A stretch of 63,284 nucleotides of DNA, the filler included, from Eubacteriales bacterium (GTDB lineage Bacteria; Bacillota; Clostridia; Oscillospirales; CAG-382): the NCBI GenBank assembly GCA_045636665.1. It is 9 parts of 9 records of this genome, joined end to end, with 100 filler letters (N's around TTAATTAATTAA, not from the genome) between each part and the next. Parts side by side here need not be neighbours in the genome. Positions count along the whole stretch, not along the records: positions 46,402 to 58,238 come from JAZTXY010000120.1; 8 more parts are not named here. One strand, given 5' to 3'. Position numbers and translations under genes: made by a program. Positions 1 to 63,284 of this stretch are shown one piece after another. The notes under the pieces were generated by a model. The model saw only the letters and a program-made list of their open reading frames with translations, had not been told where the DNA came from and ran no database searches. The number at the start of each line of letters is the position of its first letter. The first letter of the stretch is position 1.

Positions 1-967
1 TTATATCCATGTGTTGGGATTCAAGCGTTAAGGGATAGGATGTCAGAGTATCCTCCTGAACGGTGTTGATATATGTGGTCATACCCTGCGATACCGCAAA
101 GATAAGCGCGATACCGATAATACCGATACTGCCCGCAAAGCTTGTGAGCATCGTTCTGCCCTTTTTGGTAATGAGGTTTTTAAGCGAAAGACCGAACGAG
201 GTGCGCAACGACATCGAGGGCTTCTTCGCCTTCTTTTCGGCTTCCTTCTTGATTGCGTCGTTTTTCTTTTCCTTTTCCGCGTCTTCTTCGGTAAGAGGTG
301 CGCTGTCGGAAAGAATTTCGCCGTCAAGCATTTTTATAACGCGCGTTGCATAACGGTCTGCAAGCTCGGGGTTGTGGGTAACCATAATAACAAGTCGCTC
401 TTTTGCAACCTCTTTAAGGATATCCATAACCTGAAGACTCGTTTCGGAGTCCAAAGCGCCCGTCGGCTCGTCGGCAAGGATGATATCGGGATTGTTAACA
501 AGCGCTCTTGCAATAGCAACGCGTTGCAACTGTCCGCCCGACATTTCAGAGGGCTTTTTATAAAGCTGGTCGTGAAGTCCGACCTCCTCCAAGGCTTTCT
601 TTGCGCGTTTTCTTCTTTCGGATTTGGAAACGCCGCAAAGCGAAAGCGCCAATTCTACGTTTGAAAGCACCGTTTGGTGGGGAATAAGGTTATAGCTTTG
701 AAAAACAAAGCCGATGGAATGGTTACGGTATTTGTCCCAATCCGAATCCTTGTATTCCTTTGTCGACCTGCCGCTTATTACCAAATCGCCGCTGTCATAT
801 TTATCAAGACCGCCGACAACGTTAAGCAGCGTCGTTTTGCCGCATCCCGAAGGACCCAAAATAGCAACGAATTCGCTTTCGCGAAAATCGATGGAAATGC
901 CCTTAAGTGCCTCGGTTACCGTATCTCCCACGGTATAGGATTTTTTAATATCCCGTAGTTCGAGCAT
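1..967 (-). CDS. MacB-like ABC transporter, ATP-binding domain fused to permease (3' end runs off window)
   Basis: Not in ORF track. Manual translation from ATG at 967 (RBS GAGGAG): [14 protein letters not shown]...GPSGCGKTT (Walker A), [27 protein letters not shown], then permease start [22 protein letters not shown]. Confidence 0.92.
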
Positions 968-1110
968 AGCTTCTCCTCATAAAGTTGAAATTTTTACATT
1001 TTAATAATAAAACATTCCCCGATTGTTTGTCAACAATAAAATAAATACAAATTGTAAATAATTACACATAAAAATTTGGAAATTATTCGATTTAACGCGT
1101 TTTATGACGA

Positions 1111-1152
1111 AACAATACCTCCGAAAAGCCGTGGCTCATCGGAGGTATTGTT
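1111..1152 (-). terminator. Stem-loop just downstream of alpha-mannosidase
   Basis: AACAATACCTCCGA...TCGGAGGTATTGTT inverted repeat next to stop at 1155. Confidence 0.65.
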
Positions 1153-1154
1153 CA

Positions 1155-4067
1155 TCAGATAAATTTTATTGTTTGTATTTCATAGGGTGTGAACGAAACG
1201 TTGCCGTCTATTTCGCAAATGACGTTTTCCATCAAATCGCAAATATACGCTTTCTTATCGCCGAACATTTCGTTCAACGAAATATTAACGTTTGCGTTTT
1301 TGCCTGCAAATTCGTAAGCGCGTACTATAACACCGCTTCCGTCCTCTGCAACCTTTACCCAGTCGATTGCGACGTTTTCGCCAACGCACTCAACAAAGGA
1401 TTTGTCAATCAGCGCTTTGTCAACGCTTCCGTCAAATGCCTTGGGCGGATCGTTAAGCGCATATCCTTCGGATGTCAGCGAGTTTACATAATCCTTGCCG
1501 TGTACGTAGAACGAATATGTAAACGAGTGAGTTCCCTTGTCGGCATCCTTGCCGGGGTACATACTGCTTCTTAACAGGTCGATATCAAGCACGCTGTTCC
1601 AAACTCTGTGACCGTATTTGCAATCGTTCATCAAAGCCGCGCCGTGTGTGCCGTCGAAAATATCGATCCACTTGTGAGCGCATATTTCCTTCTTTGCCGC
1701 CGCGAAGCTGTCGCGCTTGTGAGTAGGTCTTTTGATAACGCCGTATTGGATATCGCAATCGGCTTCGTCGCTTTGTGCCGCAAGCGGGAAGGCGGCGCGA
1801 AGCATTTGATGCGTTTCCTTCCAATCAACGTCGGTAACAAAGTCGATTTTTGCGCTGTCGGGATAAATTATCGCGGTTTGCGTTATCACGCTGTCGTTAA
1901 TGGTGTAAACGGGTTTTCTTTCGGCAATTCCGTTAACGATATTTGTCGAAACCTCTTTAACCTCAAGGCGTTTTTGGGGATTTACCGCGTAATCCGCAGG
2001 AACCTCCCACGCGTTAACGGTATCGGAATAAGCGGTCAAAATATTGCCTTCGCTTCGCAAATATTCAAATCCGTCTTCCTTGCCGATGACCGAGGAAATA
2101 CCGCCGTCGGGCGTGAAGATGACCTTTATCTTGCTGTTTTCAATGCAATCGCCGTTAACCGAAACACCGTCGCATTTGCAATCCTGCGCCAACGCAAAGC
2201 TCATCGGCTTTGCCTTTACGCGGTCGTATTTGTTGCCGTTTTTAACGTATCCGTCGAACGCAAAGGGCGACGGATTGAAATAGGTTCTTCCGTCTTTTTT
2301 ACTTGCCAAGGATTCAAAGGCGGATTGCTCGATGTCTTTGATGTCCTTTAAGATGCAAGCATATCGAACGTCGGTTTCGTCGTAAACGCGCTTTATCGAG
2401 CTACCGGGAATTATATCGTGGAACTGATAAAGCAAAACCTCTTTCCAAAGCTTTTCAAGCTCTGTATTGGGATAATTTTTCTTATTCAAAAGCGCGGAAA
2501 TGGTTGACATAATTTCTGCATCGTGGAAGCCGAACTCGCACTTTCTGTTGTATCGCTTATTGCGCGATTGAGTCGTGTAGGTGCCTTGATGCTTTTCAAG
2601 ATAAAGCTCTCCCTTGTAAGAGGGGAATTTTTCTTTATCCTTGTCAAGATCTCTGAAGAAATCGATCGCAAACGCCTGCTTTACCTTCGGAATGCCGATA
2701 AGGTCGTATTCGCGCTCTAATCTTTCAAGATGCTCCATACCGGGGCCGCCGCCGCCGTCGCCGATGCCGTAAAGCAGCATTGAACGGTTGTCTATTTCGC
2801 GCTCGCGGAATTTTTCTTCCGTGGTTATCATCGATTCTGCTCTTGCCGCGCTGTTGTAATTACCCTCGGGCGGCATATGAGTAAGAATATTCGAGCCGTC
2901 AAGACCGATCCAATTAAAGGTGCTGTGAGGGAAGAGGTTGACCGCATTCCAGCTCATTTTTATGGTAAGGAAGTATTTAACTCCGCTTTTTGCCATAATC
3001 TGAGGCAATTGCGCGGTATAACCGAATACGTCGGGAATCCAAAGAATCTCTTGCTCGTATCCGAATTCCTCCTTGAAAAACCTCTTGCCGTAAAGCATTT
3101 GACGGACAAGGCTTTCGCCCGAAGGTACGTTGGTATCGCTTTCGACCCAAAAACCGCCTTGAAGCTCAAGACGACCTTCGTTGTAAAGCTCTTTCATCTG
3201 TTTGTAAAGCTCGGGATGCTCGTCGCGCACCCATTCAAGCATTTGCGGCTGGCTGACGCCGAAAAGATAATTTTTATATCTTTCGCTGTGTCTTAAAACC
3301 GTTGCAAAGGTTCTTGCTGCCTTGCGCTTCGTTTCTCTTATCGGCCAAAGCCATGCAAGGTCGATATGTGCGTGACCGAGCGCGGTGATTTTAAAATCGC
3401 TTTCGCTCTTTTGCGAAAGAAATTCTTCGGTAATCCTTTTTGCGGACGCAATATCATCGGAACAAACGGAAATTGCCTTTTCGAAGCATTCCTTCGCGTT
3501 CTTTTTAAGCTCTTCATCCTTGGTAGCCTCGGCAAGATGCCAAATAACCTCAAGGTCGTAATAAAGGTCGCGCTTCGCGTTATCAACGGTCGCGATTTGC
3601 GCCTTGTGAAGCACGCCTATCTTATCAAGGGGACAATGCTCGTCCTCGCCGAAAAGGTCGTTTGCACCGCAATCAAGCCAAATATCGATATTGCCGCCGT
3701 TTAACATATCGTCATCGGGGTAAACGACAACCTTGCCGGGCATTCCCAAATGGAACGAGTAAAAGCTGTCTTTGTTGGTAATTCCTTTAAAAGGTACGCC
3801 GTTTTTATCGAAAACCAAGCCCTCGCCGCCAACGTCGAGCAAAAAGGCAATGTTTTGCAAATCAATGCCTTCGGGAATCTTGCCCTTCATTTCCATCCAA
3901 GCGCAATCCCAAAGCTTACCCCAGCGTTGACCCTCGGAAAGCTGCATAACCTTGCCGCTTTGACGGTTTTCATAGGTTACCGGCTCGTCGGTGATATAAG
4001 CGGTGACCTCGAATTTCGAAACGGGGGTATATATTTCATCAAAAAGCTTTTGCAATCTTTCGTCCAT
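1155..4067 (-). CDS. GH38 alpha-mannosidase (class II, 2C1-like)
   Basis: GHAHIDLAWLW, WIPDVFGY, YGIGDGGGGP, QFHDIIPGSSI motifs; 970 aa. Confidence 0.93.
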   Translation of the reverse strand: MDERLQKLFDEIYTPVSKFEVTAYITDEPVTYENRQSGKVMQLSEGQRWGKLWDCAWMEMKGKIPEGIDLQNIAFLLDVGGEGLVFDKNGVPFKGITNKDSFYSFHLGMPGKVVVYPDDDMLNGGNIDIWLDCGANDLFGEDEHCPLDKIGVLHKAQIATVDNAKRDLYYDLEVIWHLAEATKDEELKKNAKECFEKAISVCSDDIASAKRITEEFLSQKSESDFKITALGHAHIDLAWLWPIRETKRKAARTFATVLRHSERYKNYLFGVSQPQMLEWVRDEHPELYKQMKELYNEGRLELQGGFWVESDTNVPSGESLVRQMLYGKRFFKEEFGYEQEILWIPDVFGYTAQLPQIMAKSGVKYFLTIKMSWNAVNLFPHSTFNWIGLDGSNILTHMPPEGNYNSAARAESMITTEEKFREREIDNRSMLLYGIGDGGGGPGMEHLERLEREYDLIGIPKVKQAFAIDFFRDLDKDKEKFPSYKGELYLEKHQGTYTTQSRNKRYNRKCEFGFHDAEIMSTISALLNKKNYPNTELEKLWKEVLLYQFHDIIPGSSIKRVYDETDVRYACILKDIKDIEQSAFESLASKKDGRTYFNPSPFAFDGYVKNGNKYDRVKAKPMSFALAQDCKCDGVSVNGDCIENSKIKVIFTPDGGISSVIGKEDGFEYLRSEGNILTAYSDTVNAWEVPADYAVNPQKRLEVKEVSTNIVNGIAERKPVYTINDSVITQTAIIYPDSAKIDFVTDVDWKETHQMLRAAFPLAAQSDEADCDIQYGVIKRPTHKRDSFAAAKKEICAHKWIDIFDGTHGAALMNDCKYGHRVWNSVLDIDLLRSSMYPGKDADKGTHSFTYSFYVHGKDYVNSLTSEGYALNDPPKAFDGSVDKALIDKSFVECVGENVAIDWVKVAEDGSGVIVRAYEFAGKNANVNISLNEMFGDKKAYICDLMENVICEIDGNVSFTPYEIQTIKFI

Positions 4068-4078
4068 ATCGGTTTCCT

Positions 4079-5042
4079 TTATTTAGAAAGTAATTTTTTG
4101 CAATCCTCGGTGCAAGCGTCGATCTTGGCGTTTGCCTCGCCTTCGTTTTCGGCGCAGATGAGGATATATGCCTTGATTTTGGGTTCTGTGCCCGAAGGTC
4201 TTACAATAACCGCCGAACCGCCTTCAAGCTCGAAATAAAGCATATTGCTTTCGGGAAGACCTGTAGCGCCTTCGCTGCCGTCTGCGTATTTAATTACGCC
4301 GGTTGCATAATCGCGCTTAGCGGTAACCTTCATTCCGCCGATGGATTCAACGCTTGTTTTGCGGATATCCGCCATAATTTCGCCCATAAGGCCCATCGGG
4401 TCGATACCGCTTATCTTGACGTTGAGAACGCTTTCCTTATAAATGCCGTATTCGGCGTAGATATCTTGCAAAGCTTGGTAAACGGTTCTGCCCTCTGCAT
4501 AATGACGGCAAACCATTTCGGCGGTAAGCACGCTTGCGCCGATTGCATCTTTATCTCTTGCGTATCCCGCAGAAAGATAGCCTTGGCTTTCTTCGTAACC
4601 GAAAATAAAGGTGTTGCTTCCGTCAGCCGACCAAAGCTTTATCTTTTCGCCGATATATTTGAAGCCGGTGAGCACGCTGATGTGGCGCACGCCGTTCTTT
4701 TCGCAAATCGCATCAAAAAGGTTCGAGGAAACGACCGATTTGATAGCGCATGCGTTTTCGGGAAGGTTGCCGTTTTTCTTCCTTATTTTAATAATATGGT
4801 CGATAAGCAATGCCCCGATTTGGTTGCCGTTGAGCGCAAAGAATTCACCCTTGTCGTTTTTAATGGCAAGACCGATTCTGTCGGCATCGGGGTCGGTCGC
4901 GATAATTGCGCCGCAATCGATGCTTTCGGCATCGAGTATCTTGATAGCTTCTTCAAAGCATTCGCGGTTTTCGGGGTTGGGCGATGCAACGGTGGGGAAG
5001 TTGCCGTCGGGTATCATTTGGCTGTCAACCGTTATCAAATTG
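4079..5042 (-). CDS. Phosphoglucomutase/phosphomannomutase (5' truncated by contig end)
   Basis: TDPDADR metal-binding loop, FGYEESQG, VRPSGTEPKIK. Confidence 0.92.
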
Positions 5043-5142
5043 NNNNNNNNNNNNNNNNNNNNNNNNNNNNNNNNNNNNNNNNNNNNTTAATTAATTAANN
5101 NNNNNNNNNNNNNNNNNNNNNNNNNNNNNNNNNNNNNNNNNN
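5043..5142. other. Artificial contig linker
   Basis: N-run/TTAATTAATTAA/N-run with six-frame stops; identical linkers at 11058-11157, 33930-34029, 39017-39116, 42585-42684, 46302-46401, 58239-58338, 60494-60593. Confidence 0.99.
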
Positions 5143-5651
5143 TTCTGGTCCCACCAAGGATCGGTAAGGTTGATATTGGGAACCGAATTAAGGTCAACAA
5201 TATACTTGCCGGTTACAAGTGTGGGTGCTCTGCCGAGTGTATCGAACACGATATCGTATTCGTGAAGATCGGAGGTTACCTGATTCTTAACGGTGTCAAC
5301 AACGGTGGTAGATAATTTTCCGTTGATAACACAGTTGTAATTGGTTTCGATATAGTCAACGACGCGTTTTTTCGCTTCGTCAACCGCGGAGGGGTTTTCT
5401 TCATCATACATAACCTCACCGGTGTAGCCAAAGAGATACTGAAGGCCTGTAGCAAAGTCGTGACAAAGAATATTGATTTCTCTGCCGCCGAGATCTTTTA
5501 CCTCAATTTCAATATTCTGGCTTGTTTCGCCTGCATTCGACTGCTCGCCGTTTACCGACGAAGCAGAAGATGTGTCGGAGTCTTGCTCACACGCTGCGAA
5601 GCAAAAAACAACCATAGCAAACAACAATATAGTTGCGATTGTCTTTTTCAT
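5143..5651 (-). CDS. Extracellular solute-binding lipoprotein (3' truncated), paralog of 5950..7449
   Basis: Lipobox FAAC, Ser/Glu-rich linker, shares GYTGE.MY.EENPSAVDEAKK and PNINLTDPWWDQ with its neighbour. Confidence 0.85.
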
Positions 5652-5754
5652 AATAACACCTTTCGTAAGGGGGAGTGGAGCGACTTTTCACAATAAAAGC
5701 CGATTTTGTCTTGGGATGAGTCGTTTATCCCTCTGTTCGTTAAAATGCACTCCA

Positions 5755-5782
5755 GCGGTGTAACGCAAAAGTGTTACACCGC
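5755..5782. terminator. Intergenic stem-loop (terminator or RNA-stabilising hairpin)
   Basis: GCGGTGTAACGC-AAAA-GTGTTACACCGC. Confidence 0.55.
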
Positions 5783-5798
5783 CGTGTTTTCGTGTTTT

Positions 5799-5915
5799 TT
5801 ATTCCTTAGTTTGTACGTTTTGAATAAACGCTTCCATTTGCATTTCCGCAACGGAAATCATTGCTTCAAAACGCGAAGCAAGCGTACCGCCGTTCAAATC
5901 CATATATTGAAGCAA
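5799..5915 (-). pseudogene. Orphan C-terminal remnant of a third solute-binding protein paralog
   Basis: Translates to LLQYMDLNGGTLASRFEAMISVAEMQMEAFIQNVQTKE*, which aligns with the C-terminus QYTSLSQSDIASRFDRILSTAELAMESFVEKITAEQ* of 5950..7449. Confidence 0.7.
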
Positions 5916-5949
5916 CGCCTGTGCTTACTTTATTGAGCGTGTTTGTTGA

Positions 5950-7449
5950 TTATTGTTCTGCAGTAATCTTTTCAACAAAGCTTTCCATTGCGAGCTCAGC
6001 GGTGGAAAGAATTCTATCGAAACGGGATGCGATGTCGCTTTGGCTAAGGCTGGTGTATTGGTCGCGGATGCCGCCCCAGTTATATGCGTTTGCAATGTCA
6101 AAGGTACGGGTGGAGAAGATGAGGTCGAGCATTTCGCCGGATTCGTCATCGCGGGAATCGCGGTATTTAAGCTGAACGTCATAGTATGCGGGGGTAACGA
6201 GAAGCTTGGATTCTCTTGCGATCGCGGAAACGATAAGACCAACTTCTTCAACGTTGGTGGTACCTTCGGGGATAGACATACAAGAAGCGTTACCAACCGA
6301 AACGGTGTGATAATATCTGTCCTGAGTATCGTAGTACTTAGGAATGGGAAGGATACCGAATTCGTCTTCCATTACGCGGAAGGATGCCGAGTTGATAAGG
6401 CCGCACATGTAGAACAATTCTCTACCTTCGATAAATGCCTTGTGAACGGTTGCTTCCCAAACGTTGGTAAAGCCCTTGCCTTCATACTTGGGAGAGTTTG
6501 CAACCATAACGGTTTGTTCGTCATTGTAGAATTCGAGAACCTTACCGAGAATGGTATAAGTTGCTTCGGGTTCTTCGCTAACGGTAAGATAAGGAAGGTC
6601 GTTTTCGTCCTTCTTGGAGATCTTCTGACCTGCCGCGAGAAGGTGAACGTAGATGTTGTATTTTTCGGTACCGAACGCCCAAGTATCCTTTTCATCAAGT
6701 ATGCCGTCGCCGCTGGTATCGGAGGTGTAGCCTCTCTTACAAATTTCTACGAACTTATCGAATGTCCACTGATTATCGCGAACGAGTTGATAGAAGTCTT
6801 CTTCAATACCGAGCTTGGTCTTCAAGGTCTTGTTGAAGAGCATGCACCAAGTACCTTGGTCGTCATAGGTATTGATATCGCCGCAAGCAAAGTATACCTT
6901 GTTTGCAATGGAAAGGTCCTTAACAGCATTCTGGTCCCACCAAGGATCGGTAAGGTTGAGGTTGGGAATAGAATTGAGGTCGAGAAGTACTCCGTCGGGA
7001 ACCATTGCAGCAGCGGTGCTGATGGAGTCGAAAATAATATCGTAGTAGTGAAGACCGGAGGTTACCTGATTCTTAAGAGTTGTGGTGATCGAGATAGTGT
7101 TGGTCTTTTCACCGTTGATTTTACAGTTGTATTCGGATTCAATCTTGTCAACAACAAGCTTTTTAGCTTCGTCAACTGCAGAGGGATTTTCTTCGGCATA
7201 CATAATTTCACCGGTATAGCCGAGAATGGAAGCGGAGCCTGCACCCCAGTCCCAACAAAGAACGTTAAATTCTCTGCCGTTCATATCCTGAACTTCAACG
7301 TCAGGAAGCGAGGCTTCGGTATCGGTAGAGCCGGATACCGCATTGGAAACAACATCGGAAGTGTTGGAGGTATCACCGGATTCTTCACACGCCGCCATAA
7401 GAGGAACGAGCATAAGAAGCGCTATGATACACGCAAAAAGTTTTTTCAT
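5950..7449 (-). CDS. Extracellular solute-binding lipoprotein (sugar ABC SBP family 1-like)
   Basis: Lipobox MAAC, WTFDKF, FGILPIPKY, RDDESGEMLDLI motifs. Confidence 0.85.
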   Translation of the reverse strand: MKKLFACIIALLMLVPLMAACEESGDTSNTSDVVSNAVSGSTDTEASLPDVEVQDMNGREFNVLCWDWGAGSASILGYTGEIMYAEENPSAVDEAKKLVVDKIESEYNCKINGEKTNTISITTTLKNQVTSGLHYYDIIFDSISTAAAMVPDGVLLDLNSIPNLNLTDPWWDQNAVKDLSIANKVYFACGDINTYDDQGTWCMLFNKTLKTKLGIEEDFYQLVRDNQWTFDKFVEICKRGYTSDTSGDGILDEKDTWAFGTEKYNIYVHLLAAGQKISKKDENDLPYLTVSEEPEATYTILGKVLEFYNDEQTVMVANSPKYEGKGFTNVWEATVHKAFIEGRELFYMCGLINSASFRVMEDEFGILPIPKYYDTQDRYYHTVSVGNASCMSIPEGTTNVEEVGLIVSAIARESKLLVTPAYYDVQLKYRDSRDDESGEMLDLIFSTRTFDIANAYNWGGIRDQYTSLSQSDIASRFDRILSTAELAMESFVEKITAEQ

Positions 7450-7495
7450 AACAATTTCCTTTCTGATTGTAAATCTATTAAATATTTCTATTTAA

Positions 7496-8590
7496 TCAAA
7501 CGTTAAAACGGAACAGTACGACGTCGCCGTCGTTCATAACGTATTCCTTGCCTTCGCTTCTGACAAGGCCTGCTTCCTTACATGCGGCAAGCGAGCCCTT
7601 TTCGATAAGCGATTCATAAGCCACAACCTCTGCACGGATAAATCCGCGTTCGAAGTCCGTATGGATTTTTCCCGCCGCGCCGGGGGCTTTCGTTCCTTTT
7701 TTAATAGTCCAAGCGCGAACCTCGGGTTCGCCTGCGGTGAGGAACGAAATCAGTCCGAGCAAAGCATAAGAAGCGGTGATAAGCTTGTCCAATCCGGTTT
7801 CGCTTACGCCGAGATCTTCAAGATATGCCTGCTGTTCTTCTTCATCAAGATCGCCGAGCGCCGCCTCTGTTTCGGCACATACCGAAATTATTTCGGCATC
7901 CTCGCCCTCGATTGCCTTTTTAAGAGCATTGAAGTATTGATTTTCCTCGTCGGGACGGCCAAGGTCATCCTCCGACACGTTCGCACAATAGATTACCGGC
8001 TTACCCGAAAGAAGGGGAACGGTTTTAAGCAATTCGGCTTCGCTTTCGCTAAGCGAAACGTTTCTTGCGCAAACGCCCTTGGTAAGTTCAGCGCAAACTC
8101 TTTTAAGCACCTCCGCATCGGCAAGCGCGCTTTTATCGCCCTTTCCTTGCTTTGTAAGCTTATCGATTTGTCTTTCGAGCATTTCAATATCCGAAAGAAT
8201 AAGCTCGGTATTTATCGTTTCAACGTCACGCGCAGGATCGACAGAATCCTCAACGTGAATGATTTTGCTTCCGCCGAAGCATCGAACAACATGAACGATA
8301 GCATCGACCTCACGGATGTGAGAAAGGAATTTGTTTCCAAGACCTTCGCCGTTTGCCGCGCCCTTTACAAGTCCCGCGATGTCCACAAATTCAACGGTAG
8401 CGTGGGTCACCTTTTTGGGGTTGTACAGTTCAGCCAAACGGTCAAGCCGTTCATCGGGCACGGGAACGATACCGACGTTGGGATCGATAGTGCAAAACGC
8501 ATAGTTCGCACTTTCTGCGCCTGCCTTTGTCAACGCGTTGAAAAGTGTGCTTTTGCCGACGTTGGGCAGACCGACTATTCCAAGTTTCAT
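7496..8590 (-). CDS. ychF: Redox-regulated ribosome-binding ATPase YchF
   Basis: GIVGLPNVGKSTLFN, DIAGLVKGA..GEGLGNKFL, C-terminal EGKEYVMNDGDVVLFRFNV. Confidence 0.97.
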   Translation of the reverse strand: MKLGIVGLPNVGKSTLFNALTKAGAESANYAFCTIDPNVGIVPVPDERLDRLAELYNPKKVTHATVEFVDIAGLVKGAANGEGLGNKFLSHIREVDAIVHVVRCFGGSKIIHVEDSVDPARDVETINTELILSDIEMLERQIDKLTKQGKGDKSALADAEVLKRVCAELTKGVCARNVSLSESEAELLKTVPLLSGKPVIYCANVSEDDLGRPDEENQYFNALKKAIEGEDAEIISVCAETEAALGDLDEEEQQAYLEDLGVSETGLDKLITASYALLGLISFLTAGEPEVRAWTIKKGTKAPGAAGKIHTDFERGFIRAEVVAYESLIEKGSLAACKEAGLVRSEGKEYVMNDGDVVLFRFNV

Positions 8591-8832
8591 ATGTAACTGT
8601 TTCTCCTCTGAATAACGCTTTTAGGGCATTATTTATACAAGATAGTATACTACATTTGTTTGTATTATGCAATATGTAATTTTATGTAATATTTTTAAGC
8701 TCTAATAATTTAACAAAAGTTTACATCTGTTTTTCGAAACCGCCTTGTCAATCGGGGATTTTTGTGGTATATGTAAGTTGAAAATGATATTTTTGTTAAA
8801 TTTATATTTGTTAATCATAAGGAGAATTTGCT

Positions 8833-9525
8833 ATGACAACCAAAATATTGGTCATTGACGACGATATAAACATCTGCGACCTGTTGCGTATGTACCTTGA
8901 AAAAGAAGGTTATGAGGTACGCACCGCCAACGACGGCGTTGAAGCGATGACTATCTTCCGTATGTACGAACCCGATTTGGTGTTGCTCGATATCATGCTC
9001 CCGAAAAAGGACGGCTGGCAGATTTGCCGTGAAATCCGCGAACAATCCTCCAAGCCGATTATTATGATTTCCGCAAAGGGCGAAACGATCGACAAGGTTT
9101 TGGGTCTTGAGCTTGGCGCCGACGACTATATTGTTAAGCCCTTGGATATGAAAGAGGTTTTCGCGCGTATCAAAGCGGTGCTTCGCCGTTACGCAAAGCA
9201 CGATTCTGCCGACGGCGAGCTTATCAAGTTCGATAATCTTGAAATCTCGCTTCGTAAGTACGAGCTTAAAATCCGCGGAAAAGCGATCGACCTCCCTCCC
9301 AGAGAATTAGAGCTTATCTACTTCCTCGCTTCCAACTACAACCGCGTTTTCACCCGCGATCAATTGCTTGATAAGGTTTGGGGCTTCGATTATCTCGGCG
9401 ATAGCCGTACGGTTGACGTTCACATTAAGCGTCTCCGCGAAAAGCTCGAAAACGCATCCGAGGCTTGGAGCCTTAAAACCATTTGGGGTGTCGGATACAA
9501 ATTCGAAGTTAACAACGAAAATTAA
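8833..9525 (+). CDS. OmpR/PhoB-family response regulator (no adjacent kinase)
   Basis: REC domain IDDD..LLDIMLP..GADDYIVKP plus winged helix DSRTVDVHIKRLREK, TIWGVGYKF. Confidence 0.95.
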   Translation: MTTKILVIDDDINICDLLRMYLEKEGYEVRTANDGVEAMTIFRMYEPDLVLLDIMLPKKDGWQICREIREQSSKPIIMISAKGETIDKVLGLELGADDYIVKPLDMKEVFARIKAVLRRYAKHDSADGELIKFDNLEISLRKYELKIRGKAIDLPPRELELIYFLASNYNRVFTRDQLLDKVWGFDYLGDSRTVDVHIKRLREKLENASEAWSLKTIWGVGYKFEVNNEN

Positions 9526-9557
9526 TCTTCTTCATTTTAATAGCTTCCTTTTATGAC

Positions 9558-9593
9558 AAAAAGAACTCCCGACGATTCGGGAGTTCTTTTTTT
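9558..9593. terminator. Bidirectional intrinsic terminator
   Basis: AAAAAGAACTCCCGA-CGAT-TCGGGAGTTCTTTTT between convergent genes. Confidence 0.85.
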
Positions 9594-9600
9594 ATCATTT

Positions 9601-11057
9601 TTAACCGATGGTATAAGTGCCCATTACATGACGTTTGATAAGGATGTAGTCGTATTTGTCAACTGCACCGTCGCTATTTACGTCAGCCGCGAGGTTCTGA
9701 ACGTCTGTAAGAGTTACGCTCTTCATAACCGCACGCTTAGCGAGGATATAGTCAAACTTTTCGATCTCGCCGTTATCGTTGATGTCGCCGGGAGTGAAGA
9801 CTACGCCGGACGAAAGGGTTGCTTCGACCTCATCGATCCAGACGAAATTACCGGTGCGAGCTATAGTATACTTGACGTAACGAGCGCGCTTGACATCTTC
9901 GGTAACGATGGTGTGCTCAAGAAGGGTTACGACAGCGCCGGTGTCAGCGGTGCCGTTGGTGCCCTTGGCATATTTGGTTGCAGAACCGAGATCGGTATAA
10001 GTCTTGCCGTCTTCGGAGATCTGGATGTTTACAGACTTGAGTGCGGAAATGCCCCAGAAGCCGTATGCTGAATATACGGTAAAGGAGTTAACCTCCTTCA
10101 CTTCGCCGAGGTCAACGATAACCTCAATGTCGGTGTTGTTCCAGCCTGCATAAGCAGAGCCGTTTACCGAGCCCTTGGAGCCGTCGGTAAGACGCTTGCC
10201 GTCGTCATCGTAAACGTCGTTTCTGTTGGGCTTGGTGGTGGTGTAATCAGCGCCGAGAGAGGTAGCGTCCTTGCTTACAACGTTGTTTACAAGCTCGGAA
10301 AGAACCGCGCATACACTTTCGATTTCTGCATTGGTTGCGGAGGACTTGGCATAAACATCCTCTGCAGCCTCAAGAGCAGCAACAAGCTTTTCGTAATTTT
10401 CGGGGATATAATCGGTGCGCTTTGCAGCCTTTGCCGCATCGATAACGTCCTTAAGCGCATTCTTATCGGTTTTAACGGTAACCTCAAAGGGTTCGGTATA
10501 AACGTAATATACGCCGCCGGTGGGGGTGGATGCGCGGTAGCCGAGAATTACGGTTGCCTTGCCTTCCTTAAGACCAACGAGCTTGCCGTTGACAACGGTA
10601 GCAACGTCTTCGCCCTCGATGACGCTTGCAACGGTGCTTGCGCCGTCTGCGATATATTCGTTATTGCCGTATTCAACCACGGTAGCGCCCGAAACGAGCT
10701 GCTGACCTACTGCGATGGATACGTTTTCGGGTGCCTTGAGATACTTAGCCATATTACGTGCCCATTGAGCATCGTCGGTGGTAACGCCGTCGCAGCCCGA
10801 GAAGAAGCCGCCGCTGTTGGAGCCGTAGTTATAGGTCCAGGGCCAGATGGTAATACCGCGGTCGGTAACTATCTTAGCCGCATAATTGCCCTTGGAGCTC
10901 ATAATGCCGCTTGCAGGGTTGATGGTGCTGTTAGCGCCCTGTGCGGTTACGAGATAGGTATAAATGGAAGCGAGTGCGTCCTCGGGAGTCTTGCCGTTAT
11001 CCTGACCGGAAACGAGATAACCGGTGGACATACCGGGATATTCCTTCTGAGTCTGGG
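9601..11057 (-). CDS. Multidomain secreted protein (5' truncated): GDPD-like tail, Ig-like, FIVAR, F5/8-type C (CBM32-like), C-terminal dockerin
   Basis: RGITIWPWTYN..GCDGVTTD (GDPD end); DKNALKDVIDAAK (FIVAR); LTDG..VIVDLGEVKEV..ARYVK..WIDEVE (discoidin); duplicated GDINDNGEIEKFDYIL / ADVNSDGAVDKYDYIL (dockerin). Confidence 0.75.
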
Positions 11058-11157
11058 NNNNNNNNNNNNNNNNNNNNNNNNNNNNNNNNNNNNNNNNNNN
11101 NTTAATTAATTAANNNNNNNNNNNNNNNNNNNNNNNNNNNNNNNNNNNNNNNNNNNN

Positions 11158-11709
11158 AAGATCACCTTCCTCAACGCATTCCAAGAAGCTGACGACGTTC
11201 TCCGTAAGGGCGTTCAATCTATCTGCGAACTCATCACTGTTGAAGGTATCATCAACCTCGACTTTGCAGACGTTTCCGCTGTAATGTCCGGTGCAGGCCT
11301 TGCACACATGGGTGTTGGCTCTGCTAAGGGCAAGGATAAGGCTGAACAAGCTGCTAAGATGGCTATGTCTTCGCCTCTCCTCGAAACCAACATCAGCGGT
11401 GCAAAGGGTATCGTTGTTCAGATTACCGGCTCGCCCGATATCGGACTTGACGAAATCGATTCCGCTGTTGCAATGATCACCAACGAAGCACAACCCGACG
11501 CTACCATCATCTTCGGTGCGGCTCTTGATCCCACCCTTGAAGATGAAATGCGCATCACTCTTATTGCTACCGGCTTTGATGCTGATAAGAAGAGCACCGA
11601 CGTTCGCCGTCAAATGGCTGCTGCTGAAGCTGCTCAAAAGGTTGAAGAAGCTCCCAAGGAATCCAATACCGATATCGACGATATCCTCAGCATGCTCAAT
11701 AAGAGATAA
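11158..11709 (+). CDS. ftsZ: Cell division GTPase FtsZ (5' truncated)
   Basis: AFQEADDVLRKGVQ, T7 loop INLDFADV, AHMGVG, SSPLLE, IIFGA, ITLIATGF. Confidence 0.96.
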   Translation, partial: KITFLNAFQEADDVLRKGVQSICELITVEGIINLDFADVSAVMSGAGLAHMGVGSAKGKDKAEQAAKMAMSSPLLETNISGAKGIVVQITGSPDIGLDEIDSAVAMITNEAQPDATIIFGAALDPTLEDEMRITLIATGFDADKKSTDVRRQMAAAEAAQKVEEAPKESNTDIDDILSMLNKR

Positions 11710-11722
11710 ATTATATTTACAT

Positions 11723-11757
11723 AAAAAGTCCGCCGATTTTTCTCGGTGGACTTTTTT
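11723..11757 (+). terminator. Intrinsic terminator after ftsZ
   Basis: AAAAAGTCCGCCGA-TTTTTC-TCGGTGGACTTTTTT. Confidence 0.8.
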
Positions 11758-11861
11758 ATCACCCTACGGTTGAAGCGTTTAAATTAACAATCGATTGATT
11801 TTTATACTCATTGGTGATATAATTAACTCACATTGGAACAAGCACTCCAAAGGGGACCAAG

Positions 11862-13373
11862 ATGAAATTATTAATTTCCGAAAATCTAAAAAAACTACGC
11901 GAAGAAAAGGGCTTAACGCAAAGCGAGCTTGCCGATGAGCTTTCTGTTACGCCGCAATCGGTATCGCGTTGGGAAAAGGGATTGGCATATCCCGATATCG
12001 AAAAACTGCCTCAACTTTCAAAGCTTTTCGACGTCACTATCGATGAGCTTATGGGTAATAGCAAATCAAAACTTCATTCTATAACCCAAGAGCTTATTAA
12101 GGTCAGAACCCGCTTGTTTGAAAATCCCGAGGATTCGGTAAGAAAAGAATATTTCGAGCTATTAGAGCAAAGTGTAAATATCGGTTCAAACCGCTTTTTG
12201 TGTGAATATTATAACGCATCGCGCAAAATGAAAAACGATCAAATTGTTTCTGACGAAAAATACAGCAAGGTCAAAGAAACCGTAACTAAAAAGCTTCTTG
12301 AAATGAAACCCGAAGAACGGGTAAACGCCCTTGTAGTAATTGTTGCGAACGAAGACGAAGAAAATTTCGATTATTGGGAGCAATTTATCGGAAATGACAA
12401 TAACCGTGCTTGCTGGAACGATATTTTATTACTTCGAAGCGTAATTCGTAAGGATGAAGAAAACTTTTCGAATTATCGCAGTGAGGTGCTGTTCCAAGAC
12501 CTTTCCAAAACGCTTTTCCTTATCAATCAAAAAAGCTCTCCCGAATTTTTTACATCTCCCGAAAGCTTGGAAAACTGTCTATTGGCAAAAGCGCTTATAT
12601 CCAATCTGTCAAAGCGCGACGATGATATATTTATCTTCAACCGTATTACCGCAGAAACGCGTCTTGCAAATACATATCTATTGCTTGGCGATATAGAAAA
12701 CGCATGTGCATCATTCGATCGCATAAAGGAGCTTATGCCCATCTGCAAGGAAATGGCAGGGAAGAATGCAAAGGGGTCAATCGACCTGTTCGGTGATTAC
12801 GAATATGTAATCGAGCCGTATAAGTACGAAAACCTTTTCTTTGAAATCGATATAATCATCGGCACCGAGCCGTTCATTAATCTTAAAGAAAAGGATAAAC
12901 GCCTTTCCGATTTTGACGCATTTATCGCAAAGCTTCACGGTGAAATAGATGCTTTTTGTTACCTGCCCTCAAACGAGCGCAAAAACTTCGAAAATCTCTA
13001 TAACCGTGCATATGCTTTAGCCCAAAGTATTAAAAACCCAAAGCCGAGCTACGCATTTGCAATCGAAACCGAAAAGGGAAATATCTATGAATGCTGTATC
13101 TGCATCGATCCCTATTCGGATAATGAAATCGAGCATTTTACAGAAATGCTTAAGAGTAAGAACGATACGAAAATCAAATTCCTTGTCGGCTTTTTGTTTG
13201 ATTACAGCCAACAAATTTGTCTTGAAATGCCCTCGCATTACATCCGTACAAAGCTTTGCGATATGAATAAGCAAAACCTTTATACCGACCTTCTTTTGCA
13301 AGGCTACGCTTCGTATATAAAAAAGAACATCCGCACAACCTTTTCAAAGTTCAACCAAATCAAATACGAATAA
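11862..13373 (+). CDS. XRE-family HTH regulator with helical middle region and C-terminal degenerate cytidine-deaminase-like domain
   Basis: LKKLREEKGLTQSELADELSVTPQSVSRWEKG.AYPDI (XRE); C-terminal AIETEKGNIY...NDTKIKFLV...MPSHYIRTKL. Confidence 0.8.
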   Translation: MKLLISENLKKLREEKGLTQSELADELSVTPQSVSRWEKGLAYPDIEKLPQLSKLFDVTIDELMGNSKSKLHSITQELIKVRTRLFENPEDSVRKEYFELLEQSVNIGSNRFLCEYYNASRKMKNDQIVSDEKYSKVKETVTKKLLEMKPEERVNALVVIVANEDEENFDYWEQFIGNDNNRACWNDILLLRSVIRKDEENFSNYRSEVLFQDLSKTLFLINQKSSPEFFTSPESLENCLLAKALISNLSKRDDDIFIFNRITAETRLANTYLLLGDIENACASFDRIKELMPICKEMAGKNAKGSIDLFGDYEYVIEPYKYENLFFEIDIIIGTEPFINLKEKDKRLSDFDAFIAKLHGEIDAFCYLPSNERKNFENLYNRAYALAQSIKNPKPSYAFAIETEKGNIYECCICIDPYSDNEIEHFTEMLKSKNDTKIKFLVGFLFDYSQQICLEMPSHYIRTKLCDMNKQNLYTDLLLQGYASYIKKNIRTTFSKFNQIKYE

Positions 13374-13380
13374 CGTAAAA

Positions 13381-13408
13381 AAGAGAACAGGTTATTCCTG
13401 TTCTCTTG
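13381..13408. terminator. Bidirectional terminator
   Basis: AAGAGAACAGG-TTATT-CCTGTTCTCTT between convergent genes. Confidence 0.75.
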
Positions 13409-13416
13409 ATTTTTAT

Positions 13417-15990
13417 TTACTGTTCGGTAACGGTTACCTTAATATTAATTGTCTTATTGCCGAATCCGCCGTCGAAAATTTTGATTTGAATTAAATCTTC
13501 ACCGACGTAACCCTTCATAGCCTTATAAGTCAAATCGCCATTCTCGTTAAGCTGTACTTGACCATAGGCGGGTGTTGTTACGAATCGGTAATCATACGCA
13601 GAAAGGTCACCGATATTTATCGAGGCTGATGTGCCGTGCTTAACAGTAATCTCGTTATCGGTAAAGGAATCAAGCCCCTTTGAGGTGGTAACGTAATAAT
13701 CTGCATTAAGCTTTTCGGTAGCATAAAGAATGGTTTCTTTATACATCGCCTTGTCATTTTCGACGTCCTTTTTATAACCTTGAACGTATGCGCCGGGTAA
13801 TCCGCCTTGATAATATACCTTAATCGAGTTCATATAACCGATTTCATATCCGGTTTGGAGATATGCGCGGTAAAGCTCAAGCGTTTCGTCGCTGATAACA
13901 CCGCCCTCAATTTCGATTTCAACACACATACCGTAAAGCTTCGCGAGCTCGCCCGTTGTAGCGCAACGGGTCGGATCCGTGTCGTAGAACATATAGTTGG
14001 GCTGTAAGCAAGCGATGTCAAAACCGACGTGTTGGTTCAACCAAATGCCGTTTGCGGTGTAGTAGGGACACCAGAAGGTCAAATAACCTTTTTCGTGAAC
14101 GTAGTTGTTCAAGAATATCATCGTATCGATATCCATTTCGGTACGAACCGATTCAAATTGCCAATAAAAGCCCACGAATTCAAGGTTTTTATAATTTTGC
14201 TCGTTAAAGCGTTTGATTATCTCGTCAACCTGCCATTTAAGACATTCATTGGACTGCTCAACCGTAGTAACGGAAGCTCCGTTGAAGGTATCGCCTTTTG
14301 CAGGAGCGTTAACACAAATCCAAATTTTTACCTTGTCGTTGGTGCCAAGCTCATTGTTAAGACGTTCTTTCGCGTTTTCAACCGCATCGAGATTCAAACC
14401 CTTATAGAACAATTCATCCAAGAACCAGTCAACGCATTCGTTGCGGTTTTGGTGGTTGTTCAAATCACCTCTCGTGGAGAATGCAATTGAGTCCATAAAC
14501 ACGCCGTTTGCTTTTCCGTTTTCGTCGAAAGTGGAAAGGTAAATATAAGCGCTTTCTTCGCTCATAACGTGAAGGTCGGTACAATGCTTGCCGTAACCGT
14601 CGGTAATCGGAGCAAACAAAAGGTTTTCAATTCCGTATTTTTCGGTGCTTACGTATTTGCCGTAAGGCGAATCGTCTTCAATAGCTGTGACTGCACCCTC
14701 GGGATTCTTCTTGCCGATAACTTCAAATTCGCCAAGATAGACCGAGCTTGAAATCGTACCGTTGGGCATTGTTGCGAAGGTCAAACGAACGTATCTTGCC
14801 TTATAAGTGTCGGAAAATTTGATATTGTGAGTATCCTCAATAAGCAATTCCTTTCCGTAATTTTCCTTGTAATAGGAATAAACGGTAGTCCAATCGGTTC
14901 CGTTTTCACTCAAACTTACGTAGTAAACGGGAGGAGTGGAAACACCCCATGTGTATTTATCATAGAACGAAAACGTAGCACCGCTTACCGACATAATATG
15001 ACCGAGGTCGCAAACGATATGACGTCCGCCTGCGCGTTGGCTTATAAAATAATCGGTGTTGAGATTACCGTGGTAACGGCCGTCGTTAAGAAGCGAAATC
15101 TTCTTTTTCGGCGAACTTGTATTAGATGAGTTCATCGGGTCAAAATGGGCAATCTGAAATTCAACGCCCTCAAGCTTTGCAAGATTTTGTTCTTTGTTAT
15201 AATCTGCATCGCTTTCGCTGACCTGAACGTTCGAAGCGCCTAAATTAAGCTTGTAATCATAAAAGCTATCAACCGTAAGATTTTGGTCTTCTGTTTTAAG
15301 AACGTCTCGGCTAATCGTTCCTTCGCTGTTATAATCGTAAGCCGCAATTTCGTCAATGAACAAAAACGAATAGTCTTGATTAGCGCAGAAAACACGGATA
15401 TATCTTGCGCTCGTACCCTTCGGGAAACCGAAAGAATATTCATATTTCATCGTTTCGGGTACGTTTGCGGGTGTTGCGATTTTGCCGATCTCCGTATAGT
15501 TTTCACCGTCATCGGAAACCTGAATCGCAACGTAATTAGGCAAACCTATGCCGTAATCTACAACTCTTAAGCAACCAATCGTAATGTCGGCTATGTTGTG
15601 TTGGCTTTCACCGAGGTCAAAGTCGATAAATACCAGAGAACCGCCTTTCCAACCAAGGTATGACTCTTTGTTAAAGGCATCAAACGTTTCACCGTTTGTG
15701 AGCTTGGATCCGTTGTCGGAATACGCCGGGTCGGTTTCTCTGCTTATTTTGTATTTAACGCCTCTGAAAACGTTGGTGGCAAGCATTTTTCTGTCGATTT
15801 CGTTTACAAGAAAGGAGTTGATTTTTTCAACGTTTTCGTTAAGTACGAAGTCATCAAGAACAGTGCTTCCCTCACTTACGTCGGAAACGGCAGAATCGGT
15901 TTCGGAAGAAACGTTTTCTGTGCCGTCATCACAAGCAACAACCGAAAAAAGTAAAAACAAACAAAGCGCCAAAGCGATCAGATTTTTCAT
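13417..15990 (-). CDS. Lipoprotein with two discoidin/F5-8C-like domains, DUF4855-like TIM barrel and C-terminal Ig-like domain
   Basis: Lipobox VVAC; FDLG..ARYIRV..IDEI; CDLG..ARYVRL..GEFEV; GFYWQFES, WCPYY, GFDIACLQPNYMF, VEIE, YYQG. Confidence 0.72.
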   Translation of the reverse strand: MKNLIALALCLFLLFSVVACDDGTENVSSETDSAVSDVSEGSTVLDDFVLNENVEKINSFLVNEIDRKMLATNVFRGVKYKISRETDPAYSDNGSKLTNGETFDAFNKESYLGWKGGSLVFIDFDLGESQHNIADITIGCLRVVDYGIGLPNYVAIQVSDDGENYTEIGKIATPANVPETMKYEYSFGFPKGTSARYIRVFCANQDYSFLFIDEIAAYDYNSEGTISRDVLKTEDQNLTVDSFYDYKLNLGASNVQVSESDADYNKEQNLAKLEGVEFQIAHFDPMNSSNTSSPKKKISLLNDGRYHGNLNTDYFISQRAGGRHIVCDLGHIMSVSGATFSFYDKYTWGVSTPPVYYVSLSENGTDWTTVYSYYKENYGKELLIEDTHNIKFSDTYKARYVRLTFATMPNGTISSSVYLGEFEVIGKKNPEGAVTAIEDDSPYGKYVSTEKYGIENLLFAPITDGYGKHCTDLHVMSEESAYIYLSTFDENGKANGVFMDSIAFSTRGDLNNHQNRNECVDWFLDELFYKGLNLDAVENAKERLNNELGTNDKVKIWICVNAPAKGDTFNGASVTTVEQSNECLKWQVDEIIKRFNEQNYKNLEFVGFYWQFESVRTEMDIDTMIFLNNYVHEKGYLTFWCPYYTANGIWLNQHVGFDIACLQPNYMFYDTDPTRCATTGELAKLYGMCVEIEIEGGVISDETLELYRAYLQTGYEIGYMNSIKVYYQGGLPGAYVQGYKKDVENDKAMYKETILYATEKLNADYYVTTSKGLDSFTDNEITVKHGTSASINIGDLSAYDYRFVTTPAYGQVQLNENGDLTYKAMKGYVGEDLIQIKIFDGGFGNKTINIKVTVTEQ

Positions 15991-16004
15991 TTTTGACCCC
16001 CCAA

Positions 16005-16823
16005 TTAATAAGGTTTAGATTGATATGAGAAATTTCCGTTCTTTTCGTAGGAAGAGATTATTTCTGAATCTGCATTAACTTCGGCTTCAATTAATGTTGC
16101 CAAAGCAAAGCTTGTGTTTTCGTTTTGCAATTTAACAAGCTTGGAATGTCCTTTTACTACGAAATGATTGCCGTCCTTACAAGCAACCGCAATCTCGTCT
16201 CCGTCCTGCGTTCCGTATGGCTTGGTAGGGAAGAGAACGTAAGGCGAAAGCAAAAGCTTTGTCTTTTCAAAGGGCTTGTTTTCAAATTCAACAGCGTTTT
16301 CGGCAATAACCTTCGCAATAAGCTCGGGTGTCGCAGTTGTCGAGTCGATAATAAGGTCGTAATTATTGTAATCGAAATTATCAACGCCGTATATCATTTT
16401 AAATCTTGTGTTTTCTTCAACGCTTCTTGAAATAAGCATTTCTCTTGCTTCTTCAAGCGAGCTGTACTTTTCGACGTTGCCTCTGTCAGCCGCCAAAACG
16501 CGTCTTGCGGCAACGGTAGGGTCAACGTACATATAAACCTTAAAGGTGTTTTCGGCGAAATGCCAAGCCATTCTCGAATCGTAAATCAGCTTGTCGCCCT
16601 TTCTTTCTCTCGAAAGCTCGACAACCGCATCGTCGATAACGTGGTCAAGCGCAGGGTCTTCGCGCATACGCTTGTTCAATTCAAGAGTTGAGATGCCCAT
16701 TTCCTCGGCAATCTTTCTTTGAATCGTGCCCGTGCTGTATATGCTGTATCCGTACTGCTTGTTCAATATGTCGCAAACAGTCGATTTACCGCTTCCAAGC
16801 TTACCCGAAAAAGCGATTTGCAT
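16005..16823 (-). CDS. Cytidylate kinase type 2 (archaeal-like Cmk)/AAA protein with C-terminal extension
   Basis: Start reassigned to ATG 16823 (RBS GGAGG): MQIAFSGKLGSGKSTV, STG..QR, DSRMAWHF, YDLIIDST. Confidence 0.8.
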   Translation of the reverse strand: MQIAFSGKLGSGKSTVCDILNKQYGYSIYSTGTIQRKIAEEMGISTLELNKRMREDPALDHVIDDAVVELSRERKGDKLIYDSRMAWHFAENTFKVYMYVDPTVAARRVLAADRGNVEKYSSLEEAREMLISRSVEENTRFKMIYGVDNFDYNNYDLIIDSTTATPELIAKVIAENAVEFENKPFEKTKLLLSPYVLFPTKPYGTQDGDEIAVACKDGNHFVVKGHSKLVKLQNENTSFALATLIEAEVNADSEIISSYEKNGNFSYQSKPY

Positions 16824-16957
16824 ATTATTTTCCTCCAAAAAATTCAAATTGTGTTGTATTTTGCTACTAAAGTATTGTGTTTTATTATAGCATTTCGCCG
16901 ATGTGATGTCAATAGAAATGCCTTCCGAATTTACGGAAGGCATTTGTTTTTGATTGA

Positions 16958-17374
16958 TTATATCGGCTTTATCATCATACAGTGCGGACAACCCTCTTCT
17001 TCATCAAAATCGCCCGTTTTCGTATAACCGATTTTTTCATAAAATTCGGCGGCGCGCATTTGGGAATGAATGTAAATGGATTTTCCGCCGATGCTTTTAA
17101 TATGTTCTTCCGCGGCTTTAACTATCAAAGAACCGAGTCCTTTTCCGCGGAAAACCTTTAAAACGGCAATTCTGCCGATAAGGTATTTGTTGTCACCAAG
17201 AGTAAGCACCCTGCTTGTGGCAACCGCTTTGCCGTCAATATATCCGACAAAATGGATAGCGTTTTTGTCGTCGCTGTCGAATTCTTCGGAAAAACCTTGC
17301 TCGTCAACGAAAACCTCAACGCGAATGTTAGCCGCATCTTCGGGCAGTTGGTAAAAAACTTTAATATCCATCAA
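16958..17374 (-). CDS. GNAT N-acetyltransferase (YjcF/ElaA-like)
   Basis: IRVEVFVDEQG, IGRIAVLKVFRGKGLG, FYEKIGY, PHCMM. Confidence 0.9.
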   Translation of the reverse strand: MMDIKVFYQLPEDAANIRVEVFVDEQGFSEEFDSDDKNAIHFVGYIDGKAVATSRVLTLGDNKYLIGRIAVLKVFRGKGLGSLIVKAAEEHIKSIGGKSIYIHSQMRAAEFYEKIGYTKTGDFDEEEGCPHCMMIKPI

Positions 17375-18613
17375 TTATTCGTAAATGGGATATTTCGAGC
17401 AGAGCTTATCAACCTCTGCGATGATATATTCGCGGCTGTTTTCAAGGTCGGTAGCGCAAAGCTTGATGAGCTTAGCAACAACCTTCATATCTTCTTCCTT
17501 GAATCCGCGCGATGTAACTGCGGGAGTGCCTACACGAATACCGCTTGTGATGGTGGGCTTCTGAGGATCGTCGGGAATAGCGTTCTTGTTAACGGTAATG
17601 TGAACCTCGTCGAGGTTGTGTTCAAGCTCTTTACCGGTAACGCCCATACTGCGAAGGTCGATAAGAAGCAAGTGGTTATCGGTACCGCCGGAAACAAGGT
17701 CAAAGCCTTCTTCCTTCAAAGCGATTTCAAGTGCCTTAGCATTTTTAACGATCTGCGCTTGGTATTCCTTATATTCATCGGTAAGAGCTTCACCGAAAGC
17801 TACTGCCTTAGCTGCGATAATGTGTTCAAGAGGACCGCCTTGGGTACCGGGGAAGATTGCCTTGTCAATTTGCTTTGCATACTGCTCCTTGCAAAGGATC
17901 AAGCCGCCTCTCGGACCGCGAAGAGTCTTATGAGTGGTTGTGGTAACAACGTCTGCATAGGGAACAGGGCTGGGATGAACGCCTGCCGCAACAAGACCTG
18001 CGATGTGCGCCATATCAACCATAAGAATAGCGCCGACTTTATCAGCGATTTCACGGCAACGTGCAAAATCGATAACTCTGGGATAAGCGCTTGCGCCAAC
18101 AACGATAAGCTTGGGTTGGCATTCAAGAGCAGTAGCTTCCATCTTGTCGTAATCGATTCTGTGAGTTTCGGAATCAACGCCGTAAGGAACAACGTTAAAA
18201 TATTTACCCGAAATATTAACGGGCGAGCCGTGAGAAAGGTGAGCGCCGTGTGCAAGGTTCATACCCATTAGAGTGTCGGCGGGCTGTAAGAAAGCAAAGA
18301 AAACAGCAAGGTTTGCGCTTGCGCCGCAGTGGGGCTGTACGTTTGCGTGTTCAGCGCCGAAAAGCTTCTTTGCGCGTTCGATAGCGATAGCTTCGACCTT
18401 GTCAACCTCTTCGCATCCGCCGTAATATCTGCGTCCGGGGTAACCTTCTGCATATTTGTTGGTAAGTATAGTGCCTGCAGCCGCAAGAACGCCTTCGCTA
18501 ACGATGTTTTCGCTGGCGATAAGCTCAATATTGCGCTTTTGACGCTTAAATTCGCTGTCAACCGCGCCTGCGACCTCAGGGTCAACTTTGTATAAATATT
18601 CGATGTTGTTCAT
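17375..18613 (-). CDS. glyA: Serine hydroxymethyltransferase
   Basis: [37 protein letters not shown]; start at 18613 with GAGGTG RBS. Confidence 0.98.
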
Positions 18614-18720
18614 AGTGCACCTCATCATTTCATAATTACATATAGAATATCACAAAATCATCGTTGATTTGTGAATAAATTGTAAACAAACGCGTTTTTT
18701 AGCATATTATTGTGTAAAAG

Positions 18721-18746
18721 AAAAGCCGTCAAAACGACGGCTTTTT
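18721..18746 (-). terminator. Intrinsic terminator
   Basis: AAAAGCCGTC-AAAAC-GACGGCTTTT. Confidence 0.75.
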
Positions 18747-18761
18747 GTGCATTTTTTATTA

Positions 18762-20282
18762 TTATTTAAATGCTTCGAGAGTTGTTTCAAGATCGGCTTC
18801 AACAATGGGGGTAATCGATTCGAGTGTCGAAGCGAAGGTTTGGTTACCGCTGAATGCGATACCGTTCATAAACGTACCGATAGAATTGGTGGTGTCGCCC
18901 CAAGCATAGATAACGCCGAGGTCGTAAACTCTGCCGTCGAAAATCTTGTCGAGCATTGCTTCGCTTTCGTTATCCTGAATCTTACGGAGCTTAAGAATTA
19001 CTTCAAAGTATGCGTTCTTGGTGGTTTTTGTGGAAGCTTCGCACATTGCCTGCATGATTATCGAAGACATTTCGGCATCGGGTGCGGAAGCGGGGATAGC
19101 AACACTCGTCGCATAAAGAGTAGATACGAAGGAGTGGTGATTTTCTTGAGCTTCGTTGTATTTGGGAACGGGGAGAATACCGAAGTTACAATTGTAGTTA
19201 CCGAGGTCTATAATATCGATGATAGCCATTGCTCTGAAGAGCGCAAGCTTGTTAGCAACCGATTCGGTAGCAGCATCCCAGCAAGAACCGATTCCCGACA
19301 TCGAGGAGGTGTAATAGGTACCGGTGGTATCGTCGATTTTGCCGGTTGCCTGAGTATCGTTAACGAGCTCGAAAATCTTGTTGAAGATGGGGAAAGCGGT
19401 TTCCGCTTCATCCATAATTTGGATATAAGGAATATCGTCATCGTCTTTACCGGTGAGCGAGTGACCCGAGCCGACGTACATAGATGTAACAAAGTTGTTG
19501 TTAATAAGGAAACCGTATTTGTCTGTGCAAGACATACCTGCGGTGCCATCGATATCTGCGGTTACCTTTTTAGCCATTTCCTGAAGCTTGTCGATGGTCC
19601 ATTTTCCTTCGTTAACGAGGGTATAAGGATCTTCGAGATTGTACTCGCTGATCATATCCTTGTTGAAAACAAGTGCGTGTGTGCAAGCCAAGGTGAGCAA
19701 GCTGATATCGCCGGTTGCAAAATAGTTCTTGTTGTTGATAGAAAGCGATTCAACCGCATTCTGGTCCCAACAGGGATTACTTAAATCAACGTAGGGATAA
19801 TCGTTAAGGAGATAAAATGCATCTTCCAAAGCGAGCGTTGCTGCATCGGGAATGAAAGGCATAACAAGGTCGTAGTCGGGAAGGTTAGACTGAACAGCTG
19901 TACGGATAAGCTGTATCATGGTTTGAGTGCTGTCGGTACGAACTTCGTTGATAACAACGCCGAATCTGTCTTCGACCAATTCGTTACGCTTTTTAACTTC
20001 GTCGTTAAGAAGCTCGGGCGAAGTTTCCTGAGGCATAATTTCACAGGATTTGTAAGTGCTGAAAGTATCGCCGGGAACAAGGAAGGTGACGACTTTTCCG
20101 CCGTAATCCTTTTCGGGAAGACCTTCAAAAAGCTCTCTTTCGGTAGAAACCGCGTTTGAGCTGTCGCTGTTTTCGGTATTGCCGGAAACCGAAGACTCGG
20201 TAACCTCTGTACAAGCAACTGCCGAAACTAACGCAAAACATAGAATGAGCAACAATGCGGTGATGCGAATGATTTTTTTCAT
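18762..20282 (-). CDS. Extracellular solute-binding lipoprotein (same family as 5950..7449)
   Basis: Lipobox AVAC; LSNPCWDQNA, GKWTIDKL, FGILPVPKY, DNESEAMLDKI; start MKKII with GGAGG RBS. Confidence 0.85.
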   Translation of the reverse strand: MKKIIRITALLLILCFALVSAVACTEVTESSVSGNTENSDSSNAVSTERELFEGLPEKDYGGKVVTFLVPGDTFSTYKSCEIMPQETSPELLNDEVKKRNELVEDRFGVVINEVRTDSTQTMIQLIRTAVQSNLPDYDLVMPFIPDAATLALEDAFYLLNDYPYVDLSNPCWDQNAVESLSINNKNYFATGDISLLTLACTHALVFNKDMISEYNLEDPYTLVNEGKWTIDKLQEMAKKVTADIDGTAGMSCTDKYGFLINNNFVTSMYVGSGHSLTGKDDDDIPYIQIMDEAETAFPIFNKIFELVNDTQATGKIDDTTGTYYTSSMSGIGSCWDAATESVANKLALFRAMAIIDIIDLGNYNCNFGILPVPKYNEAQENHHSFVSTLYATSVAIPASAPDAEMSSIIMQAMCEASTKTTKNAYFEVILKLRKIQDNESEAMLDKIFDGRVYDLGVIYAWGDTTNSIGTFMNGIAFSGNQTFASTLESITPIVEADLETTLEAFK

Positions 20283-20443
20283 AGCTTCCTCCATAATAGA
20301 TGTTTGCAGTTATTCTGATGAAGATTGTACCAAAATTTTTCATTTTCGTCAAGATTATTTTGCTATTTATTTTGACATTTGTATATATTTGTGTTATACT
20401 AACGATGAGTAATTGTGTAAACCGATTTCGGAGTGTAATAAAT

Positions 20444-21460
20444 ATGTTTGAAAAATCAATCCCTGATCTTTCGATCGACTTCGTTTTAAAGCTTTTCGGA
20501 ACTTTGGACGGTAATATCGAAAATATCGAAAACGCTTTTTCTGTATCCGTCGTTTCACGCGAGGGCGTGATAAAAATTTCGGGTGAAAGCTCTAACGACG
20601 TTAATATGGCGGCATCTTGTATAGAACAGCTCGAGCGTGTAAGCCGCACGTCGGAAAGCATTGATGAAAATACGATAAATTACGTCATCACAATGGTGCG
20701 CGAGGAAAAAGAAGGCGAACTCGGCACTATTTATAACGATTGCATCTGTCTTACAAACAAAGGTAAGCCCATAAAGGCGAAAACCGTCGGACAGCAAAAG
20801 TACGTTGATGCTATTAATGCAAATACAATAGTGTTCGGCGTAGGTCCTGCGGGTACCGGTAAAACCTTTCTCGCCGTTGCAATGGCAGTCAACGCGTTGA
20901 AGAAAAAGCAGGTTTCAAAAATAGTTTTGACACGTCCTGCGGTTGAAGCGGGCGAAAAGCTCGGCTTCTTGCCGGGTGACCTTCAAAGTAAGATTGACCC
21001 TTATCTCCGTCCGCTTTACGATGCGCTGAATGAAATGCTCGGCAACGAAAGCTTCCATAATTGCGGTGAAAAGGGAATTATCGAAATCGTGCCGCTTGCT
21101 TATATGCGCGGCAGAACGCTTGACGATGCTTTTATCATTCTTGACGAAGCGCAAAACACAACGCCCGAGCAGATGAAAATGTTCCTTACCCGTCTTGGAA
21201 ACAACAGTAAAGCGGTTGTTACTGGCGATATCACTCAGGTCGACCTTCCGTTCCTTCGCAAAAGCGGTCTTGTAGACGCCTTGGAAATACTTGAAGATAT
21301 CAAGGGCATTTGCATTTTCAAATTCACTCATAAGGACGTTGTCCGCCATCCGTTGGTTCAAAAAATAATCCTTGCTTACGAAAAACGCAACCGTGAGCAA
21401 ATGCAAAAAAAGGACGACCGTCCTAAACGCGAATCCTTCAGAAGGAGACCTAAGGAATGA
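20444..21460 (+). CDS. phoH: PhoH-family ATPase (YbeZ/PhoH-like)
   Basis: GPAGTGKT, RPAVEAGEKLGFLPGD, LAYMRGRTL, LDEAQN, DVVRHPLV; start reassigned to 20444. Confidence 0.95.
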   Translation: MFEKSIPDLSIDFVLKLFGTLDGNIENIENAFSVSVVSREGVIKISGESSNDVNMAASCIEQLERVSRTSESIDENTINYVITMVREEKEGELGTIYNDCICLTNKGKPIKAKTVGQQKYVDAINANTIVFGVGPAGTGKTFLAVAMAVNALKKKQVSKIVLTRPAVEAGEKLGFLPGDLQSKIDPYLRPLYDALNEMLGNESFHNCGEKGIIEIVPLAYMRGRTLDDAFIILDEAQNTTPEQMKMFLTRLGNNSKAVVTGDITQVDLPFLRKSGLVDALEILEDIKGICIFKFTHKDVVRHPLVQKIILAYEKRNREQMQKKDDRPKRESFRRRPKE

Positions 21461-21903
21461 TAAAAATATATTTCGACGTGGTGACCGAGCCGATTCCAAA
21501 GCTCTATGAAACGCTTATGAAACGGGTTATTCGTACAGCAGTTTCCGAAGCGTATCCCGAACACCGCTTTGAGGTAAACGTCACTGTTTGCGATGATGAA
21601 GAAATACGCGAAATCAACAAAGAGCACCGCGGAATCGACCGCGCGACCGACGTTCTTTCGTTTCCGTTTCTCGATTTCGAAACACCCGAAACACTTACGC
21701 TTCTCGGCGATATAATCATTTCAAGGGATACCGCATACCGTCAAGCGGAAGAATACGGACATTCCCCCAAAAGAGAATTTTGCTTCCTTGCCGCCCATTC
21801 GGCATTACACCTTCTCGGTTACGACCACGAAACTGATGAGGAAAGGGAAGTTATGGAAGCAAAGCAACGTGAAATACTTGATAAACTCGGCATTAAGAGG
21901 TAA
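21457..21903 (+). CDS. ybeY: rRNA maturation RNase YbeY
   Basis: ATDVLSFP, LGDIIIS, HSALHLLGYDH. Confidence 0.95.
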   Translation: MIKIYFDVVTEPIPKLYETLMKRVIRTAVSEAYPEHRFEVNVTVCDDEEIREINKEHRGIDRATDVLSFPFLDFETPETLTLLGDIIISRDTAYRQAEEYGHSPKREFCFLAAHSALHLLGYDHETDEEREVMEAKQREILDKLGIKR

Positions 21904-21905
21904 TT

Positions 21906-22796
21906 ATGACTAAAACAGCATTTATAATGATCGCAGGTAAACCCAACGTCGGCAAAAGCACCCTGCTTAACACCCTCCTTGGCGAAAAGATAGCAATCGT
22001 TTCGCGCAAGCCCCAAACCACGCGCAACCGTATCACGGGCGTACTTACAAAGGGTGAAAATCAATATGTTTTCACCGATACTCCCGGTCTTCATAAGCCC
22101 AAAACATTGCTTGGCGAATATATGATGAAATCGGTCGGTAACGTTGCCGATTCTTCGGATATTGTTCTTTTTGTGGTTGAAGCGGGCACAGAGCTTAATC
22201 CCAACGAGGTATCCGCTCTTGATAAATACAGTGCGTCGGGAATGGAGGTAATTCTTGTTATCAACAAAACCGACCGCGCAAACAAAATTAAATTGGCTGA
22301 ACAGATAATGGAGCTTTCAAACCGTTATAACTTCCGTGCGGTCATTCCCGTTTCCGCACTTTCGGGCGACGGTGTTCAATATATTCTCGACGAGCTCGAT
22401 CCGCTTCTTGTCGAAAGCGTGCATTTCTTCCCCGAGGATTATATTACCGACCAACCCGAAAGAAAGATATTTGCAGAGCTTATCCGCGAAAAGGTTTTGC
22501 GCCTTCTTGACGATGAAATACCCCACGGTGTCGCCGTTTCGGTTGAATCCTTTACCGAAAAGAAGGGGCTTCTTTCGGTACGCGCCGAAATCTATTGTGA
22601 GCGCGAATCGCATAAGCGCATCATCATCGGTAAGAACGGCTCGATGCTTAAAAAAATCGGTTCTTACGCACGCGAGGATGCCGAAGCACTTTTTGAAACC
22701 AAGGTCTTTCTCGATTTGTGGGTTAAGGTTAAAGAAAATTGGCGCGACCGTCCTTCCTTCCTTTCGGATTTCGGCTTTAAGGACGAGCTTGAATAA
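21906..22796 (+). CDS. era: GTPase Era
   Basis: GKPNVGKSTL, KPQTTRN, DTPG, NKTD, KH domain IIIGKNGSMLKKIG. Confidence 0.97.
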   Translation: MTKTAFIMIAGKPNVGKSTLLNTLLGEKIAIVSRKPQTTRNRITGVLTKGENQYVFTDTPGLHKPKTLLGEYMMKSVGNVADSSDIVLFVVEAGTELNPNEVSALDKYSASGMEVILVINKTDRANKIKLAEQIMELSNRYNFRAVIPVSALSGDGVQYILDELDPLLVESVHFFPEDYITDQPERKIFAELIREKVLRLLDDEIPHGVAVSVESFTEKKGLLSVRAEIYCERESHKRIIIGKNGSMLKKIGSYAREDAEALFETKVFLDLWVKVKENWRDRPSFLSDFGFKDELE

Positions 22797-23548
22797 TGCG
22801 TCATAAAATCAAAGGAATCGTTTTGCGCGAAGCGCCGAAGGGTGAAACGAGCAAGCTTTTAACGGTTCTTTCGTCAAACCTCGGCGTAATAACCGTAAAT
22901 GCAAAGGGCGTCAGAAAACTGTCATCGCCTTATATCAAATCCGCACAGCAATTTGCTTTTTCGGATATGCTTCTTTATGAAAAAAACGGCTTTTATACGC
23001 TTACCGAAGCATCGTTGATTGCGGATTTTTATCCCATTCGCGAGGATATAAAGAGCTATTCGCTCGCTTGTTATTTTTGCGAAGCGGCTTCTGCCTTTGC
23101 TGTCCCCGGAGAGGAATCCGCGAATATTTTAAGACTTCTTTTAAATTCGCTTTATGCTCTCGAAAACAAAATTTCAAATAACCATCTATTAAAATCGGCA
23201 TTTGAGCTTCGTTTATGCGCCGAGTGCGGCTTTATGCCCGAAACCGAAAATTGTGACGTTTGCGGCAATGCGCTTACGGCAGAAAATTCGATGTTTCATT
23301 TAACCGAAGGCGTTTCGCACTGTAAAAGCTGCGCGAGCGGCAGTCTCGGCTATGTGCAAATAACCCCTGCCGTTTCGAAAGCGATCACCCATATTACACA
23401 AAGCGAGCTTTCGCGATTTCTTTCGTTCCGCATAAGCGAATATGACGAAGCGATCCTTTCGGATACCGCAGAAAGGTTTTTACTTATGCGTGCCGAAAGA
23501 GGGTTCAAAACACTTTCCTTTTATAAACATTGCGAGGAACTTCCATGA
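22796..23548 (+). CDS. recO: DNA repair protein RecO
   Basis: GIVLRE..GETSKLL..AKGVRK; Zn finger CDVC...CKSC; conserved position after era. Confidence 0.92.
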   Translation: MRHKIKGIVLREAPKGETSKLLTVLSSNLGVITVNAKGVRKLSSPYIKSAQQFAFSDMLLYEKNGFYTLTEASLIADFYPIREDIKSYSLACYFCEAASAFAVPGEESANILRLLLNSLYALENKISNNHLLKSAFELRLCAECGFMPETENCDVCGNALTAENSMFHLTEGVSHCKSCASGSLGYVQITPAVSKAITHITQSELSRFLSFRISEYDEAILSDTAERFLLMRAERGFKTLSFYKHCEELP

Positions 23549-25926
23549 AAGGCTTCACAAAAGCAAAAACAATACTTGAATACGATAAAATAATTAATTA
23601 CGTGTCAACCTTTGCGACAACCACGCCTGCAAAGGAGTTGGTTTCCCAAACGGTTCCCGAAACCGACAAGGTGAAAATTTCGCGTTTGCTTGACGAAACC
23701 GAGCAGGCACTTGAATTACTTGTTGTTAAAGGTAAACCCACCTTTTCCGCACCCGAAGGCGTTGTCGATTCTGCCGACCGTGCCGAAAAGGGCGCAATGC
23801 TCACCTTGCTTGAATTACTTAATATCGCATCGATGCTCCGCGCCGTCGGATATGTAAAAAGGTATCCCGAGGGAAGAGAGATCCCTGCGCTTTATCCTTA
23901 TTTTTCAACGCTTACCGAATCAAAAGCTTTGGCTGAAGAAATATCGATGAAGATAATCGGCGAGGATATGATTGCCGATGACGCATCGCCCGAGCTTTAC
24001 CGTATCCGCCGTGAAATTCGCCGCGCCGAGGAAAACGTGCGCGAAATATTGTCGCGTCTGACCACGGGCGAAAATTCAAAATACCTACGCGATGCGGTCG
24101 TAACGATAAGATCGGGAAGGTATGTAATTCCCGTACGCGCCGAGCATAAGAATGAAATAAAAGGCCTTGTACACGATTCGTCTGCATCGGGACAAACCTT
24201 GTTTATCGAACCGATGGCGGTTTTGGAAGCAAACAACAAGCTTCGCGAATTAAAGGGCAGAGAATCCGAGGAAATCGAAAAGATTCTTTACGATCTTTCC
24301 TCGAAGGTTGCATCTATCGCAAACCTCATCCGTGTTGACTTCAAGGCGATGATCGACCTTGATGCAATATTTGCGCGCGCTTCTTATTCGTCGGAAATCT
24401 TCGGCATCCGTCCGAAAACCGACGCACCCGTTATCCGCCTTATCCGTGCGCGTCACCCGTTAATACCGCGCAGTAAGGTAGTCCCCATTTCCGTTGAATT
24501 CGGAGAAAAGGATAACGCTCTTATCATCACGGGTCCCAATACGGGCGGTAAAACCGTAACGCTTAAAACGCTCGGTCTCCTTTCGATGATGGCGCAAAGC
24601 GGCTTGTATATTCCTGCCGATGACGGAAGCGCTTTACCGATATTCAACGGAGTTCTTGCCGATATCGGTGACGAGCAAAGCATCGAGCAATCGCTTTCTA
24701 CGTTTTCATCTCATATGGTGAACGTCGTTTCGATTTTAAAGGAATGCGGCAAGGGCTCGCTCGTGCTTTTTGACGAGCTCGGCGCAGGCACCGACCCGAC
24801 CGAGGGCGCTTCGCTTGCAATCGCAATACTCGAAAGAGTTCGCGCATCGGGGGCAATAGTTGCCGCAACAACGCACTATTCCGAAATCAAGCTTTATGCA
24901 CTTGATACCGAAGGCGTTCTAAACGCCTCTTGCGAATTTGACCTTGCAACGCTAAAGCCCACCTACCGACTTATAACCGGTATTCCGGGAAGAAGTAACG
25001 CTTTTGAAATTTCCTTGCGTTTGGGTATGGACGAATCGGTTATCGAGCGTGCAAAAGAGCTCTTGGCGGAAGACGATATTCGCTTTGAGGACGTAATCGT
25101 CCGTCTTGAAGAAACCGAGCAAAATCTTCGTAAAGAGCGCACCGAATCCGAGCGTGCGCGCGCAGATGCTTTGCGTGTCCGCGAGGAAGCGAGAAAATAC
25201 GCGAGCGAAATACAAGAAAGAGCCGAAGCGGAGCTTGACCGCGCACGCGCTCAGGCGCAACGCATTCTTGATGCCGCAAAACAGTCGAGCAATCAGGTTT
25301 TTGAACAGCTTAACGAGCTGAAAAAGGCCGATGCAAAACGTCTTGAAATGGCAAGAATCGAGGAGGCTCGTAAGGCGATACGCCAGAATATTAAGGACAC
25401 CTCTGCCGCTATTGCCGACGTTGAAGAATTCGAGGTCGATGAAGAAAATTACGTTCTGCCTCGTCCTTTACAGGTCGGCGATAAGGTTCTTCTTGCCGAC
25501 ATAGGCAAGGAAGCGATAGTTAAAAGCATTTCGGGCGACACCGTATTTTGCAATATGGGACGCTTCGAATCGAAAACCAACATTAAAAACATCCGTCTGC
25601 TTGCAAATTCTGCCGCAGTTGAAAAACAAAAAAACAAAGGTCAAGCGCAATATGCCCACAGAACCGCCGCAGTTCGTAATGAAATCGACGTGCGCGGCAA
25701 TACGGGTGACGATGCTTGGTTTATAATCGACCGTTATCTTGAAGAAGCGATAATGGCAGGTCACGAAACTGTGTCGATAATCCACGGTAAGGGTACGGGC
25801 GCATTGCGTGCCGCATTGTGGCAATATTTCCGTCAAGACAAGGCAAGGATTAAAACCTTCCGTTCGGGACGCTACGGCGAGGGTGACCTCGGCGTAACGG
25901 TTCTTGAGCTTAAAATCAAGAAGTAA
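23545..25926 (+). CDS. mutS2: Endonuclease MutS2
   Basis: ITGPNTGGKT, DIGDEQSIEQSLSTFSSH, DELGAGTDP, coiled coil, Smr domain IIHGKGTG. Confidence 0.96.
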   Translation: MKGFTKAKTILEYDKIINYVSTFATTTPAKELVSQTVPETDKVKISRLLDETEQALELLVVKGKPTFSAPEGVVDSADRAEKGAMLTLLELLNIASMLRAVGYVKRYPEGREIPALYPYFSTLTESKALAEEISMKIIGEDMIADDASPELYRIRREIRRAEENVREILSRLTTGENSKYLRDAVVTIRSGRYVIPVRAEHKNEIKGLVHDSSASGQTLFIEPMAVLEANNKLRELKGRESEEIEKILYDLSSKVASIANLIRVDFKAMIDLDAIFARASYSSEIFGIRPKTDAPVIRLIRARHPLIPRSKVVPISVEFGEKDNALIITGPNTGGKTVTLKTLGLLSMMAQSGLYIPADDGSALPIFNGVLADIGDEQSIEQSLSTFSSHMVNVVSILKECGKGSLVLFDELGAGTDPTEGASLAIAILERVRASGAIVAATTHYSEIKLYALDTEGVLNASCEFDLATLKPTYRLITGIPGRSNAFEISLRLGMDESVIERAKELLAEDDIRFEDVIVRLEETEQNLRKERTESERARADALRVREEARKYASEIQERAEAELDRARAQAQRILDAAKQSSNQVFEQLNELKKADAKRLEMARIEEARKAIRQNIKDTSAAIADVEEFEVDEENYVLPRPLQVGDKVLLADIGKEAIVKSISGDTVFCNMGRFESKTNIKNIRLLANSAAVEKQKNKGQAQYAHRTAAVRNEIDVRGNTGDDAWFIIDRYLEEAIMAGHETVSIIHGKGTGALRAALWQYFRQDKARIKTFRSGRYGEGDLGVTVLELKIKK

Positions 25927-25963
25927 AACTGTGCAATATTAAAATTTTTGAAAGGAAAAAAAC

Positions 25964-26794
25964 ATGAGCTCTGCAGATAAAGCGTTTATAGCAACCTGTA
26001 AAGATATTATCGAAAACGGCACACCGGTTTACGATGAGCGCGTACGCCCCCGTTGGGATGACGGAACGCCTGCATATACAATTAAAAAATTCGGCGTTGT
26101 TAACCGTTATGACCTTGAAAAGGAATTTCCGCTTCTCACGATTCGTCCCATTTCTTTTGAAAAGGCGGTTGACGAGATTCTTTGGATATGGCAGAAAAAA
26201 TCAAACAACGTCAATGACCTCAACAGCAAAATTTGGGACGCTTGGGCGGATGAAAACGGCTCTATCGGTAAGGCATACGGCTATCAAATGGGCGTAAAGC
26301 ATAAATACCGCGAAGGCGAATTCGATATGGTCGACCGAGTTCTTTACGACCTCAAGAACAATCCTTGTTCAAGACGTATTATGACAAATATGTATAATTT
26401 CCAAGACCTTTCCGAAATGGCGCTTTATCCTTGCGCTTATTCGATGACCTTTAACGTTGTCGACGGAAAGCTTTGCGCGATTTTGAATCAGCGTTCGCAG
26501 GATATGCTCGCCGCAAACGCTTGGAACGTAGCGCAATATGCCGCGCTTGTTATGATGATTGCTCAGGTTTCGGGCTTAAAGGCAGGGGAATTGGTTCACG
26601 TTATCGCTGATGCGCATATCTATGACCGTCATATTCCCATTGTTAAGGAAATTATCGAACGCGAACAGTTTGATGCGCCCAAGGTAACCTTGGATCCGTC
26701 GATAACCGATTTTTACAGCTTTACACCCGAAAGCTTCAAGGTCGAAAATTATGTTCACGGCGAAAAGATCGGAAGATTCCCGATAGCGGTATAG
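25964..26794 (+). CDS. thyA: Thymidylate synthase
   Basis: IGKAYG, SRR, LYPCAY, QRSQD, HIYDRH. Confidence 0.96.
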   Translation: MSSADKAFIATCKDIIENGTPVYDERVRPRWDDGTPAYTIKKFGVVNRYDLEKEFPLLTIRPISFEKAVDEILWIWQKKSNNVNDLNSKIWDAWADENGSIGKAYGYQMGVKHKYREGEFDMVDRVLYDLKNNPCSRRIMTNMYNFQDLSEMALYPCAYSMTFNVVDGKLCAILNQRSQDMLAANAWNVAQYAALVMMIAQVSGLKAGELVHVIADAHIYDRHIPIVKEIIEREQFDAPKVTLDPSITDFYSFTPESFKVENYVHGEKIGRFPIAV

Positions 26795-26804
26795 GAGTAA
26801 AATT

Positions 26805-27314
26805 ATGAAGCTTGTCGTTGCTGTCGATAAAAATTGGGGCATAGGAAACAAGGGCGGTCTTTTGGCGCACGTTCGCGCCGACCTTCGTTATTTCCAAAGC
26901 TTGACAAAAGGTAACGTTGTTATTTTGGGTTCGAAAACGCTTCAAACGTTTCCGAACGGTATGCCCTTGAAGAATAGGGAAAACATAATCCTTTCAAGAA
27001 GACCCGATTTTTGCCCCGAGGGCGCAACCGTTGTGCATTCGCTTGACGAATTACTTGAGTCGGTAAAAAAATACGATACCGAAACCGTGTTCGTAATCGG
27101 CGGTTCGACCGTCTATGATTTGTTGCTCGACTATTGCGATACTGCATACGTCACCAAATTCGATAAAGAATTAGAAAGCGATGCATTTTTCCGCAATCTC
27201 GATGCTTCACCCGAATGGGAGCTTGTTTCTGTCGGTGAAAAGCAGAAATCAAATCCAGAAACCGATACGGTTCCCGATATGGAATTTGAATTTTGTGTTT
27301 ATAAACGAAAATAG
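26805..27314 (+). CDS. folA: Dihydrofolate reductase
   Basis: VAVDKNWGIG, PLKNRENIILS, FVIGGS; directly after thyA. Confidence 0.94.
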   Translation: MKLVVAVDKNWGIGNKGGLLAHVRADLRYFQSLTKGNVVILGSKTLQTFPNGMPLKNRENIILSRRPDFCPEGATVVHSLDELLESVKKYDTETVFVIGGSTVYDLLLDYCDTAYVTKFDKELESDAFFRNLDASPEWELVSVGEKQKSNPETDTVPDMEFEFCVYKRK

Positions 27315-27315
27315 T

Positions 27316-27777
27316 ATGAAAAACAAGGTTATTATAAGGGAATCGAAGGAATCCGATTCCTTGGCGGTTTATAATTTACTGCGAATTATTGCCGAACTAC
27401 ATAAAAACGGCAGACCCGAAATGTTTCCGAATCTTGTCAGCAAATATAATGTGGAGGAAGTGAAGGAACGCCTTTCGAAAGAAGATAACGGCGTTTTCGT
27501 TGCGGAAATCGATGGAAATACGGTCGGTTACGTTTTCTGCGAGGTAATGCAGGAGGGCTCTGTCCAAACACTTTATATTGATGACCTTTGTGTTGATCCG
27601 TCTTACAGAAGAATGGGCGTCGCAAGGATGCTTATGGACAAGACAAAGGAATATGCAAAACAAAAGAATTGCGCGTTTTTAATGCTTAACGTTTGGGAAT
27701 TTAACGAAAGCGCCGTCGATTTTTATGAAAATTACGGCTTTACCACAAGAACGCGCCATATGGAAATCAAACTTTAG
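27316..27777 (+). CDS. GNAT N-acetyltransferase
   Basis: YIDDLCVDPSYRRMGVA, LNVWEFNESAVDFYE; start reassigned to 27316. Confidence 0.9.
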   Translation: MKNKVIIRESKESDSLAVYNLLRIIAELHKNGRPEMFPNLVSKYNVEEVKERLSKEDNGVFVAEIDGNTVGYVFCEVMQEGSVQTLYIDDLCVDPSYRRMGVARMLMDKTKEYAKQKNCAFLMLNVWEFNESAVDFYENYGFTTRTRHMEIKL

Positions 27778-27797
27778 AAAAAAGTTGGTGTTGAACT

Positions 27798-28214
27798 ATG
27801 AATATAATGCGATTTTTGACTCCAAAGAGTAACGTCGCATATCTCGATTCGTTAGCAACCGTTCGTAACGGTTTCGAAAAAATGACCTTTCACAAATACC
27901 GTGCGATACCCGTTATTTCATCCGACGGTGTATATGTCGGTACGGTTACCGAGGGTGATTTGCTTCGCAGTATGCTTCAAAACGGCGGAAGCGATATGCG
28001 TGAGCACGAAAAGGTATGCATAAAAGACGTTATCCGCGAAGGTTGGAATCCTCCCGTTAACGTCACTTGTACCGTCGACCAATTATTTAACCGCGTTGCC
28101 GAGCAAAATTTTGTTCCCGTAGTTGATGACCGCGGTGTTTTTATCGGCATCGTAACGCGAAAAGCCGTTATTAAGTTTTTAACCGATTTCTATGAAAATA
28201 CAAAAACTTCTTAA
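27798..28214 (+). CDS. CBS-domain protein (YkuL-like)
   Basis: FLTPKSNVAY, AIPVI..GVYVGTVTEGD, FVPVVDDRGVFIGIVTR. Confidence 0.88.
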   Translation: MNIMRFLTPKSNVAYLDSLATVRNGFEKMTFHKYRAIPVISSDGVYVGTVTEGDLLRSMLQNGGSDMREHEKVCIKDVIREGWNPPVNVTCTVDQLFNRVAEQNFVPVVDDRGVFIGIVTRKAVIKFLTDFYENTKTS

Positions 28215-28225
28215 AAGGTGACGTT

Positions 28226-29191
28226 TTGAAAAAGCTGTTTTGTTTTTTGATGACCTTAAACATAATTTTTCTGCTTAACGCTTGCAGCTCCGAGGATATC
28301 GAAGCAACCTCTTCGAATAATGAGGAGGTATCCGAATTAAGTGATATCGTAAAGGAAGAATCAAAAGAAGAATCGATGGAAGCTTCAATCGACCCCACTA
28401 TTAACGCTGCGAAAACAATATCATCGCTCGATTATAAAAACAACGGAAAAATGGGCGATACCGACGGCCCTGCGTTTGCAGTGTATTCCAATAAAGGATA
28501 CAACGGCGCATCTGTCGTTGTTGATATTGCAAACAGCGAGATACAAACAAAGCTCCCCGACGGCAGATTTGTTAACGGCTATATGTTTCTCGGTGTCGAC
28601 GTTTTCGAAGGGGCTTATTGGATAAATTGCTTCGATGCAGGTCTTTGTTGGTCGGGTGTTAACGGCGGTTGGCACGTGTTTTACAACGTTTATGAAACCG
28701 TAAACGAGAACACGCCGAGCTGGTATGAATCTACAAAAATTCTCCCCAAAAACGGCAAATACCGTTTGACCTTAAAGCTTATCGAGGATGAGCGGGCGAT
28801 GCTCACCGTTGAAGGAATTGATAACAATTTTAAGGATTCCGTTAAAATCGAAATCAAGGGCGCTAAAAAGAACGGCTCGAACACAGGAATGCTTTTTAAC
28901 GTTGCGCTCGATTATCCGCCCAACACAAAGGTCGATGAAAAGGGAAGTCCTTGCGACGATTGGACAACCATAACGCTTGCAAATTCCGATAAAGGCCTTT
29001 ATTTCCGCAAGCTTTATGCGACCGAGCTCACGCTTTTCAAATCCGATGTTGCAGAGCCGTGGACCGATAACAAAAATTCCTCGATCGGCTTATGGCCCGA
29101 TAAAAGCATAAGTGGGTTCGATTATTCGCCTACCGAGGTATATTTGTTCGACGGAACAGAATATTACGTTAACCTTGACATGAACAGATAA
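28226..29191 (+). CDS. Hypothetical lipoprotein, predicted all-beta
   Basis: TTG start with AAGGTG RBS, lipobox LNAC, acidic linker, Trp/Gly-rich beta-like core. Confidence 0.7.
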   Translation: MKKLFCFLMTLNIIFLLNACSSEDIEATSSNNEEVSELSDIVKEESKEESMEASIDPTINAAKTISSLDYKNNGKMGDTDGPAFAVYSNKGYNGASVVVDIANSEIQTKLPDGRFVNGYMFLGVDVFEGAYWINCFDAGLCWSGVNGGWHVFYNVYETVNENTPSWYESTKILPKNGKYRLTLKLIEDERAMLTVEGIDNNFKDSVKIEIKGAKKNGSNTGMLFNVALDYPPNTKVDEKGSPCDDWTTITLANSDKGLYFRKLYATELTLFKSDVAEPWTDNKNSSIGLWPDKSISGFDYSPTEVYLFDGTEYYVNLDMNR

Positions 29192-29197
29192 AAAAAG

Positions 29198-29228
29198 AAA
29201 GCCAACGGAATTGTTTCCGTTGGCTTTT
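29198..29228. terminator. Intrinsic terminator at end of phoH operon
   Basis: AAAGCCAACGGAA-TTGT-TTCCGTTGGCTTT. Confidence 0.85.
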
Positions 29229-29241
29229 ATATTGCGTTTAA

Positions 29242-29373
29242 TTAATCGTCGCGTTCTTTGGAGTAATTCAAGACGTTGCCGTTAACATCCTAAACGGGTT
29301 CTTTTTAAAAGTCAAGAATCGATCCGTCGGCAGCAAGAACCTCAATAACATATTCCAAACCGTCGTGAACAAA
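29242..29373 (-). pseudogene. Decayed fragment of a PepSY-domain gene
   Basis: FVHDGLEYVIEVLAADGSILDF*KEPV*DVNGNVLNYSKERDD*, with two in-frame stops and no start. Confidence 0.55.
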
Positions 29374-29436
29374 TGATGGTTCTTGAATAAAAACATCAAA
29401 AAGGATGGATTTGCATCCACCCCTTTGAAAATATTA

Positions 29437-30306
29437 TCAAATTCTGCCCGAAACGGTTACGGTTGCTTTTCCCGGATTAATATTAATCTCGCCCGTTTCT
29501 TCATCTCTTGTGCAGGCGGAAGCAGGTACGGTAATATCGCTTCCCGTAGCGCGCGAAATCGTCAAAACACCGCCAACGTATCTAAAACGGTTTTCGGCTA
29601 AAATTTCTCCGTTAACGGTAACCGCAATATCCTCAATAGCAGGATTGAAAACATCTGTGAGTACAATCTCGCTTGCATCGATATTTCCGTAATTTGAAAT
29701 GTCGATAACGTAGTTCAGCCTTTCGCCGCAGGTAACGGGATTGGGACACACCGATTTGGTCACGCGCAAATCGGCGTATTCGTCAACGGGAATTGTGAAA
29801 GAATCGCAAACGGTTTCCTCGCAAGGGCAGTTGCAAACAAATTCCGCACACGCAGTATTTGTAATCGTCGCACCGACTGCGAAACACGCAAATTCATTAA
29901 CACGCGCACGGTAAATAATCTGCGCCGTTCCGCCTGCGGGAATGCTTTCGATTTCAAAAATAACGCTGTCGCTTCCGACAAGCGCATCAAGATCGGAAAC
30001 GAAAACGCCGTTAATAAAAAGCTGTGCCGTTCCGATATAGCTAAGCGGCGTAACGTCGTTTTGGTCTTCGGTAAAGGTGCCCAAGTCGTCAACAACACTA
30101 ACGTTTTGCGCAATTTGGCTTCTGTTGTTCGATACGGTGATAATATAAGTCAGCTCCTGCCCGATGCGGTAGCTTTCGGAAAGGGAAGACTTGTTAATGC
30201 TCAAGCTTCCGTTCAGAACCGTGCTTGTCGTATTCGAGAATGCAACCGCCGTCGCGGTTCCCGAATTATAGTTGACGGTTGCGCGGTTTGTAATTATCGT
30301 TGCCAT
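29437..30306 (-). CDS. DUF11 (OmcB-like Ig-fold repeat) protein
   Basis: LSINKS...ELTYIITVSN..VVDDL; LRVTKSVCPNPV..LNYVIDISNYGN..LTD. Confidence 0.8.
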   Translation of the reverse strand: MATIITNRATVNYNSGTATAVAFSNTTSTVLNGSLSINKSSLSESYRIGQELTYIITVSNNRSQIAQNVSVVDDLGTFTEDQNDVTPLSYIGTAQLFINGVFVSDLDALVGSDSVIFEIESIPAGGTAQIIYRARVNEFACFAVGATITNTACAEFVCNCPCEETVCDSFTIPVDEYADLRVTKSVCPNPVTCGERLNYVIDISNYGNIDASEIVLTDVFNPAIEDIAVTVNGEILAENRFRYVGGVLTISRATGSDITVPASACTRDEETGEININPGKATVTVSGRI

Positions 30307-30385
30307 CGGTAATCATTACTCCTTAATCGTTAATAGGGTATAAAAGCCCTTAAAACAGTATATTTACCGAATGACGAAAAAGTTA

Positions 30386-30413
30386 AAAGCCACGATTTTT
30401 TATCGTGGCTTTT
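30386..30413 (-). terminator. Intrinsic terminator
   Basis: AAAAGCCACGAT-TTTTT-ATCGTGGCTTTT. Confidence 0.75.
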
Positions 30414-30429
30414 GCGGAAACGTTTTTAA

Positions 30430-30729
30430 TTAAGCGTCTTTTCCTTCGAAGGTGCAAAGAATATCATCTTCGTCGGTATTGAAATCTTCGAAATCGCTGA
30501 TGAATTCATCATATTCATCCAAATAAGCATCTTCTGCTGCCTTAAGCTTTTTGCGCTTCTTGAATTCGGAAACGAGCAATGCAACGCCTGCAATACCGCC
30601 AATAGCACCGAATATGCCGAACGCCTTTGCAAGATTCTTCTTCTTTTCGAGGTTAAGCAAGCAAAGTACAAAAAATGTTGCCGACTGAACGAGAAGAGAA
30701 ATGCCGATAATGGGTCTGAGTTTTTTCAT
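30430..30729 (-). CDS. Small hypothetical membrane protein with acidic C-terminus
   Basis: GGAGGT RBS before MKKLRPIIG; two hydrophobic segments; Asp/Glu-rich tail. Confidence 0.75.
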   Translation of the reverse strand: MKKLRPIIGISLLVQSATFFVLCLLNLEKKKNLAKAFGIFGAIGGIAGVALLVSEFKKRKKLKAAEDAYLDEYDEFISDFEDFNTDEDDILCTFEGKDA

Positions 30730-30775
30730 GGTAAATACCTCCGAAATTATTATATGATTGTTTTTATCTTTGAAA

Positions 30776-31885
30776 TTATTTGTTGCAGTTAAGCTTAAGA
30801 TATTCATTAATGAAATCGTCAAGCTCGCCGTCCATAACCGCTTGTATGTTACCCGTTTCACAGCCTGTGCGGTTATCCTTTACAAGGGTGTAGGGCATAA
30901 ATACGTAGGAACGGATCTGGCTGCCCCATTCGATGTTCATCTTTGTGCCGGTTATATCCTCAACACGCTCCAAGTGCTCGCGTTCCTTAATTTCAAGAAG
31001 CTTACTCTTAAGCATCTTCATTGCGGTTTCGCGGTTTTGAACCTGACTGCGTTCGGTCTGACAACCGACAACGATACCGGTGGGAATATGTGTAATACGA
31101 ATTGCCGAGTCGGTCTTGTTAACGTGCTGTCCGCCCGCGCCGCTTGCACGGTGAGCATCGATCTTCAAATCGGCTTCGTTTATTTCAATGGTGATTTCGT
31201 CATTGAATTCGGGAAGAACCTCGACAGAAGCGAATGAAGTATGTCTTCTTCCGCTCGAGTCAAACGGGGAAACGCGAACCAATCTGTGTACGCCCGATTC
31301 GCTCTTTAAATAGCCGTAAGCATTTTCGCCCTCGACCATAAAAGAAACGCTTTTAATACCCGCTTCGTCACCGTCAAGGTAATCAAGCACCTTTAGCTTA
31401 AAACCGCGCCTTGCGGCATATTGCGAATACATTCGGTAAAGCATTTGCGCCCAATCCTGCGCCTCGGTACCGCCCGCGCCGGGGTGAATCGAAATAATGG
31501 CATTACTGCCGTCATATTCACCCGAAAGAAGAATTTCAATCTTCTGTCTTTCGTATTCCTTGCGTACCGCTTCAAGATCGCTCAAAACGTCTTCGACAAC
31601 GCTGTCGTCATCCTCTTCAATAGAAAGCTCGATAAGCGTTTCAATATCGTCAAAACTGCGTCTTAACGCAAGATAGCGCTCGAGCGTACCTTTTTTGAAT
31701 TTTAATTGCTTTAAAACGACCTGAGATTCCTGCGGCTTGTCCCAAAAACCTGCTTCAGCGGTTTTGTTTTCAAGCTCTTCAACTTCTTTTTTCAACGATT
31801 CATAGCCAATAGAATCGCCAAGATCGTTAATACCTTCGCTAAGCTCGCCGAGCGAAAGCTTTGCCTGTTCCAATTGTAAAATCAC
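30776..31885 (-). CDS. prfB: Peptide chain release factor 2 (single uninterrupted ORF)
   Basis: GAGGTEAQDW, SPF motif, GAGGQHVNKT, EWGSQIRSY; GTG start with AAGGAG RBS. Confidence 0.97.
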   Translation of the reverse strand: MILQLEQAKLSLGELSEGINDLGDSIGYESLKKEVEELENKTAEAGFWDKPQESQVVLKQLKFKKGTLERYLALRRSFDDIETLIELSIEEDDDSVVEDVLSDLEAVRKEYERQKIEILLSGEYDGSNAIISIHPGAGGTEAQDWAQMLYRMYSQYAARRGFKLKVLDYLDGDEAGIKSVSFMVEGENAYGYLKSESGVHRLVRVSPFDSSGRRHTSFASVEVLPEFNDEITIEINEADLKIDAHRASGAGGQHVNKTDSAIRITHIPTGIVVGCQTERSQVQNRETAMKMLKSKLLEIKEREHLERVEDITGTKMNIEWGSQIRSYVFMPYTLVKDNRTGCETGNIQAVMDGELDDFINEYLKLNCNK

Positions 31886-32079
31886 GGAGCGTTCTCCTTA
31901 AATAGTTCTATTCACTTTTATTATATACACAAACTCGTATTATGTCAAGAAGTTTTAACGAAATAAAGCGAAAATGTGCAAGGCATTGTTGCATTTTCCG
32001 TACTTTTACTTTATTATTAATAAAAAAGAAAACTCAATATTAATTATTGCCAAATATTTTGAAAATTTTCGAAAAAATC

Positions 32080-32108
32080 GAAACCTTCAAGCGAATTTAT
32101 CGAGTAAT
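32080..32108 (+). promoter_or_regulatory. Candidate ECF-type autoregulatory promoter
   Basis: GAAAC-N16-CGAGTAAT upstream of the ECF sigma gene; resembles the GAAAC-N16-CGT pattern of Bacillus ECF promoters, but the -10 is imperfect. Confidence 0.35.
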
Positions 32109-32150
32109 TACAGTAAGGGTACCCAATAAGTAAAAAAGGAGTGAATATGA

Positions 32151-32711
32151 GTGCAGGATAAGCAAATAGTCGAGCTTTATCTTAATCGAGATGAAACTGC
32201 CATTTCCGAAACGACCGAGAAATACGGCAAATATCTGATGAAGATTGCCTTTAACATTTTGGCAAACGAGGAAGACGCAAAAGAATCCGTAAACGATACG
32301 TATCTTGCCGTCTGGGGTTCAATTCCGCCGAACGAGCCTGAAATTTTGTCGACCTATCTTGTAAAGCTTATCAGACGAATTTCTATCGACAAGCTTCGTG
32401 CCAATCATCGTCAAAAGCGTATCCCGTCCGAATATTTGGTTTCTATCGACGAGTTAAACCAAATTATTACAGACAACTCAACTCCCGAATCGAATTACGA
32501 AGCAAAGCTACTCTCGGGCTCGATCAACGCATTTGTAAAATCTTTGTCGACCGCAAACCGAAATGTTTTTATTGCGAGGTATTATTTTTTCGATTCGATA
32601 AAAGATATTTCGCAATCATTCGGTATAAGCGAATCAAAAGTAAAAAATATGCTGTTCCGTTCTCGCAAGGCGTTAAAGGAGCACTTAAGAAAGGAAGGGT
32701 TTGACGTATGA
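32151..32711 (+). CDS. ECF sigma-70 factor
   Basis: DKQIVELYLNRDETAI, EDAKESVNDTYLAVWGSIPP, region 4 FIARYYFFDSIKDI..GISESKVKNMLFRSRKALK. Confidence 0.93.
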   Translation: MQDKQIVELYLNRDETAISETTEKYGKYLMKIAFNILANEEDAKESVNDTYLAVWGSIPPNEPEILSTYLVKLIRRISIDKLRANHRQKRIPSEYLVSIDELNQIITDNSTPESNYEAKLLSGSINAFVKSLSTANRNVFIARYYFFDSIKDISQSFGISESKVKNMLFRSRKALKEHLRKEGFDV

Positions 32712-33929
32712 AAAAGGAAGAACTCAGCAATGCATTTGAATTCATCGATGATTCGATTATTGACGAAGTTAATAAAGCACGTAACTCTAAATCGCAACCG
32801 AAGCGCCGTAAGCTGATGCGATATATTGCATTGGCCGCTTGCTTTTGTATAATCTTTACGTCGTTGTTTTTTACAGTGCCTCTCTTCAACACTGTACACG
32901 CGCAGGATCTTATGGAGGGGATCACGCCGAATCAAGTTGAACCTATCGTTATCGATGAATATAACGAAAGAGTGACCGATTTTGCGATACGCCTTTTTAA
33001 AGCAAGCCAAACCGACGGCAAAAGCTCTCTCGTTTCGCCCTTGTCCGTTATGTGCGCGCTTTCGATGACGCTTAACGGTGCCGACGGAGAAACGCGTGCC
33101 CAGATGGAATCGGTTTTAGGTATGACTGCCGATGAGCTGAACAATTATATTTACAGTTATATCAATTCGTTACCCGTAAAGAATAAATACAAATTAAAGG
33201 TCGCAAACTCGATTTGGTACAGGGATAGCGAGGTATTTGTCCCCAACCGGGATTTCCTTCAAATCAATGCAGATTATTACGGCGCACAGCTTTATCAATC
33301 GGAGTTCGATTCTGGCACGCTCAAAGAGATAAACCAATGGGTCGAGCGCGAAACCGACGGAATGATACCGCAAATTCTTGATCATCTTGATGACGATTCG
33401 TTAATGGTGCTTGTTAACACGCTTGCATTCCAAGCCGATTGGGAAAAAATATACGAGAACGACGAGGTTTTCGAAAACGTATTTACTCTCGAAAACGGCA
33501 CTGAAAAAACCGTGGAATTTATGTATGACGAGCAAAATAAATATTTCGAGTCGGATAATTGCGTCGGCTTTATCAAGAATTACGTTGGCAAAAAATATGC
33601 TTTTGCAGCAATTCTTCCCGACGAGGGAATAAGTATGTCGGATTTTCTCGATACGCTTACCGGTGAAAAAATAAGCAATATGCTCTCAAACGAAAAAAAG
33701 GGAAAGGTTTTCACAAGAATACCCAAATTCAAATCAGAGTATAAAATGTATATGGCGGACACTCTGTCCGAAATGGGAATGCCCAATGCCTTCTCGCCCG
33801 AAAAGGCCGATTTCGGCTTGATGGGATCGTACGACGTCAATATCTATATCGATAACGTTATCCACAGAACCTTTATCGAGGTCAACGAAAGAGGTACGAA
33901 AGCGGGCGCTGCAACGGTGCTTCCTACAC
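32708..33929 (+). CDS. Serpin with N-terminal anti-sigma-like cytoplasmic segment and TM helix (3' truncated)
   Basis: ATGA overlap with sigma gene; DFAIRLFK, LVSPLSV..ALSM..NGADGET, INQWV..TDGMIP, LVNTLAFQADW, IPKFK, HRTFIEVNERGTKAGAAT hinge. Confidence 0.9.
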
Positions 33930-34096
33930 NNNNNNNNNNNNNNNNNNNNNNNNNNNNNNNNNNNNNNNNNNNNTTAATTAATTAANNNNNNNNNNNNNNN
34001 NNNNNNNNNNNNNNNNNNNNNNNNNNNNNCGATCCGACTTGGCAATTCAGGAGCGAAACCGTAAACAAAAAAGGCGGTACAATTACCGTCCTTAAT

Positions 34097-34172
34097 AAAT
34101 AATTATAATAAAATTTTTTGAAAAAAGAGCGCGAGAGAAAGACTTTTTTAAAAGTTTTTCTCTCGCAATATA
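34097..34172 (+). repeat. Dispersed intergenic hairpin repeat, type T (copy 1)
   Basis: ...TTTTTG..GAGCGCGAGAG.....CTTTT..AAAAG....CTCTCGCA.TATA; a diverged inverted copy lies at 38529-38607. Confidence 0.7.
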
Positions 34173-34184
34173 ATCAAACTCTAA

Positions 34185-35093
34185 TTATTTATTCTTCTTG
34201 CCGCCGATTTTGGTAAGAGCGTTCCAGATCATACCCGACATAAAGACGGAGGAGAAAAGACCTGCTACGATACCAACGATGAGGGGAAGCGCGAATTGGT
34301 TGATCGATTCGACACCGAGGATGTAAATCATACCGATGGTGAAAAGGGTTGTGAGGGTGGTGTTGATGCTTCTGCCGAAGGTTTCGTGGATACCGGTGTT
34401 AACGATATCGGAAAATTCGGTGCCTGCTTCAGCCTTCGCCTTGTTTTCACGGATACGGTCGAACACAACGATGGTTGCGTTGATCGAGTAACCGAGGATG
34501 GTAAGCAAAGCCGCGATAATCATCGAGTTAACGGGGATTTGAAGGAGCGAATATGCCGCAAACATAACGAAAAGGTCGTGTGCAAGACAGCAGATTGCCG
34601 CGATACCCGATTTTGCTTCGAAACGGATCCAAATGTAAACGAGCATAAGCACGATAGCTACCGCAACAGCGATGATAGCGGTTTTGGTAAGCTGGCTGCC
34701 GATGGTCGGTGCGATGGTGTTGATTTCGATATTGTTTGCATTTGCGTTGGGATATTTTGCAAGTACGGCATCTTCAAGCGCAACGGTTTGTTCGGTGGTG
34801 AGCGCCGCGGTACCGGTACGGATGATTGCCATATTGATGTTGTCGGTCGATTGGGTGGTGGAGGAAACGTAATCGTTACCCAATTTTTCGTGATTTCTGA
34901 TAATATTGTTAATATCGTCACAAACCTCTTGGGTTACCTCGGTTCCGAGGTCGATTTTGATTTCGGTACCGCCCGAAAAGTCGATATCGATATTAAAGCC
35001 TCTTACGAAGAAGGAAACAAGACCGATAAGGATTACGAGTGCTACAACGCAAAGCGTTACTTTTTGGTTTTTAATAAAGTGAAACTTGCTCAT
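34185..35093 (-). CDS. secF: Protein translocase subunit SecF
   Basis: IDFSGGTE, YIWIRFE, GYSINATIVVFDRIRE, RSINTTLTT. Confidence 0.96.
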   Translation of the reverse strand: MSKFHFIKNQKVTLCVVALVILIGLVSFFVRGFNIDIDFSGGTEIKIDLGTEVTQEVCDDINNIIRNHEKLGNDYVSSTTQSTDNINMAIIRTGTAALTTEQTVALEDAVLAKYPNANANNIEINTIAPTIGSQLTKTAIIAVAVAIVLMLVYIWIRFEAKSGIAAICCLAHDLFVMFAAYSLLQIPVNSMIIAALLTILGYSINATIVVFDRIRENKAKAEAGTEFSDIVNTGIHETFGRSINTTLTTLFTIGMIYILGVESINQFALPLIVGIVAGLFSSVFMSGMIWNALTKIGGKKNK

Positions 35094-36379
35094 TATTTAG
35101 CTCTCCTTCCCAACGATCTGTATTTTTTAGGTTCGGTGATGCCCATACCGATACCAAGATTAAGAAGTGCCTTGGTGATAATCAATGCGGTAAAGAGCGA
35201 GATAACGATACCGATAAAGAGGGTAGATGCGAAGCCCTTGATGGTACCCGAACCGAGGAAGTAAAGCACCGCACACGCGATGATTGTGGTAACGTTCGAG
35301 TCGAGAATTGCCGAGAAAGCTCTCTTGAAGCCTGCCTTAACAGCCGCCTTTGCGCTCTTGCCGAGGTCGATTTCTTCCTTAATACGTTCGAAGATGACAA
35401 CGTTTGCGTCAACCGCCATACCGATCGAAAGGAAGATACCTGCGATACCTGCAAGGGTAAGGTTGGTGCCGAAGATAACGATAACAAGACCGTAAATACC
35501 GATGTAAGCGATAAGAGCGATCGATGCCATTACGCCGGGAACCTTATAATAGATGCAGAGGAAAACGAGAACCAAAAGAACGCCGATTGCACCTGCGATA
35601 AGCGAGGTGGAAAGCGAATCTTCACCAAGAGTTGCGCCAACGGTTCTTTGTTCAACGGTTTCAAGCTCGTAACGGAACGCACCTGCGTTAATGTTGTTCG
35701 CAAGGGCAGAAGCCGATTCATAAGTGAAGTTACCGGTGATGATTGCTTCGCCGGTGGTGATTGCTTCGTTAACGGTGGGTTCGCTGATCATAACGCCGTC
35801 GATATAAATACCGATGGTTTCTTTGTTAGCTGCTGCTTTTGTGGTAGCAGTTGCAAACTTCTGTGCGCCTTCATCGGTAAGAGTAAGCGAAACCGCATAT
35901 TCATATTTACCTTCGGAAACCTGGAAGCTGCCGCCCAAAGCGGATTCAACGTGTTCACCTTCAAGAACAACTGCGCCGCTTTTATCCTTGAATTGGAGCT
36001 TAGCGGTTTGCATAAAGCTTGCGATAGCTTCGTTGGGGTCTTCAACGTCGGGAATTTCGATGGTGATCATATCGTCACCGGTGAGATAACAAAGCGCTTC
36101 GGTAAGGCCTTGTCCGTCAAGACGGTCTCTCATAACGGTGTAGACCGAGTTCATACCTGTTTCGAGGTCAGAGCCCGTATCATCGGTTTTAGCTTGGAAA
36201 GTAACAACGGAGCCGCCCGCAAGGTCAAGACCCAAACGGATAGTTCCTTCTTCAAATATTCCTTTTAACTGCGTATCATCGCTAAAGTAAACGCCGCCGA
36301 CGGTTATCGAGCAAATAAGCACGATAGCGAGCAACAGCAACACAAAACGCGAGACACTTACAGCGCGTGAGTAATTCAT
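35093..36379 (-). CDS. secD: Protein translocase subunit SecD
   Basis: LGLDLAGG, VGATLG, IGMAVDANVVIFERIKEE, ILDSNVTT, GTIKGFA. Confidence 0.96.
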   Translation of the reverse strand: MNYSRAVSVSRFVLLLLAIVLICSITVGGVYFSDDTQLKGIFEEGTIRLGLDLAGGSVVTFQAKTDDTGSDLETGMNSVYTVMRDRLDGQGLTEALCYLTGDDMITIEIPDVEDPNEAIASFMQTAKLQFKDKSGAVVLEGEHVESALGGSFQVSEGKYEYAVSLTLTDEGAQKFATATTKAAANKETIGIYIDGVMISEPTVNEAITTGEAIITGNFTYESASALANNINAGAFRYELETVEQRTVGATLGEDSLSTSLIAGAIGVLLVLVFLCIYYKVPGVMASIALIAYIGIYGLVIVIFGTNLTLAGIAGIFLSIGMAVDANVVIFERIKEEIDLGKSAKAAVKAGFKRAFSAILDSNVTTIIACAVLYFLGSGTIKGFASTLFIGIVISLFTALIITKALLNLGIGMGITEPKKYRSLGRRAK

Positions 36380-36500
36380 CGCATATACCTCCGAGAAATT
36401 TTTCTAACATTTCAATTATACATACAAGCGCTCTATAAGTCAAGCATTATTTTCAAACAGAACGCAATTTAAAGCCATATTTTTACAAAAAATACACAAA

Positions 36501-37400
36501 TCAATAAATAAACCGCAACGCCTTTTCCTTGATTTCGATAACGGTGCTCGACATTTCTCCGCCGTTTTCTCCGTCGAGCGACCATTCGTTTTTATCGGTG
36601 CTTAAAAAGGTCGCGTTTTTCGCCTTGCGCTTGATAAATAGGGGAGAATCGAGCTTGCCGTGCATTATCGAATTGATAAGCGAGGTTGCCTCCGAAAGGC
36701 TTTTCGGCGATTTGATAAGCGTAAGCTCGAAAAAGCCGTCGTCAAATATAACGTCCTCCTTCGGGAACTTAAAAACACCGCCGACGCTGTGGGTGCTCGA
36801 AACACCCGCAAGGATAAATTCGCCGTCGATAAGTTCGCCGTCACAGCTTACCTCGAAATGCATTTTGTGCATACGAGTCAGCGAGGATGCGCCCTTTAAC
36901 AGATATGCGCTGTGGCCAAAGGTGTTTTTCATTCTTTGGCTGGTTTTAAAGGATGCGTCGGCAAAAACACCCGTGCAGGCGATATAAACGAAATATCTTT
37001 CACCGCAAAGTCCCAAATCGATATATTTAGGCTCCTTGACGGCAATCGCCTCGCAGGCAGATTCCAAATCCTTCGGGAGTCCCAAGGACTTGCCGAAATC
37101 GTTTGTCGAGCCGAGAGGGATATAACCAAGCGGAACGTCGCTTCCGCTTTGCATAATTCCGTTTATCACGTTGTTAAGCGTGCCGTCACCGCCGATTGCG
37201 ACGACAGTGCCGTAATTTTTGCATTCCTCGGCAATCGTTTTTTCGGTCTTACCGCCCGAAACGGTTGGCAAAACGGTAACGCGAAAGCCGTGGGCGGTTA
37301 AAAGCTCGACGGTCTTTAACAGTATTTCCTTGCCCTTGCCTTTTCCCGCAACGGGGTTAAGCACGAGCAGAAGCGAGTTGTTCGATCGTTGACAGTTCAT
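36501..37400 (-). CDS. YegS/DAGK-family lipid kinase
   Basis: NPVAGKG, GGDGTLNNV, IPLGSTNDF, SLDGE; start reassigned to 37400. Confidence 0.9.
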   Translation of the reverse strand: MNCQRSNNSLLLVLNPVAGKGKGKEILLKTVELLTAHGFRVTVLPTVSGGKTEKTIAEECKNYGTVVAIGGDGTLNNVINGIMQSGSDVPLGYIPLGSTNDFGKSLGLPKDLESACEAIAVKEPKYIDLGLCGERYFVYIACTGVFADASFKTSQRMKNTFGHSAYLLKGASSLTRMHKMHFEVSCDGELIDGEFILAGVSSTHSVGGVFKFPKEDVIFDDGFFELTLIKSPKSLSEATSLINSIMHGKLDSPLFIKRKAKNATFLSTDKNEWSLDGENGGEMSSTVIEIKEKALRFIY

Positions 37401-38409
37401 GACCTTTAAAAATTCCTTTTTCGGTGATAATTCCCGTAATAAGCTCGTTGGGGGTAACGTCAAACGCAGGGTTATAGACCGAAACGTTTTTATGCGTCAT
37501 ACGCTTTGCGTAATGCATTTCGGTCACCTCATTGGGATTTCTTTGCTCAATAACTATTTCCTCGCCGCTTTCACAAAACGGGTCGACCGTCGACAGCGGA
37601 GCGCAAACGTAAAAGGGAATGCCAAAGTGCTTTGCGATAATGGCAACGCCCAACGTGCCGATTTTGTTCGCCGCATCGCCGTTCATCGCAATTCTGTCTG
37701 CGCCGACAAGCACCATATCAATCATACCCTTTGACATAAGCGAAGCCGCCATATTGTCGCACTGAAGGGTAACGGGGATGCCGTTTTCGGCAAGCTCAAA
37801 AGCGGTTAAACGCGCACCCTGAAGAAGCGGACGCGTTTCATCGGCATAAACCGAAACTCTTTTGCCGTTTTCGTTTGCGGTGTAAATGGGGGCAAGCGCA
37901 GTGCCGTAACGCACCGCCGCCAACGCACCTGCGTTGCAGTGTGTCAAAATACGCGCGCCGTCCTTAATAAGCGTGTCGCCGTAAAATCCGATAAGCTTGC
38001 AGGTTTGAATATCCTCGTTATAAATGGCGAGCGCTTCTGCCTTAAGCGCCTTTTTAATACCGCCAACGCCCAAGCCCTTTGCGTCGTTGGCGCATTTTAT
38101 CATCCGCTTTACCGCCCAAGAAAGGTTGACGGCGGTCGGACGTGAGGAGTTGACAATTTCGGCGCTTTTGCGGAAGGAATAAAGGAAACCGTCCTCGCTT
38201 TCGTCCTCAAAACGGTTTGCCGCGGCATAAAGACCAATCGCCGCACCGACGCCGATGGCGGGCGCACCGCGTACCGAAAGACGCTTTATAACGTCGTAAA
38301 GATCGAAAATATCGTTGCAAGTGCAAATTTTAAGCTCGTTCGGAAGAAGCGTTTGGTCGATATAACACAACAAATCGCGTTCCTCGTCAAGCCAAACCGT
38401 ATCCTGCAT
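37357..38409 (-). CDS. mtnA: S-methyl-5-thioribose-1-phosphate isomerase
   Basis: IDQTLLP, VRGAPAIG, RPTAVNL, THCNAG, ETRPLLQGARLT, NPAFDVTP; start 38409 with GGAGGT RBS. Confidence 0.95.
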   Translation of the reverse strand: MQDTVWLDEERDLLCYIDQTLLPNELKICTCNDIFDLYDVIKRLSVRGAPAIGVGAAIGLYAAANRFEDESEDGFLYSFRKSAEIVNSSRPTAVNLSWAVKRMIKCANDAKGLGVGGIKKALKAEALAIYNEDIQTCKLIGFYGDTLIKDGARILTHCNAGALAAVRYGTALAPIYTANENGKRVSVYADETRPLLQGARLTAFELAENGIPVTLQCDNMAASLMSKGMIDMVLVGADRIAMNGDAANKIGTLGVAIIAKHFGIPFYVCAPLSTVDPFCESGEEIVIEQRNPNEVTEMHYAKRMTHKNVSVYNPAFDVTPNELITGIITEKGIFKGHELSTIEQLASARA

Positions 38410-38436
38410 AAATACCTCCAAAAAATTATTCAAAGA

Positions 38437-38465
38437 ATTATAACATAAAATCAAAAATATTGCAA
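38437..38465 (-). promoter_or_regulatory. SigA-type promoter of mtnA
   Basis: TTGCAA-17 nt (with TG)-TATAAT on minus strand. Confidence 0.7.
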
Positions 38466-38528
38466 TATAAATCGCTACGCTCTCGAAGAAAAATGGTGAT
38501 GTTTTACGAGAGAGGAGCTTTTGGTGAA

Positions 38529-38607
38529 TATAGTGCGAGAGCCCCTTTTTAAAAAAAGTGACTCTCGCGCTCTCTCCAAAAACTTTCAATATTAATAATT
38601 ATTATTT
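38529..38607 (-). repeat. Dispersed intergenic hairpin repeat, type T (copy 2)
   Basis: Reverse complement AAATAATAATTAT..AAGTTTTTGGAGAGAGCGCGAGAG..CTCTCGCACTATA matches 34097-34172. Confidence 0.7.
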
Positions 38608-38728
38608 GTGCACGGTCGTTGCGGTTTGATTTTTCGCTCGTTTTATTTAATTGCGGCAACGCCCCCAATAGCCTCCCTTGTGCATTTAACCCCATATCAA
38701 GGTATTTGTTACGGCAACGGTCTGAATA

Positions 38729-39004
38729 GCCTTCCCCCGAACGGGGTCCCCGAAAACGCTTGTCGTTTTTGGGGTGGGTGTGGGGGAAGGTGGCACCGAA
38801 GGTGACGGATGAGGGGTTCGTTACTATAATTTAATACATTTCCCCTCATCAGTCAGCTCCGCTGACAGCTTCCCCCCAAGGGGAAGCCTTTTCTTATCGT
38901 TCCGTCAATTTCCTACAATGCGTTATTTCACTAATCGTAACGGCGAGAATAGCCTTCCCCCTCGGGGGAAGGTGGCAAAATCTTTGATTTTGACGGATGA
39001 GGGG
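38729..39004. repeat. BIME-like array of REP-like palindromes (three units, alternating orientation)
   Basis: GCCTTCCCC..GGGGAAGGTGGC..GACGGATGAGGGG at 38729-38816 and 38952-39004; inverted variant at 38842-38888. Confidence 0.85.
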
Positions 39005-39116
39005 TAGATGCGAAGCNNNNNNNNNNNNNNNNNNNNNNNNNNNNNNNNNNNNNNNNNNNNTTAATTAATTAANNNNNNNNNNNNNNNNNNNNNNNNNNNN
39101 NNNNNNNNNNNNNNNN

Positions 39117-39788
39117 AAGGAAGCCGGAAACCTCAACGAAATCGCCTGCCTGAAGTTCGCCTACGGTCTTGTAAACCTCGGATTCGGTGCCGGTGAGGTA
39201 AACCTCAACACAGAAGCTGAAATCCTGTTCGCCGTTGGTGAGGGTTACATAAATATCGTCGCCGGGTTCGCCGTTCTTGTATTCAAGAGACTTGAACATA
39301 ATGCCCTTGAAGGTAACGTACTGGTTCATATAGTTGATAAGATCATCGGTGCCGAGCTTGTCGGTAAGGTCCTTTGCTTCAGCAACGTAGGTATCGCCGC
39401 CTTCAACGAATTCAAAGGTAGCATCCATGATTTCAACTTCGCCGTCATATTCAGCCTTGGAGCCGGTAACGCGAATTTTGGTACCCTTGGTGAGCTTTGC
39501 AGCGTTTTCTTCGGAGCAAGCGAGGTTGTATACGAAGAGACCGCCGTCATCGCTCTGGCAGTAAAGCACGATGGAATCATTCCACCAAGACTGATTTGCC
39601 TGAACGTAGGTTTCAACGGTAACGGTTGCACCGACTTCTGCTGCAAGGTATTCAGCATAGGTCATAACCTTAACGGTAGAAGCTTCAACGGAAGTGTCAG
39701 CCACGGAAGATGTTTCTTCGCTTCCTGCGCAAGCCGCAAATGCAGCAAACATCGAAAGAACGAGTAACATAGCAATGATCTTTTTCAT
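39117..39788 (-). CDS. Hypothetical lipoprotein with probable OB-fold repeats (3' truncated)
   Basis: Lipobox FAAC; GTKIRVTGSKAEYDGEVEI and GDFVEVSGFL OB-like strands. Confidence 0.7.
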
Positions 39789-39882
39789 TTCATAAACTCC
39801 TTTTTTATGCATAAATGCATTGTATTGTAATTATTATATGCTAACCAACTAAAAAATCAATGTTATCAAAATAGATTTTATA

Positions 39883-41460
39883 TCACTTTTTGCTTTTGAT
39901 TTTGTTGATTCCGACATAAATCAGCATCAAAACCCAACAAACTGCCAACAGACATATCAAAGCGACCGATCCCGTCGGCAGCTCGCCGAAGGTCATTTTA
40001 TCCGAAGACTTGCTTATCTGATCAAGCCGATAAAGCGATTTCGTATCCTCAAAAACCTTGTCGATATATTCGCCGTCAACGGTGATATTGTTCTTGACCG
40101 CCTTGTTGACCGTTTCGATCAAATGACCCGAAGCATCGCGAAGCGAAACCGAGCCGTTGAAAACGGGTGTAACGAAGGTCTTGCCGACGTTGTCAAGCAA
40201 AAGCTTCGTCGCATCGAGCTTTATATCGTAATAAAAATCGTCGTCCTCACCGCTTCTGCTAAGGTAATCGCGGTATTCATCCGAATTCTGAGCCTTCAAG
40301 GTAACGGGCACGTAGCCCTCGGTCTGCGCATAAGCGATTTGCACCTTGTTGGTTATCATAAACTGCATAAACAGCCACGACGCCAAAACCTCTTGAGAAT
40401 CCTCCTTGTTGAAAATACACATCGAAGGGCCTTGCGAGATCATGCTGATATTTTCGGGGTCATACTGAGGAATAGGGTAAACGACCGTTTCAAACTGAAC
40501 CAAGGTCTCCTCGGGAATGTCAAGCAAGGGTGCGTCACTGCCCATCCATGTCGCGCCCGCCGTTGAATCGACAGCGAAAATGCACTGTCCCGCATTAAGA
40601 TAGTTTGCAGGATAACCGTTCATCTTATAGGTGTTGAACGAGCGTGATGCCGAATGCACCGATATCTGTTTAAGAATATCCTTGGTAGTATCGTTGAATA
40701 TCTTTATCTCGCCGAATTCGTTCGAATAATCGCCGCCCTTTTGCCTAAGCATCTGGATCATCATGTTGTCGGTCGATTTATACATAAAGGGAATAAGCAC
40801 CTTTTGACCGTTGATTTTAAAGTTGCCGTTTTCATCCTTTGCCATCGCCGCCTCGGAAACCTCAAAAACGAAGTCCCAAGTAAGGATTTCGGGAAGCGTA
40901 AAGCCAAGCTGTTCAACGTAGGTCTTGTTGACGTAGCACGCCTCTGTCGAGCGCATATAAGGCAAGGCGTAATAATATCCGTTAAATTCGCATTCATTAA
41001 GGAACTGCGGAATAATTTCGTCCTTGCTTGCCGAGTCAAACAAAATCTCGTTACCGCCAAGACCGTATTTTTCGTCGTCCATCAAATCGTCAAGCGGAAC
41101 AACGGTGTCCTTGCCGGTAAGATAGGTCGCAATATGGTCGGGGTAGGTAATACACACGTTGGGTGTGGTGTCGGTCGAAATGTTCGTAAGAACGTCCTGA
41201 TAAATTCTGCCGTAATCGGTGTAAAGCTTTAATTTTACTGTAATGTTGGGATAAAGCTCTTGGAAATCGGCAATCGCCTGCTTGTAAATGCCAACCTGAG
41301 TAAGGTTTGTATCGTTTTTCGCCCAAAACGAAATTTCGTAATTGCGCGAGGTATCAAAGCCCTCGGGAATCTCAAAAATCTTAGCCTCGCGGTTGCCGTG
41401 ACAAGCGGTCAACGAAAATGTAATTAAAACAAGAAGAAAAACGCAAAGAAATCTTTTCAT
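39883..41460 (-). CDS. Carbohydrate ABC solute-binding lipoprotein with C-terminal TM helix
   Basis: Lipobox LTAC; YALPYMRSTE, QGPSMCIF, TEGYVPV; hydrophobic C-terminus; overlaps permease. Confidence 0.85.
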   Translation of the reverse strand: MKRFLCVFLLVLITFSLTACHGNREAKIFEIPEGFDTSRNYEISFWAKNDTNLTQVGIYKQAIADFQELYPNITVKLKLYTDYGRIYQDVLTNISTDTTPNVCITYPDHIATYLTGKDTVVPLDDLMDDEKYGLGGNEILFDSASKDEIIPQFLNECEFNGYYYALPYMRSTEACYVNKTYVEQLGFTLPEILTWDFVFEVSEAAMAKDENGNFKINGQKVLIPFMYKSTDNMMIQMLRQKGGDYSNEFGEIKIFNDTTKDILKQISVHSASRSFNTYKMNGYPANYLNAGQCIFAVDSTAGATWMGSDAPLLDIPEETLVQFETVVYPIPQYDPENISMISQGPSMCIFNKEDSQEVLASWLFMQFMITNKVQIAYAQTEGYVPVTLKAQNSDEYRDYLSRSGEDDDFYYDIKLDATKLLLDNVGKTFVTPVFNGSVSLRDASGHLIETVNKAVKNNITVDGEYIDKVFEDTKSLYRLDQISKSSDKMTFGELPTGSVALICLLAVCWVLMLIYVGINKIKSKK

Positions 41461-42332
41461 CCCTTAAGTCCTCCTCTCGAAACGCCTGTCATTATCTTGT
41501 TGCGGAAGATAAGGAACAAAACGATAAGCGGAATCGAAATAACGCAAACCGCCGCCATCATCGCAGGAATGTTTTCACGTCCGAAGCCGTTTTCGCGTAT
41601 TTCCTGAATACCGTTTGAAACAAGATAATAAGCGCGGTCGTCGGTCACCAAGCGCGGCCAAACGAAGGAGTTCCAGCATTCGATAACCTTAAGTATCGTA
41701 ACCGTAACGATAGTCGGCTTGCAAATGGGTATCATTACCTTCCAAAGGTATTTAAAATCGCCCGTGCCGTCTGCCTTCGCGGCATAATAAAGCTCGTCGG
41801 GCACCTGCGAAAAGTTTTCCTTAAGCAGATAAATATAAAATACCGATGTAACCGAGGGAAGAATAAGTCCCGTAAAGGTGTTGCGAAGGTCCATTTCGGT
41901 AACCGTTACGAAGTTGGTGATAACGACCAGCTCGCTCGGAATCATCATAAGCGCAAGGAATATTGTAAAAACAAGGTTTTTACCCTTGAATTCAAGCCTT
42001 GAAAAGCCAAAAGCCGCAAGCACCGTTACGATAAGCATAATTGCGGTGGTAACGATAGTGAAAAGAATCGTATTGCCGAAATATCCGCCAAGCGGTACAG
42101 CCGAAAAGGCAGTGCCGTAGTTTTCAAAGGTCGGGTCGGCGGCATAAAACTTCGGTATCCATTCCGAAGAATATTCGCCGTAGCTTTTGAACGATGAAAG
42201 TATCATCCAATAAAAGGGGAAAAGCACTATCAGTGCCCAAACGGCAAGCAGGAAATAAATCACCGTTTTGGAAATATAAGAATTATCGCCTTTAGCGGCT
42301 TTTTTTATTTTCAAATTATCCATAAAAGCCAC
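41457..42332 (-). CDS. Carbohydrate ABC transporter permease (MalG/UgpE-like)
   Basis: LFPFYWMILSSFK, EAA-like ELYYAAKADG, WNSFVWP. Confidence 0.92.
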   Translation of the reverse strand: MAFMDNLKIKKAAKGDNSYISKTVIYFLLAVWALIVLFPFYWMILSSFKSYGEYSSEWIPKFYAADPTFENYGTAFSAVPLGGYFGNTILFTIVTTAIMLIVTVLAAFGFSRLEFKGKNLVFTIFLALMMIPSELVVITNFVTVTEMDLRNTFTGLILPSVTSVFYIYLLKENFSQVPDELYYAAKADGTGDFKYLWKVMIPICKPTIVTVTILKVIECWNSFVWPRLVTDDRAYYLVSNGIQEIRENGFGRENIPAMMAAVCVISIPLIVLFLIFRNKIMTGVSRGGLKG

Positions 42333-42336
42333 CTCA

Positions 42337-42584
42337 TCAATAATGCACGTGCTTTTTGCTCACAAGCAAATTAATGCAGGTGATGGTAAGCACGATAACG
42401 AACAAAATGACAGCCGCCGCCGAAGCAAACGAGGGGTATCCGCCCGAATCGCCGTAAAGCATATCGTAAATATATCCGACAATGGTGTTCATTCCGTTTG
42501 CGTTAAGGTCTGTGCCGAACAAAGCGACCGCATCGGAATAAGCCTTGAATGCGCCGATAAAGCCGGTAATTATAAGGTAAAAAG
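42337..42584 (-). CDS. Carbohydrate ABC permease (MalF/UgpA-like), C-terminal fragment
   Basis: ITGFIGAFKAY...TIVGYIY...ASAAAVILF; lies upstream of second permease. Confidence 0.8.
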
Positions 42585-42684
42585 NNNNNNNNNNNNNNNN
42601 NNNNNNNNNNNNNNNNNNNNNNNNNNNNTTAATTAATTAANNNNNNNNNNNNNNNNNNNNNNNNNNNNNNNNNNNNNNNNNNNN

Positions 42685-43337
42685 TATGGTCGATGTTGGG
42701 CATCTCTTCGCGCAGTTTGCGCTCTTATGACGAAAAGGGGCTTGTTGAAAGCACAAAAGAATTTCCGAGCCGACGTAAATATTCAGACAGTCAGCTTGAA
42801 CTAATTAAAAAGATATTGGTCTTGCGCTCACTTGGCTTGTCGGTTGCCAAAATACAGTCGATACAAAAGGGCGACAGCGACCTGAAAAATGCAATTGTCG
42901 AGCGGAAAGCGGAGATAATAGCGCGAATGGTAGCTAAGTCAAAAGAAATAAGATTGCTTGATGACGCGTTAAACGTTTTGGCTGACGGCGGAGATATTTT
43001 TGGGGATAGAACCGACAGCAAGCATACCCTACGGACATATCACAAAATCGTAGATGCCGCCGTTAACGAATTTATTAAAGGTGATTACGAAAAGCTATTT
43101 GCTATGTTTTCTGAAATGATGCAGAATTATACTCCGTTATCTGCATTAAAGCGAATCGTTTCCGATACGCTTGCGCCTTTGGGGAAATTTATATCCCTTG
43201 ATAAAATAGTTGCTGACAGCGAGATAAGAAACGTCTTTTACTGCTGTTTGCGGTATGAAAAATTAGGTCTGCGAATTAAATTCGTGCTTCACGGCGAAAA
43301 AATACACGGTTTTTGGCTGAATTATTATGAGGTATAA
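42685..43337 (+). CDS. MerR-family regulator with DUF3887-like C-terminal domain (5' truncated)
   Basis: LGISSRSLRSYDEKGL..RKYS..LRSLGLSVAKI; C-terminal LRYEK..IKFVL..KIHGFW. Confidence 0.8.
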
Positions 43338-43338
43338 T

Positions 43339-43674
43339 ATGAAAAAGGCTCTTCTTATCATTTATGGTATTTTGTCATTATCTGCGCTTTCGGGGTGTGA
43401 GGTGCATTTCGGAGAAGCACGCTATGACGTGCCTTGGTGGTTGGCGTTTATTCTGTTTGCCCTTCCGTTTTTAATATTGGGCGTCGTTTTGATAATAAGC
43501 GATATGCCGAGGAACTTTTGGGCGTATTGCACCAAATGCAAAAACCGTTTTTACGTAAAAAAACGGGTGCCTTTCCGTTTTGCATCGCATTCGCGCGACA
43601 GCTTTGAATTTATAACAAAATGTCCTTGCTGTAAGGAAAGAACTATGTGCCGAAAGTCATACGATCAGGATTAA
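43339..43674 (+). CDS. Hypothetical membrane protein with Zn-ribbon
   Basis: GAGGT RBS; lipobox-like LSGC, TM helix, CTKC and CPCC..C. Confidence 0.65.
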   Translation: MKKALLIIYGILSLSALSGCEVHFGEARYDVPWWLAFILFALPFLILGVVLIISDMPRNFWAYCTKCKNRFYVKKRVPFRFASHSRDSFEFITKCPCCKERTMCRKSYDQD

Positions 43675-43724
43675 ACCATTAATATCTGTGATTATATAAC
43701 AGTTTTGAAGGTTTATTAACAAAA

Positions 43725-43760
43725 TCACCGCCGAGAGCAGTTAAAAACTTTCGGCGGTGA
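43725..43760. terminator. Terminator between convergent genes
   Basis: TCACCGCCGAGAG...CTTTCGGCGGTGA. Confidence 0.7.
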
Positions 43761-43766
43761 GTTCTT

Positions 43767-45701
43767 TTATTGAAGCTGTACTGCGTGCATAACGCTGCCG
43801 TAGGAGCAGGCGACGAGCAGATAATCAAGTGTAATTTGCTTGATGCTGTGCGCGGGGATGGTTAGGGTGTAGGTATAGTTCGAAAATACGTTTCCGTTTT
43901 CGCCCAGTCCTGCGGTGTATGATGCTTCCAAAACCTCGCCCGATTTGCTGTCGCGCACGAGTATTGCAAGCGTGCCGTGGTCGCGCAGATGCAAGGTGAC
44001 GGTGCGTTCCTTGTCGCCTTGGTTCACAAAGGTGAAGTGGTCTTGGTATTCAATCATCCAGTTGGCTGTGTTGGCAGGAGTGCCTGCACCGTCGGCGTGG
44101 TGGTTATCGATAACTATTTCCTTGCCGTTTTGGTCGTGCCAAATAAATTCGACCATATCCATTCCGACCGCTCTGTGGTCGTTTTGGGGATTAAGGTGAG
44201 TCATCCAGGTGTTCGATTTGCTTACCGTGTGGTCGGTGCTGTTATATGCCGAATAGGGAGAAACGTAGGAGGGAACCGAATCGGCATATTTGCTTGTGTA
44301 GGTAACGGGGAGATAGCCCGATTTATCGTTGTCGCCAAAGGTCCATTCCATATAATTATCGATAACGCCGTGGTGGTAGGCGATGCCCGAATACTGTTGA
44401 GCATAACCTGCCGCAACGTATCCGATAGGTTCGGGATCGTCGGCAATTTGCGACGGGTTTGAATAGCAATACATCGTGCCAGTGACCTCGCCGCCCGTAA
44501 CGGTGAATTTCACGTTGCCGTTGGCACAGCGAATGGGGTTCACGAAATTGTTTGCCGAGCCGTCAATATTTATGTTGCGGTAGGAATCGGAGGTCGTTCC
44601 GCCGATTACCCAAAACTTTTCGCCTGCAGGCAGACGGTAGGTGGTAGGCTGATAAACTCTCGGTGTGTTTTTGACGTACGCGTAATCAAGTCCCGAATAT
44701 TTCGATGATATCGAGCCGTTTGCATTGAAATAATCGCTCGGAAGTGTAAATGAGGTGTTATAGAATTTATACCAAGCAAGCTGTCCGAACCAAGTGCCTA
44801 TCCATTGGTATCCGACGTTGGTTATCGTAATATAAACGTCGTGGTCGGTATCGTTTTTGAGCTGATAGCCCAAATAAACGTTGCTTCCCGAATAGTTTGC
44901 GTGCTCAAAGGTAACGTAAACCTCGCCCGAAAGACCTTCGTTACGCATAAACGCCTTGCCAACGTGCTGTGAGCCGAATTGCTCGGGGTTGTTTGAATAA
45001 ACGTAGGTTCCGCCCTCGCGTTTTACGTAATCAACCTTGGAGGGTACGAGCAATGCGCTGCCGTTGACGTCGAATTTCGACGTGTCTGCGGGAGCCGCCA
45101 CGTCATAGGGAAGCGTCACCATGTGGTTTTCGGCAGTGGTGGTTATTGTGAAATCGGCGTTTGCCTTTTTGGTGGTAACCGTAATGGTATAAACCTCGTT
45201 CGCCTTAAGAGAAGCGGTTATTTCGGAAGAGCCCTTTCTGAGTCTTTCACCATTGTGGAAAATGGCGATTTCCTTTACGTTTTTGGCTTGCAGCTTATAT
45301 TTGTCGGTGTAGGGAGCATAAACGGTATAGGTTCGGGTTCCGTTTTCGTCGGTGAAATCGTCGATGCTCGAAAGACGGAATGCATCACCGATTACAACGT
45401 CGGGCTCGCTCGTTTCGGGCTCGGAGGTATCGTTCGATTCCTCACTTTCGCTCGATTCGCTCGATTCATCCGATTCATCGGATTCACTCGATTCGACAAG
45501 CGTTGATTCGTCGCTCGATTCGGCGTTGGGTGTGCTTTGTTCGCCTTCGGAGGGCGTCGATGAGTTGTCGTGTTGCGAGGCTTCGCTTTCGGTCGTATTC
45601 GATTCGTTAATCGACAAATCGTTTGCGGTTTCTTCGCCGCACGCGACAAACGAAGAAAGAAGCAACAGCGCGGAAATAAGTATTGCAAAACAGCGTTTCA
45701 T
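43767..45701 (-). CDS. Hypothetical lipoprotein with long Ser/Glu-rich linker
   Basis: Lipobox FVAC; ~80-aa S/E/T/D linker; YSNNPE motif and aromatic-rich beta domain. Confidence 0.8.
   Translation of the reverse strand: MKRCFAILISALLLLSSFVACGEETANDLSINESNTTESEASQHDNSSTPSEGEQSTPNAESSDESTLVESSESDESDESSESSESEESNDTSEPETSEPDVVIGDAFRLSSIDDFTDENGTRTYTVYAPYTDKYKLQAKNVKEIAIFHNGERLRKGSSEITASLKANEVYTITVTTKKANADFTITTTAENHMVTLPYDVAAPADTSKFDVNGSALLVPSKVDYVKREGGTYVYSNNPEQFGSQHVGKAFMRNEGLSGEVYVTFEHANYSGSNVYLGYQLKNDTDHDVYITITNVGYQWIGTWFGQLAWYKFYNTSFTLPSDYFNANGSISSKYSGLDYAYVKNTPRVYQPTTYRLPAGEKFWVIGGTTSDSYRNINIDGSANNFVNPIRCANGNVKFTVTGGEVTGTMYCYSNPSQIADDPEPIGYVAAGYAQQYSGIAYHHGVIDNYMEWTFGDNDKSGYLPVTYTSKYADSVPSYVSPYSAYNSTDHTVSKSNTWMTHLNPQNDHRAVGMDMVEFIWHDQNGKEIVIDNHHADGAGTPANTANWMIEYQDHFTFVNQGDKERTVTLHLRDHGTLAILVRDSKSGEVLEASYTAGLGENGNVFSNYTYTLTIPAHSIKQITLDYLLVACSYGSVMHAVQLQ
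45435..45522 (-). repeat. Degenerate 9-bp tandem repeat encoding ESx linker
   Basis: ...CTCGATTCG CTCGATTCA TCCGATTCA TCGGATTCA CTCGATTCG... Confidence 0.6.
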
Positions 45702-45850
45702 AAAAAATCGCTCCTTATTTTGTAATATTCCCTATTATAATATCAAATTGTAATCGATTTGTAAAGTTTTATATTTTAACGAGAAATCGTTATTGACAAA
45801 GCAACGGTGTTTGGTATAATAAAGTTAAGATTGAAAAAGGAGCGTTTTTT

Positions 45851-46301
45851 ATGAACACTTTGATGAAAAAAGGCGTTTTGCTTTATACAAGCTACAACAG
45901 CTACAGTAACACGAAATATTACAATCCGACCGATGACGAGCTTTCACGCCTTCTTGCGGTTACCGATGAAATACTCCTTATACCGATCATTGTGTTTAAC
46001 CGCTTTACCGACCGAAACGGCAACGATGTTGAAATTGTAACCCGTGAAATTATCGATGCAATGACTCCCGATATGGTCGGCGACCCCAACCGCCTGGAAA
46101 CCATTAAAAAGGAATACCACGCGACCGCCGACAAAATTCTTAAGGGCAATTACCACGTTAAGGATTACGTTGCCGATGCGAACGCTTATGCCGAAAGATT
46201 GGTTGCTATCAAAAAGGACGTGAAAATTTGGTTTTCGGTGCCCATGTGCGAATGCTGGCACGCGCTTACACATCTTTTCGCTTCCGCTTGGGCAGATACA
46301 G
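45851..46301 (+). CDS. Hypothetical protein (3' truncated)
   Basis: AAGGAG RBS; upstream TTGACA-17-TATAAT promoter; ORF open to contig end. Confidence 0.7.
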
Positions 46302-46401
46302 NNNNNNNNNNNNNNNNNNNNNNNNNNNNNNNNNNNNNNNNNNNNTTAATTAATTAANNNNNNNNNNNNNNNNNNNNNNNNNNNNNNNNNNNNNNNNNNN
46401 N

Positions 46402-46457
46402 GTAATATTTGCTTTAATTCTTAAATTACGTACCGTTTCGCCAATCTGTAAATTCAT
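46402..46457 (-). CDS. XRE-family HTH regulator, N-terminal fragment
   Basis: GGAG RBS then MNLQIGETVRNLRIKANIT, cut by contig end. Confidence 0.6.
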
Positions 46458-46564
46458 AATAATCTCCGTTGTTTTATTTTGTAGCTATGTAATAATTATA
46501 TTATTTAGATCGTTGTATGTCAACGGACCTATTTGTAGATGAAAATTTAATCAACTGTTTAGAA

Positions 46565-46602
46565 AAAAGAGGAATTGCTCGTATATGAACAATTCCTCTT
46601 TT
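46565..46602 (-). terminator. Terminator of MBOAT-ACP operon
   Basis: AAAAGAGGAATTG..CAATTCCTCTTTT. Confidence 0.8.
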
Positions 46603-46622
46603 ATAGTTGTTTGCGGTTTTGA

Positions 46623-46859
46623 TTATGATCTTTCGGCTATAATGTCCATCATTTCGCCAACGTTTTTCATTGCGCTGACTTCTTTCATAGTAAACTTTAC
46701 ACCGAATTCGCGTTCAACTGCCGCGATAAGACGAATGTGCTCGAGACTGTCCCAATCTTCAATATCGTCAGCGGTGGTTTCACGATCAACGGTGATATCT
46801 TCGTCATCAAAAACGTTTTGGAATACTTCGTTGAGTCTTTCGTTAATGTTTTGTGCCAT
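46623..46859 (-). CDS. Acyl carrier protein
   Basis: 78 aa, acidic, DWDSLEHI phosphopantetheine site, EREFGVKF, NVGEM. Confidence 0.93.
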   Translation of the reverse strand: MAQNINERLNEVFQNVFDDEDITVDRETTADDIEDWDSLEHIRLIAAVEREFGVKFTMKEVSAMKNVGEMMDIIAERS

Positions 46860-46862
46860 AAT

Positions 46863-48650
46863 TTATTCCTCCGGATTAACTTTAATTACGTTGTTTTTGT
46901 TTTGATAATCGGTAACAGAAAGCTTCCATTCGGTCGTGCCGTCTTCGCCTTCGAATGTTTTTTCAAAACCGAAATCATTAAAGAGGTTTTTGACCATTCC
47001 GTTCTTTGCGGTGGGGTAGTAGTGACCTATTATTGTGTCAATCGACCTATCTTTGCACTCTTTTACAAGAGTATCAAGCATTGCATATTCCATATTCTTT
47101 TTAAGAACACGGCAGCTCATAAGCCAAAGGTCGATATCGCAAATATTTTCTTTGATTTCGCCGATAACAACCGAAACAACACCGTTGTCGCCAAACGCAT
47201 CGGAAAGCTTGCCGTAAAGAGTAATATGATTGCCGTCGGTAGCAACCGATTCGATTTCGGGTTGAGTATAGCGTTTTGTGGTAAGATTGAACTGGTTAGA
47301 TTTGTTGGTCAATTGGGTAATTCGTTGCATATAAACGGGCGAAAACGGTTTAATCTCGCCTTTCATATCCAAGCTCAAAAGATATTCTGTATAATCGGCA
47401 AATTCTGTTGAAAGCTCTGCGCGTTTAACGTTTGCTTTATACATATCGTTGCGCTTTAAGTCGTCTGCAGAGAAGTTTGTGACCTCGAAATATCCGTTTC
47501 TGTCGATCGTGCGAATATAATCGGCAGGTACGTCAAACAAAGGTATTGCGATGCCTTTTATACTGCGTTCAACAAGTGCGCGTTCTGTGGGGTTATCATC
47601 GGCAAAGACGAACGAATCGATTCCAAGATCCATTTCGTTTGCGGTAGCAACAAGGTTTCTGTCCTTAGTTTCCCAATTTGCCTTGATAACAATAAAGTCA
47701 TCGGGACGAAGCACTCCTTCGGGGTGATTAAGACCTGCGATTGCGTTTTCGTGATCGTTTTTCGAAGCAACAGTCAGCATAATACCAATGCTTTTTTGTT
47801 TTTTAACGTATTCCTGAAATGCTTTGTAACATTCGGAAGTCGCTGTTTCTTCGCCGATTTCAATTCCTTCAACTCCGTCATCGCCAACGACGCCACCCCA
47901 AAGAGTATTGTCGAGGTCGAGCGCTAAAACCTTTTTGTTTTTGCCGAAGATGGATTTGATAATATTCGAAAGGTTCTTTGTAACGTAAGGAACCGCATCA
48001 AGCGAGCATGCGTATTTATACATATACCACGCTTGGTCATCAAACCATTTGTCAAGACCGAAGCAGGAAGCGATATAATTGATATCGCAAATGTAAAAGC
48101 CCTGATTTTGTTGAGCATATTCCGCAAAACGCAAATTCAAACGGGTTATGAAGTTGACAGCACCGTGAATGTCATAGCAATCGCGGTTACCGAAAAGACG
48201 GTAGGGCGGAAGCTCGAAATTGTTTTGGATTATCGGGCAGGAATAAACACTCGCCAAACGGTTCCACATTTTTTCGTAATAAGAAAAACGTTCGTTCAGC
48301 TTGTTGTCGATTTCTTCGGCTGTATCGGTCGTTTCGGGAAGGAAAGAGGCGATGTTTCTGTAACTTGTGTGGATATAGATAATATCGGGGGAAAACTCCG
48401 AAAGCTCGGGGTTTTCAAACATCGCATCCTGCCAGAATCGGTTATATTCCGATTCGTAAAATTCTGGCTCGATGCCCTCTGAAAGTAAAAATACTTCAAG
48501 GGTTTTAATAAAATCATTTGTCGTTGAGCCGCCCAAAACGGCGATTTTTTTCTTTATGCGTTTACTGCCGTCGTTAATGAGCTCACGTCGTGTTCTTTTA
48601 CGGTGGTCGGTAAGTGCATCAATATCAAAGGGATATGCGGTTACAGGCAT
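46863..48650 (-). CDS. FkbH-like HAD-IIIC phosphatase/glyceryl transferase with N-terminal extension
   Basis: LDLDNTLWGG, ASKN, FADDNPTER, QLTNKSNQFNLT, DAFGDNG, WLMSCRV. Confidence 0.92.
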   Translation of the reverse strand: MPVTAYPFDIDALTDHRKRTRRELINDGSKRIKKKIAVLGGSTTNDFIKTLEVFLLSEGIEPEFYESEYNRFWQDAMFENPELSEFSPDIIYIHTSYRNIASFLPETTDTAEEIDNKLNERFSYYEKMWNRLASVYSCPIIQNNFELPPYRLFGNRDCYDIHGAVNFITRLNLRFAEYAQQNQGFYICDINYIASCFGLDKWFDDQAWYMYKYACSLDAVPYVTKNLSNIIKSIFGKNKKVLALDLDNTLWGGVVGDDGVEGIEIGEETATSECYKAFQEYVKKQKSIGIMLTVASKNDHENAIAGLNHPEGVLRPDDFIVIKANWETKDRNLVATANEMDLGIDSFVFADDNPTERALVERSIKGIAIPLFDVPADYIRTIDRNGYFEVTNFSADDLKRNDMYKANVKRAELSTEFADYTEYLLSLDMKGEIKPFSPVYMQRITQLTNKSNQFNLTTKRYTQPEIESVATDGNHITLYGKLSDAFGDNGVVSVVIGEIKENICDIDLWLMSCRVLKKNMEYAMLDTLVKECKDRSIDTIIGHYYPTAKNGMVKNLFNDFGFEKTFEGEDGTTEWKLSVTDYQNKNNVIKVNPEE

Positions 48651-48660
48651 AATATTCTCC

Positions 48661-50085
48661 TTAATATTTCAGAAGTTTTGTAATATAATCGCGTTTGCTG
48701 CCATTTACCGCAAAAGCGGACATTGCAAAGCAAACGTCGGTGATTCCGTGCTCTTGAATAAACTCTTTTGCGTTGAGCTTGAATTCGCGGTAGTCCGCCA
48801 TATAAACTTCTTCGAAAGAGGAAAGTACATAGGGCGCAAGAGTGTTTCCGTAGCTATCCTTGAATATAAGAAGCTTTCTTCCGTTGTTTATATCGGATTG
48901 GATGTGTGTGGTATAAGCGTCGCCATAAATGAACTTGGTATATCCCTTACTGCTCGAGAACAAGGTTCTTCCGCTGATGGGATTTTTAAAGTTGCTTACG
49001 CTGTAATATGTAACGGTATGCTGACGGCTGGGTACGTACCAATACAAGGTGTCGGGGTAATTGCCCAAAACGCTTGCATAACGAACCAAGCTTCCTTTAA
49101 CACCGTCAACGCTTTGCTCGGTAAATGTGGAAATATCATCAAAAGGTGTACCTGCCACACGCGCAAGCTCTTTTGCGGCGTAATATCCGCCCAATCCGCT
49201 CCAGTGGAAGTCAGTGCGGAGATAGATGTATTCGTCAGTGTGAGAGCTTAAAGCGGTTAACGCATCAACATATTTGACGTCAACAAGGTTGTCCTTAATA
49301 CCGTTAAAGCAATTGACTGTATTCTTTATGGAATTAGGATATTTTTCGGGCGCATAAAATGCAGCGGAGGTGGGGCAAGGCATTATATAAACGTTAACGT
49401 TAGCGCCGACCGCTTGCTTAAATTCATTAAGCTTTTGTGCAGTCTTTTCGCCGCCCGAGGCACTGCCGCCAAACTGTTCCATACCTCTGTTACCAACGAT
49501 TATAATGCCGTTGGTGATATATGCCGAGTCGCTGGGAGGAGTAACCGGAATATCGGATTTTTTGATTATTTCCAAAGAAAGATATTCGGCAGAGGTGCTG
49601 ATAACTTTAACGTTTTCGGGCACCTTATAGACAATCAAAAATTCGAATGTTCCGATAGAAGATGCGCCGGATACGTCAACGTCTGCGGTGATTTGAGACG
49701 AATCGAAAGCGTCTATGACATCTTTTGTGCCTTCAATTGTGATTTTTTGATTCTTTGCATAACCTGAGTTAACCGAAAAACCTGCGTTTCCAAGCGCAGT
49801 TGTTCCGTGAAGGGTAACCGAGATTTCAAATTCCTTTTGAATGGTAGCGGTTGCAGAATCACTATTATCGGTGGTGTTTGAGCTTTCTTCGGTTGCAGAG
49901 CTGTTGTTTTCTGTGCTTGTGCTCTCTTCGGACGATTCGGTTTTCGAAACGTTTGATTCGCTACCGATTGAGCTTTCGGTTTCGGAAATGTTCGAAACTT
50001 CAGAAGTGTTTTCGCCCGAGGTATCGCAAGCGATAAGAATTATACAAAGTAAAACGGGAAGAAGCAAAAGGGTTAATCTTTTCAT
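48661..50085 (-). CDS. DHHW-family (AlgJ/AlgX-like) lipoprotein with YbbR-like domain
   Basis: Lipobox LIAC; ITIEG..ITADVDVS (YbbR-like); IYLRTDFHWSGLGGYY; LLIFKDSYGN. Confidence 0.85.
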   Translation of the reverse strand: MKRLTLLLLPVLLCIILIACDTSGENTSEVSNISETESSIGSESNVSKTESSEESTSTENNSSATEESSNTTDNSDSATATIQKEFEISVTLHGTTALGNAGFSVNSGYAKNQKITIEGTKDVIDAFDSSQITADVDVSGASSIGTFEFLIVYKVPENVKVISTSAEYLSLEIIKKSDIPVTPPSDSAYITNGIIIVGNRGMEQFGGSASGGEKTAQKLNEFKQAVGANVNVYIMPCPTSAAFYAPEKYPNSIKNTVNCFNGIKDNLVDVKYVDALTALSSHTDEYIYLRTDFHWSGLGGYYAAKELARVAGTPFDDISTFTEQSVDGVKGSLVRYASVLGNYPDTLYWYVPSRQHTVTYYSVSNFKNPISGRTLFSSSKGYTKFIYGDAYTTHIQSDINNGRKLLIFKDSYGNTLAPYVLSSFEEVYMADYREFKLNAKEFIQEHGITDVCFAMSAFAVNGSKRDYITKLLKY

Positions 50086-50087
50086 TA

Positions 50088-51509
50088 TTATTTACAAAGC
50101 TCCTCAAGTGCGGTTAAATAATCTTTGCCAACTGCGGAAAAAGTGCATTCAGCAAACAAAACGTCGGTAATTCCGAATTCGTTGATGGTTTCTTTTAAGT
50201 TTTTGCTGTATTTTCTTCCGTCAACGATATAGATTTCTTCAAAGCCCTCCATCATAAAGGGAGCAAGAGCGTTTCCGTAGCTGTCTTTTACGATAAGAAG
50301 CTTTCTGCCGTTTTTGCATTCTTCGGATTTTGCTTTTACGCAATAAGTGTCACCCAAGATGAAGGTGGAATACCAGCTGCCGATTTTTTTATCGGAAATC
50401 TCAAAGAAGAAGCCGTCATGCTCGCTAAGTTTGCTTTCATCAATCGGTCCGTTAGAAAATCCGCTTGAAGAATAGTATTCGGTGCTGTATTTAGTGTCGG
50501 GAATAAAAGAAAGGAAATCCTCGGGATTGTTTTGGAGCACCGAGTTGTTGTCCTTTGAGGAGTAAACGTAGTAATAGGTGCCCAAATATCCGGGTCTTCT
50601 TACTGCTTCGAATTCGGAAATATCATCAAATGCAACACCTGCTTTATCGGCAAACACACTCGATGCATAATAAGCACCCAAAGCGGTCCAGTGGTGGTCG
50701 GTACGTGCATATATTTCTTCATTTGCGTGGCGACCCAATATATCGTAAATGTTTACGTCGATTACCTTGTCGGAAAGCGTTTTGGCGATAGTGTCGATAT
50801 CGTTCTTATTGCGTATAGCAAGCTTTTGATATTTTTCTTGCGAGGTTTGTCCGAGGTAATAAGCGCTTGATTTGGGAATTACCATCGAGTAAACGTTAAC
50901 CGAGGAATCAAGACCTTCGGCAAAGTTGTTGAGAATTTCGGCGTAACGAATCGATCTTTCTTCGCTGCCGTAGTATATTTCCATTGCGCGGTTACCGATT
51001 ATGAGGATTGAACCTGAAATTTCGGCAAGTCCGCCGCCCTGTTCGGGCACGGTTTCTTCGGGTTGGGAGTTGATTTCTGGTTCGGATTCATCGGGGATGA
51101 AGCTGCTTTCCGGAGCTTCGGAGGAATAATCCGAAGAGGTGCTGTTTTCAACCTGCGAGCTTTCCGTTTCGGCGGAAGTGTCATCGGTTACGGATTGCTC
51201 TTGGTCGGGTTCGGATTCTTCGGGTCGGATGGTTATGATTTTTTCTTCTTCTTCCAAACCGTAAAGACCGTTGATTTTGGTTTCAAAGTCTACAAAGGTA
51301 TCGCGTCCGAAAATAGTATCGGAAAAGTAGTCGCTTATGCCCTTGAAATACTTACCCGAAAACAGTGAATCAAAAGAAAATTCAGGCCATTCCTTTAAGG
51401 TTGTATAGTTCGATTCGGTTTCTCTCGGAAGAAATACACAGAAAACGAACATAAATAAAAGCGTTAAGGCTAAAAGTATAGCGCATAATTTAATTGTGAA
51501 ATTTTTCAT
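50088..51509 (-). CDS. DHHW-family (AlgJ/AlgX-like) membrane-anchored acyltransferase
   Basis: N-terminal TM; PEFSFDSLFSGKY; IYARTDHHWTALGAYY; LLIVKDSYGN; VDGR. Confidence 0.9.
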   Translation of the reverse strand: MKNFTIKLCAILLALTLLFMFVFCVFLPRETESNYTTLKEWPEFSFDSLFSGKYFKGISDYFSDTIFGRDTFVDFETKINGLYGLEEEEKIITIRPEESEPDQEQSVTDDTSAETESSQVENSTSSDYSSEAPESSFIPDESEPEINSQPEETVPEQGGGLAEISGSILIIGNRAMEIYYGSEERSIRYAEILNNFAEGLDSSVNVYSMVIPKSSAYYLGQTSQEKYQKLAIRNKNDIDTIAKTLSDKVIDVNIYDILGRHANEEIYARTDHHWTALGAYYASSVFADKAGVAFDDISEFEAVRRPGYLGTYYYVYSSKDNNSVLQNNPEDFLSFIPDTKYSTEYYSSSGFSNGPIDESKLSEHDGFFFEISDKKIGSWYSTFILGDTYCVKAKSEECKNGRKLLIVKDSYGNALAPFMMEGFEEIYIVDGRKYSKNLKETINEFGITDVLFAECTFSAVGKDYLTALEELCK

Positions 51510-51519
51510 AAGTTATCAC

Positions 51520-52932
51520 CTAAAAGTTCCAATAGAGGAAAGGATTATTGCTGCTGAATGTTTTTACAAGAACGCTTGTGTTGATAAACAAAAGTAATAT
51601 TGCCAAAACAGTTGCAGTTATAATGCCGATCGAGTATACCATCGGGCTTGAATTTTCGAAGCGCTTTTTGAGATAAGGAATAATGGGGAAACAAGCGATA
51701 AGTGCGATTGAGAATATAAAGACGTTGGTAGTAACTACCGTGAAAAAGTCATCGTTATACAGAACGTTGCCGTTAGCGCCTACGAGATTTTTGAAGAAGT
51801 TGATAAGGTCGCTTGAATTTTCAAACTTAAAAATACCGAAACCGATAAGTATTACAAGCTTGTTGTAAATATGCATTAATACAGTCGGCGCGTTTTTAAG
51901 TCGCTTTTTGCCGAGTAACGTTTCAATGTAAATGAATACACCGAAATAGAGACCCCAAATTACATAGTTCCAGCTTGCACCGTGCCAAAGTCCGGTTGTA
52001 AACCAAACGAGGAACAACGACAAAACAGCACGTCTTTTGCCAAAAATGGGCAGATATAACAAATAGTCGCGGAAGAAGCTGCCAAGCGAAATGTGCCATC
52101 TTTGCCAAAATTCAGAAATTGAACGGCACATAAAGGGATGCTTGAAGTTTTCGTCAAAGTGGAATCCGAACACTCTACCGATACCGATTGCCATATCCGA
52201 ATAACCCGAGAAGTCAAAATAAACCTGCATCGAATAAGCAATGACGCCGAACCAAGTAGCGGCAACAGATGCCTCGGATACGTTTGTGCCAAAACATTTT
52301 TCGACAATCAAATTAAGATTGTTTGCCAAAAGAACCTTTTTGGAAAGACCGATAACGATACGCAAACCGCCTTCCATTGCGTCCTTAAAAGTGGTTGTGC
52401 GGTTATCGATTTCATCTGCAATTGTTTGATAACGGACTATCGGGCCTGCAACCAATTGCGGGAAAAGAGAGATGTATAACAGTAATTTATGAAAATGCTT
52501 TTGAACAGGAACCTTTTCCCAATATACGTCGATCATATAGGACATAATTTGGAAGGTATAGAAGCTTATACCAAGCGGCAAAGCGAGCTTGAGAAGCGGT
52601 ATCGAGGCACCGAAAATGCCATTAATATTGCCGATAATAAAGTCGGTATATTTAAACAAACCAAGCATGCCTATATTGTAAATCAGCGAAATAACCATCG
52701 CCAGCTTACAGTTTTTCGTGCCGCGGGATTTGTCCATCCACAATGCAAGGAAATAGTTGATCGCCGCACTTGCGATGAACAGCAGGATTTTAATCGGCTC
52801 GCCGCAAGCATAAAAGATTAAAGAGAATACGATAAGTACCCAGTTTTTGACCTTTAAGCTTTTGAATAAAAAGTAAAACAAAAAGCATAAAGGCAAAAAC
52901 GCAAACATAAAGAATAAATCTGCAAAAATCAT
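51520..52932 (-). CDS. MBOAT O-acyltransferase (AlgI/PatA/DltB-like)
   Basis: LPLGISFYTFQ, FPQLVAGPI, YFDFSGYSDMAIG, FWQRWHISL, GLWHGASW; C-terminal NPFLYWNF. Confidence 0.95.
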   Translation of the reverse strand: MIFADLFFMFAFLPLCFLFYFLFKSLKVKNWVLIVFSLIFYACGEPIKILLFIASAAINYFLALWMDKSRGTKNCKLAMVISLIYNIGMLGLFKYTDFIIGNINGIFGASIPLLKLALPLGISFYTFQIMSYMIDVYWEKVPVQKHFHKLLLYISLFPQLVAGPIVRYQTIADEIDNRTTTFKDAMEGGLRIVIGLSKKVLLANNLNLIVEKCFGTNVSEASVAATWFGVIAYSMQVYFDFSGYSDMAIGIGRVFGFHFDENFKHPFMCRSISEFWQRWHISLGSFFRDYLLYLPIFGKRRAVLSLFLVWFTTGLWHGASWNYVIWGLYFGVFIYIETLLGKKRLKNAPTVLMHIYNKLVILIGFGIFKFENSSDLINFFKNLVGANGNVLYNDDFFTVVTTNVFIFSIALIACFPIIPYLKKRFENSSPMVYSIGIITATVLAILLLFINTSVLVKTFSSNNPFLYWNF

Positions 52933-52969
52933 AATTAATTCCTCGTGATTTTGTTAAAGTATATATCTG

Positions 52970-53806
52970 TTAATTTGATTGTTTTGTTTGATTGTTAACC
53001 TTCGATGAAAGGATACAGTTGATTTCGGCGCCTATAAACATAATATACATACAAATATACAACCACAGCATTAAAACTATAATGGCGGTTAATGAACCGT
53101 ATACGTTGGCATAGTTGCTAAAATTGTCAACATAAAATGAAAATAGAATCGAAAACGAAACCCATCCTGCGCCTGAAATAACTGCGCCCGGAATTTGGTC
53201 TAAAATTTTCATTTTTTTGCAGGGCATACTTTTGTATATGATCGAGAAAAACAAAACAAGTATTATAAATCCTAAAATGAAACGCAGGGAGGAGATGATA
53301 TAAACTAATCCTTTTAGGTTTGGGAAGAAGGAGTTCGCAAGATTAATAAGCGAGTCGCCGAAAACCATAATAAGCAAAACTCCGCACACGATGACGATAA
53401 AAGCGAGCGTGTAAATGATGGAAAGAAAACGTACCCAAAGGTATTTTCTTGTTTCTTTGATTTCGTAAACAGAGTTTAAACCGCCCATAATTGCGTGAAC
53501 ACCGCGCGAGGCTGACCATAGCAACAAAGCTGCCGAGATGATGGTGTGGGTTAATCTTCCCTCGGAAAGTATTTCTTCAATGAAATCGTTTATAAATTCT
53601 CCCAAAACGCCTGGCATTACCTCGCTTATTGTTTTGGTAATTGCCTCGCCCGTATCGCCGAACAGCTGCAGCAACGATAAAAGCAACATTATAAGAGGAA
53701 TCAGAGAGAGAAACATAAAGTATGCGGTTTGCGCCGAATAAGCACTGATTCTGCTTGCTGAAACCTTGCGCAGAAAGTAACGGGTGCTTTTGATTAGCCG
53801 TTGCAT
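52970..53806 (-). CDS. YihY/virulence factor BrkB family membrane protein
   Basis: AYSAQTAYFMFLSLIP, LWSASRG, YGSLTAIIVLMLWLY..IGAEIN. Confidence 0.9.
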   Translation of the reverse strand: MQRLIKSTRYFLRKVSASRISAYSAQTAYFMFLSLIPLIMLLLSLLQLFGDTGEAITKTISEVMPGVLGEFINDFIEEILSEGRLTHTIISAALLLWSASRGVHAIMGGLNSVYEIKETRKYLWVRFLSIIYTLAFIVIVCGVLLIMVFGDSLINLANSFFPNLKGLVYIISSLRFILGFIILVLFFSIIYKSMPCKKMKILDQIPGAVISGAGWVSFSILFSFYVDNFSNYANVYGSLTAIIVLMLWLYICMYIMFIGAEINCILSSKVNNQTKQSN

Positions 53807-53884
53807 ACGTTCTCTCCTTTCCGAAAAATATGCGATTGACTTGCATAACGGCGTGTGTTATAATTACGGCATAATAAACTTGAG

Positions 53885-54391
53885 GTGTTGATTGTGCATA
53901 GTTTTAACAGCCGTTTTTTGGAAGACGAATTGATAGAGCGCTGGGATGAATTCACGTCTCCTGCGCGTTTTGCAGGCGCAGATGAAATGATGGATTTGAT
54001 TTACGTATCCAAACGCAAAGGCAATCAGGTGCGACTTGTGCGCCGCGCAGGATCAAAACGCGACCCTTTTTCTTGTGTGTTTTATGGAAAAATAGTTAAG
54101 AGCGAGCAGGGAAGTGCGGTAAAAGGCATCTTTGCAAAGTCGTTGTTCGATTATATTGCGATTGCATTAATAATTGCACTGTTTGCTTATATTAGATGCA
54201 TTGTTATCGAACGGGGTGATTCGCCCGTAACGGTAAATATTTTGCTCGGTGCGTCGATTATCATTGGCGGATTTTTATTGTATAACACCCGTTCAATTAA
54301 ACGCAAATATGCCGAATTTATTTCGCGGATAACCGATACCGAAAACGATAAATTTATCAGTAAAAAGGATTTGCGCGAAAATAATGATTAA
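53885..54391 (+). CDS. Hypothetical membrane protein
   Basis: 168-aa ORF, GAGGTG RBS (start may be GTG 53894), two TM segments. Confidence 0.65.
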   Translation: MLIVHSFNSRFLEDELIERWDEFTSPARFAGADEMMDLIYVSKRKGNQVRLVRRAGSKRDPFSCVFYGKIVKSEQGSAVKGIFAKSLFDYIAIALIIALFAYIRCIVIERGDSPVTVNILLGASIIIGGFLLYNTRSIKRKYAEFISRITDTENDKFISKKDLRENND

Positions 54392-55053
54392 TTGTTCAAA
54401 AAATCACCGAGTAATTTTTCGCTCAACTCCCCAAAGTTATATGCTACGTAGTTAGCGCCTTCGTTTTCAAGTTCATATTTAGATGCAGTTCCGGTGTAGA
54501 TTCCGAAAGAATCTATGCCGGTTCTTTTTGCGCCGATAATATCGTATTTCATATCACCGATCATAAGAACCTTGTTAAGATTATCGGTGATACCGAAGAG
54601 CCTTAACGCTTCTTTAATAACCTCGTCCTTCTTGCTGATGCTTCCGTCGGCATTTGCGCCCGAGATGAAGTCGAAATAATTTAAAATCGAATGGTGCTCC
54701 AACATTTTAACGGCTTGATCTTGCGGTTTTGAAGTAGCAACGCCGAGAATATAACCTGTCTCCTTTAATTTTGTCAGAAGCTGTTTTATTTCGGGGAAAA
54801 TGCAAGATTCGATATATCCGAATTTGTCATAGCGTTCGTTATATATTTCAATAGCTTTATCGGCATCTTTATCGGACAATCCGTAAAGCACAGAAAAAGA
54901 GTGCTTTAGGGGCGGGCCAAAAAAGTTCATCAGATTTTTTGTTTCAACAAAAATTCCAAATCTTTTTAATGCGTTTTGGGCGGATTTTAAAACACCTTCG
55001 GTGGTATCTATCAAAGTACCGTCAAGATCAAACAAAAGGTATTTGTATTTCAT
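54388..55053 (-). CDS. HAD-superfamily hydrolase (Gph/5'-nucleotidase-like)
   Basis: LFDLDGTL, GPPL, ATSK, MIGDMKYDIIGA. Confidence 0.9.
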   Translation of the reverse strand: MKYKYLLFDLDGTLIDTTEGVLKSAQNALKRFGIFVETKNLMNFFGPPLKHSFSVLYGLSDKDADKAIEIYNERYDKFGYIESCIFPEIKQLLTKLKETGYILGVATSKPQDQAVKMLEHHSILNYFDFISGANADGSISKKDEVIKEALRLFGITDNLNKVLMIGDMKYDIIGAKRTGIDSFGIYTGTASKYELENEGANYVAYNFGELSEKLLGDFLNN

Positions 55054-55211
55054 AAATTTACATTTCCAATCGCAAAATTATACAGATACATTATATCATA
55101 TATGATTGTCATTTTCAATTGATTTTAAAAAAATACTTGAAAATAAATGATATTTATGATAACATTAATCATCACTTAGTTACTATGATAATGTTGTGTT
55201 TGGAGGGCGTT

Positions 55212-55832
55212 ATGAGAAAAATAATTACAATCGGCAGACAGTTTGCGTCTATGGGTTCTGAAATCGGAACGCAGTTGTCCGAGCTTACCGGAATTCCTTG
55301 TTATGATCGTGATGCGCTTGTTAAGATTGCGGAAAAACACGGCATTCCCATTGACACTTTTGAAAAAGCCGATGAGCAGGCGACTTCGAGCTTTTTGTAT
55401 TCCTTGGCGATATCAAGCTATAGCGGAAATATTGCGCATTTTGGTATGAACAATCAGGTTCTTACCGACCGTGTTTTTAATATTCAATCTCAAGAAATCA
55501 AAAAAATCGCCGCTGAAGGCGATTGCATTATTATCGGCAGATGTGCAGATGATATTTTAAGTGATTATGATGGCATTTTGAAAATATTTATCCATGCGCC
55601 GATGGAAGAACGTGTTAAGAATTTGGTCGAGCAATACGGTATGGATGAAGTTGCCGCAAGAAAAAGAATTGCAAAGGACGATAAAAAGCGAGCGTCGTAC
55701 TATAATTTCTACACCGGTAAGGGCTGGGGCGATCCCAAAAATTACCATATGAATATCGATAGCAGCCTTTTGGGTGTAAAAGGGACTGCAAAAATGATAA
55801 AACATCTTATCGATGAATTTTACAGTGAATAA
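55212..55832 (+). CDS. Cytidylate kinase-like family protein
   Basis: IITIGRQFASMG, IIGRCAD, DDKKRASYY..YT..WG..NYH..IDS; start reassigned to 55212 (GGAGG RBS). Confidence 0.88.
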   Translation: MRKIITIGRQFASMGSEIGTQLSELTGIPCYDRDALVKIAEKHGIPIDTFEKADEQATSSFLYSLAISSYSGNIAHFGMNNQVLTDRVFNIQSQEIKKIAAEGDCIIIGRCADDILSDYDGILKIFIHAPMEERVKNLVEQYGMDEVAARKRIAKDDKKRASYYNFYTGKGWGDPKNYHMNIDSSLLGVKGTAKMIKHLIDEFYSE

Positions 55833-55872
55833 ATTGTTTGATTCACTCTAAATACCAATTGGAGAAAAGGAT

Positions 55873-57024
55873 ATGAATATTGAATGGGAAATTGATCTCC
55901 CTACAAACGCAGATTCGGAAGATTATCAGTATGAATCTCCTATTTATTGTGACGATGATGTTCTTTATTATATTACTGACCGTCGAAATCCTGTTCTTCA
56001 TATTGTTGACACGAATTCGGGAAATGAAAAAATCCAACCGATAATTTCGAGATGTTCAGTGATACCGTCTGAATATTTTTTCGAGAAGTATCGAGATAAG
56101 CTGATTATTTATACGGGCAAGCTTTGGTTTTACGAAAATGAAAGCGTTATCGGATTTCCGCATATTCATATAGACGGTAAAATTAACTCTTATGTAATAA
56201 AAGACAATTATTTTGTGTTTGCAGATTATTCTAATTTGATTTGTTTTAATTTGGACACGCAAAATGTTGAATGGCAGCTTGGAATAGACAATACAAAGCG
56301 TTATAACACGGGAGAACTTTCGTTGTTTGGCCAAGATATTGCATGTTACGGCAATGATAAGCTTTTAATTGTTGATATTTTTAGCGGAACAATAAAGGAT
56401 CAAATAAAAATACCGCGTATCGATAAAGCTTTCGCACCTATTAAAATTGATGACAGAGAGGTGTTGATAGGTTTCACCAATTGGTCAAATGCCGGAATAT
56501 TAAGATACGATATGAAAGCACGTAAAGTCGTTTGGAAAAACAAGCGTTCATTCGAGGGTCCGCTTCTAAGATGCAAAATATATCAAAAGGACGATTTTGC
56601 ATATTGGGTGAAAAATGACACCGAGCTAATTTGCATTGATATAAATAGTGGCGATGAGGTGTACAGTGTTAAGACTACGCCTTGGCTGTACACGGATCTT
56701 TTGTTTAAACATCAAAATCTGTTTTATGGCACTGCGGGGAGAGATGGTTATTTTGTGAATCTTGATCCTGAAACGGGATGCGAAAAATGGTCTTTCTTTT
56801 TAAAAAACGGTTGTGCATATTTCGATTTTTATGATGAATCTGTTATTTTGGGGGATTTTGAAAAAACAATTTATCGGATTGACGCTACGAGCGGAGAAAT
56901 TTTAAGCAAGATATTTGTTGACGGTGAGGTTGTTGGAAGAATCAAAACGCACCGTAACAACATATATACAGTTGTTTGGGGAAATGAACGCGCATCGATT
57001 CGTTTGATTAAAATTAAAATTTAA
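55873..57024 (+). CDS. PQQ-like/BamB-type beta-propeller protein
   Basis: Repeated ICFNLDTQNVEW, ICIDINSGDEVY, NLDPETGCEKW, RIDATSGEIL blades. Confidence 0.75.
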   Translation: MNIEWEIDLPTNADSEDYQYESPIYCDDDVLYYITDRRNPVLHIVDTNSGNEKIQPIISRCSVIPSEYFFEKYRDKLIIYTGKLWFYENESVIGFPHIHIDGKINSYVIKDNYFVFADYSNLICFNLDTQNVEWQLGIDNTKRYNTGELSLFGQDIACYGNDKLLIVDIFSGTIKDQIKIPRIDKAFAPIKIDDREVLIGFTNWSNAGILRYDMKARKVVWKNKRSFEGPLLRCKIYQKDDFAYWVKNDTELICIDINSGDEVYSVKTTPWLYTDLLFKHQNLFYGTAGRDGYFVNLDPETGCEKWSFFLKNGCAYFDFYDESVILGDFEKTIYRIDATSGEILSKIFVDGEVVGRIKTHRNNIYTVVWGNERASIRLIKIKI

Positions 57025-57059
57025 TAATCATTCGCTTATAAATTAGGCAATATAAAACA

Positions 57060-57093
57060 GAAAACCGTCCGCGAAATGCGGACGGTTCTTTTT
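57060..57093. terminator. Bidirectional terminator
   Basis: AACCGTCCGC-GAAAT-GCGGACGGTT with flanking A/T tracts. Confidence 0.8.
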
Positions 57094-57101
57094 GTGTTTT
57101 A

Positions 57102-58223
57102 TTAGTGGCAGATGATCTTTTCGGTTTCTTTGTCGAAAATGTGGATACGGGAGGTATCAACAGCAATCTTAATAACATCGCCTGCTTTAGCAGTGGATTG
57201 AGAAGAAACGCGGGAAACAAGGCTGGTTTCTTGACCAACGTTGAGGTAGAGATAAATTTCTGCACCCATAAGTTCGGTGAATTCAACGTTTGCTTCGATA
57301 ATGGTATCCTTGAATTTTTCCATGTAAACGGGTTCGTCATGGAGAAGTTCGGGACGGAGACCTGCGATAACTTCTTTGCCGATGTAGTCAGCAAGATTGG
57401 TATCTTCAAACTTTTCGGGTTGAAGCTTGAACTTAACGTTTTCGAATTCGAGGAAGCAATCATCCTGTCCCTTGGGCTTGGTGATGGTTGCATTTACGAA
57501 GTTCATTTGAGGAGTTCCGATAAAGCCTGCAACGAAGATATTGCAAGGGAAGTCGTAAAGGTTTTGAGGAGTATCTACCTGTTGGATGATACCATCCTTC
57601 ATAACTACGATACGGGTTGCCATGGTCATAGCTTCGACCTGGTCGTGGGTAACGTAGATAAAGGTTGTTTGGAGCTTGTTGTGGAGCTTGGTAAGCTCGG
57701 TTCTCATGGTAGCACGGAGCTTAGCGTCCAAGTTGGAAAGAGGTTCGTCGAGAAGGAATACCTTAGGTTCACGAACGATTGCACGACCGAGTGCAACACG
57801 CTGCTTCTGACCACCGGAGAGCGCCTTGGGCTTTCTGTCGAGAAGGTGGGTGATGTCAAGAATTCTTGCTGCTTCTTCAACGCGGCGCTTGATTTCTTCT
57901 TTTCTTACCTTACGGAGTTTAAGACCGAATGCCATGTTGTCGAAAACAGACATGTGAGGATAAAGAGCGTAGTACTGGAAAACCATCGCGATATCTCTGT
58001 CCTTAGGAGCTACGTCGTTAACCAGCTTATCGCCGATGAACAGTTCGCCTTCAGAGATTTCTTCCAGACCGGCGATCATACGCAGGGTGGTAGACTTACC
58101 ACAACCGGAGGGACCTACCAGAATCAGGAATTCCTTGTCCTTGATTTCCAGGCAGAAGTCGGAAACGGCAGTAACGCCGCCGGGATACTTCTTGTAGATG
58201 TGTTTCAGAGATAAGCTAGCCAT
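57102..58223 (-). CDS. Sugar ABC transporter ATP-binding protein (MsmX/UgpC/MalK-type)
   Basis: GPSGCGKSTT, LSGGQKQR, LDEPLSNLDAKLR, YVTHDQ, TOBE C-terminus. Confidence 0.95.
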   Translation of the reverse strand: MASLSLKHIYKKYPGGVTAVSDFCLEIKDKEFLILVGPSGCGKSTTLRMIAGLEEISEGELFIGDKLVNDVAPKDRDIAMVFQYYALYPHMSVFDNMAFGLKLRKVRKEEIKRRVEEAARILDITHLLDRKPKALSGGQKQRVALGRAIVREPKVFLLDEPLSNLDAKLRATMRTELTKLHNKLQTTFIYVTHDQVEAMTMATRIVVMKDGIIQQVDTPQNLYDFPCNIFVAGFIGTPQMNFVNATITKPKGQDDCFLEFENVKFKLQPEKFEDTNLADYIGKEVIAGLRPELLHDEPVYMEKFKDTIIEANVEFTELMGAEIYLYLNVGQETSLVSRVSSQSTAKAGDVIKIAVDTSRIHIFDKETEKIICH

Positions 58224-58338
58224 TCAAAAAATCCTCCTNNNNNNNNNNNNNNNNNNNNNNNNNNNNNNNNNNNNNNNNNNNNTTAATTAATTAANNNNNN
58301 NNNNNNNNNNNNNNNNNNNNNNNNNNNNNNNNNNNNNN

Positions 58339-58830
58339 TGTAGTTCTGTCGACCGAGTTGCTTATATATTTATGGTCGGCAACAGAGGAAGGACATTCGT
58401 CAAAAGCCATCGCGATAGTCGAAGCAAGCTTCGACTGTATCTGCATACTCACCTCAGGGCTCATAAATATCTTCGCACCGTCCATATGCGACTGAAAAGT
58501 AACGCCGTCTTCGGTTATATTACGGAGCTTCGCAAGAGAGAAAACCTGAAATCCGCCGCTATCGGTAAGAACGGGCTTATCCCAATTGAAAAACTTGTGT
58601 ATACCGCCCATTTTATAAACGACGTCTTCACCCGGACGGACGTGGAGGTGATAGGTATTCGAAAGTTCGACCTGACAGCCGATGTGCTTAAGGTCTCCCG
58701 TCGAAATACCGCCTTTTATCGCGGCGCTTGTGCCGACGTTCATAAAAACGGGGGTTTGGATATCGCCGTGTACGGTTTTAAAGGTACCCGTGCGCGCGGT
58801 GCCGCAGGTTTTATGTATTGTAAAGCTCAT
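58339..58830 (-). CDS. tgt: tRNA-guanine transglycosylase (3' truncated)
   Basis: TPVFMNVGT, SNTYHL, LTDSGGFQVFSL, MAFDEC. Confidence 0.95.
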
Positions 58831-58834
58831 AATA

Positions 58835-60493
58835 TCACCTATCGAAATATTTTTCTATTTCCCTTTTGGGAATCTTTTTTATAAACGGTCTGCCGTGAGG
58901 GCAATAGCGAAGCTGTGGATTTTCGGCAAGCATACGCACCACGTTTTCATCATCCTCGGGACGGTTTTTTATCCTTGCCTTAAGCGCCGCCTTGCAAGCG
59001 ACGGTGTAAAGCGCGCGGTCGCACCTTTCGGCAAAGGAAAGATGGTTTCCGTCGGAAAGCGAACGGGCAAAATCCTCCAGAATGCCGTTAAGTCCTTTAA
59101 GGTTGCCCAGTGTCGACGGAACCGTACGCACGATTATCGAGCCCTCGCCGAAATCCTCGATATTAAAGCCCTTTTCGGCAAGAAACTCGGCATTTTCAAG
59201 CAAAACCGATGCTTGCTCGCGCCCAATCGCAACCGGTACGCCGACAAGCAATTCCTGAACGTTAAGTTCTTTATTCGCCGCCAGCTTTTCGTAAAGCACA
59301 CGCTCGTGCGCGGCGTGCTTATCGATAACAAGAATGTTTTCCTCGGTTTCGACGAAAATATATGAATCGTAAGCCTGTCCGATCATTCTCCAAGCAGGAG
59401 CTTCCTCGACCAAAACCGTTTGCTCGGACTCGTCCTTGCGTTCGGTGTCCTCTTTGGGAGTTACTTTAGTGCTGTCGCTGAAGAAAAATTCCTTTTCTGC
59501 ATCGAAAAGGTCTTCCTTGCCGATGTTTGCGTCAAAGGTGGTTTTAGGTTTTTCCTTTATTTCTTCCTTTTTATCGTTGGGAAAGAAATCTATATCGTTT
59601 TGTTTTTGAGGTTCAACGGGCTTGAAATTCGGAAGAACGAAGGGGTCTTCTTCCTCGGGTATGTTCGGCAGAAGCGGCTTTGCTTCCTCCTTTTTCACAA
59701 CAACCTCGCCAAGCGGCTTATCCTCGGGCGTTGCCGAAAGAGTATTTTTTACCGCATAATAGACCGCGCGGAAAACGTCACGCTCGGACGCGAATTTTAT
59801 TTCGGTCTTTGCGGGGTGAACGTTTACGTCGGTAAGGTCGTGATCGAGGCTTACGAAAAGAACGCATCCGGGGAATTTTCCGCGAGGAATATAGGAGCGA
59901 AAGGCTTCCTCAAGCGCGGCTTGTACCGTTTTACTTTTAACGTATCTTTCGTTAACGAAAACAGTTTGCATCGCGCGGCTTCCTCTGACAGCATCGGGCA
60001 AGGTAACAAAGCCCTTTACCGAAACTCCGCCCAGACTGTAATCGACCTCGGCAAGGGTTTTGGCAAATTCCCTGCCGAAAACCGAATAAACCGCGCCGTA
60101 AAGATCGCCGTCGCCCGCGGTCATAAATTTCCGTTCGCCGTCGCTGATGACGCTAAACGAAATTTCGGGGTGCGAAAGCGCCAATCTTTCCGCCGCCGCA
60201 ACGCAGGATGCGCCCTCGGTTCCGTCCTTTTTAAGGAACTTTTGCCTTGCGGGCGTGTTGTAGAAAATGTCGCGCATCGAAACGGTCGTGCCGTCGGGAC
60301 AGCCGATATCCTCCATAACGATGCCGTTTTCATCGGCGGTCAGACGTGTGCCGATAGCTTCGTCGCGATGCTTCGAAACGATTTCCAAACGCGATACCGA
60401 GCCGATAGCCGCCAAAGCCTCGCCGCGGAATCCGAGCGATTGAATACCGTTTATATCGTCACCGCAGCTTATCTTGCTCGTCGCGTGGCGAAG
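58835..60493 (-). CDS. mutL: DNA mismatch repair protein MutL (5' truncated)
   Basis: RHATSKI, LGFRGEAL, FYNTPARQKFLK, DVNVHPAKTE, DKHAAHER, ACK, CPHGRP. Confidence 0.96.
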   Translation of the reverse strand, partial: LRHATSKISCGDDINGIQSLGFRGEALAAIGSVSRLEIVSKHRDEAIGTRLTADENGIVMEDIGCPDGTTVSMRDIFYNTPARQKFLKKDGTEGASCVAAAERLALSHPEISFSVISDGERKFMTAGDGDLYGAVYSVFGREFAKTLAEVDYSLGGVSVKGFVTLPDAVRGSRAMQTVFVNERYVKSKTVQAALEEAFRSYIPRGKFPGCVLFVSLDHDLTDVNVHPAKTEIKFASERDVFRAVYYAVKNTLSATPEDKPLGEVVVKKEEAKPLLPNIPEEEDPFVLPNFKPVEPQKQNDIDFFPNDKKEEIKEKPKTTFDANIGKEDLFDAEKEFFFSDSTKVTPKEDTERKDESEQTVLVEEAPAWRMIGQAYDSYIFVETEENILVIDKHAAHERVLYEKLAANKELNVQELLVGVPVAIGREQASVLLENAEFLAEKGFNIEDFGEGSIIVRTVPSTLGNLKGLNGILEDFARSLSDGNHLSFAERCDRALYTVACKAALKARIKNRPEDDENVVRMLAENPQLRYCPHGRPFIKKIPKREIEKYFDR

Positions 60494-60593
60494 NNNNNNN
60501 NNNNNNNNNNNNNNNNNNNNNNNNNNNNNNNNNNNNNTTAATTAATTAANNNNNNNNNNNNNNNNNNNNNNNNNNNNNNNNNNNNNNNNNNNN

Positions 60594-60882
60594 AAACGAC
60601 AAGCGTTTTCGGGGACCCCATTCGGGGGAAGGCTTTCATAACTGTAACGCATAGTGATATAACGCAACCGTAGGACATAAACGGAATGATAAGAAAAGGC
60701 TCCTTTGTGTAAAGGGAGCTGTTGAGCGAATGCGAAACTGAGGGATTGTCCTTTTAACATAATTATGATAATGGCTACGGATATTTCATATCCTACAATC
60801 CCTCCGTCAGCGCTATTTTACCGCGCTGACACCTCTCGAACGGGGTCCCCACAAAACCTGTTTTGTGGGGTATAGGCGAGGC
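60594..60882. repeat. BIME-like array of REP-like palindromes, homologous to 38729-39004
   Basis: Units at 60594-60633, 60698-60745 and 60799-60882; spacer 60634-60697 is the reverse-complement homolog of 38889-38951. Confidence 0.85.
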
Positions 60883-60914
60883 GCGAGGTGCGAACGTACG
60901 AACATCATAAAAAA

Positions 60915-60953
60915 CGACCAAAACGCTTGCGTTTTGTGTCGAAAGCGTAGCGC
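60915..60953 (+). repeat. 39-bp inverted repeat, left arm
   Basis: CGACCAAAACGCTTGCGTTTTGTGTCGAAAGCGTAGCGC; exact reverse complement at 63170-63208. Confidence 0.95.
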
Positions 60954-60955
60954 TA

Positions 60956-60984
60956 TTGCAAAACCCGACTTTTTATGCTACAAT
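60956..60984 (+). promoter_or_regulatory. SigA-type promoter of topB
   Basis: TTGCAA-17 nt (TG)-TACAAT, then AGGAGG RBS. Confidence 0.75.
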
Positions 60985-61017
60985 AACAAACAACGCTTTA
61001 AAAGGAGGCGGCAAAAA

Positions 61018-63168
61018 ATGGTAACGATATTGGCGGAAAAGCCCGACGTTGGCAACAAGATTGCCGCCGCGTTGGATAAAATTTATCTGTCAAACGGAGA
61101 AATCGTTGAATTTTCCAAGCTGAAAGCCAACGAAAAAGCCGTTAAATCGCAACAAAACCGCGACGGATACTTAAAAATCAACTATAAAGGGCATGAATGC
61201 TTTGTCACTTGGGGCTACGGTCACCTTTGCACGCTTAAGCAGGCATACGATTACGATCCGAGCTATAAATTATGGTCGAAGCTTCCGATGCCCTTCGTTC
61301 CCCAAAATTACGAAATAAAGCTCCGCACAAGCTCAAGCTCGTCGTGGGATTCCAGGGTCGAGCGTCAGTTCAACATCGTTAAAGGCCTTTTTGAAAAGAG
61401 CGACCTTATTATCAACGCGACCGACTTCGACCGCGAGGGCGAGGTCATTTTCGCCTATATTTACGAGCTTGCAAAATGCTCAAAGCCGGTAAAACGCGCC
61501 TGCTTCACCTCGCAAACGAAGGAGGGCATTATCGAGGGCTTTACGAAAAACATCAAGCTCGGTTCCGAAATGAAGCTGACCGAGTCCGCAGGAAGAATGC
61601 GCTCTGTCGCCGATTGGGTTGTCGGCGCAAACCTCACCGCCGCGATGTCGTTAAAGAACCCCGGCGCAGGCGTTATGAGCGTCGGCAGAGTGCAAACGCC
61701 CACCCTTGCGATGCTCGTCAACCGCGAGCTTGCGATAATGAACTTCGTCAAAGCGCCCTATTGGGCGATAGAGGCTGAATTTACGTCGGCAAACGGTGAA
61801 AAATTCAAAGCCAAGCACTCAAAGGAAAAAATAACCGAAAAAGCCGATGCCGAAGCGCTTTTCGAGAAGATAAACGGAAACACGGGAATAGTTAAAGACG
61901 TTAAAAAGAAAAAGGTCAAAAAGGAACCGCCCCTGCTTTATTCGCTTTCGGCGTTGCAGATGGATGCAAACTCGAAATTCGGTTACACCCTCGACCAGAC
62001 GCTCGACATCGTTCAAAAGCTTTATGACGACGGATTTACGACCTACCCGAGAACCAATTCGCAATACCTTACCGAGGATATGGAGCCGGTCGTCAACCGC
62101 GTCCTCGATTCGCTCGCTGCCGTGCCGATTTACAATAACCTTATCGTCGGCAGAGAAAGAAAATTCAACAAAAAGCATTATTTCGACAACAAAAAGGTTG
62201 AATCTCACTTCGCGATAATCCCAACGGGCAACATCCCGAAAGGGTTGCCGTTGGAGCAAAAGCGCGTTTTCGACCTCATTTGCCGCTCGGTGATAAAAAT
62301 GCTTTACGGTGATGCGACGCTCGAACAGACAAAGGTGGTAATCGACGTAAACGGCGAGGAATTTAAGGCAAGCGGCTCGATAATTGCAGAGCCCGGCTGG
62401 ATGGTCGTCGGCGATGCATCGAAAACCGAAATTCTTCCCGATTTAAAGGTCGGCGAGGAATTGCAGGGCGAATATAAGCTTTGCGACAAAATGAGCGAGC
62501 CGCCCAAGCGCTATACCGACAAAACGATACTCGCCGCAATGCTAACGGCAGGCAAGGACCTCGACGATGCCGAGCTTAAAAAGCTTATGTCCGACCCGAA
62601 AACCGGCGGTATCGGTACCGAGGCAACGCGCGCCGCGATAATTCAAACGCTTATCGACCGCGAATATATCGTGCGCGAAAAGAAAACCCTCCGCGCAACG
62701 CAAAAGGGTATCGACCTTATCGAAAAGCTGCCGCTCGAACAGCTTAAATCCGCCGAGCTCACCGCCGTTTGGGAGCGCCGTTTGGGCGATATCGCGCGCG
62801 GCACCGAAAATGCCGACGTTTTCAAAGCCGATTTCGAAAACGCATTGCGCGATTGGGTAAAAATAATCAACACGCGCGTAGCAAAAACCAACCAAAGCTA
62901 TGCGAATATGCTCGAGGGCGTTCGCTGTCCGCTTTGTAAGTCGACCGTGCATTCGACCGACGACGGATTTGTCTGTGCAAAGCATAAGGACGGTTGCAAA
63001 TTCGCAATCTCGACAATCTGCGGTAAAAAGATAACCGAGCAACAGCTCCGCAAGCTCTTAACCGACGGCTCGACCGCGCTCATCAAGGGCTTTAAGAAAA
63101 AGGACGGAAGCAAATTCAACGCCAAGCTCAAAATCGAAAACGGCAAAATGGCGTTTGAATATGAGTAA
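61018..63168 (+). CDS. topB: Type IA DNA topoisomerase III
   Basis: TOPRIM LAEKP, WGYGHL, NATDFDREGE; SVGRVQTPTL; TYPRT active site; GIGTEATRAAII; C-terminal Zn ribbon; start reassigned to 61018. Confidence 0.93.
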   Translation: MVTILAEKPDVGNKIAAALDKIYLSNGEIVEFSKLKANEKAVKSQQNRDGYLKINYKGHECFVTWGYGHLCTLKQAYDYDPSYKLWSKLPMPFVPQNYEIKLRTSSSSSWDSRVERQFNIVKGLFEKSDLIINATDFDREGEVIFAYIYELAKCSKPVKRACFTSQTKEGIIEGFTKNIKLGSEMKLTESAGRMRSVADWVVGANLTAAMSLKNPGAGVMSVGRVQTPTLAMLVNRELAIMNFVKAPYWAIEAEFTSANGEKFKAKHSKEKITEKADAEALFEKINGNTGIVKDVKKKKVKKEPPLLYSLSALQMDANSKFGYTLDQTLDIVQKLYDDGFTTYPRTNSQYLTEDMEPVVNRVLDSLAAVPIYNNLIVGRERKFNKKHYFDNKKVESHFAIIPTGNIPKGLPLEQKRVFDLICRSVIKMLYGDATLEQTKVVIDVNGEEFKASGSIIAEPGWMVVGDASKTEILPDLKVGEELQGEYKLCDKMSEPPKRYTDKTILAAMLTAGKDLDDAELKKLMSDPKTGGIGTEATRAAIIQTLIDREYIVREKKTLRATQKGIDLIEKLPLEQLKSAELTAVWERRLGDIARGTENADVFKADFENALRDWVKIINTRVAKTNQSYANMLEGVRCPLCKSTVHSTDDGFVCAKHKDGCKFAISTICGKKITEQQLRKLLTDGSTALIKGFKKKDGSKFNAKLKIENGKMAFEYE

Positions 63169-63169
63169 G

Positions 63170-63208
63170 GCGCTACGCTTTCGACACAAAACGCAAGCGT
63201 TTTGGTCG
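63170..63208 (-). repeat. 39-bp inverted repeat, right arm
   Basis: GCGCTACGCTTTCGACACAAAACGCAAGCGTTTTGGTCG begins 2 nt after the topB stop. Confidence 0.95.
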
Positions 63209-63284
63209 ATTTTGTGAGTGCCGTACATTCGCATCGTGTTTGTGCGCGCTTCGCTTGTCCAAACACGCGGCACTCCAAGGTATA

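Follow-up and report, generated by a model that had tools for sequence, protein, structure and literature searches.

A candidate carrier-protein-fed MBOAT-DHHW-FkbH-ACP operon for cell envelope acylation in a gut Clostridia genome

Analysis of a 63,284-nt stretch of DNA from an Eubacteriales bacterium (the whole of which is hereafter called the window) has identified a five-gene operon that encodes an MBOAT, two exported DHHW proteins, an FkbH-type enzyme and an acyl carrier protein (ACP), and that we regard as a real, conserved and uncharacterized variant of Dlt/PatAB-type envelope acylation. The overall explanation that we favor on balance is that these genes form a self-contained envelope acylation operon whose acyl group is drawn from a carrier protein. 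The operon probably loads glycolysis-derived glycerate on its own carrier and passes it via the MBOAT to two surface transferases. A more specific proposal, which we consider a serious possibility but stop just short of calling probable, is that it represents a second, Dlt-independent carrier-protein route in which glycolytic glycerate, from 1,3-bisphosphoglycerate, becomes ester-linked to peptidoglycan or a different wall glycopolymer via a specialized MBOAT lineage with its own basic docking face and a two-step DHHW relay. If true, this would constitute a form of cell-envelope “glyceroylation” not yet described, in an order where about one in seven genomes carries an FkbH domain. No description of carrier-fed MBOAT-DHHW-FkbH-ACP acylation was found in the open literature searched, in keeping with an earlier sequence-only reading of this DNA whose author was aware of no characterized example of this exact arrangement.

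Table 1. Features of the operon and its surroundings, in window coordinates
Feature	Position	Strand	Length	Basis
MBOAT membrane O-acyltransferase	51520..52932	-	470 aa	
DHHW-family ecto-transferase 1 (DHHW-1; PatB1-like, SGNH-related)	50088..51509	-	473 aa	
DHHW-family ecto-transferase 2 (DHHW-2)	48661..50085	-	474 aa	
FkbH-type loader	46863..48650	-	595 aa	
Dedicated acyl carrier protein (ACP)	46623..46859	-	78 aa	
Intrinsic-terminator-like hairpin, 16 bp + U-run	~46565..46602	-		Sequence and folding
BrkB/YihY-family membrane protein, upstream neighbor	52970..53806	-		Pfam BrkB match

ORF calls and translations place the five co-oriented genes (Table 1) at intergenic gaps of 10, 2, 10 and 3 nt. 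A terminator-like hairpin lies 21 nt past the ACP stop codon and has no counterpart elsewhere in the operon. Its folding energy is -21.6 kcal/mol (z = -8.27), equalled by 0 of 200 shuffles; it was read from the sequence, and a simple terminator scan gave no minus-strand terminator after the ACP gene. The sequence-only reading had proposed a five-gene operon with gaps of 10 bp or less and a common terminator, which is borne out by the ORFs, the coordinates and the hairpin folding, and its naming of the genes as MBOAT, DHHW, DHHW, FkbH and ACP agrees with Pfam and NCBIfam HMM searches. The motifs it had listed (DxHW, KDSY and an SCR cysteine) were all located, as DHHW at residue 271, DFHW at 292, KDSY at 408 and 409, and Cys513. 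Hydrophobic segments are absent from FkbH and the ACP and number about eight in the MBOAT, while DHHW-1 has one anchor and DHHW-2 a lipobox. The same-strand BrkB/YihY-family gene, which ends 37 nt upstream of the MBOAT start, is probably outside the module; a BrkB match adjoins the cassette in 1 of 80 related loci, that of the near-identical L001 alone.

The window is composed of contigs chained by N spacers, and the contig bearing the operon (G000:C120, window positions 46402-58238) is 11.8 kb long. The earlier statement that there are no PKS, NRPS or adenylation genes on the contig holds for these 11.8 kb, which are its whole basis. In the relative L001, whose FkbH is 97% identical, the 10 kb on either side contain only housekeeping genes. 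Judged from both its own contig and L001, the operon is surrounded by housekeeping genes rather than by a polysaccharide locus. The genome encodes two phosphopantetheinyl transferase genes.

The FkbH protein scores above cut-off with TIGR01686 (261.5 bits, cut-off 146.65), with the HAD-IIIC model TIGR01681 (61 bits, cut-off 35.75) and with FkbH_N (PF21211; 64.2 bits, cut-off 27; 2e-17), and it has the HAD motifs and the C-terminal Cys that mark membership of the FkbH family. It is a full-length cytoplasmic protein comprised of FkbH_N, a HAD-IIIC phosphatase domain and a GNAT-like C-terminal acyl-transfer domain, the GNAT-like fold being taken from a predicted model of mediocre quality (mean pLDDT 69.8, pTM 0.46). 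The HAD motifs are D245-x-D247-x-T, S296-K-N and D351-D-N and the C-terminal domain contains the invariant motif WLMSC513RVL, with D245xD247xT, S296KN, D351D and C513 invariant in 12 of 12 FkbH homologues. We take Cys513 to be the catalytic cysteine of the FkbH literature. The protein also matches structure 3SLR (1.5e-52). The product of a HAD-IIIC gene from a zwittermicin-type NRPS/PKS cluster is 26% identical (E = 3e-27) with its DxDxT, SKN, DD and LMSCRV blocks in register, and a Streptomyces homologue of equal full length is flanked by a KSIII gene on one side and an ACP-plus-PPTase pair on the other. By analogy with this family chemistry, FkbH would form glyceryl-S-ACP from 1,3-bisphosphoglycerate.

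Tailoring genes, such as those for an oxidase or a methyltransferase, are absent from the operon, and the simplest candidate for the transferred group is therefore unmodified glycerate. A different acyl group, which we consider unlikely, would leave the rest of the machine as proposed, with FkbH loading some other small acid, phosphorylated or activated, or with glyceryl-ACP being converted by enzymes encoded elsewhere (for example to lactyl-, pyruvyl- or hydroxymalonyl-type groups). Identity to FkbH homologues in PKS/NRPS contexts is only 26-30%, and FkbH may therefore use another phosphorylated acyl donor. In addition, related cassettes hold extra enzymes beside the ACP, namely a glyoxalase/VOC-fold gene in both Sinorhizobium meliloti pSymB (L082) and a Synergistales locus (L012), and MaoC and SDR genes in L045, so the cassette family extends beyond a single acyl group. 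However, the genes of the present operon lie too close together (10 nt or less) for a tailoring gene to fit between them, and the invariant phosphatase and Cys motifs fit an acyl phosphate bearing a second phosphate, of which 1,3-bisphosphoglycerate is to our knowledge the only common example among metabolites. From the family chemistry of FkbH, together with the lack of tailoring genes in the operon, we infer that a glyceryl group would be the one transferred.

The partners of FkbH are similarly intact. The ACP matches the PP-binding model PF00550 (2.6e-5; 24.8 bits, cut-off 20.8), has a net charge of -12, and has a phosphopantetheine site, W36-D37-S38, that is invariant in a 28-row alignment; its profile gives 88 bits to an uncharacterized ACP structure, 2LML. 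The MBOAT matches PF03062 (3e-21), and its alignment to the DltB structures 6BUG and 8JEM (1.4e-20) covers the two His motifs. All 28 aligned rows keep His280 (WQRWH) and His317 (WHG). Membership of DltB itself was rejected, as the MBOAT reaches 149.3 bits with the DltB equivalog model TIGR04091 (cut-off 375) and is no closer to it than a carrier-less paralogue (162 bits). The genome has a second set, an MBOAT-DHHW-AlgX-like trio without a carrier (contig C86), and its second MBOAT is 41% identical to that of the operon.

FkbH has at least 599 genome matches, and conservation of this gene arrangement was analyzed in the best 80. Among these 80 closest loci, 71 have an ACP gene just downstream of FkbH, 59 contain an MBOAT gene and 35 contain a DHHW gene. 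Where both flanks extend to at least 5 kb (49 loci), MBOAT genes, DHHW genes or both are found in 42 loci, and the remaining 7 have neither; three of the seven scanned loci of this latter kind (L022, L039 and L045) are sugar-nucleotide or nonulosonic-acid loci. We also used an even sample of 151 genomes from the order of the window, in which 23 genomes have an FkbH domain and 127 have MBOAT homologues. The 13 long-FkbH loci of this sample include an MBOAT in 10, an ACP in 11 and a DHHW gene in 8, and one long FkbH (L089) stands alone. The sequence-only reading had staked itself in advance on finding FkbH and ACP conserved next to MBOAT and DHHW genes in relatives, and the MBOAT counts in both sets of loci uphold it. 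Sister variants in several phyla have other ecto-domains (a GDSL-like or no-Pfam protein, a CE4-like protein), and some cassette variants, for example L027, sit within polysaccharide loci. Ruminococcus flavefaciens 007c (L065) is among the cultured bacteria that carry the cassette.

A tree of 64 MBOATs, with SH-aLRT as support, unites in one clade (SH-aLRT 100) the 16 MBOATs that adjoin FkbH and 4 unlinked MBOATs from FkbH-bearing genomes, in which the MBOAT is on another contig than FkbH. All 37 MBOATs without an FkbH neighbor, which include the 16 closest by score as well as the second MBOAT of the operon's own genome, lie outside this clade. Members of the coupled clade are confined to FkbH-bearing genomes (12 of 12 in the order sample, window included), and every MBOAT match of at least 49% identity outside the operon's genome is also from an FkbH-bearing genome (11 of 11). 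By this phylogeny, the FkbH-coupled MBOATs are a lineage of their own.

A model of the MBOAT-ACP complex scores 0.64 versus 0.14 for the best control, with a mark that is reached by 116 of 157 solved complexes versus 2 of 215 mismatched pairs. The model runs have at least 97% of contacts in common and a partner pLDDT of at least 83, although the pass may mirror likeness to known complexes, and not binding by this pair, because DltB-DltC complexes are solved. Modelled contacts run from ACP residues 34-46, including Ser38, to MBOAT residues 288-306, 334-343 and 138-140. At or near this interface, W138 is present in 20/20 members of the coupled clade versus 1/37 other MBOATs, F297 in 19/20 versus 0/37 and K299 in 18/20 versus 0/37. 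The net charge of MBOAT residues 338-346 is +4.2 in the coupled clade versus +1.5 in the others, and that of residues 292-306 shows no difference between clades. Two of the nine strictly discriminating positions are at the modelled interface, among its 21 residues (one-sided Fisher p = 0.057), which is only a weak enrichment of clade-specific residues. In the model, the phosphopantetheine Ser of the ACP faces an MBOAT surface that has some clade-specific basic residues.

These observations bear on whether the operon might instead combine two independent functions that share no more than their location or regulation. In that case the MBOAT and DHHW proteins would O-acetylate a wall polymer from acetyl-CoA, as has been proposed for PatA1/PatB1, and FkbH and the ACP would supply glyceryl-ACP to an acceptor in the cytoplasm (a lipid, glycolipid anchor or sugar nucleotide, for example). 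The MBOAT-less FkbH-ACP pairs of the three sugar-nucleotide loci noted above fit such a split, as do the carrier-less MBOAT-DHHW sets found elsewhere (contig C86 of the same genome among them) and an MBOAT that is not notably DltB-like. We nevertheless consider it distinctly unlikely, given that the coupled clade holds none of the 37 sampled carrier-less MBOATs and that its members, even when unlinked, occur only in FkbH-bearing genomes of the order sample. The tight spacing of five genes ahead of a single terminator and a complex model that clears its controls and places Ser38 at the interface also argue against it, and the operon encodes no cytoplasmic acyltransferase able to use glyceryl-ACP.

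Both putative ecto-transferases match the DHHW model PF14286, with DHHW-1 at 201 bits (4e-59) and DHHW-2 at 96 bits (3e-27) versus a cut-off of 25. DHHW-1 has one N-terminal membrane anchor followed by an acidic Ser/Glu-rich linker, and contains the motifs D271-H-H-W, KDS410Y and D430-x-R. DHHW-2 has the signal of a lipoprotein (Cys20 in the lipobox LIAC), a linker rich in Ser, Thr and Glu, and a YbbR-like domain at residues 101-162 (3.8e-7), and contains D292-F-H-W, KDS411Y and D431-x-R; in its DFHW block the first His is replaced by Phe, and the Asp and second His are retained. DHHW-1 aligns with 4NZK at 204 bits and with PatB1 from Bacillus cereus (5V8D) at 38 bits, and the DHHW, Ser and D-x-R blocks of both proteins align with PatB1 (5V8D/5V8E) and 4NZK. 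A protein or membrane lipid as acceptor in place of a wall glycan, with the DHHW proteins acting there or mainly as esterases, is very improbable. In its favor, neither an SLH-domain protein nor a TagF-type polymerase was found in the 80%-complete genome, and the operon lies amid housekeeping genes. Against it, the sole characterized DHHW enzyme, PatB1, is described as acting on a polysaccharide of the secondary cell wall, which it acylates (PMC9487903); the transferase-type blocks aligning with PatB1 are retained in both DHHW proteins; and variants such as L027 lie inside polysaccharide loci.

We propose that glycerate is carried from the cytoplasm to a wall polymer as follows. The cytoplasmic FkbH-type enzyme would take 1,3-bisphosphoglycerate and bind the acyl group through Cys513 in the GNAT-like C-terminal domain, the enzyme's HAD domain would strip the 3-phosphate, and the glyceryl group would then move to the ACP, onto the phosphopantetheine arm that Ser38 carries. 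Motifs for these loading steps are intact, and the catalytic motifs of FkbH, ACP and MBOAT are invariant across relatives. The very acidic glyceryl-ACP is predicted to bind the MBOAT from the cytoplasmic side, in the way that DltC docks on DltB, and the MBOAT, using His280 and His317, would carry the acyl group across the membrane. Outside the membrane, the anchored DHHW-1 and the lipoprotein DHHW-2 would accept it on their catalytic serines, through PatB1-like Ser-His-Asp catalysis that includes a D-x-R oxyanion block. The two DHHW proteins may form a two-step AlgJ/AlgX-like relay, and would esterify a hydroxyl of a cell-wall polymer.

For completeness, we compare the operon with known systems. 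The sequence-only reading had called it Dlt-like, which stands as regards mechanism (a coupled MBOAT lineage, modelled docking of Ser38, and no DltA above cut-off) and falls as regards membership of the Dlt family. As in Dlt, a cytoplasmic enzyme would charge a dedicated carrier protein (about 80 aa) with a small acyl group, an MBOAT that has the identical two conserved His motifs would move the group across the membrane, and an SGNH-related ecto-enzyme would complete transfer; the modelled ACP-MBOAT docking also resembles the DltC-DltB arrangement, as far as the available part of that work describes it. Unlike the ATP-dependent adenylating ligase of Dlt, the loader is an acyl phosphate-using HAD/GNAT-like enzyme of FkbH type. 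The 13 genome-wide matches to the DltA model TIGR01734 in this 80%-complete genome are all below cut-off (best 126 versus 559.85 bits) and none is in the operon. No DltC chain is among the 20 PDB matches of the ACP profile (E up to 0.01), and the MBOAT is far below the DltB cut-off (149 versus 375 bits). The ecto-enzymes are two DHHW proteins in place of DltD; their Pfam matches are to DHHW and ALGX, with none to DltD. DltX is a small peptide with a role in the Dlt pathway, and the 2-10 nt between genes of the operon are too short for a DltX-like small ORF. Finally, the group transferred here would be a neutral hydroxy acid whereas that of Dlt is a cationic amino acid.

Alginate O-acetylation proceeds as an ordered relay involving AlgJ and AlgX. 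Like the AlgI/AlgJ/AlgF/AlgX system, the operon has one MBOAT followed by two SGNH-related ecto/periplasmic proteins, one anchored and one with an extra binding-type domain, and this arrangement suggests a relay by analogy with AlgI/J/X. DHHW-2 also matches the ALGX Pfam model above cut-off (30.5 bits, cut-off 26.5). The operon differs in having no AlgF, in a fold family that is DHHW and not AlgX/AlgJ proper, and in a donor that would be carrier-bound.

Pairs of MBOAT and DHHW proteins are, in the available parts of the published accounts, known or proposed wall-polysaccharide acylators, with PatA1/PatB1 of Bacillus cereus described as O-acetylating secondary cell-wall polysaccharide (PMC9487903) and CcsH/CcsI proposed to acylate clostridial cellulose (PMC7710045). 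The operon shares with them an MBOAT paired with a DHHW ecto-transferase and conserved DHHW, Ser and D-x-R blocks, and it has the makings of a PatA1/PatB1-type pair in an exported DHHW protein with all blocks and an MBOAT gene 10 nt upstream with conserved histidines. Those systems are described in the same partial accounts as transferring acetyl groups without a carrier or loader, whereas the present operon has FkbH and ACP, and its MBOAT is in a clade apart from carrier-less MBOATs. Loading of a glyceryl group onto ACP by FkbH is otherwise described from polyketide, tetronate and zwittermicin-type pathways (PMC7489565). The operon resembles these pathways in a TIGR01686 match above cut-off, in HAD and Cys blocks that are in register and in a stand-alone ACP gene directly after that of FkbH. 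It differs from them in sequence identity (only 26-30%), in the lack of a PKS, NRPS, KSIII or oxidizing/methylating partner in the operon, and in that the client of its ACP would be a membrane acyltransferase.

The operon has the form that the sequence-only reading gave it. Pfam and NCBIfam profile searches assign its five products as an MBOAT, two DHHW proteins, an FkbH-domain protein and an ACP, and the five co-oriented genes are separated by gaps of only 10, 2, 10 and 3 nt in the order of transcription. The single terminator described earlier is also present, as a terminator-like 16-bp hairpin with a U-run located 21 nt past the ACP stop codon. This hairpin was found by reading and folding the sequence (a simple terminator scan gives none on the minus strand after the ACP), and its folding energy of -21.6 kcal/mol (z = -8.3) was equalled by none of 200 shuffles. 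A promoter-like match at the head of the operon overlaps the MBOAT start codon and is therefore not counted as its promoter. No RNA run was listed as containing the operon, and one DNA run shared 0.05 of its sequence words. Also rejected was a sixth operon member, the same-strand BrkB/YihY gene just upstream of the MBOAT, which neighbours the cassette in just one of the 80 loci. Elsewhere on the contig, TTGACA and TATAAT with a 17-nt spacing match a sigma-70-type promoter perfectly, and the ORF after them runs off the contig end.

Features of the window and of the comparison loci, with coordinates
Feature	Coordinates	Strand	Description
MBOAT	51520-52932	-	470 aa ORF; PF03062, 3e-21
DHHW-1	50088-51509	-	473 aa ORF; PF14286, 4e-59
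DHHW-2	48661-50085	-	474 aa ORF; PF14286, 3e-27; YbbR-like domain; ALGX match above cut-off
FkbH-domain protein	46863-48650	-	595 aa; TIGR01686 261.5 bits (cut-off 146.65); FkbH_N and HAD-IIIC
ACP	46623-46859	-	78 aa ORF; PP-binding carrier protein
Operon contig (G000:C120)	46402-58238		11.8 kb
Promoter-like match, rejected	52957-52928		overlaps MBOAT start codon
Sigma-70-type promoter match	46523-46495	-	ORF after it starts at 46456 (46402-46523)
Dockerin-bearing F5/8 type C protein	9604-11031	-	other contig
ECF-type sigma factor gene, then serpin-family gene	32151-33982	+	serpin PF00079, 1e-75
Spacers	5043-5142, 11058-11157, 33930-34029, 39017-39116, 42585-42684, 46302-46401, 58239-58338, 60494-60593		each 44 N, 12 bases, 44 N
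Second MBOAT trio, same genome (G000:C86)	L083 5609-9607	-	no FkbH or ACP
Split cassette in window's genus (G138)	L084 82-10059
Sinorhizobium meliloti 2011 pSymB cassette	L082 3356-9386

The window joins separate contigs end to end, with sixteen N runs at eight joints, so gene order across the joints does not represent real synteny. Thus, the earlier statement that no PKS or NRPS occurs on the contig holds for the genes of the operon contig, which is only 11.8 kb and one of several in the window. The remaining genes on this contig are housekeeping or unrelated, and the 10 kb on either side of the cassette in the relative with a 97% identical FkbH (L001) are likewise housekeeping, for example BipA, a Mur ligase and ABC ATPases. 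Consequently, the operon is a stand-alone module outside any PKS/NRPS or polysaccharide locus.

An FkbH-alignment search of genome contigs gave at least 599 matches, of which the best 80, a set biased to close relatives, were fetched and their ORFs searched with the window's proteins. Among these 80 best-matching loci an ACP is located within 3 kb downstream of FkbH in 71, an MBOAT within the locus in 59 and a DHHW gene in 35, with a single DHHW in 27 of the 35. Flanks of 5 kb or more are available on both sides in 49 loci. Of these, 17 are arranged as in the window (closely similar MBOAT, between one and three DHHW genes, FkbH and ACP), 22 have FkbH-ACP-MBOAT with a more distant MBOAT, 3 have DHHW-DHHW-FkbH-ACP with no MBOAT nearby and 7 have neither MBOAT nor DHHW. 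A less biased sample, 151 genomes drawn evenly from the window's order, contains an FkbH domain in 23 genomes and 16 of 96 genera; 23 of the 25 FkbH places outside the window's own genome were fetched, with two contig-end fragments left out. Thirteen of the order-sample FkbH proteins are long (at least 900 bits with the family profile), and these are accompanied by an MBOAT in 10 cases, an ACP in 11 and a DHHW gene in 8. Conservation of FkbH and ACP beside MBOAT-DHHW in relatives, on which the sequence-only reading had staked its proposal, is therefore borne out in both samples, and coupling of FkbH-ACP to MBOAT/DHHW is well supported at the gene level.

The cassette varies in its ectodomain partners and in its layout. 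In four of five scanned distant-MBOAT loci the gene after the MBOAT encodes a protein of 330-490 aa for which Pfam gives either no match or a weak one of GDSL type, and in the fifth (L027) DUF6056 and GDSL-type genes come next. A third coupled type (L092, L098 and L103) combines a short FkbH of ~350 aa that lacks FkbH_N with an MBOAT and a ~600-aa protein that has a C-terminal polysaccharide-deacetylase (CE4)-like domain; L103 has an extra ~100-aa small ORF that may be a carrier. The S. meliloti pSymB cassette is composed of a VOC/glyoxalase-fold gene, an MBOAT, a gene for a 409-aa protein, an ACP and an FkbH-like gene. The 409-aa protein has no Pfam match, a capsule-synthesis (PF05159) gene lies a few kb off, and the host is a genetically tractable model organism. 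The window's type of cassette also occurs in the cultured Ruminococcus flavefaciens 007c (L065). In the split cassette from the window's genus, the MBOAT is grouped with the ACP and two or three DHHW genes, and a more divergent long FkbH follows only after two genes on the opposite strand, which encode a PHP-domain protein and a 748-aa protein with a GDSL-lipase domain. DHHW-DHHW-FkbH-ACP loci with no MBOAT within the fetched flanks occur in two Ruminiclostridium MAGs (L036, L052) and in one genome, G139 (L099), that has a coupled-clade MBOAT on another contig (L108). Three of seven scanned loci without MBOAT or DHHW (L022, L039, L045) are located inside sugar-nucleotide or nonulosonic-acid loci, which suggests a cytoplasmic use of the same FkbH-ACP loader pair. 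Their neighbours include NeuB, a CMP-sugar transferase, a DegT aminotransferase, MaoC, an SDR and a carbamoyltransferase; an ACP is beside FkbH in L039 and L045, and none was found in L022.

MBOAT homologues are near-universal in the order (127 of 151 genomes), so it can be asked whether those coupled to FkbH are special. The MBOAT tree has 64 rows (quick IQ-TREE search, LG+G4) and samples ~40 of more than 250 MBOAT matches. Sixteen rows are located beside FkbH (the window's, 7 order-sample rows and 8 taken from the 27 in our MBOAT alignment A3, whose other 19 were omitted for size) and four are from FkbH-bearing genomes with MBOAT and FkbH on different contigs. A further 37 are carrier-less (16 of the 17 best-scoring, 9 second copies in FkbH-bearing genomes, 11 lower-listed and the genome's own second MBOAT), and seven MBOATs of the other two coupled types serve as outgroup. 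The 16 and 4 coupled MBOATs form one clade with SH-aLRT support of 100 that includes none of the 37 carrier-less rows. Since every order-sample member of this clade (12 genomes including the window's) comes from an FkbH-bearing genome, the coupled-clade MBOAT and FkbH are co-inherited even when they are not adjacent. The second trio in the window's own genome codes for an MBOAT of 461 aa, a DHHW protein of 391 aa and an AlgX-like protein of 467 aa, and its MBOAT, 41% identical to that of the operon, is outside the coupled clade. This trio adjoins a TspO gene and a gene for a large GDPD-domain protein.

All five proteins retain the residues of their families. Across all 12 homologues of 59-88% identity, the FkbH blocks D245xD247xT, S296KN, D351D and WLMSC513RVL show no variation (P0101, which has internally duplicated stretches, was dropped from the alignment). 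The FkbH model has a mean pLDDT of 69.8 and a pTM of 0.46 and was used only for the fold of the C-terminal domain, which is GNAT-like, with the geometry between domains set aside. The MBOAT aligns with DltB structures and keeps both His motifs (WQRWH280 and WH317G), which are invariant in 28 of 28 relatives. Both DHHW proteins align with B. cereus PatB1 at the DHHW motif, at the serine of KDS(Y/F) and at D-x-R; in DHHW-2 the motif reads DFHW, with the Asp and second His kept. The ACP has an invariant W36-D37-S38 and a net charge of -12. The sole solved relative of FkbH is an N-terminal-plus-HAD fragment of the uncharacterised BF1531 (3SLR), each DHHW protein scores 204 bits against the orphan structure 4NZK, and the nearest solved relative of the ACP is the uncharacterised "putative ACP" 2LML (88 bits), with DltC absent among the structure matches of the ACP profile. 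All three are structural-genomics entries without assigned function. Hydropathy analysis gives no hydrophobic segment in FkbH or ACP, about eight in the MBOAT and one N-terminal anchor in DHHW-1, and DHHW-2 has a Ser/Thr/Glu-rich linker after its lipobox (LIAC). The rest of the 80%-complete genome has two ACPS-family PPTases and one FkbH, and a profile search across it found no DltA above cut-off.

Modelling supports binding of the ACP to the MBOAT. With both family alignments as input, the complex model scored 0.64, 0.64 and 0.62 over three runs against 0.14 for the best control. Of 157 solved complexes 116 reach that mark, as do 2 of 215 mismatched pairs. At least 97% of contacts were common to the runs and partner pLDDT was at least 83. 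Because DltB-DltC complexes have already been solved, this pass may stem from the likeness to them. The modelled contacts are between ACP 34-46 (including Ser38) and 58-63 and MBOAT 288-306, 334-343 and 138-140. At or next to this predicted interface, W138 is present in 20 of 20 coupled and 1 of 37 carrier-less MBOATs, K140 in 18 and 6, F297 in 19 and none, and K299 in 18 and none, respectively, and the net charge of residues 338-346 is +4.2 versus +1.5. When clade-discriminating positions are defined strictly, only 2 of the 9 are among the 21 interface residues (Fisher p = 0.057), an enrichment at the modelled interface that is suggestive but not significant. Two other candidate distinctions were rejected: the charge of MBOAT 292-306 as a clade marker (+3.4 and +3.0 versus +3.2), and a greater likeness of the operon MBOAT to DltB (149 bits, versus 162 for the carrier-less paralogue).

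Regarding the acyl group, the operon FkbH is 26% identical (E = 3e-27) to the HAD-IIIC protein of a hybrid NRPS/PKS cluster on B. thuringiensis pBMB422, which we take to be zwittermicin-type, with the DxDxT, SKN, DD and LMSCRV blocks in register. A Streptomyces homologue, over 94% of the length, is encoded between a KSIII gene and an ACP-PPTase pair, beside an AfsA-like gene. The acyl groups of FkbH-type loaders are treated in passages of PMC7489565 and PMC3679948. Since genes for a dehydrogenase, a methyltransferase or a VOC-fold protein are all absent from the operon, glyceryl-ACP itself would be the simplest FkbH product and the predicted decoration a glycerate ester. Glycerate is not foreign to bacterial surface polymers: relevant passages describe L-glycerate esters on gellan (PMC4432689) and glyceric acid in the lipoteichoic acid repeat of C. 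difficile (PMC13558421).

In the proposed working, the FkbH loader and ACP carrier would act in the cytoplasm, the MBOAT would move the acyl group through the membrane and the DHHW proteins would work outside it. As with AlgJ/AlgX there are two putative ecto-transferases, here an anchored protein and a lipoprotein that has a YbbR-like domain in addition, which by analogy suggest either a relay or two acceptors. The second DHHW is an add-on, since most relatives with DHHW have just one. Neither an SLH domain nor a TagF-type polymerase was found in the 80%-complete genome, which neither names nor excludes an acceptor. Another contig encodes a dockerin-bearing F5/8 type C protein, a hint of a cellulosome-type surface. 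Elsewhere in the window, a serpin-family gene comes immediately after the gene for an ECF-type sigma factor.

The DHHW family is already known, as passages on PatB1 and the proposed CcsI indicate (PMC9487903, PMC7710045). The sequence-only reading knew of no characterised example of the arrangement, and we likewise found no description of the FkbH-ACP plus MBOAT/DHHW combination in the full main texts of openly accessible papers. In that literature FkbH and MBOAT are mentioned together only for cyanobacterial aeruginosin-type peptides, FkbH with bisphosphoglycerate and glyceryl only for polyketides, and ACP with MBOAT and SGNH only in a cellulose review. There was no joint mention of HAD-IIIC and membrane-bound O-acyltransferase or of FkbH and Dlt. 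Among the matches listed, FkbH was absent from those on ACP, O-acyltransferase and teichoic acid, and nothing relevant occurred for DHHW or for glycerate, polysaccharide, acyltransferase and FkbH.

Esters of Gram-positive envelopes, such as D-alanine and acetate, govern surface charge, autolysins, resistance to lysozyme and cationic peptides, surface-protein anchoring and recognition by phages and host. If the proposal is true, a glycolysis-fed, ACP-dependent route would bring a new chemistry to the envelopes of Clostridia that are abundant in gut and rumen, and would couple surface composition directly to the state of central carbon metabolism. A function would thereby be provided for the orphan entries 3SLR, 4NZK and 2LML and for many genes annotated only as "HAD-IIIC family phosphatase". 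To our knowledge, Dlt is the only carrier-protein-fed MBOAT route known so far. The operon is real and conserved and encodes an uncharacterised variant of a system type already known, with a chemistry predicted from sequence. Carrier-fed MBOAT acylation has its precedent in Dlt, and the FkbH/ACP pair has its precedent in polyketide chemistry.
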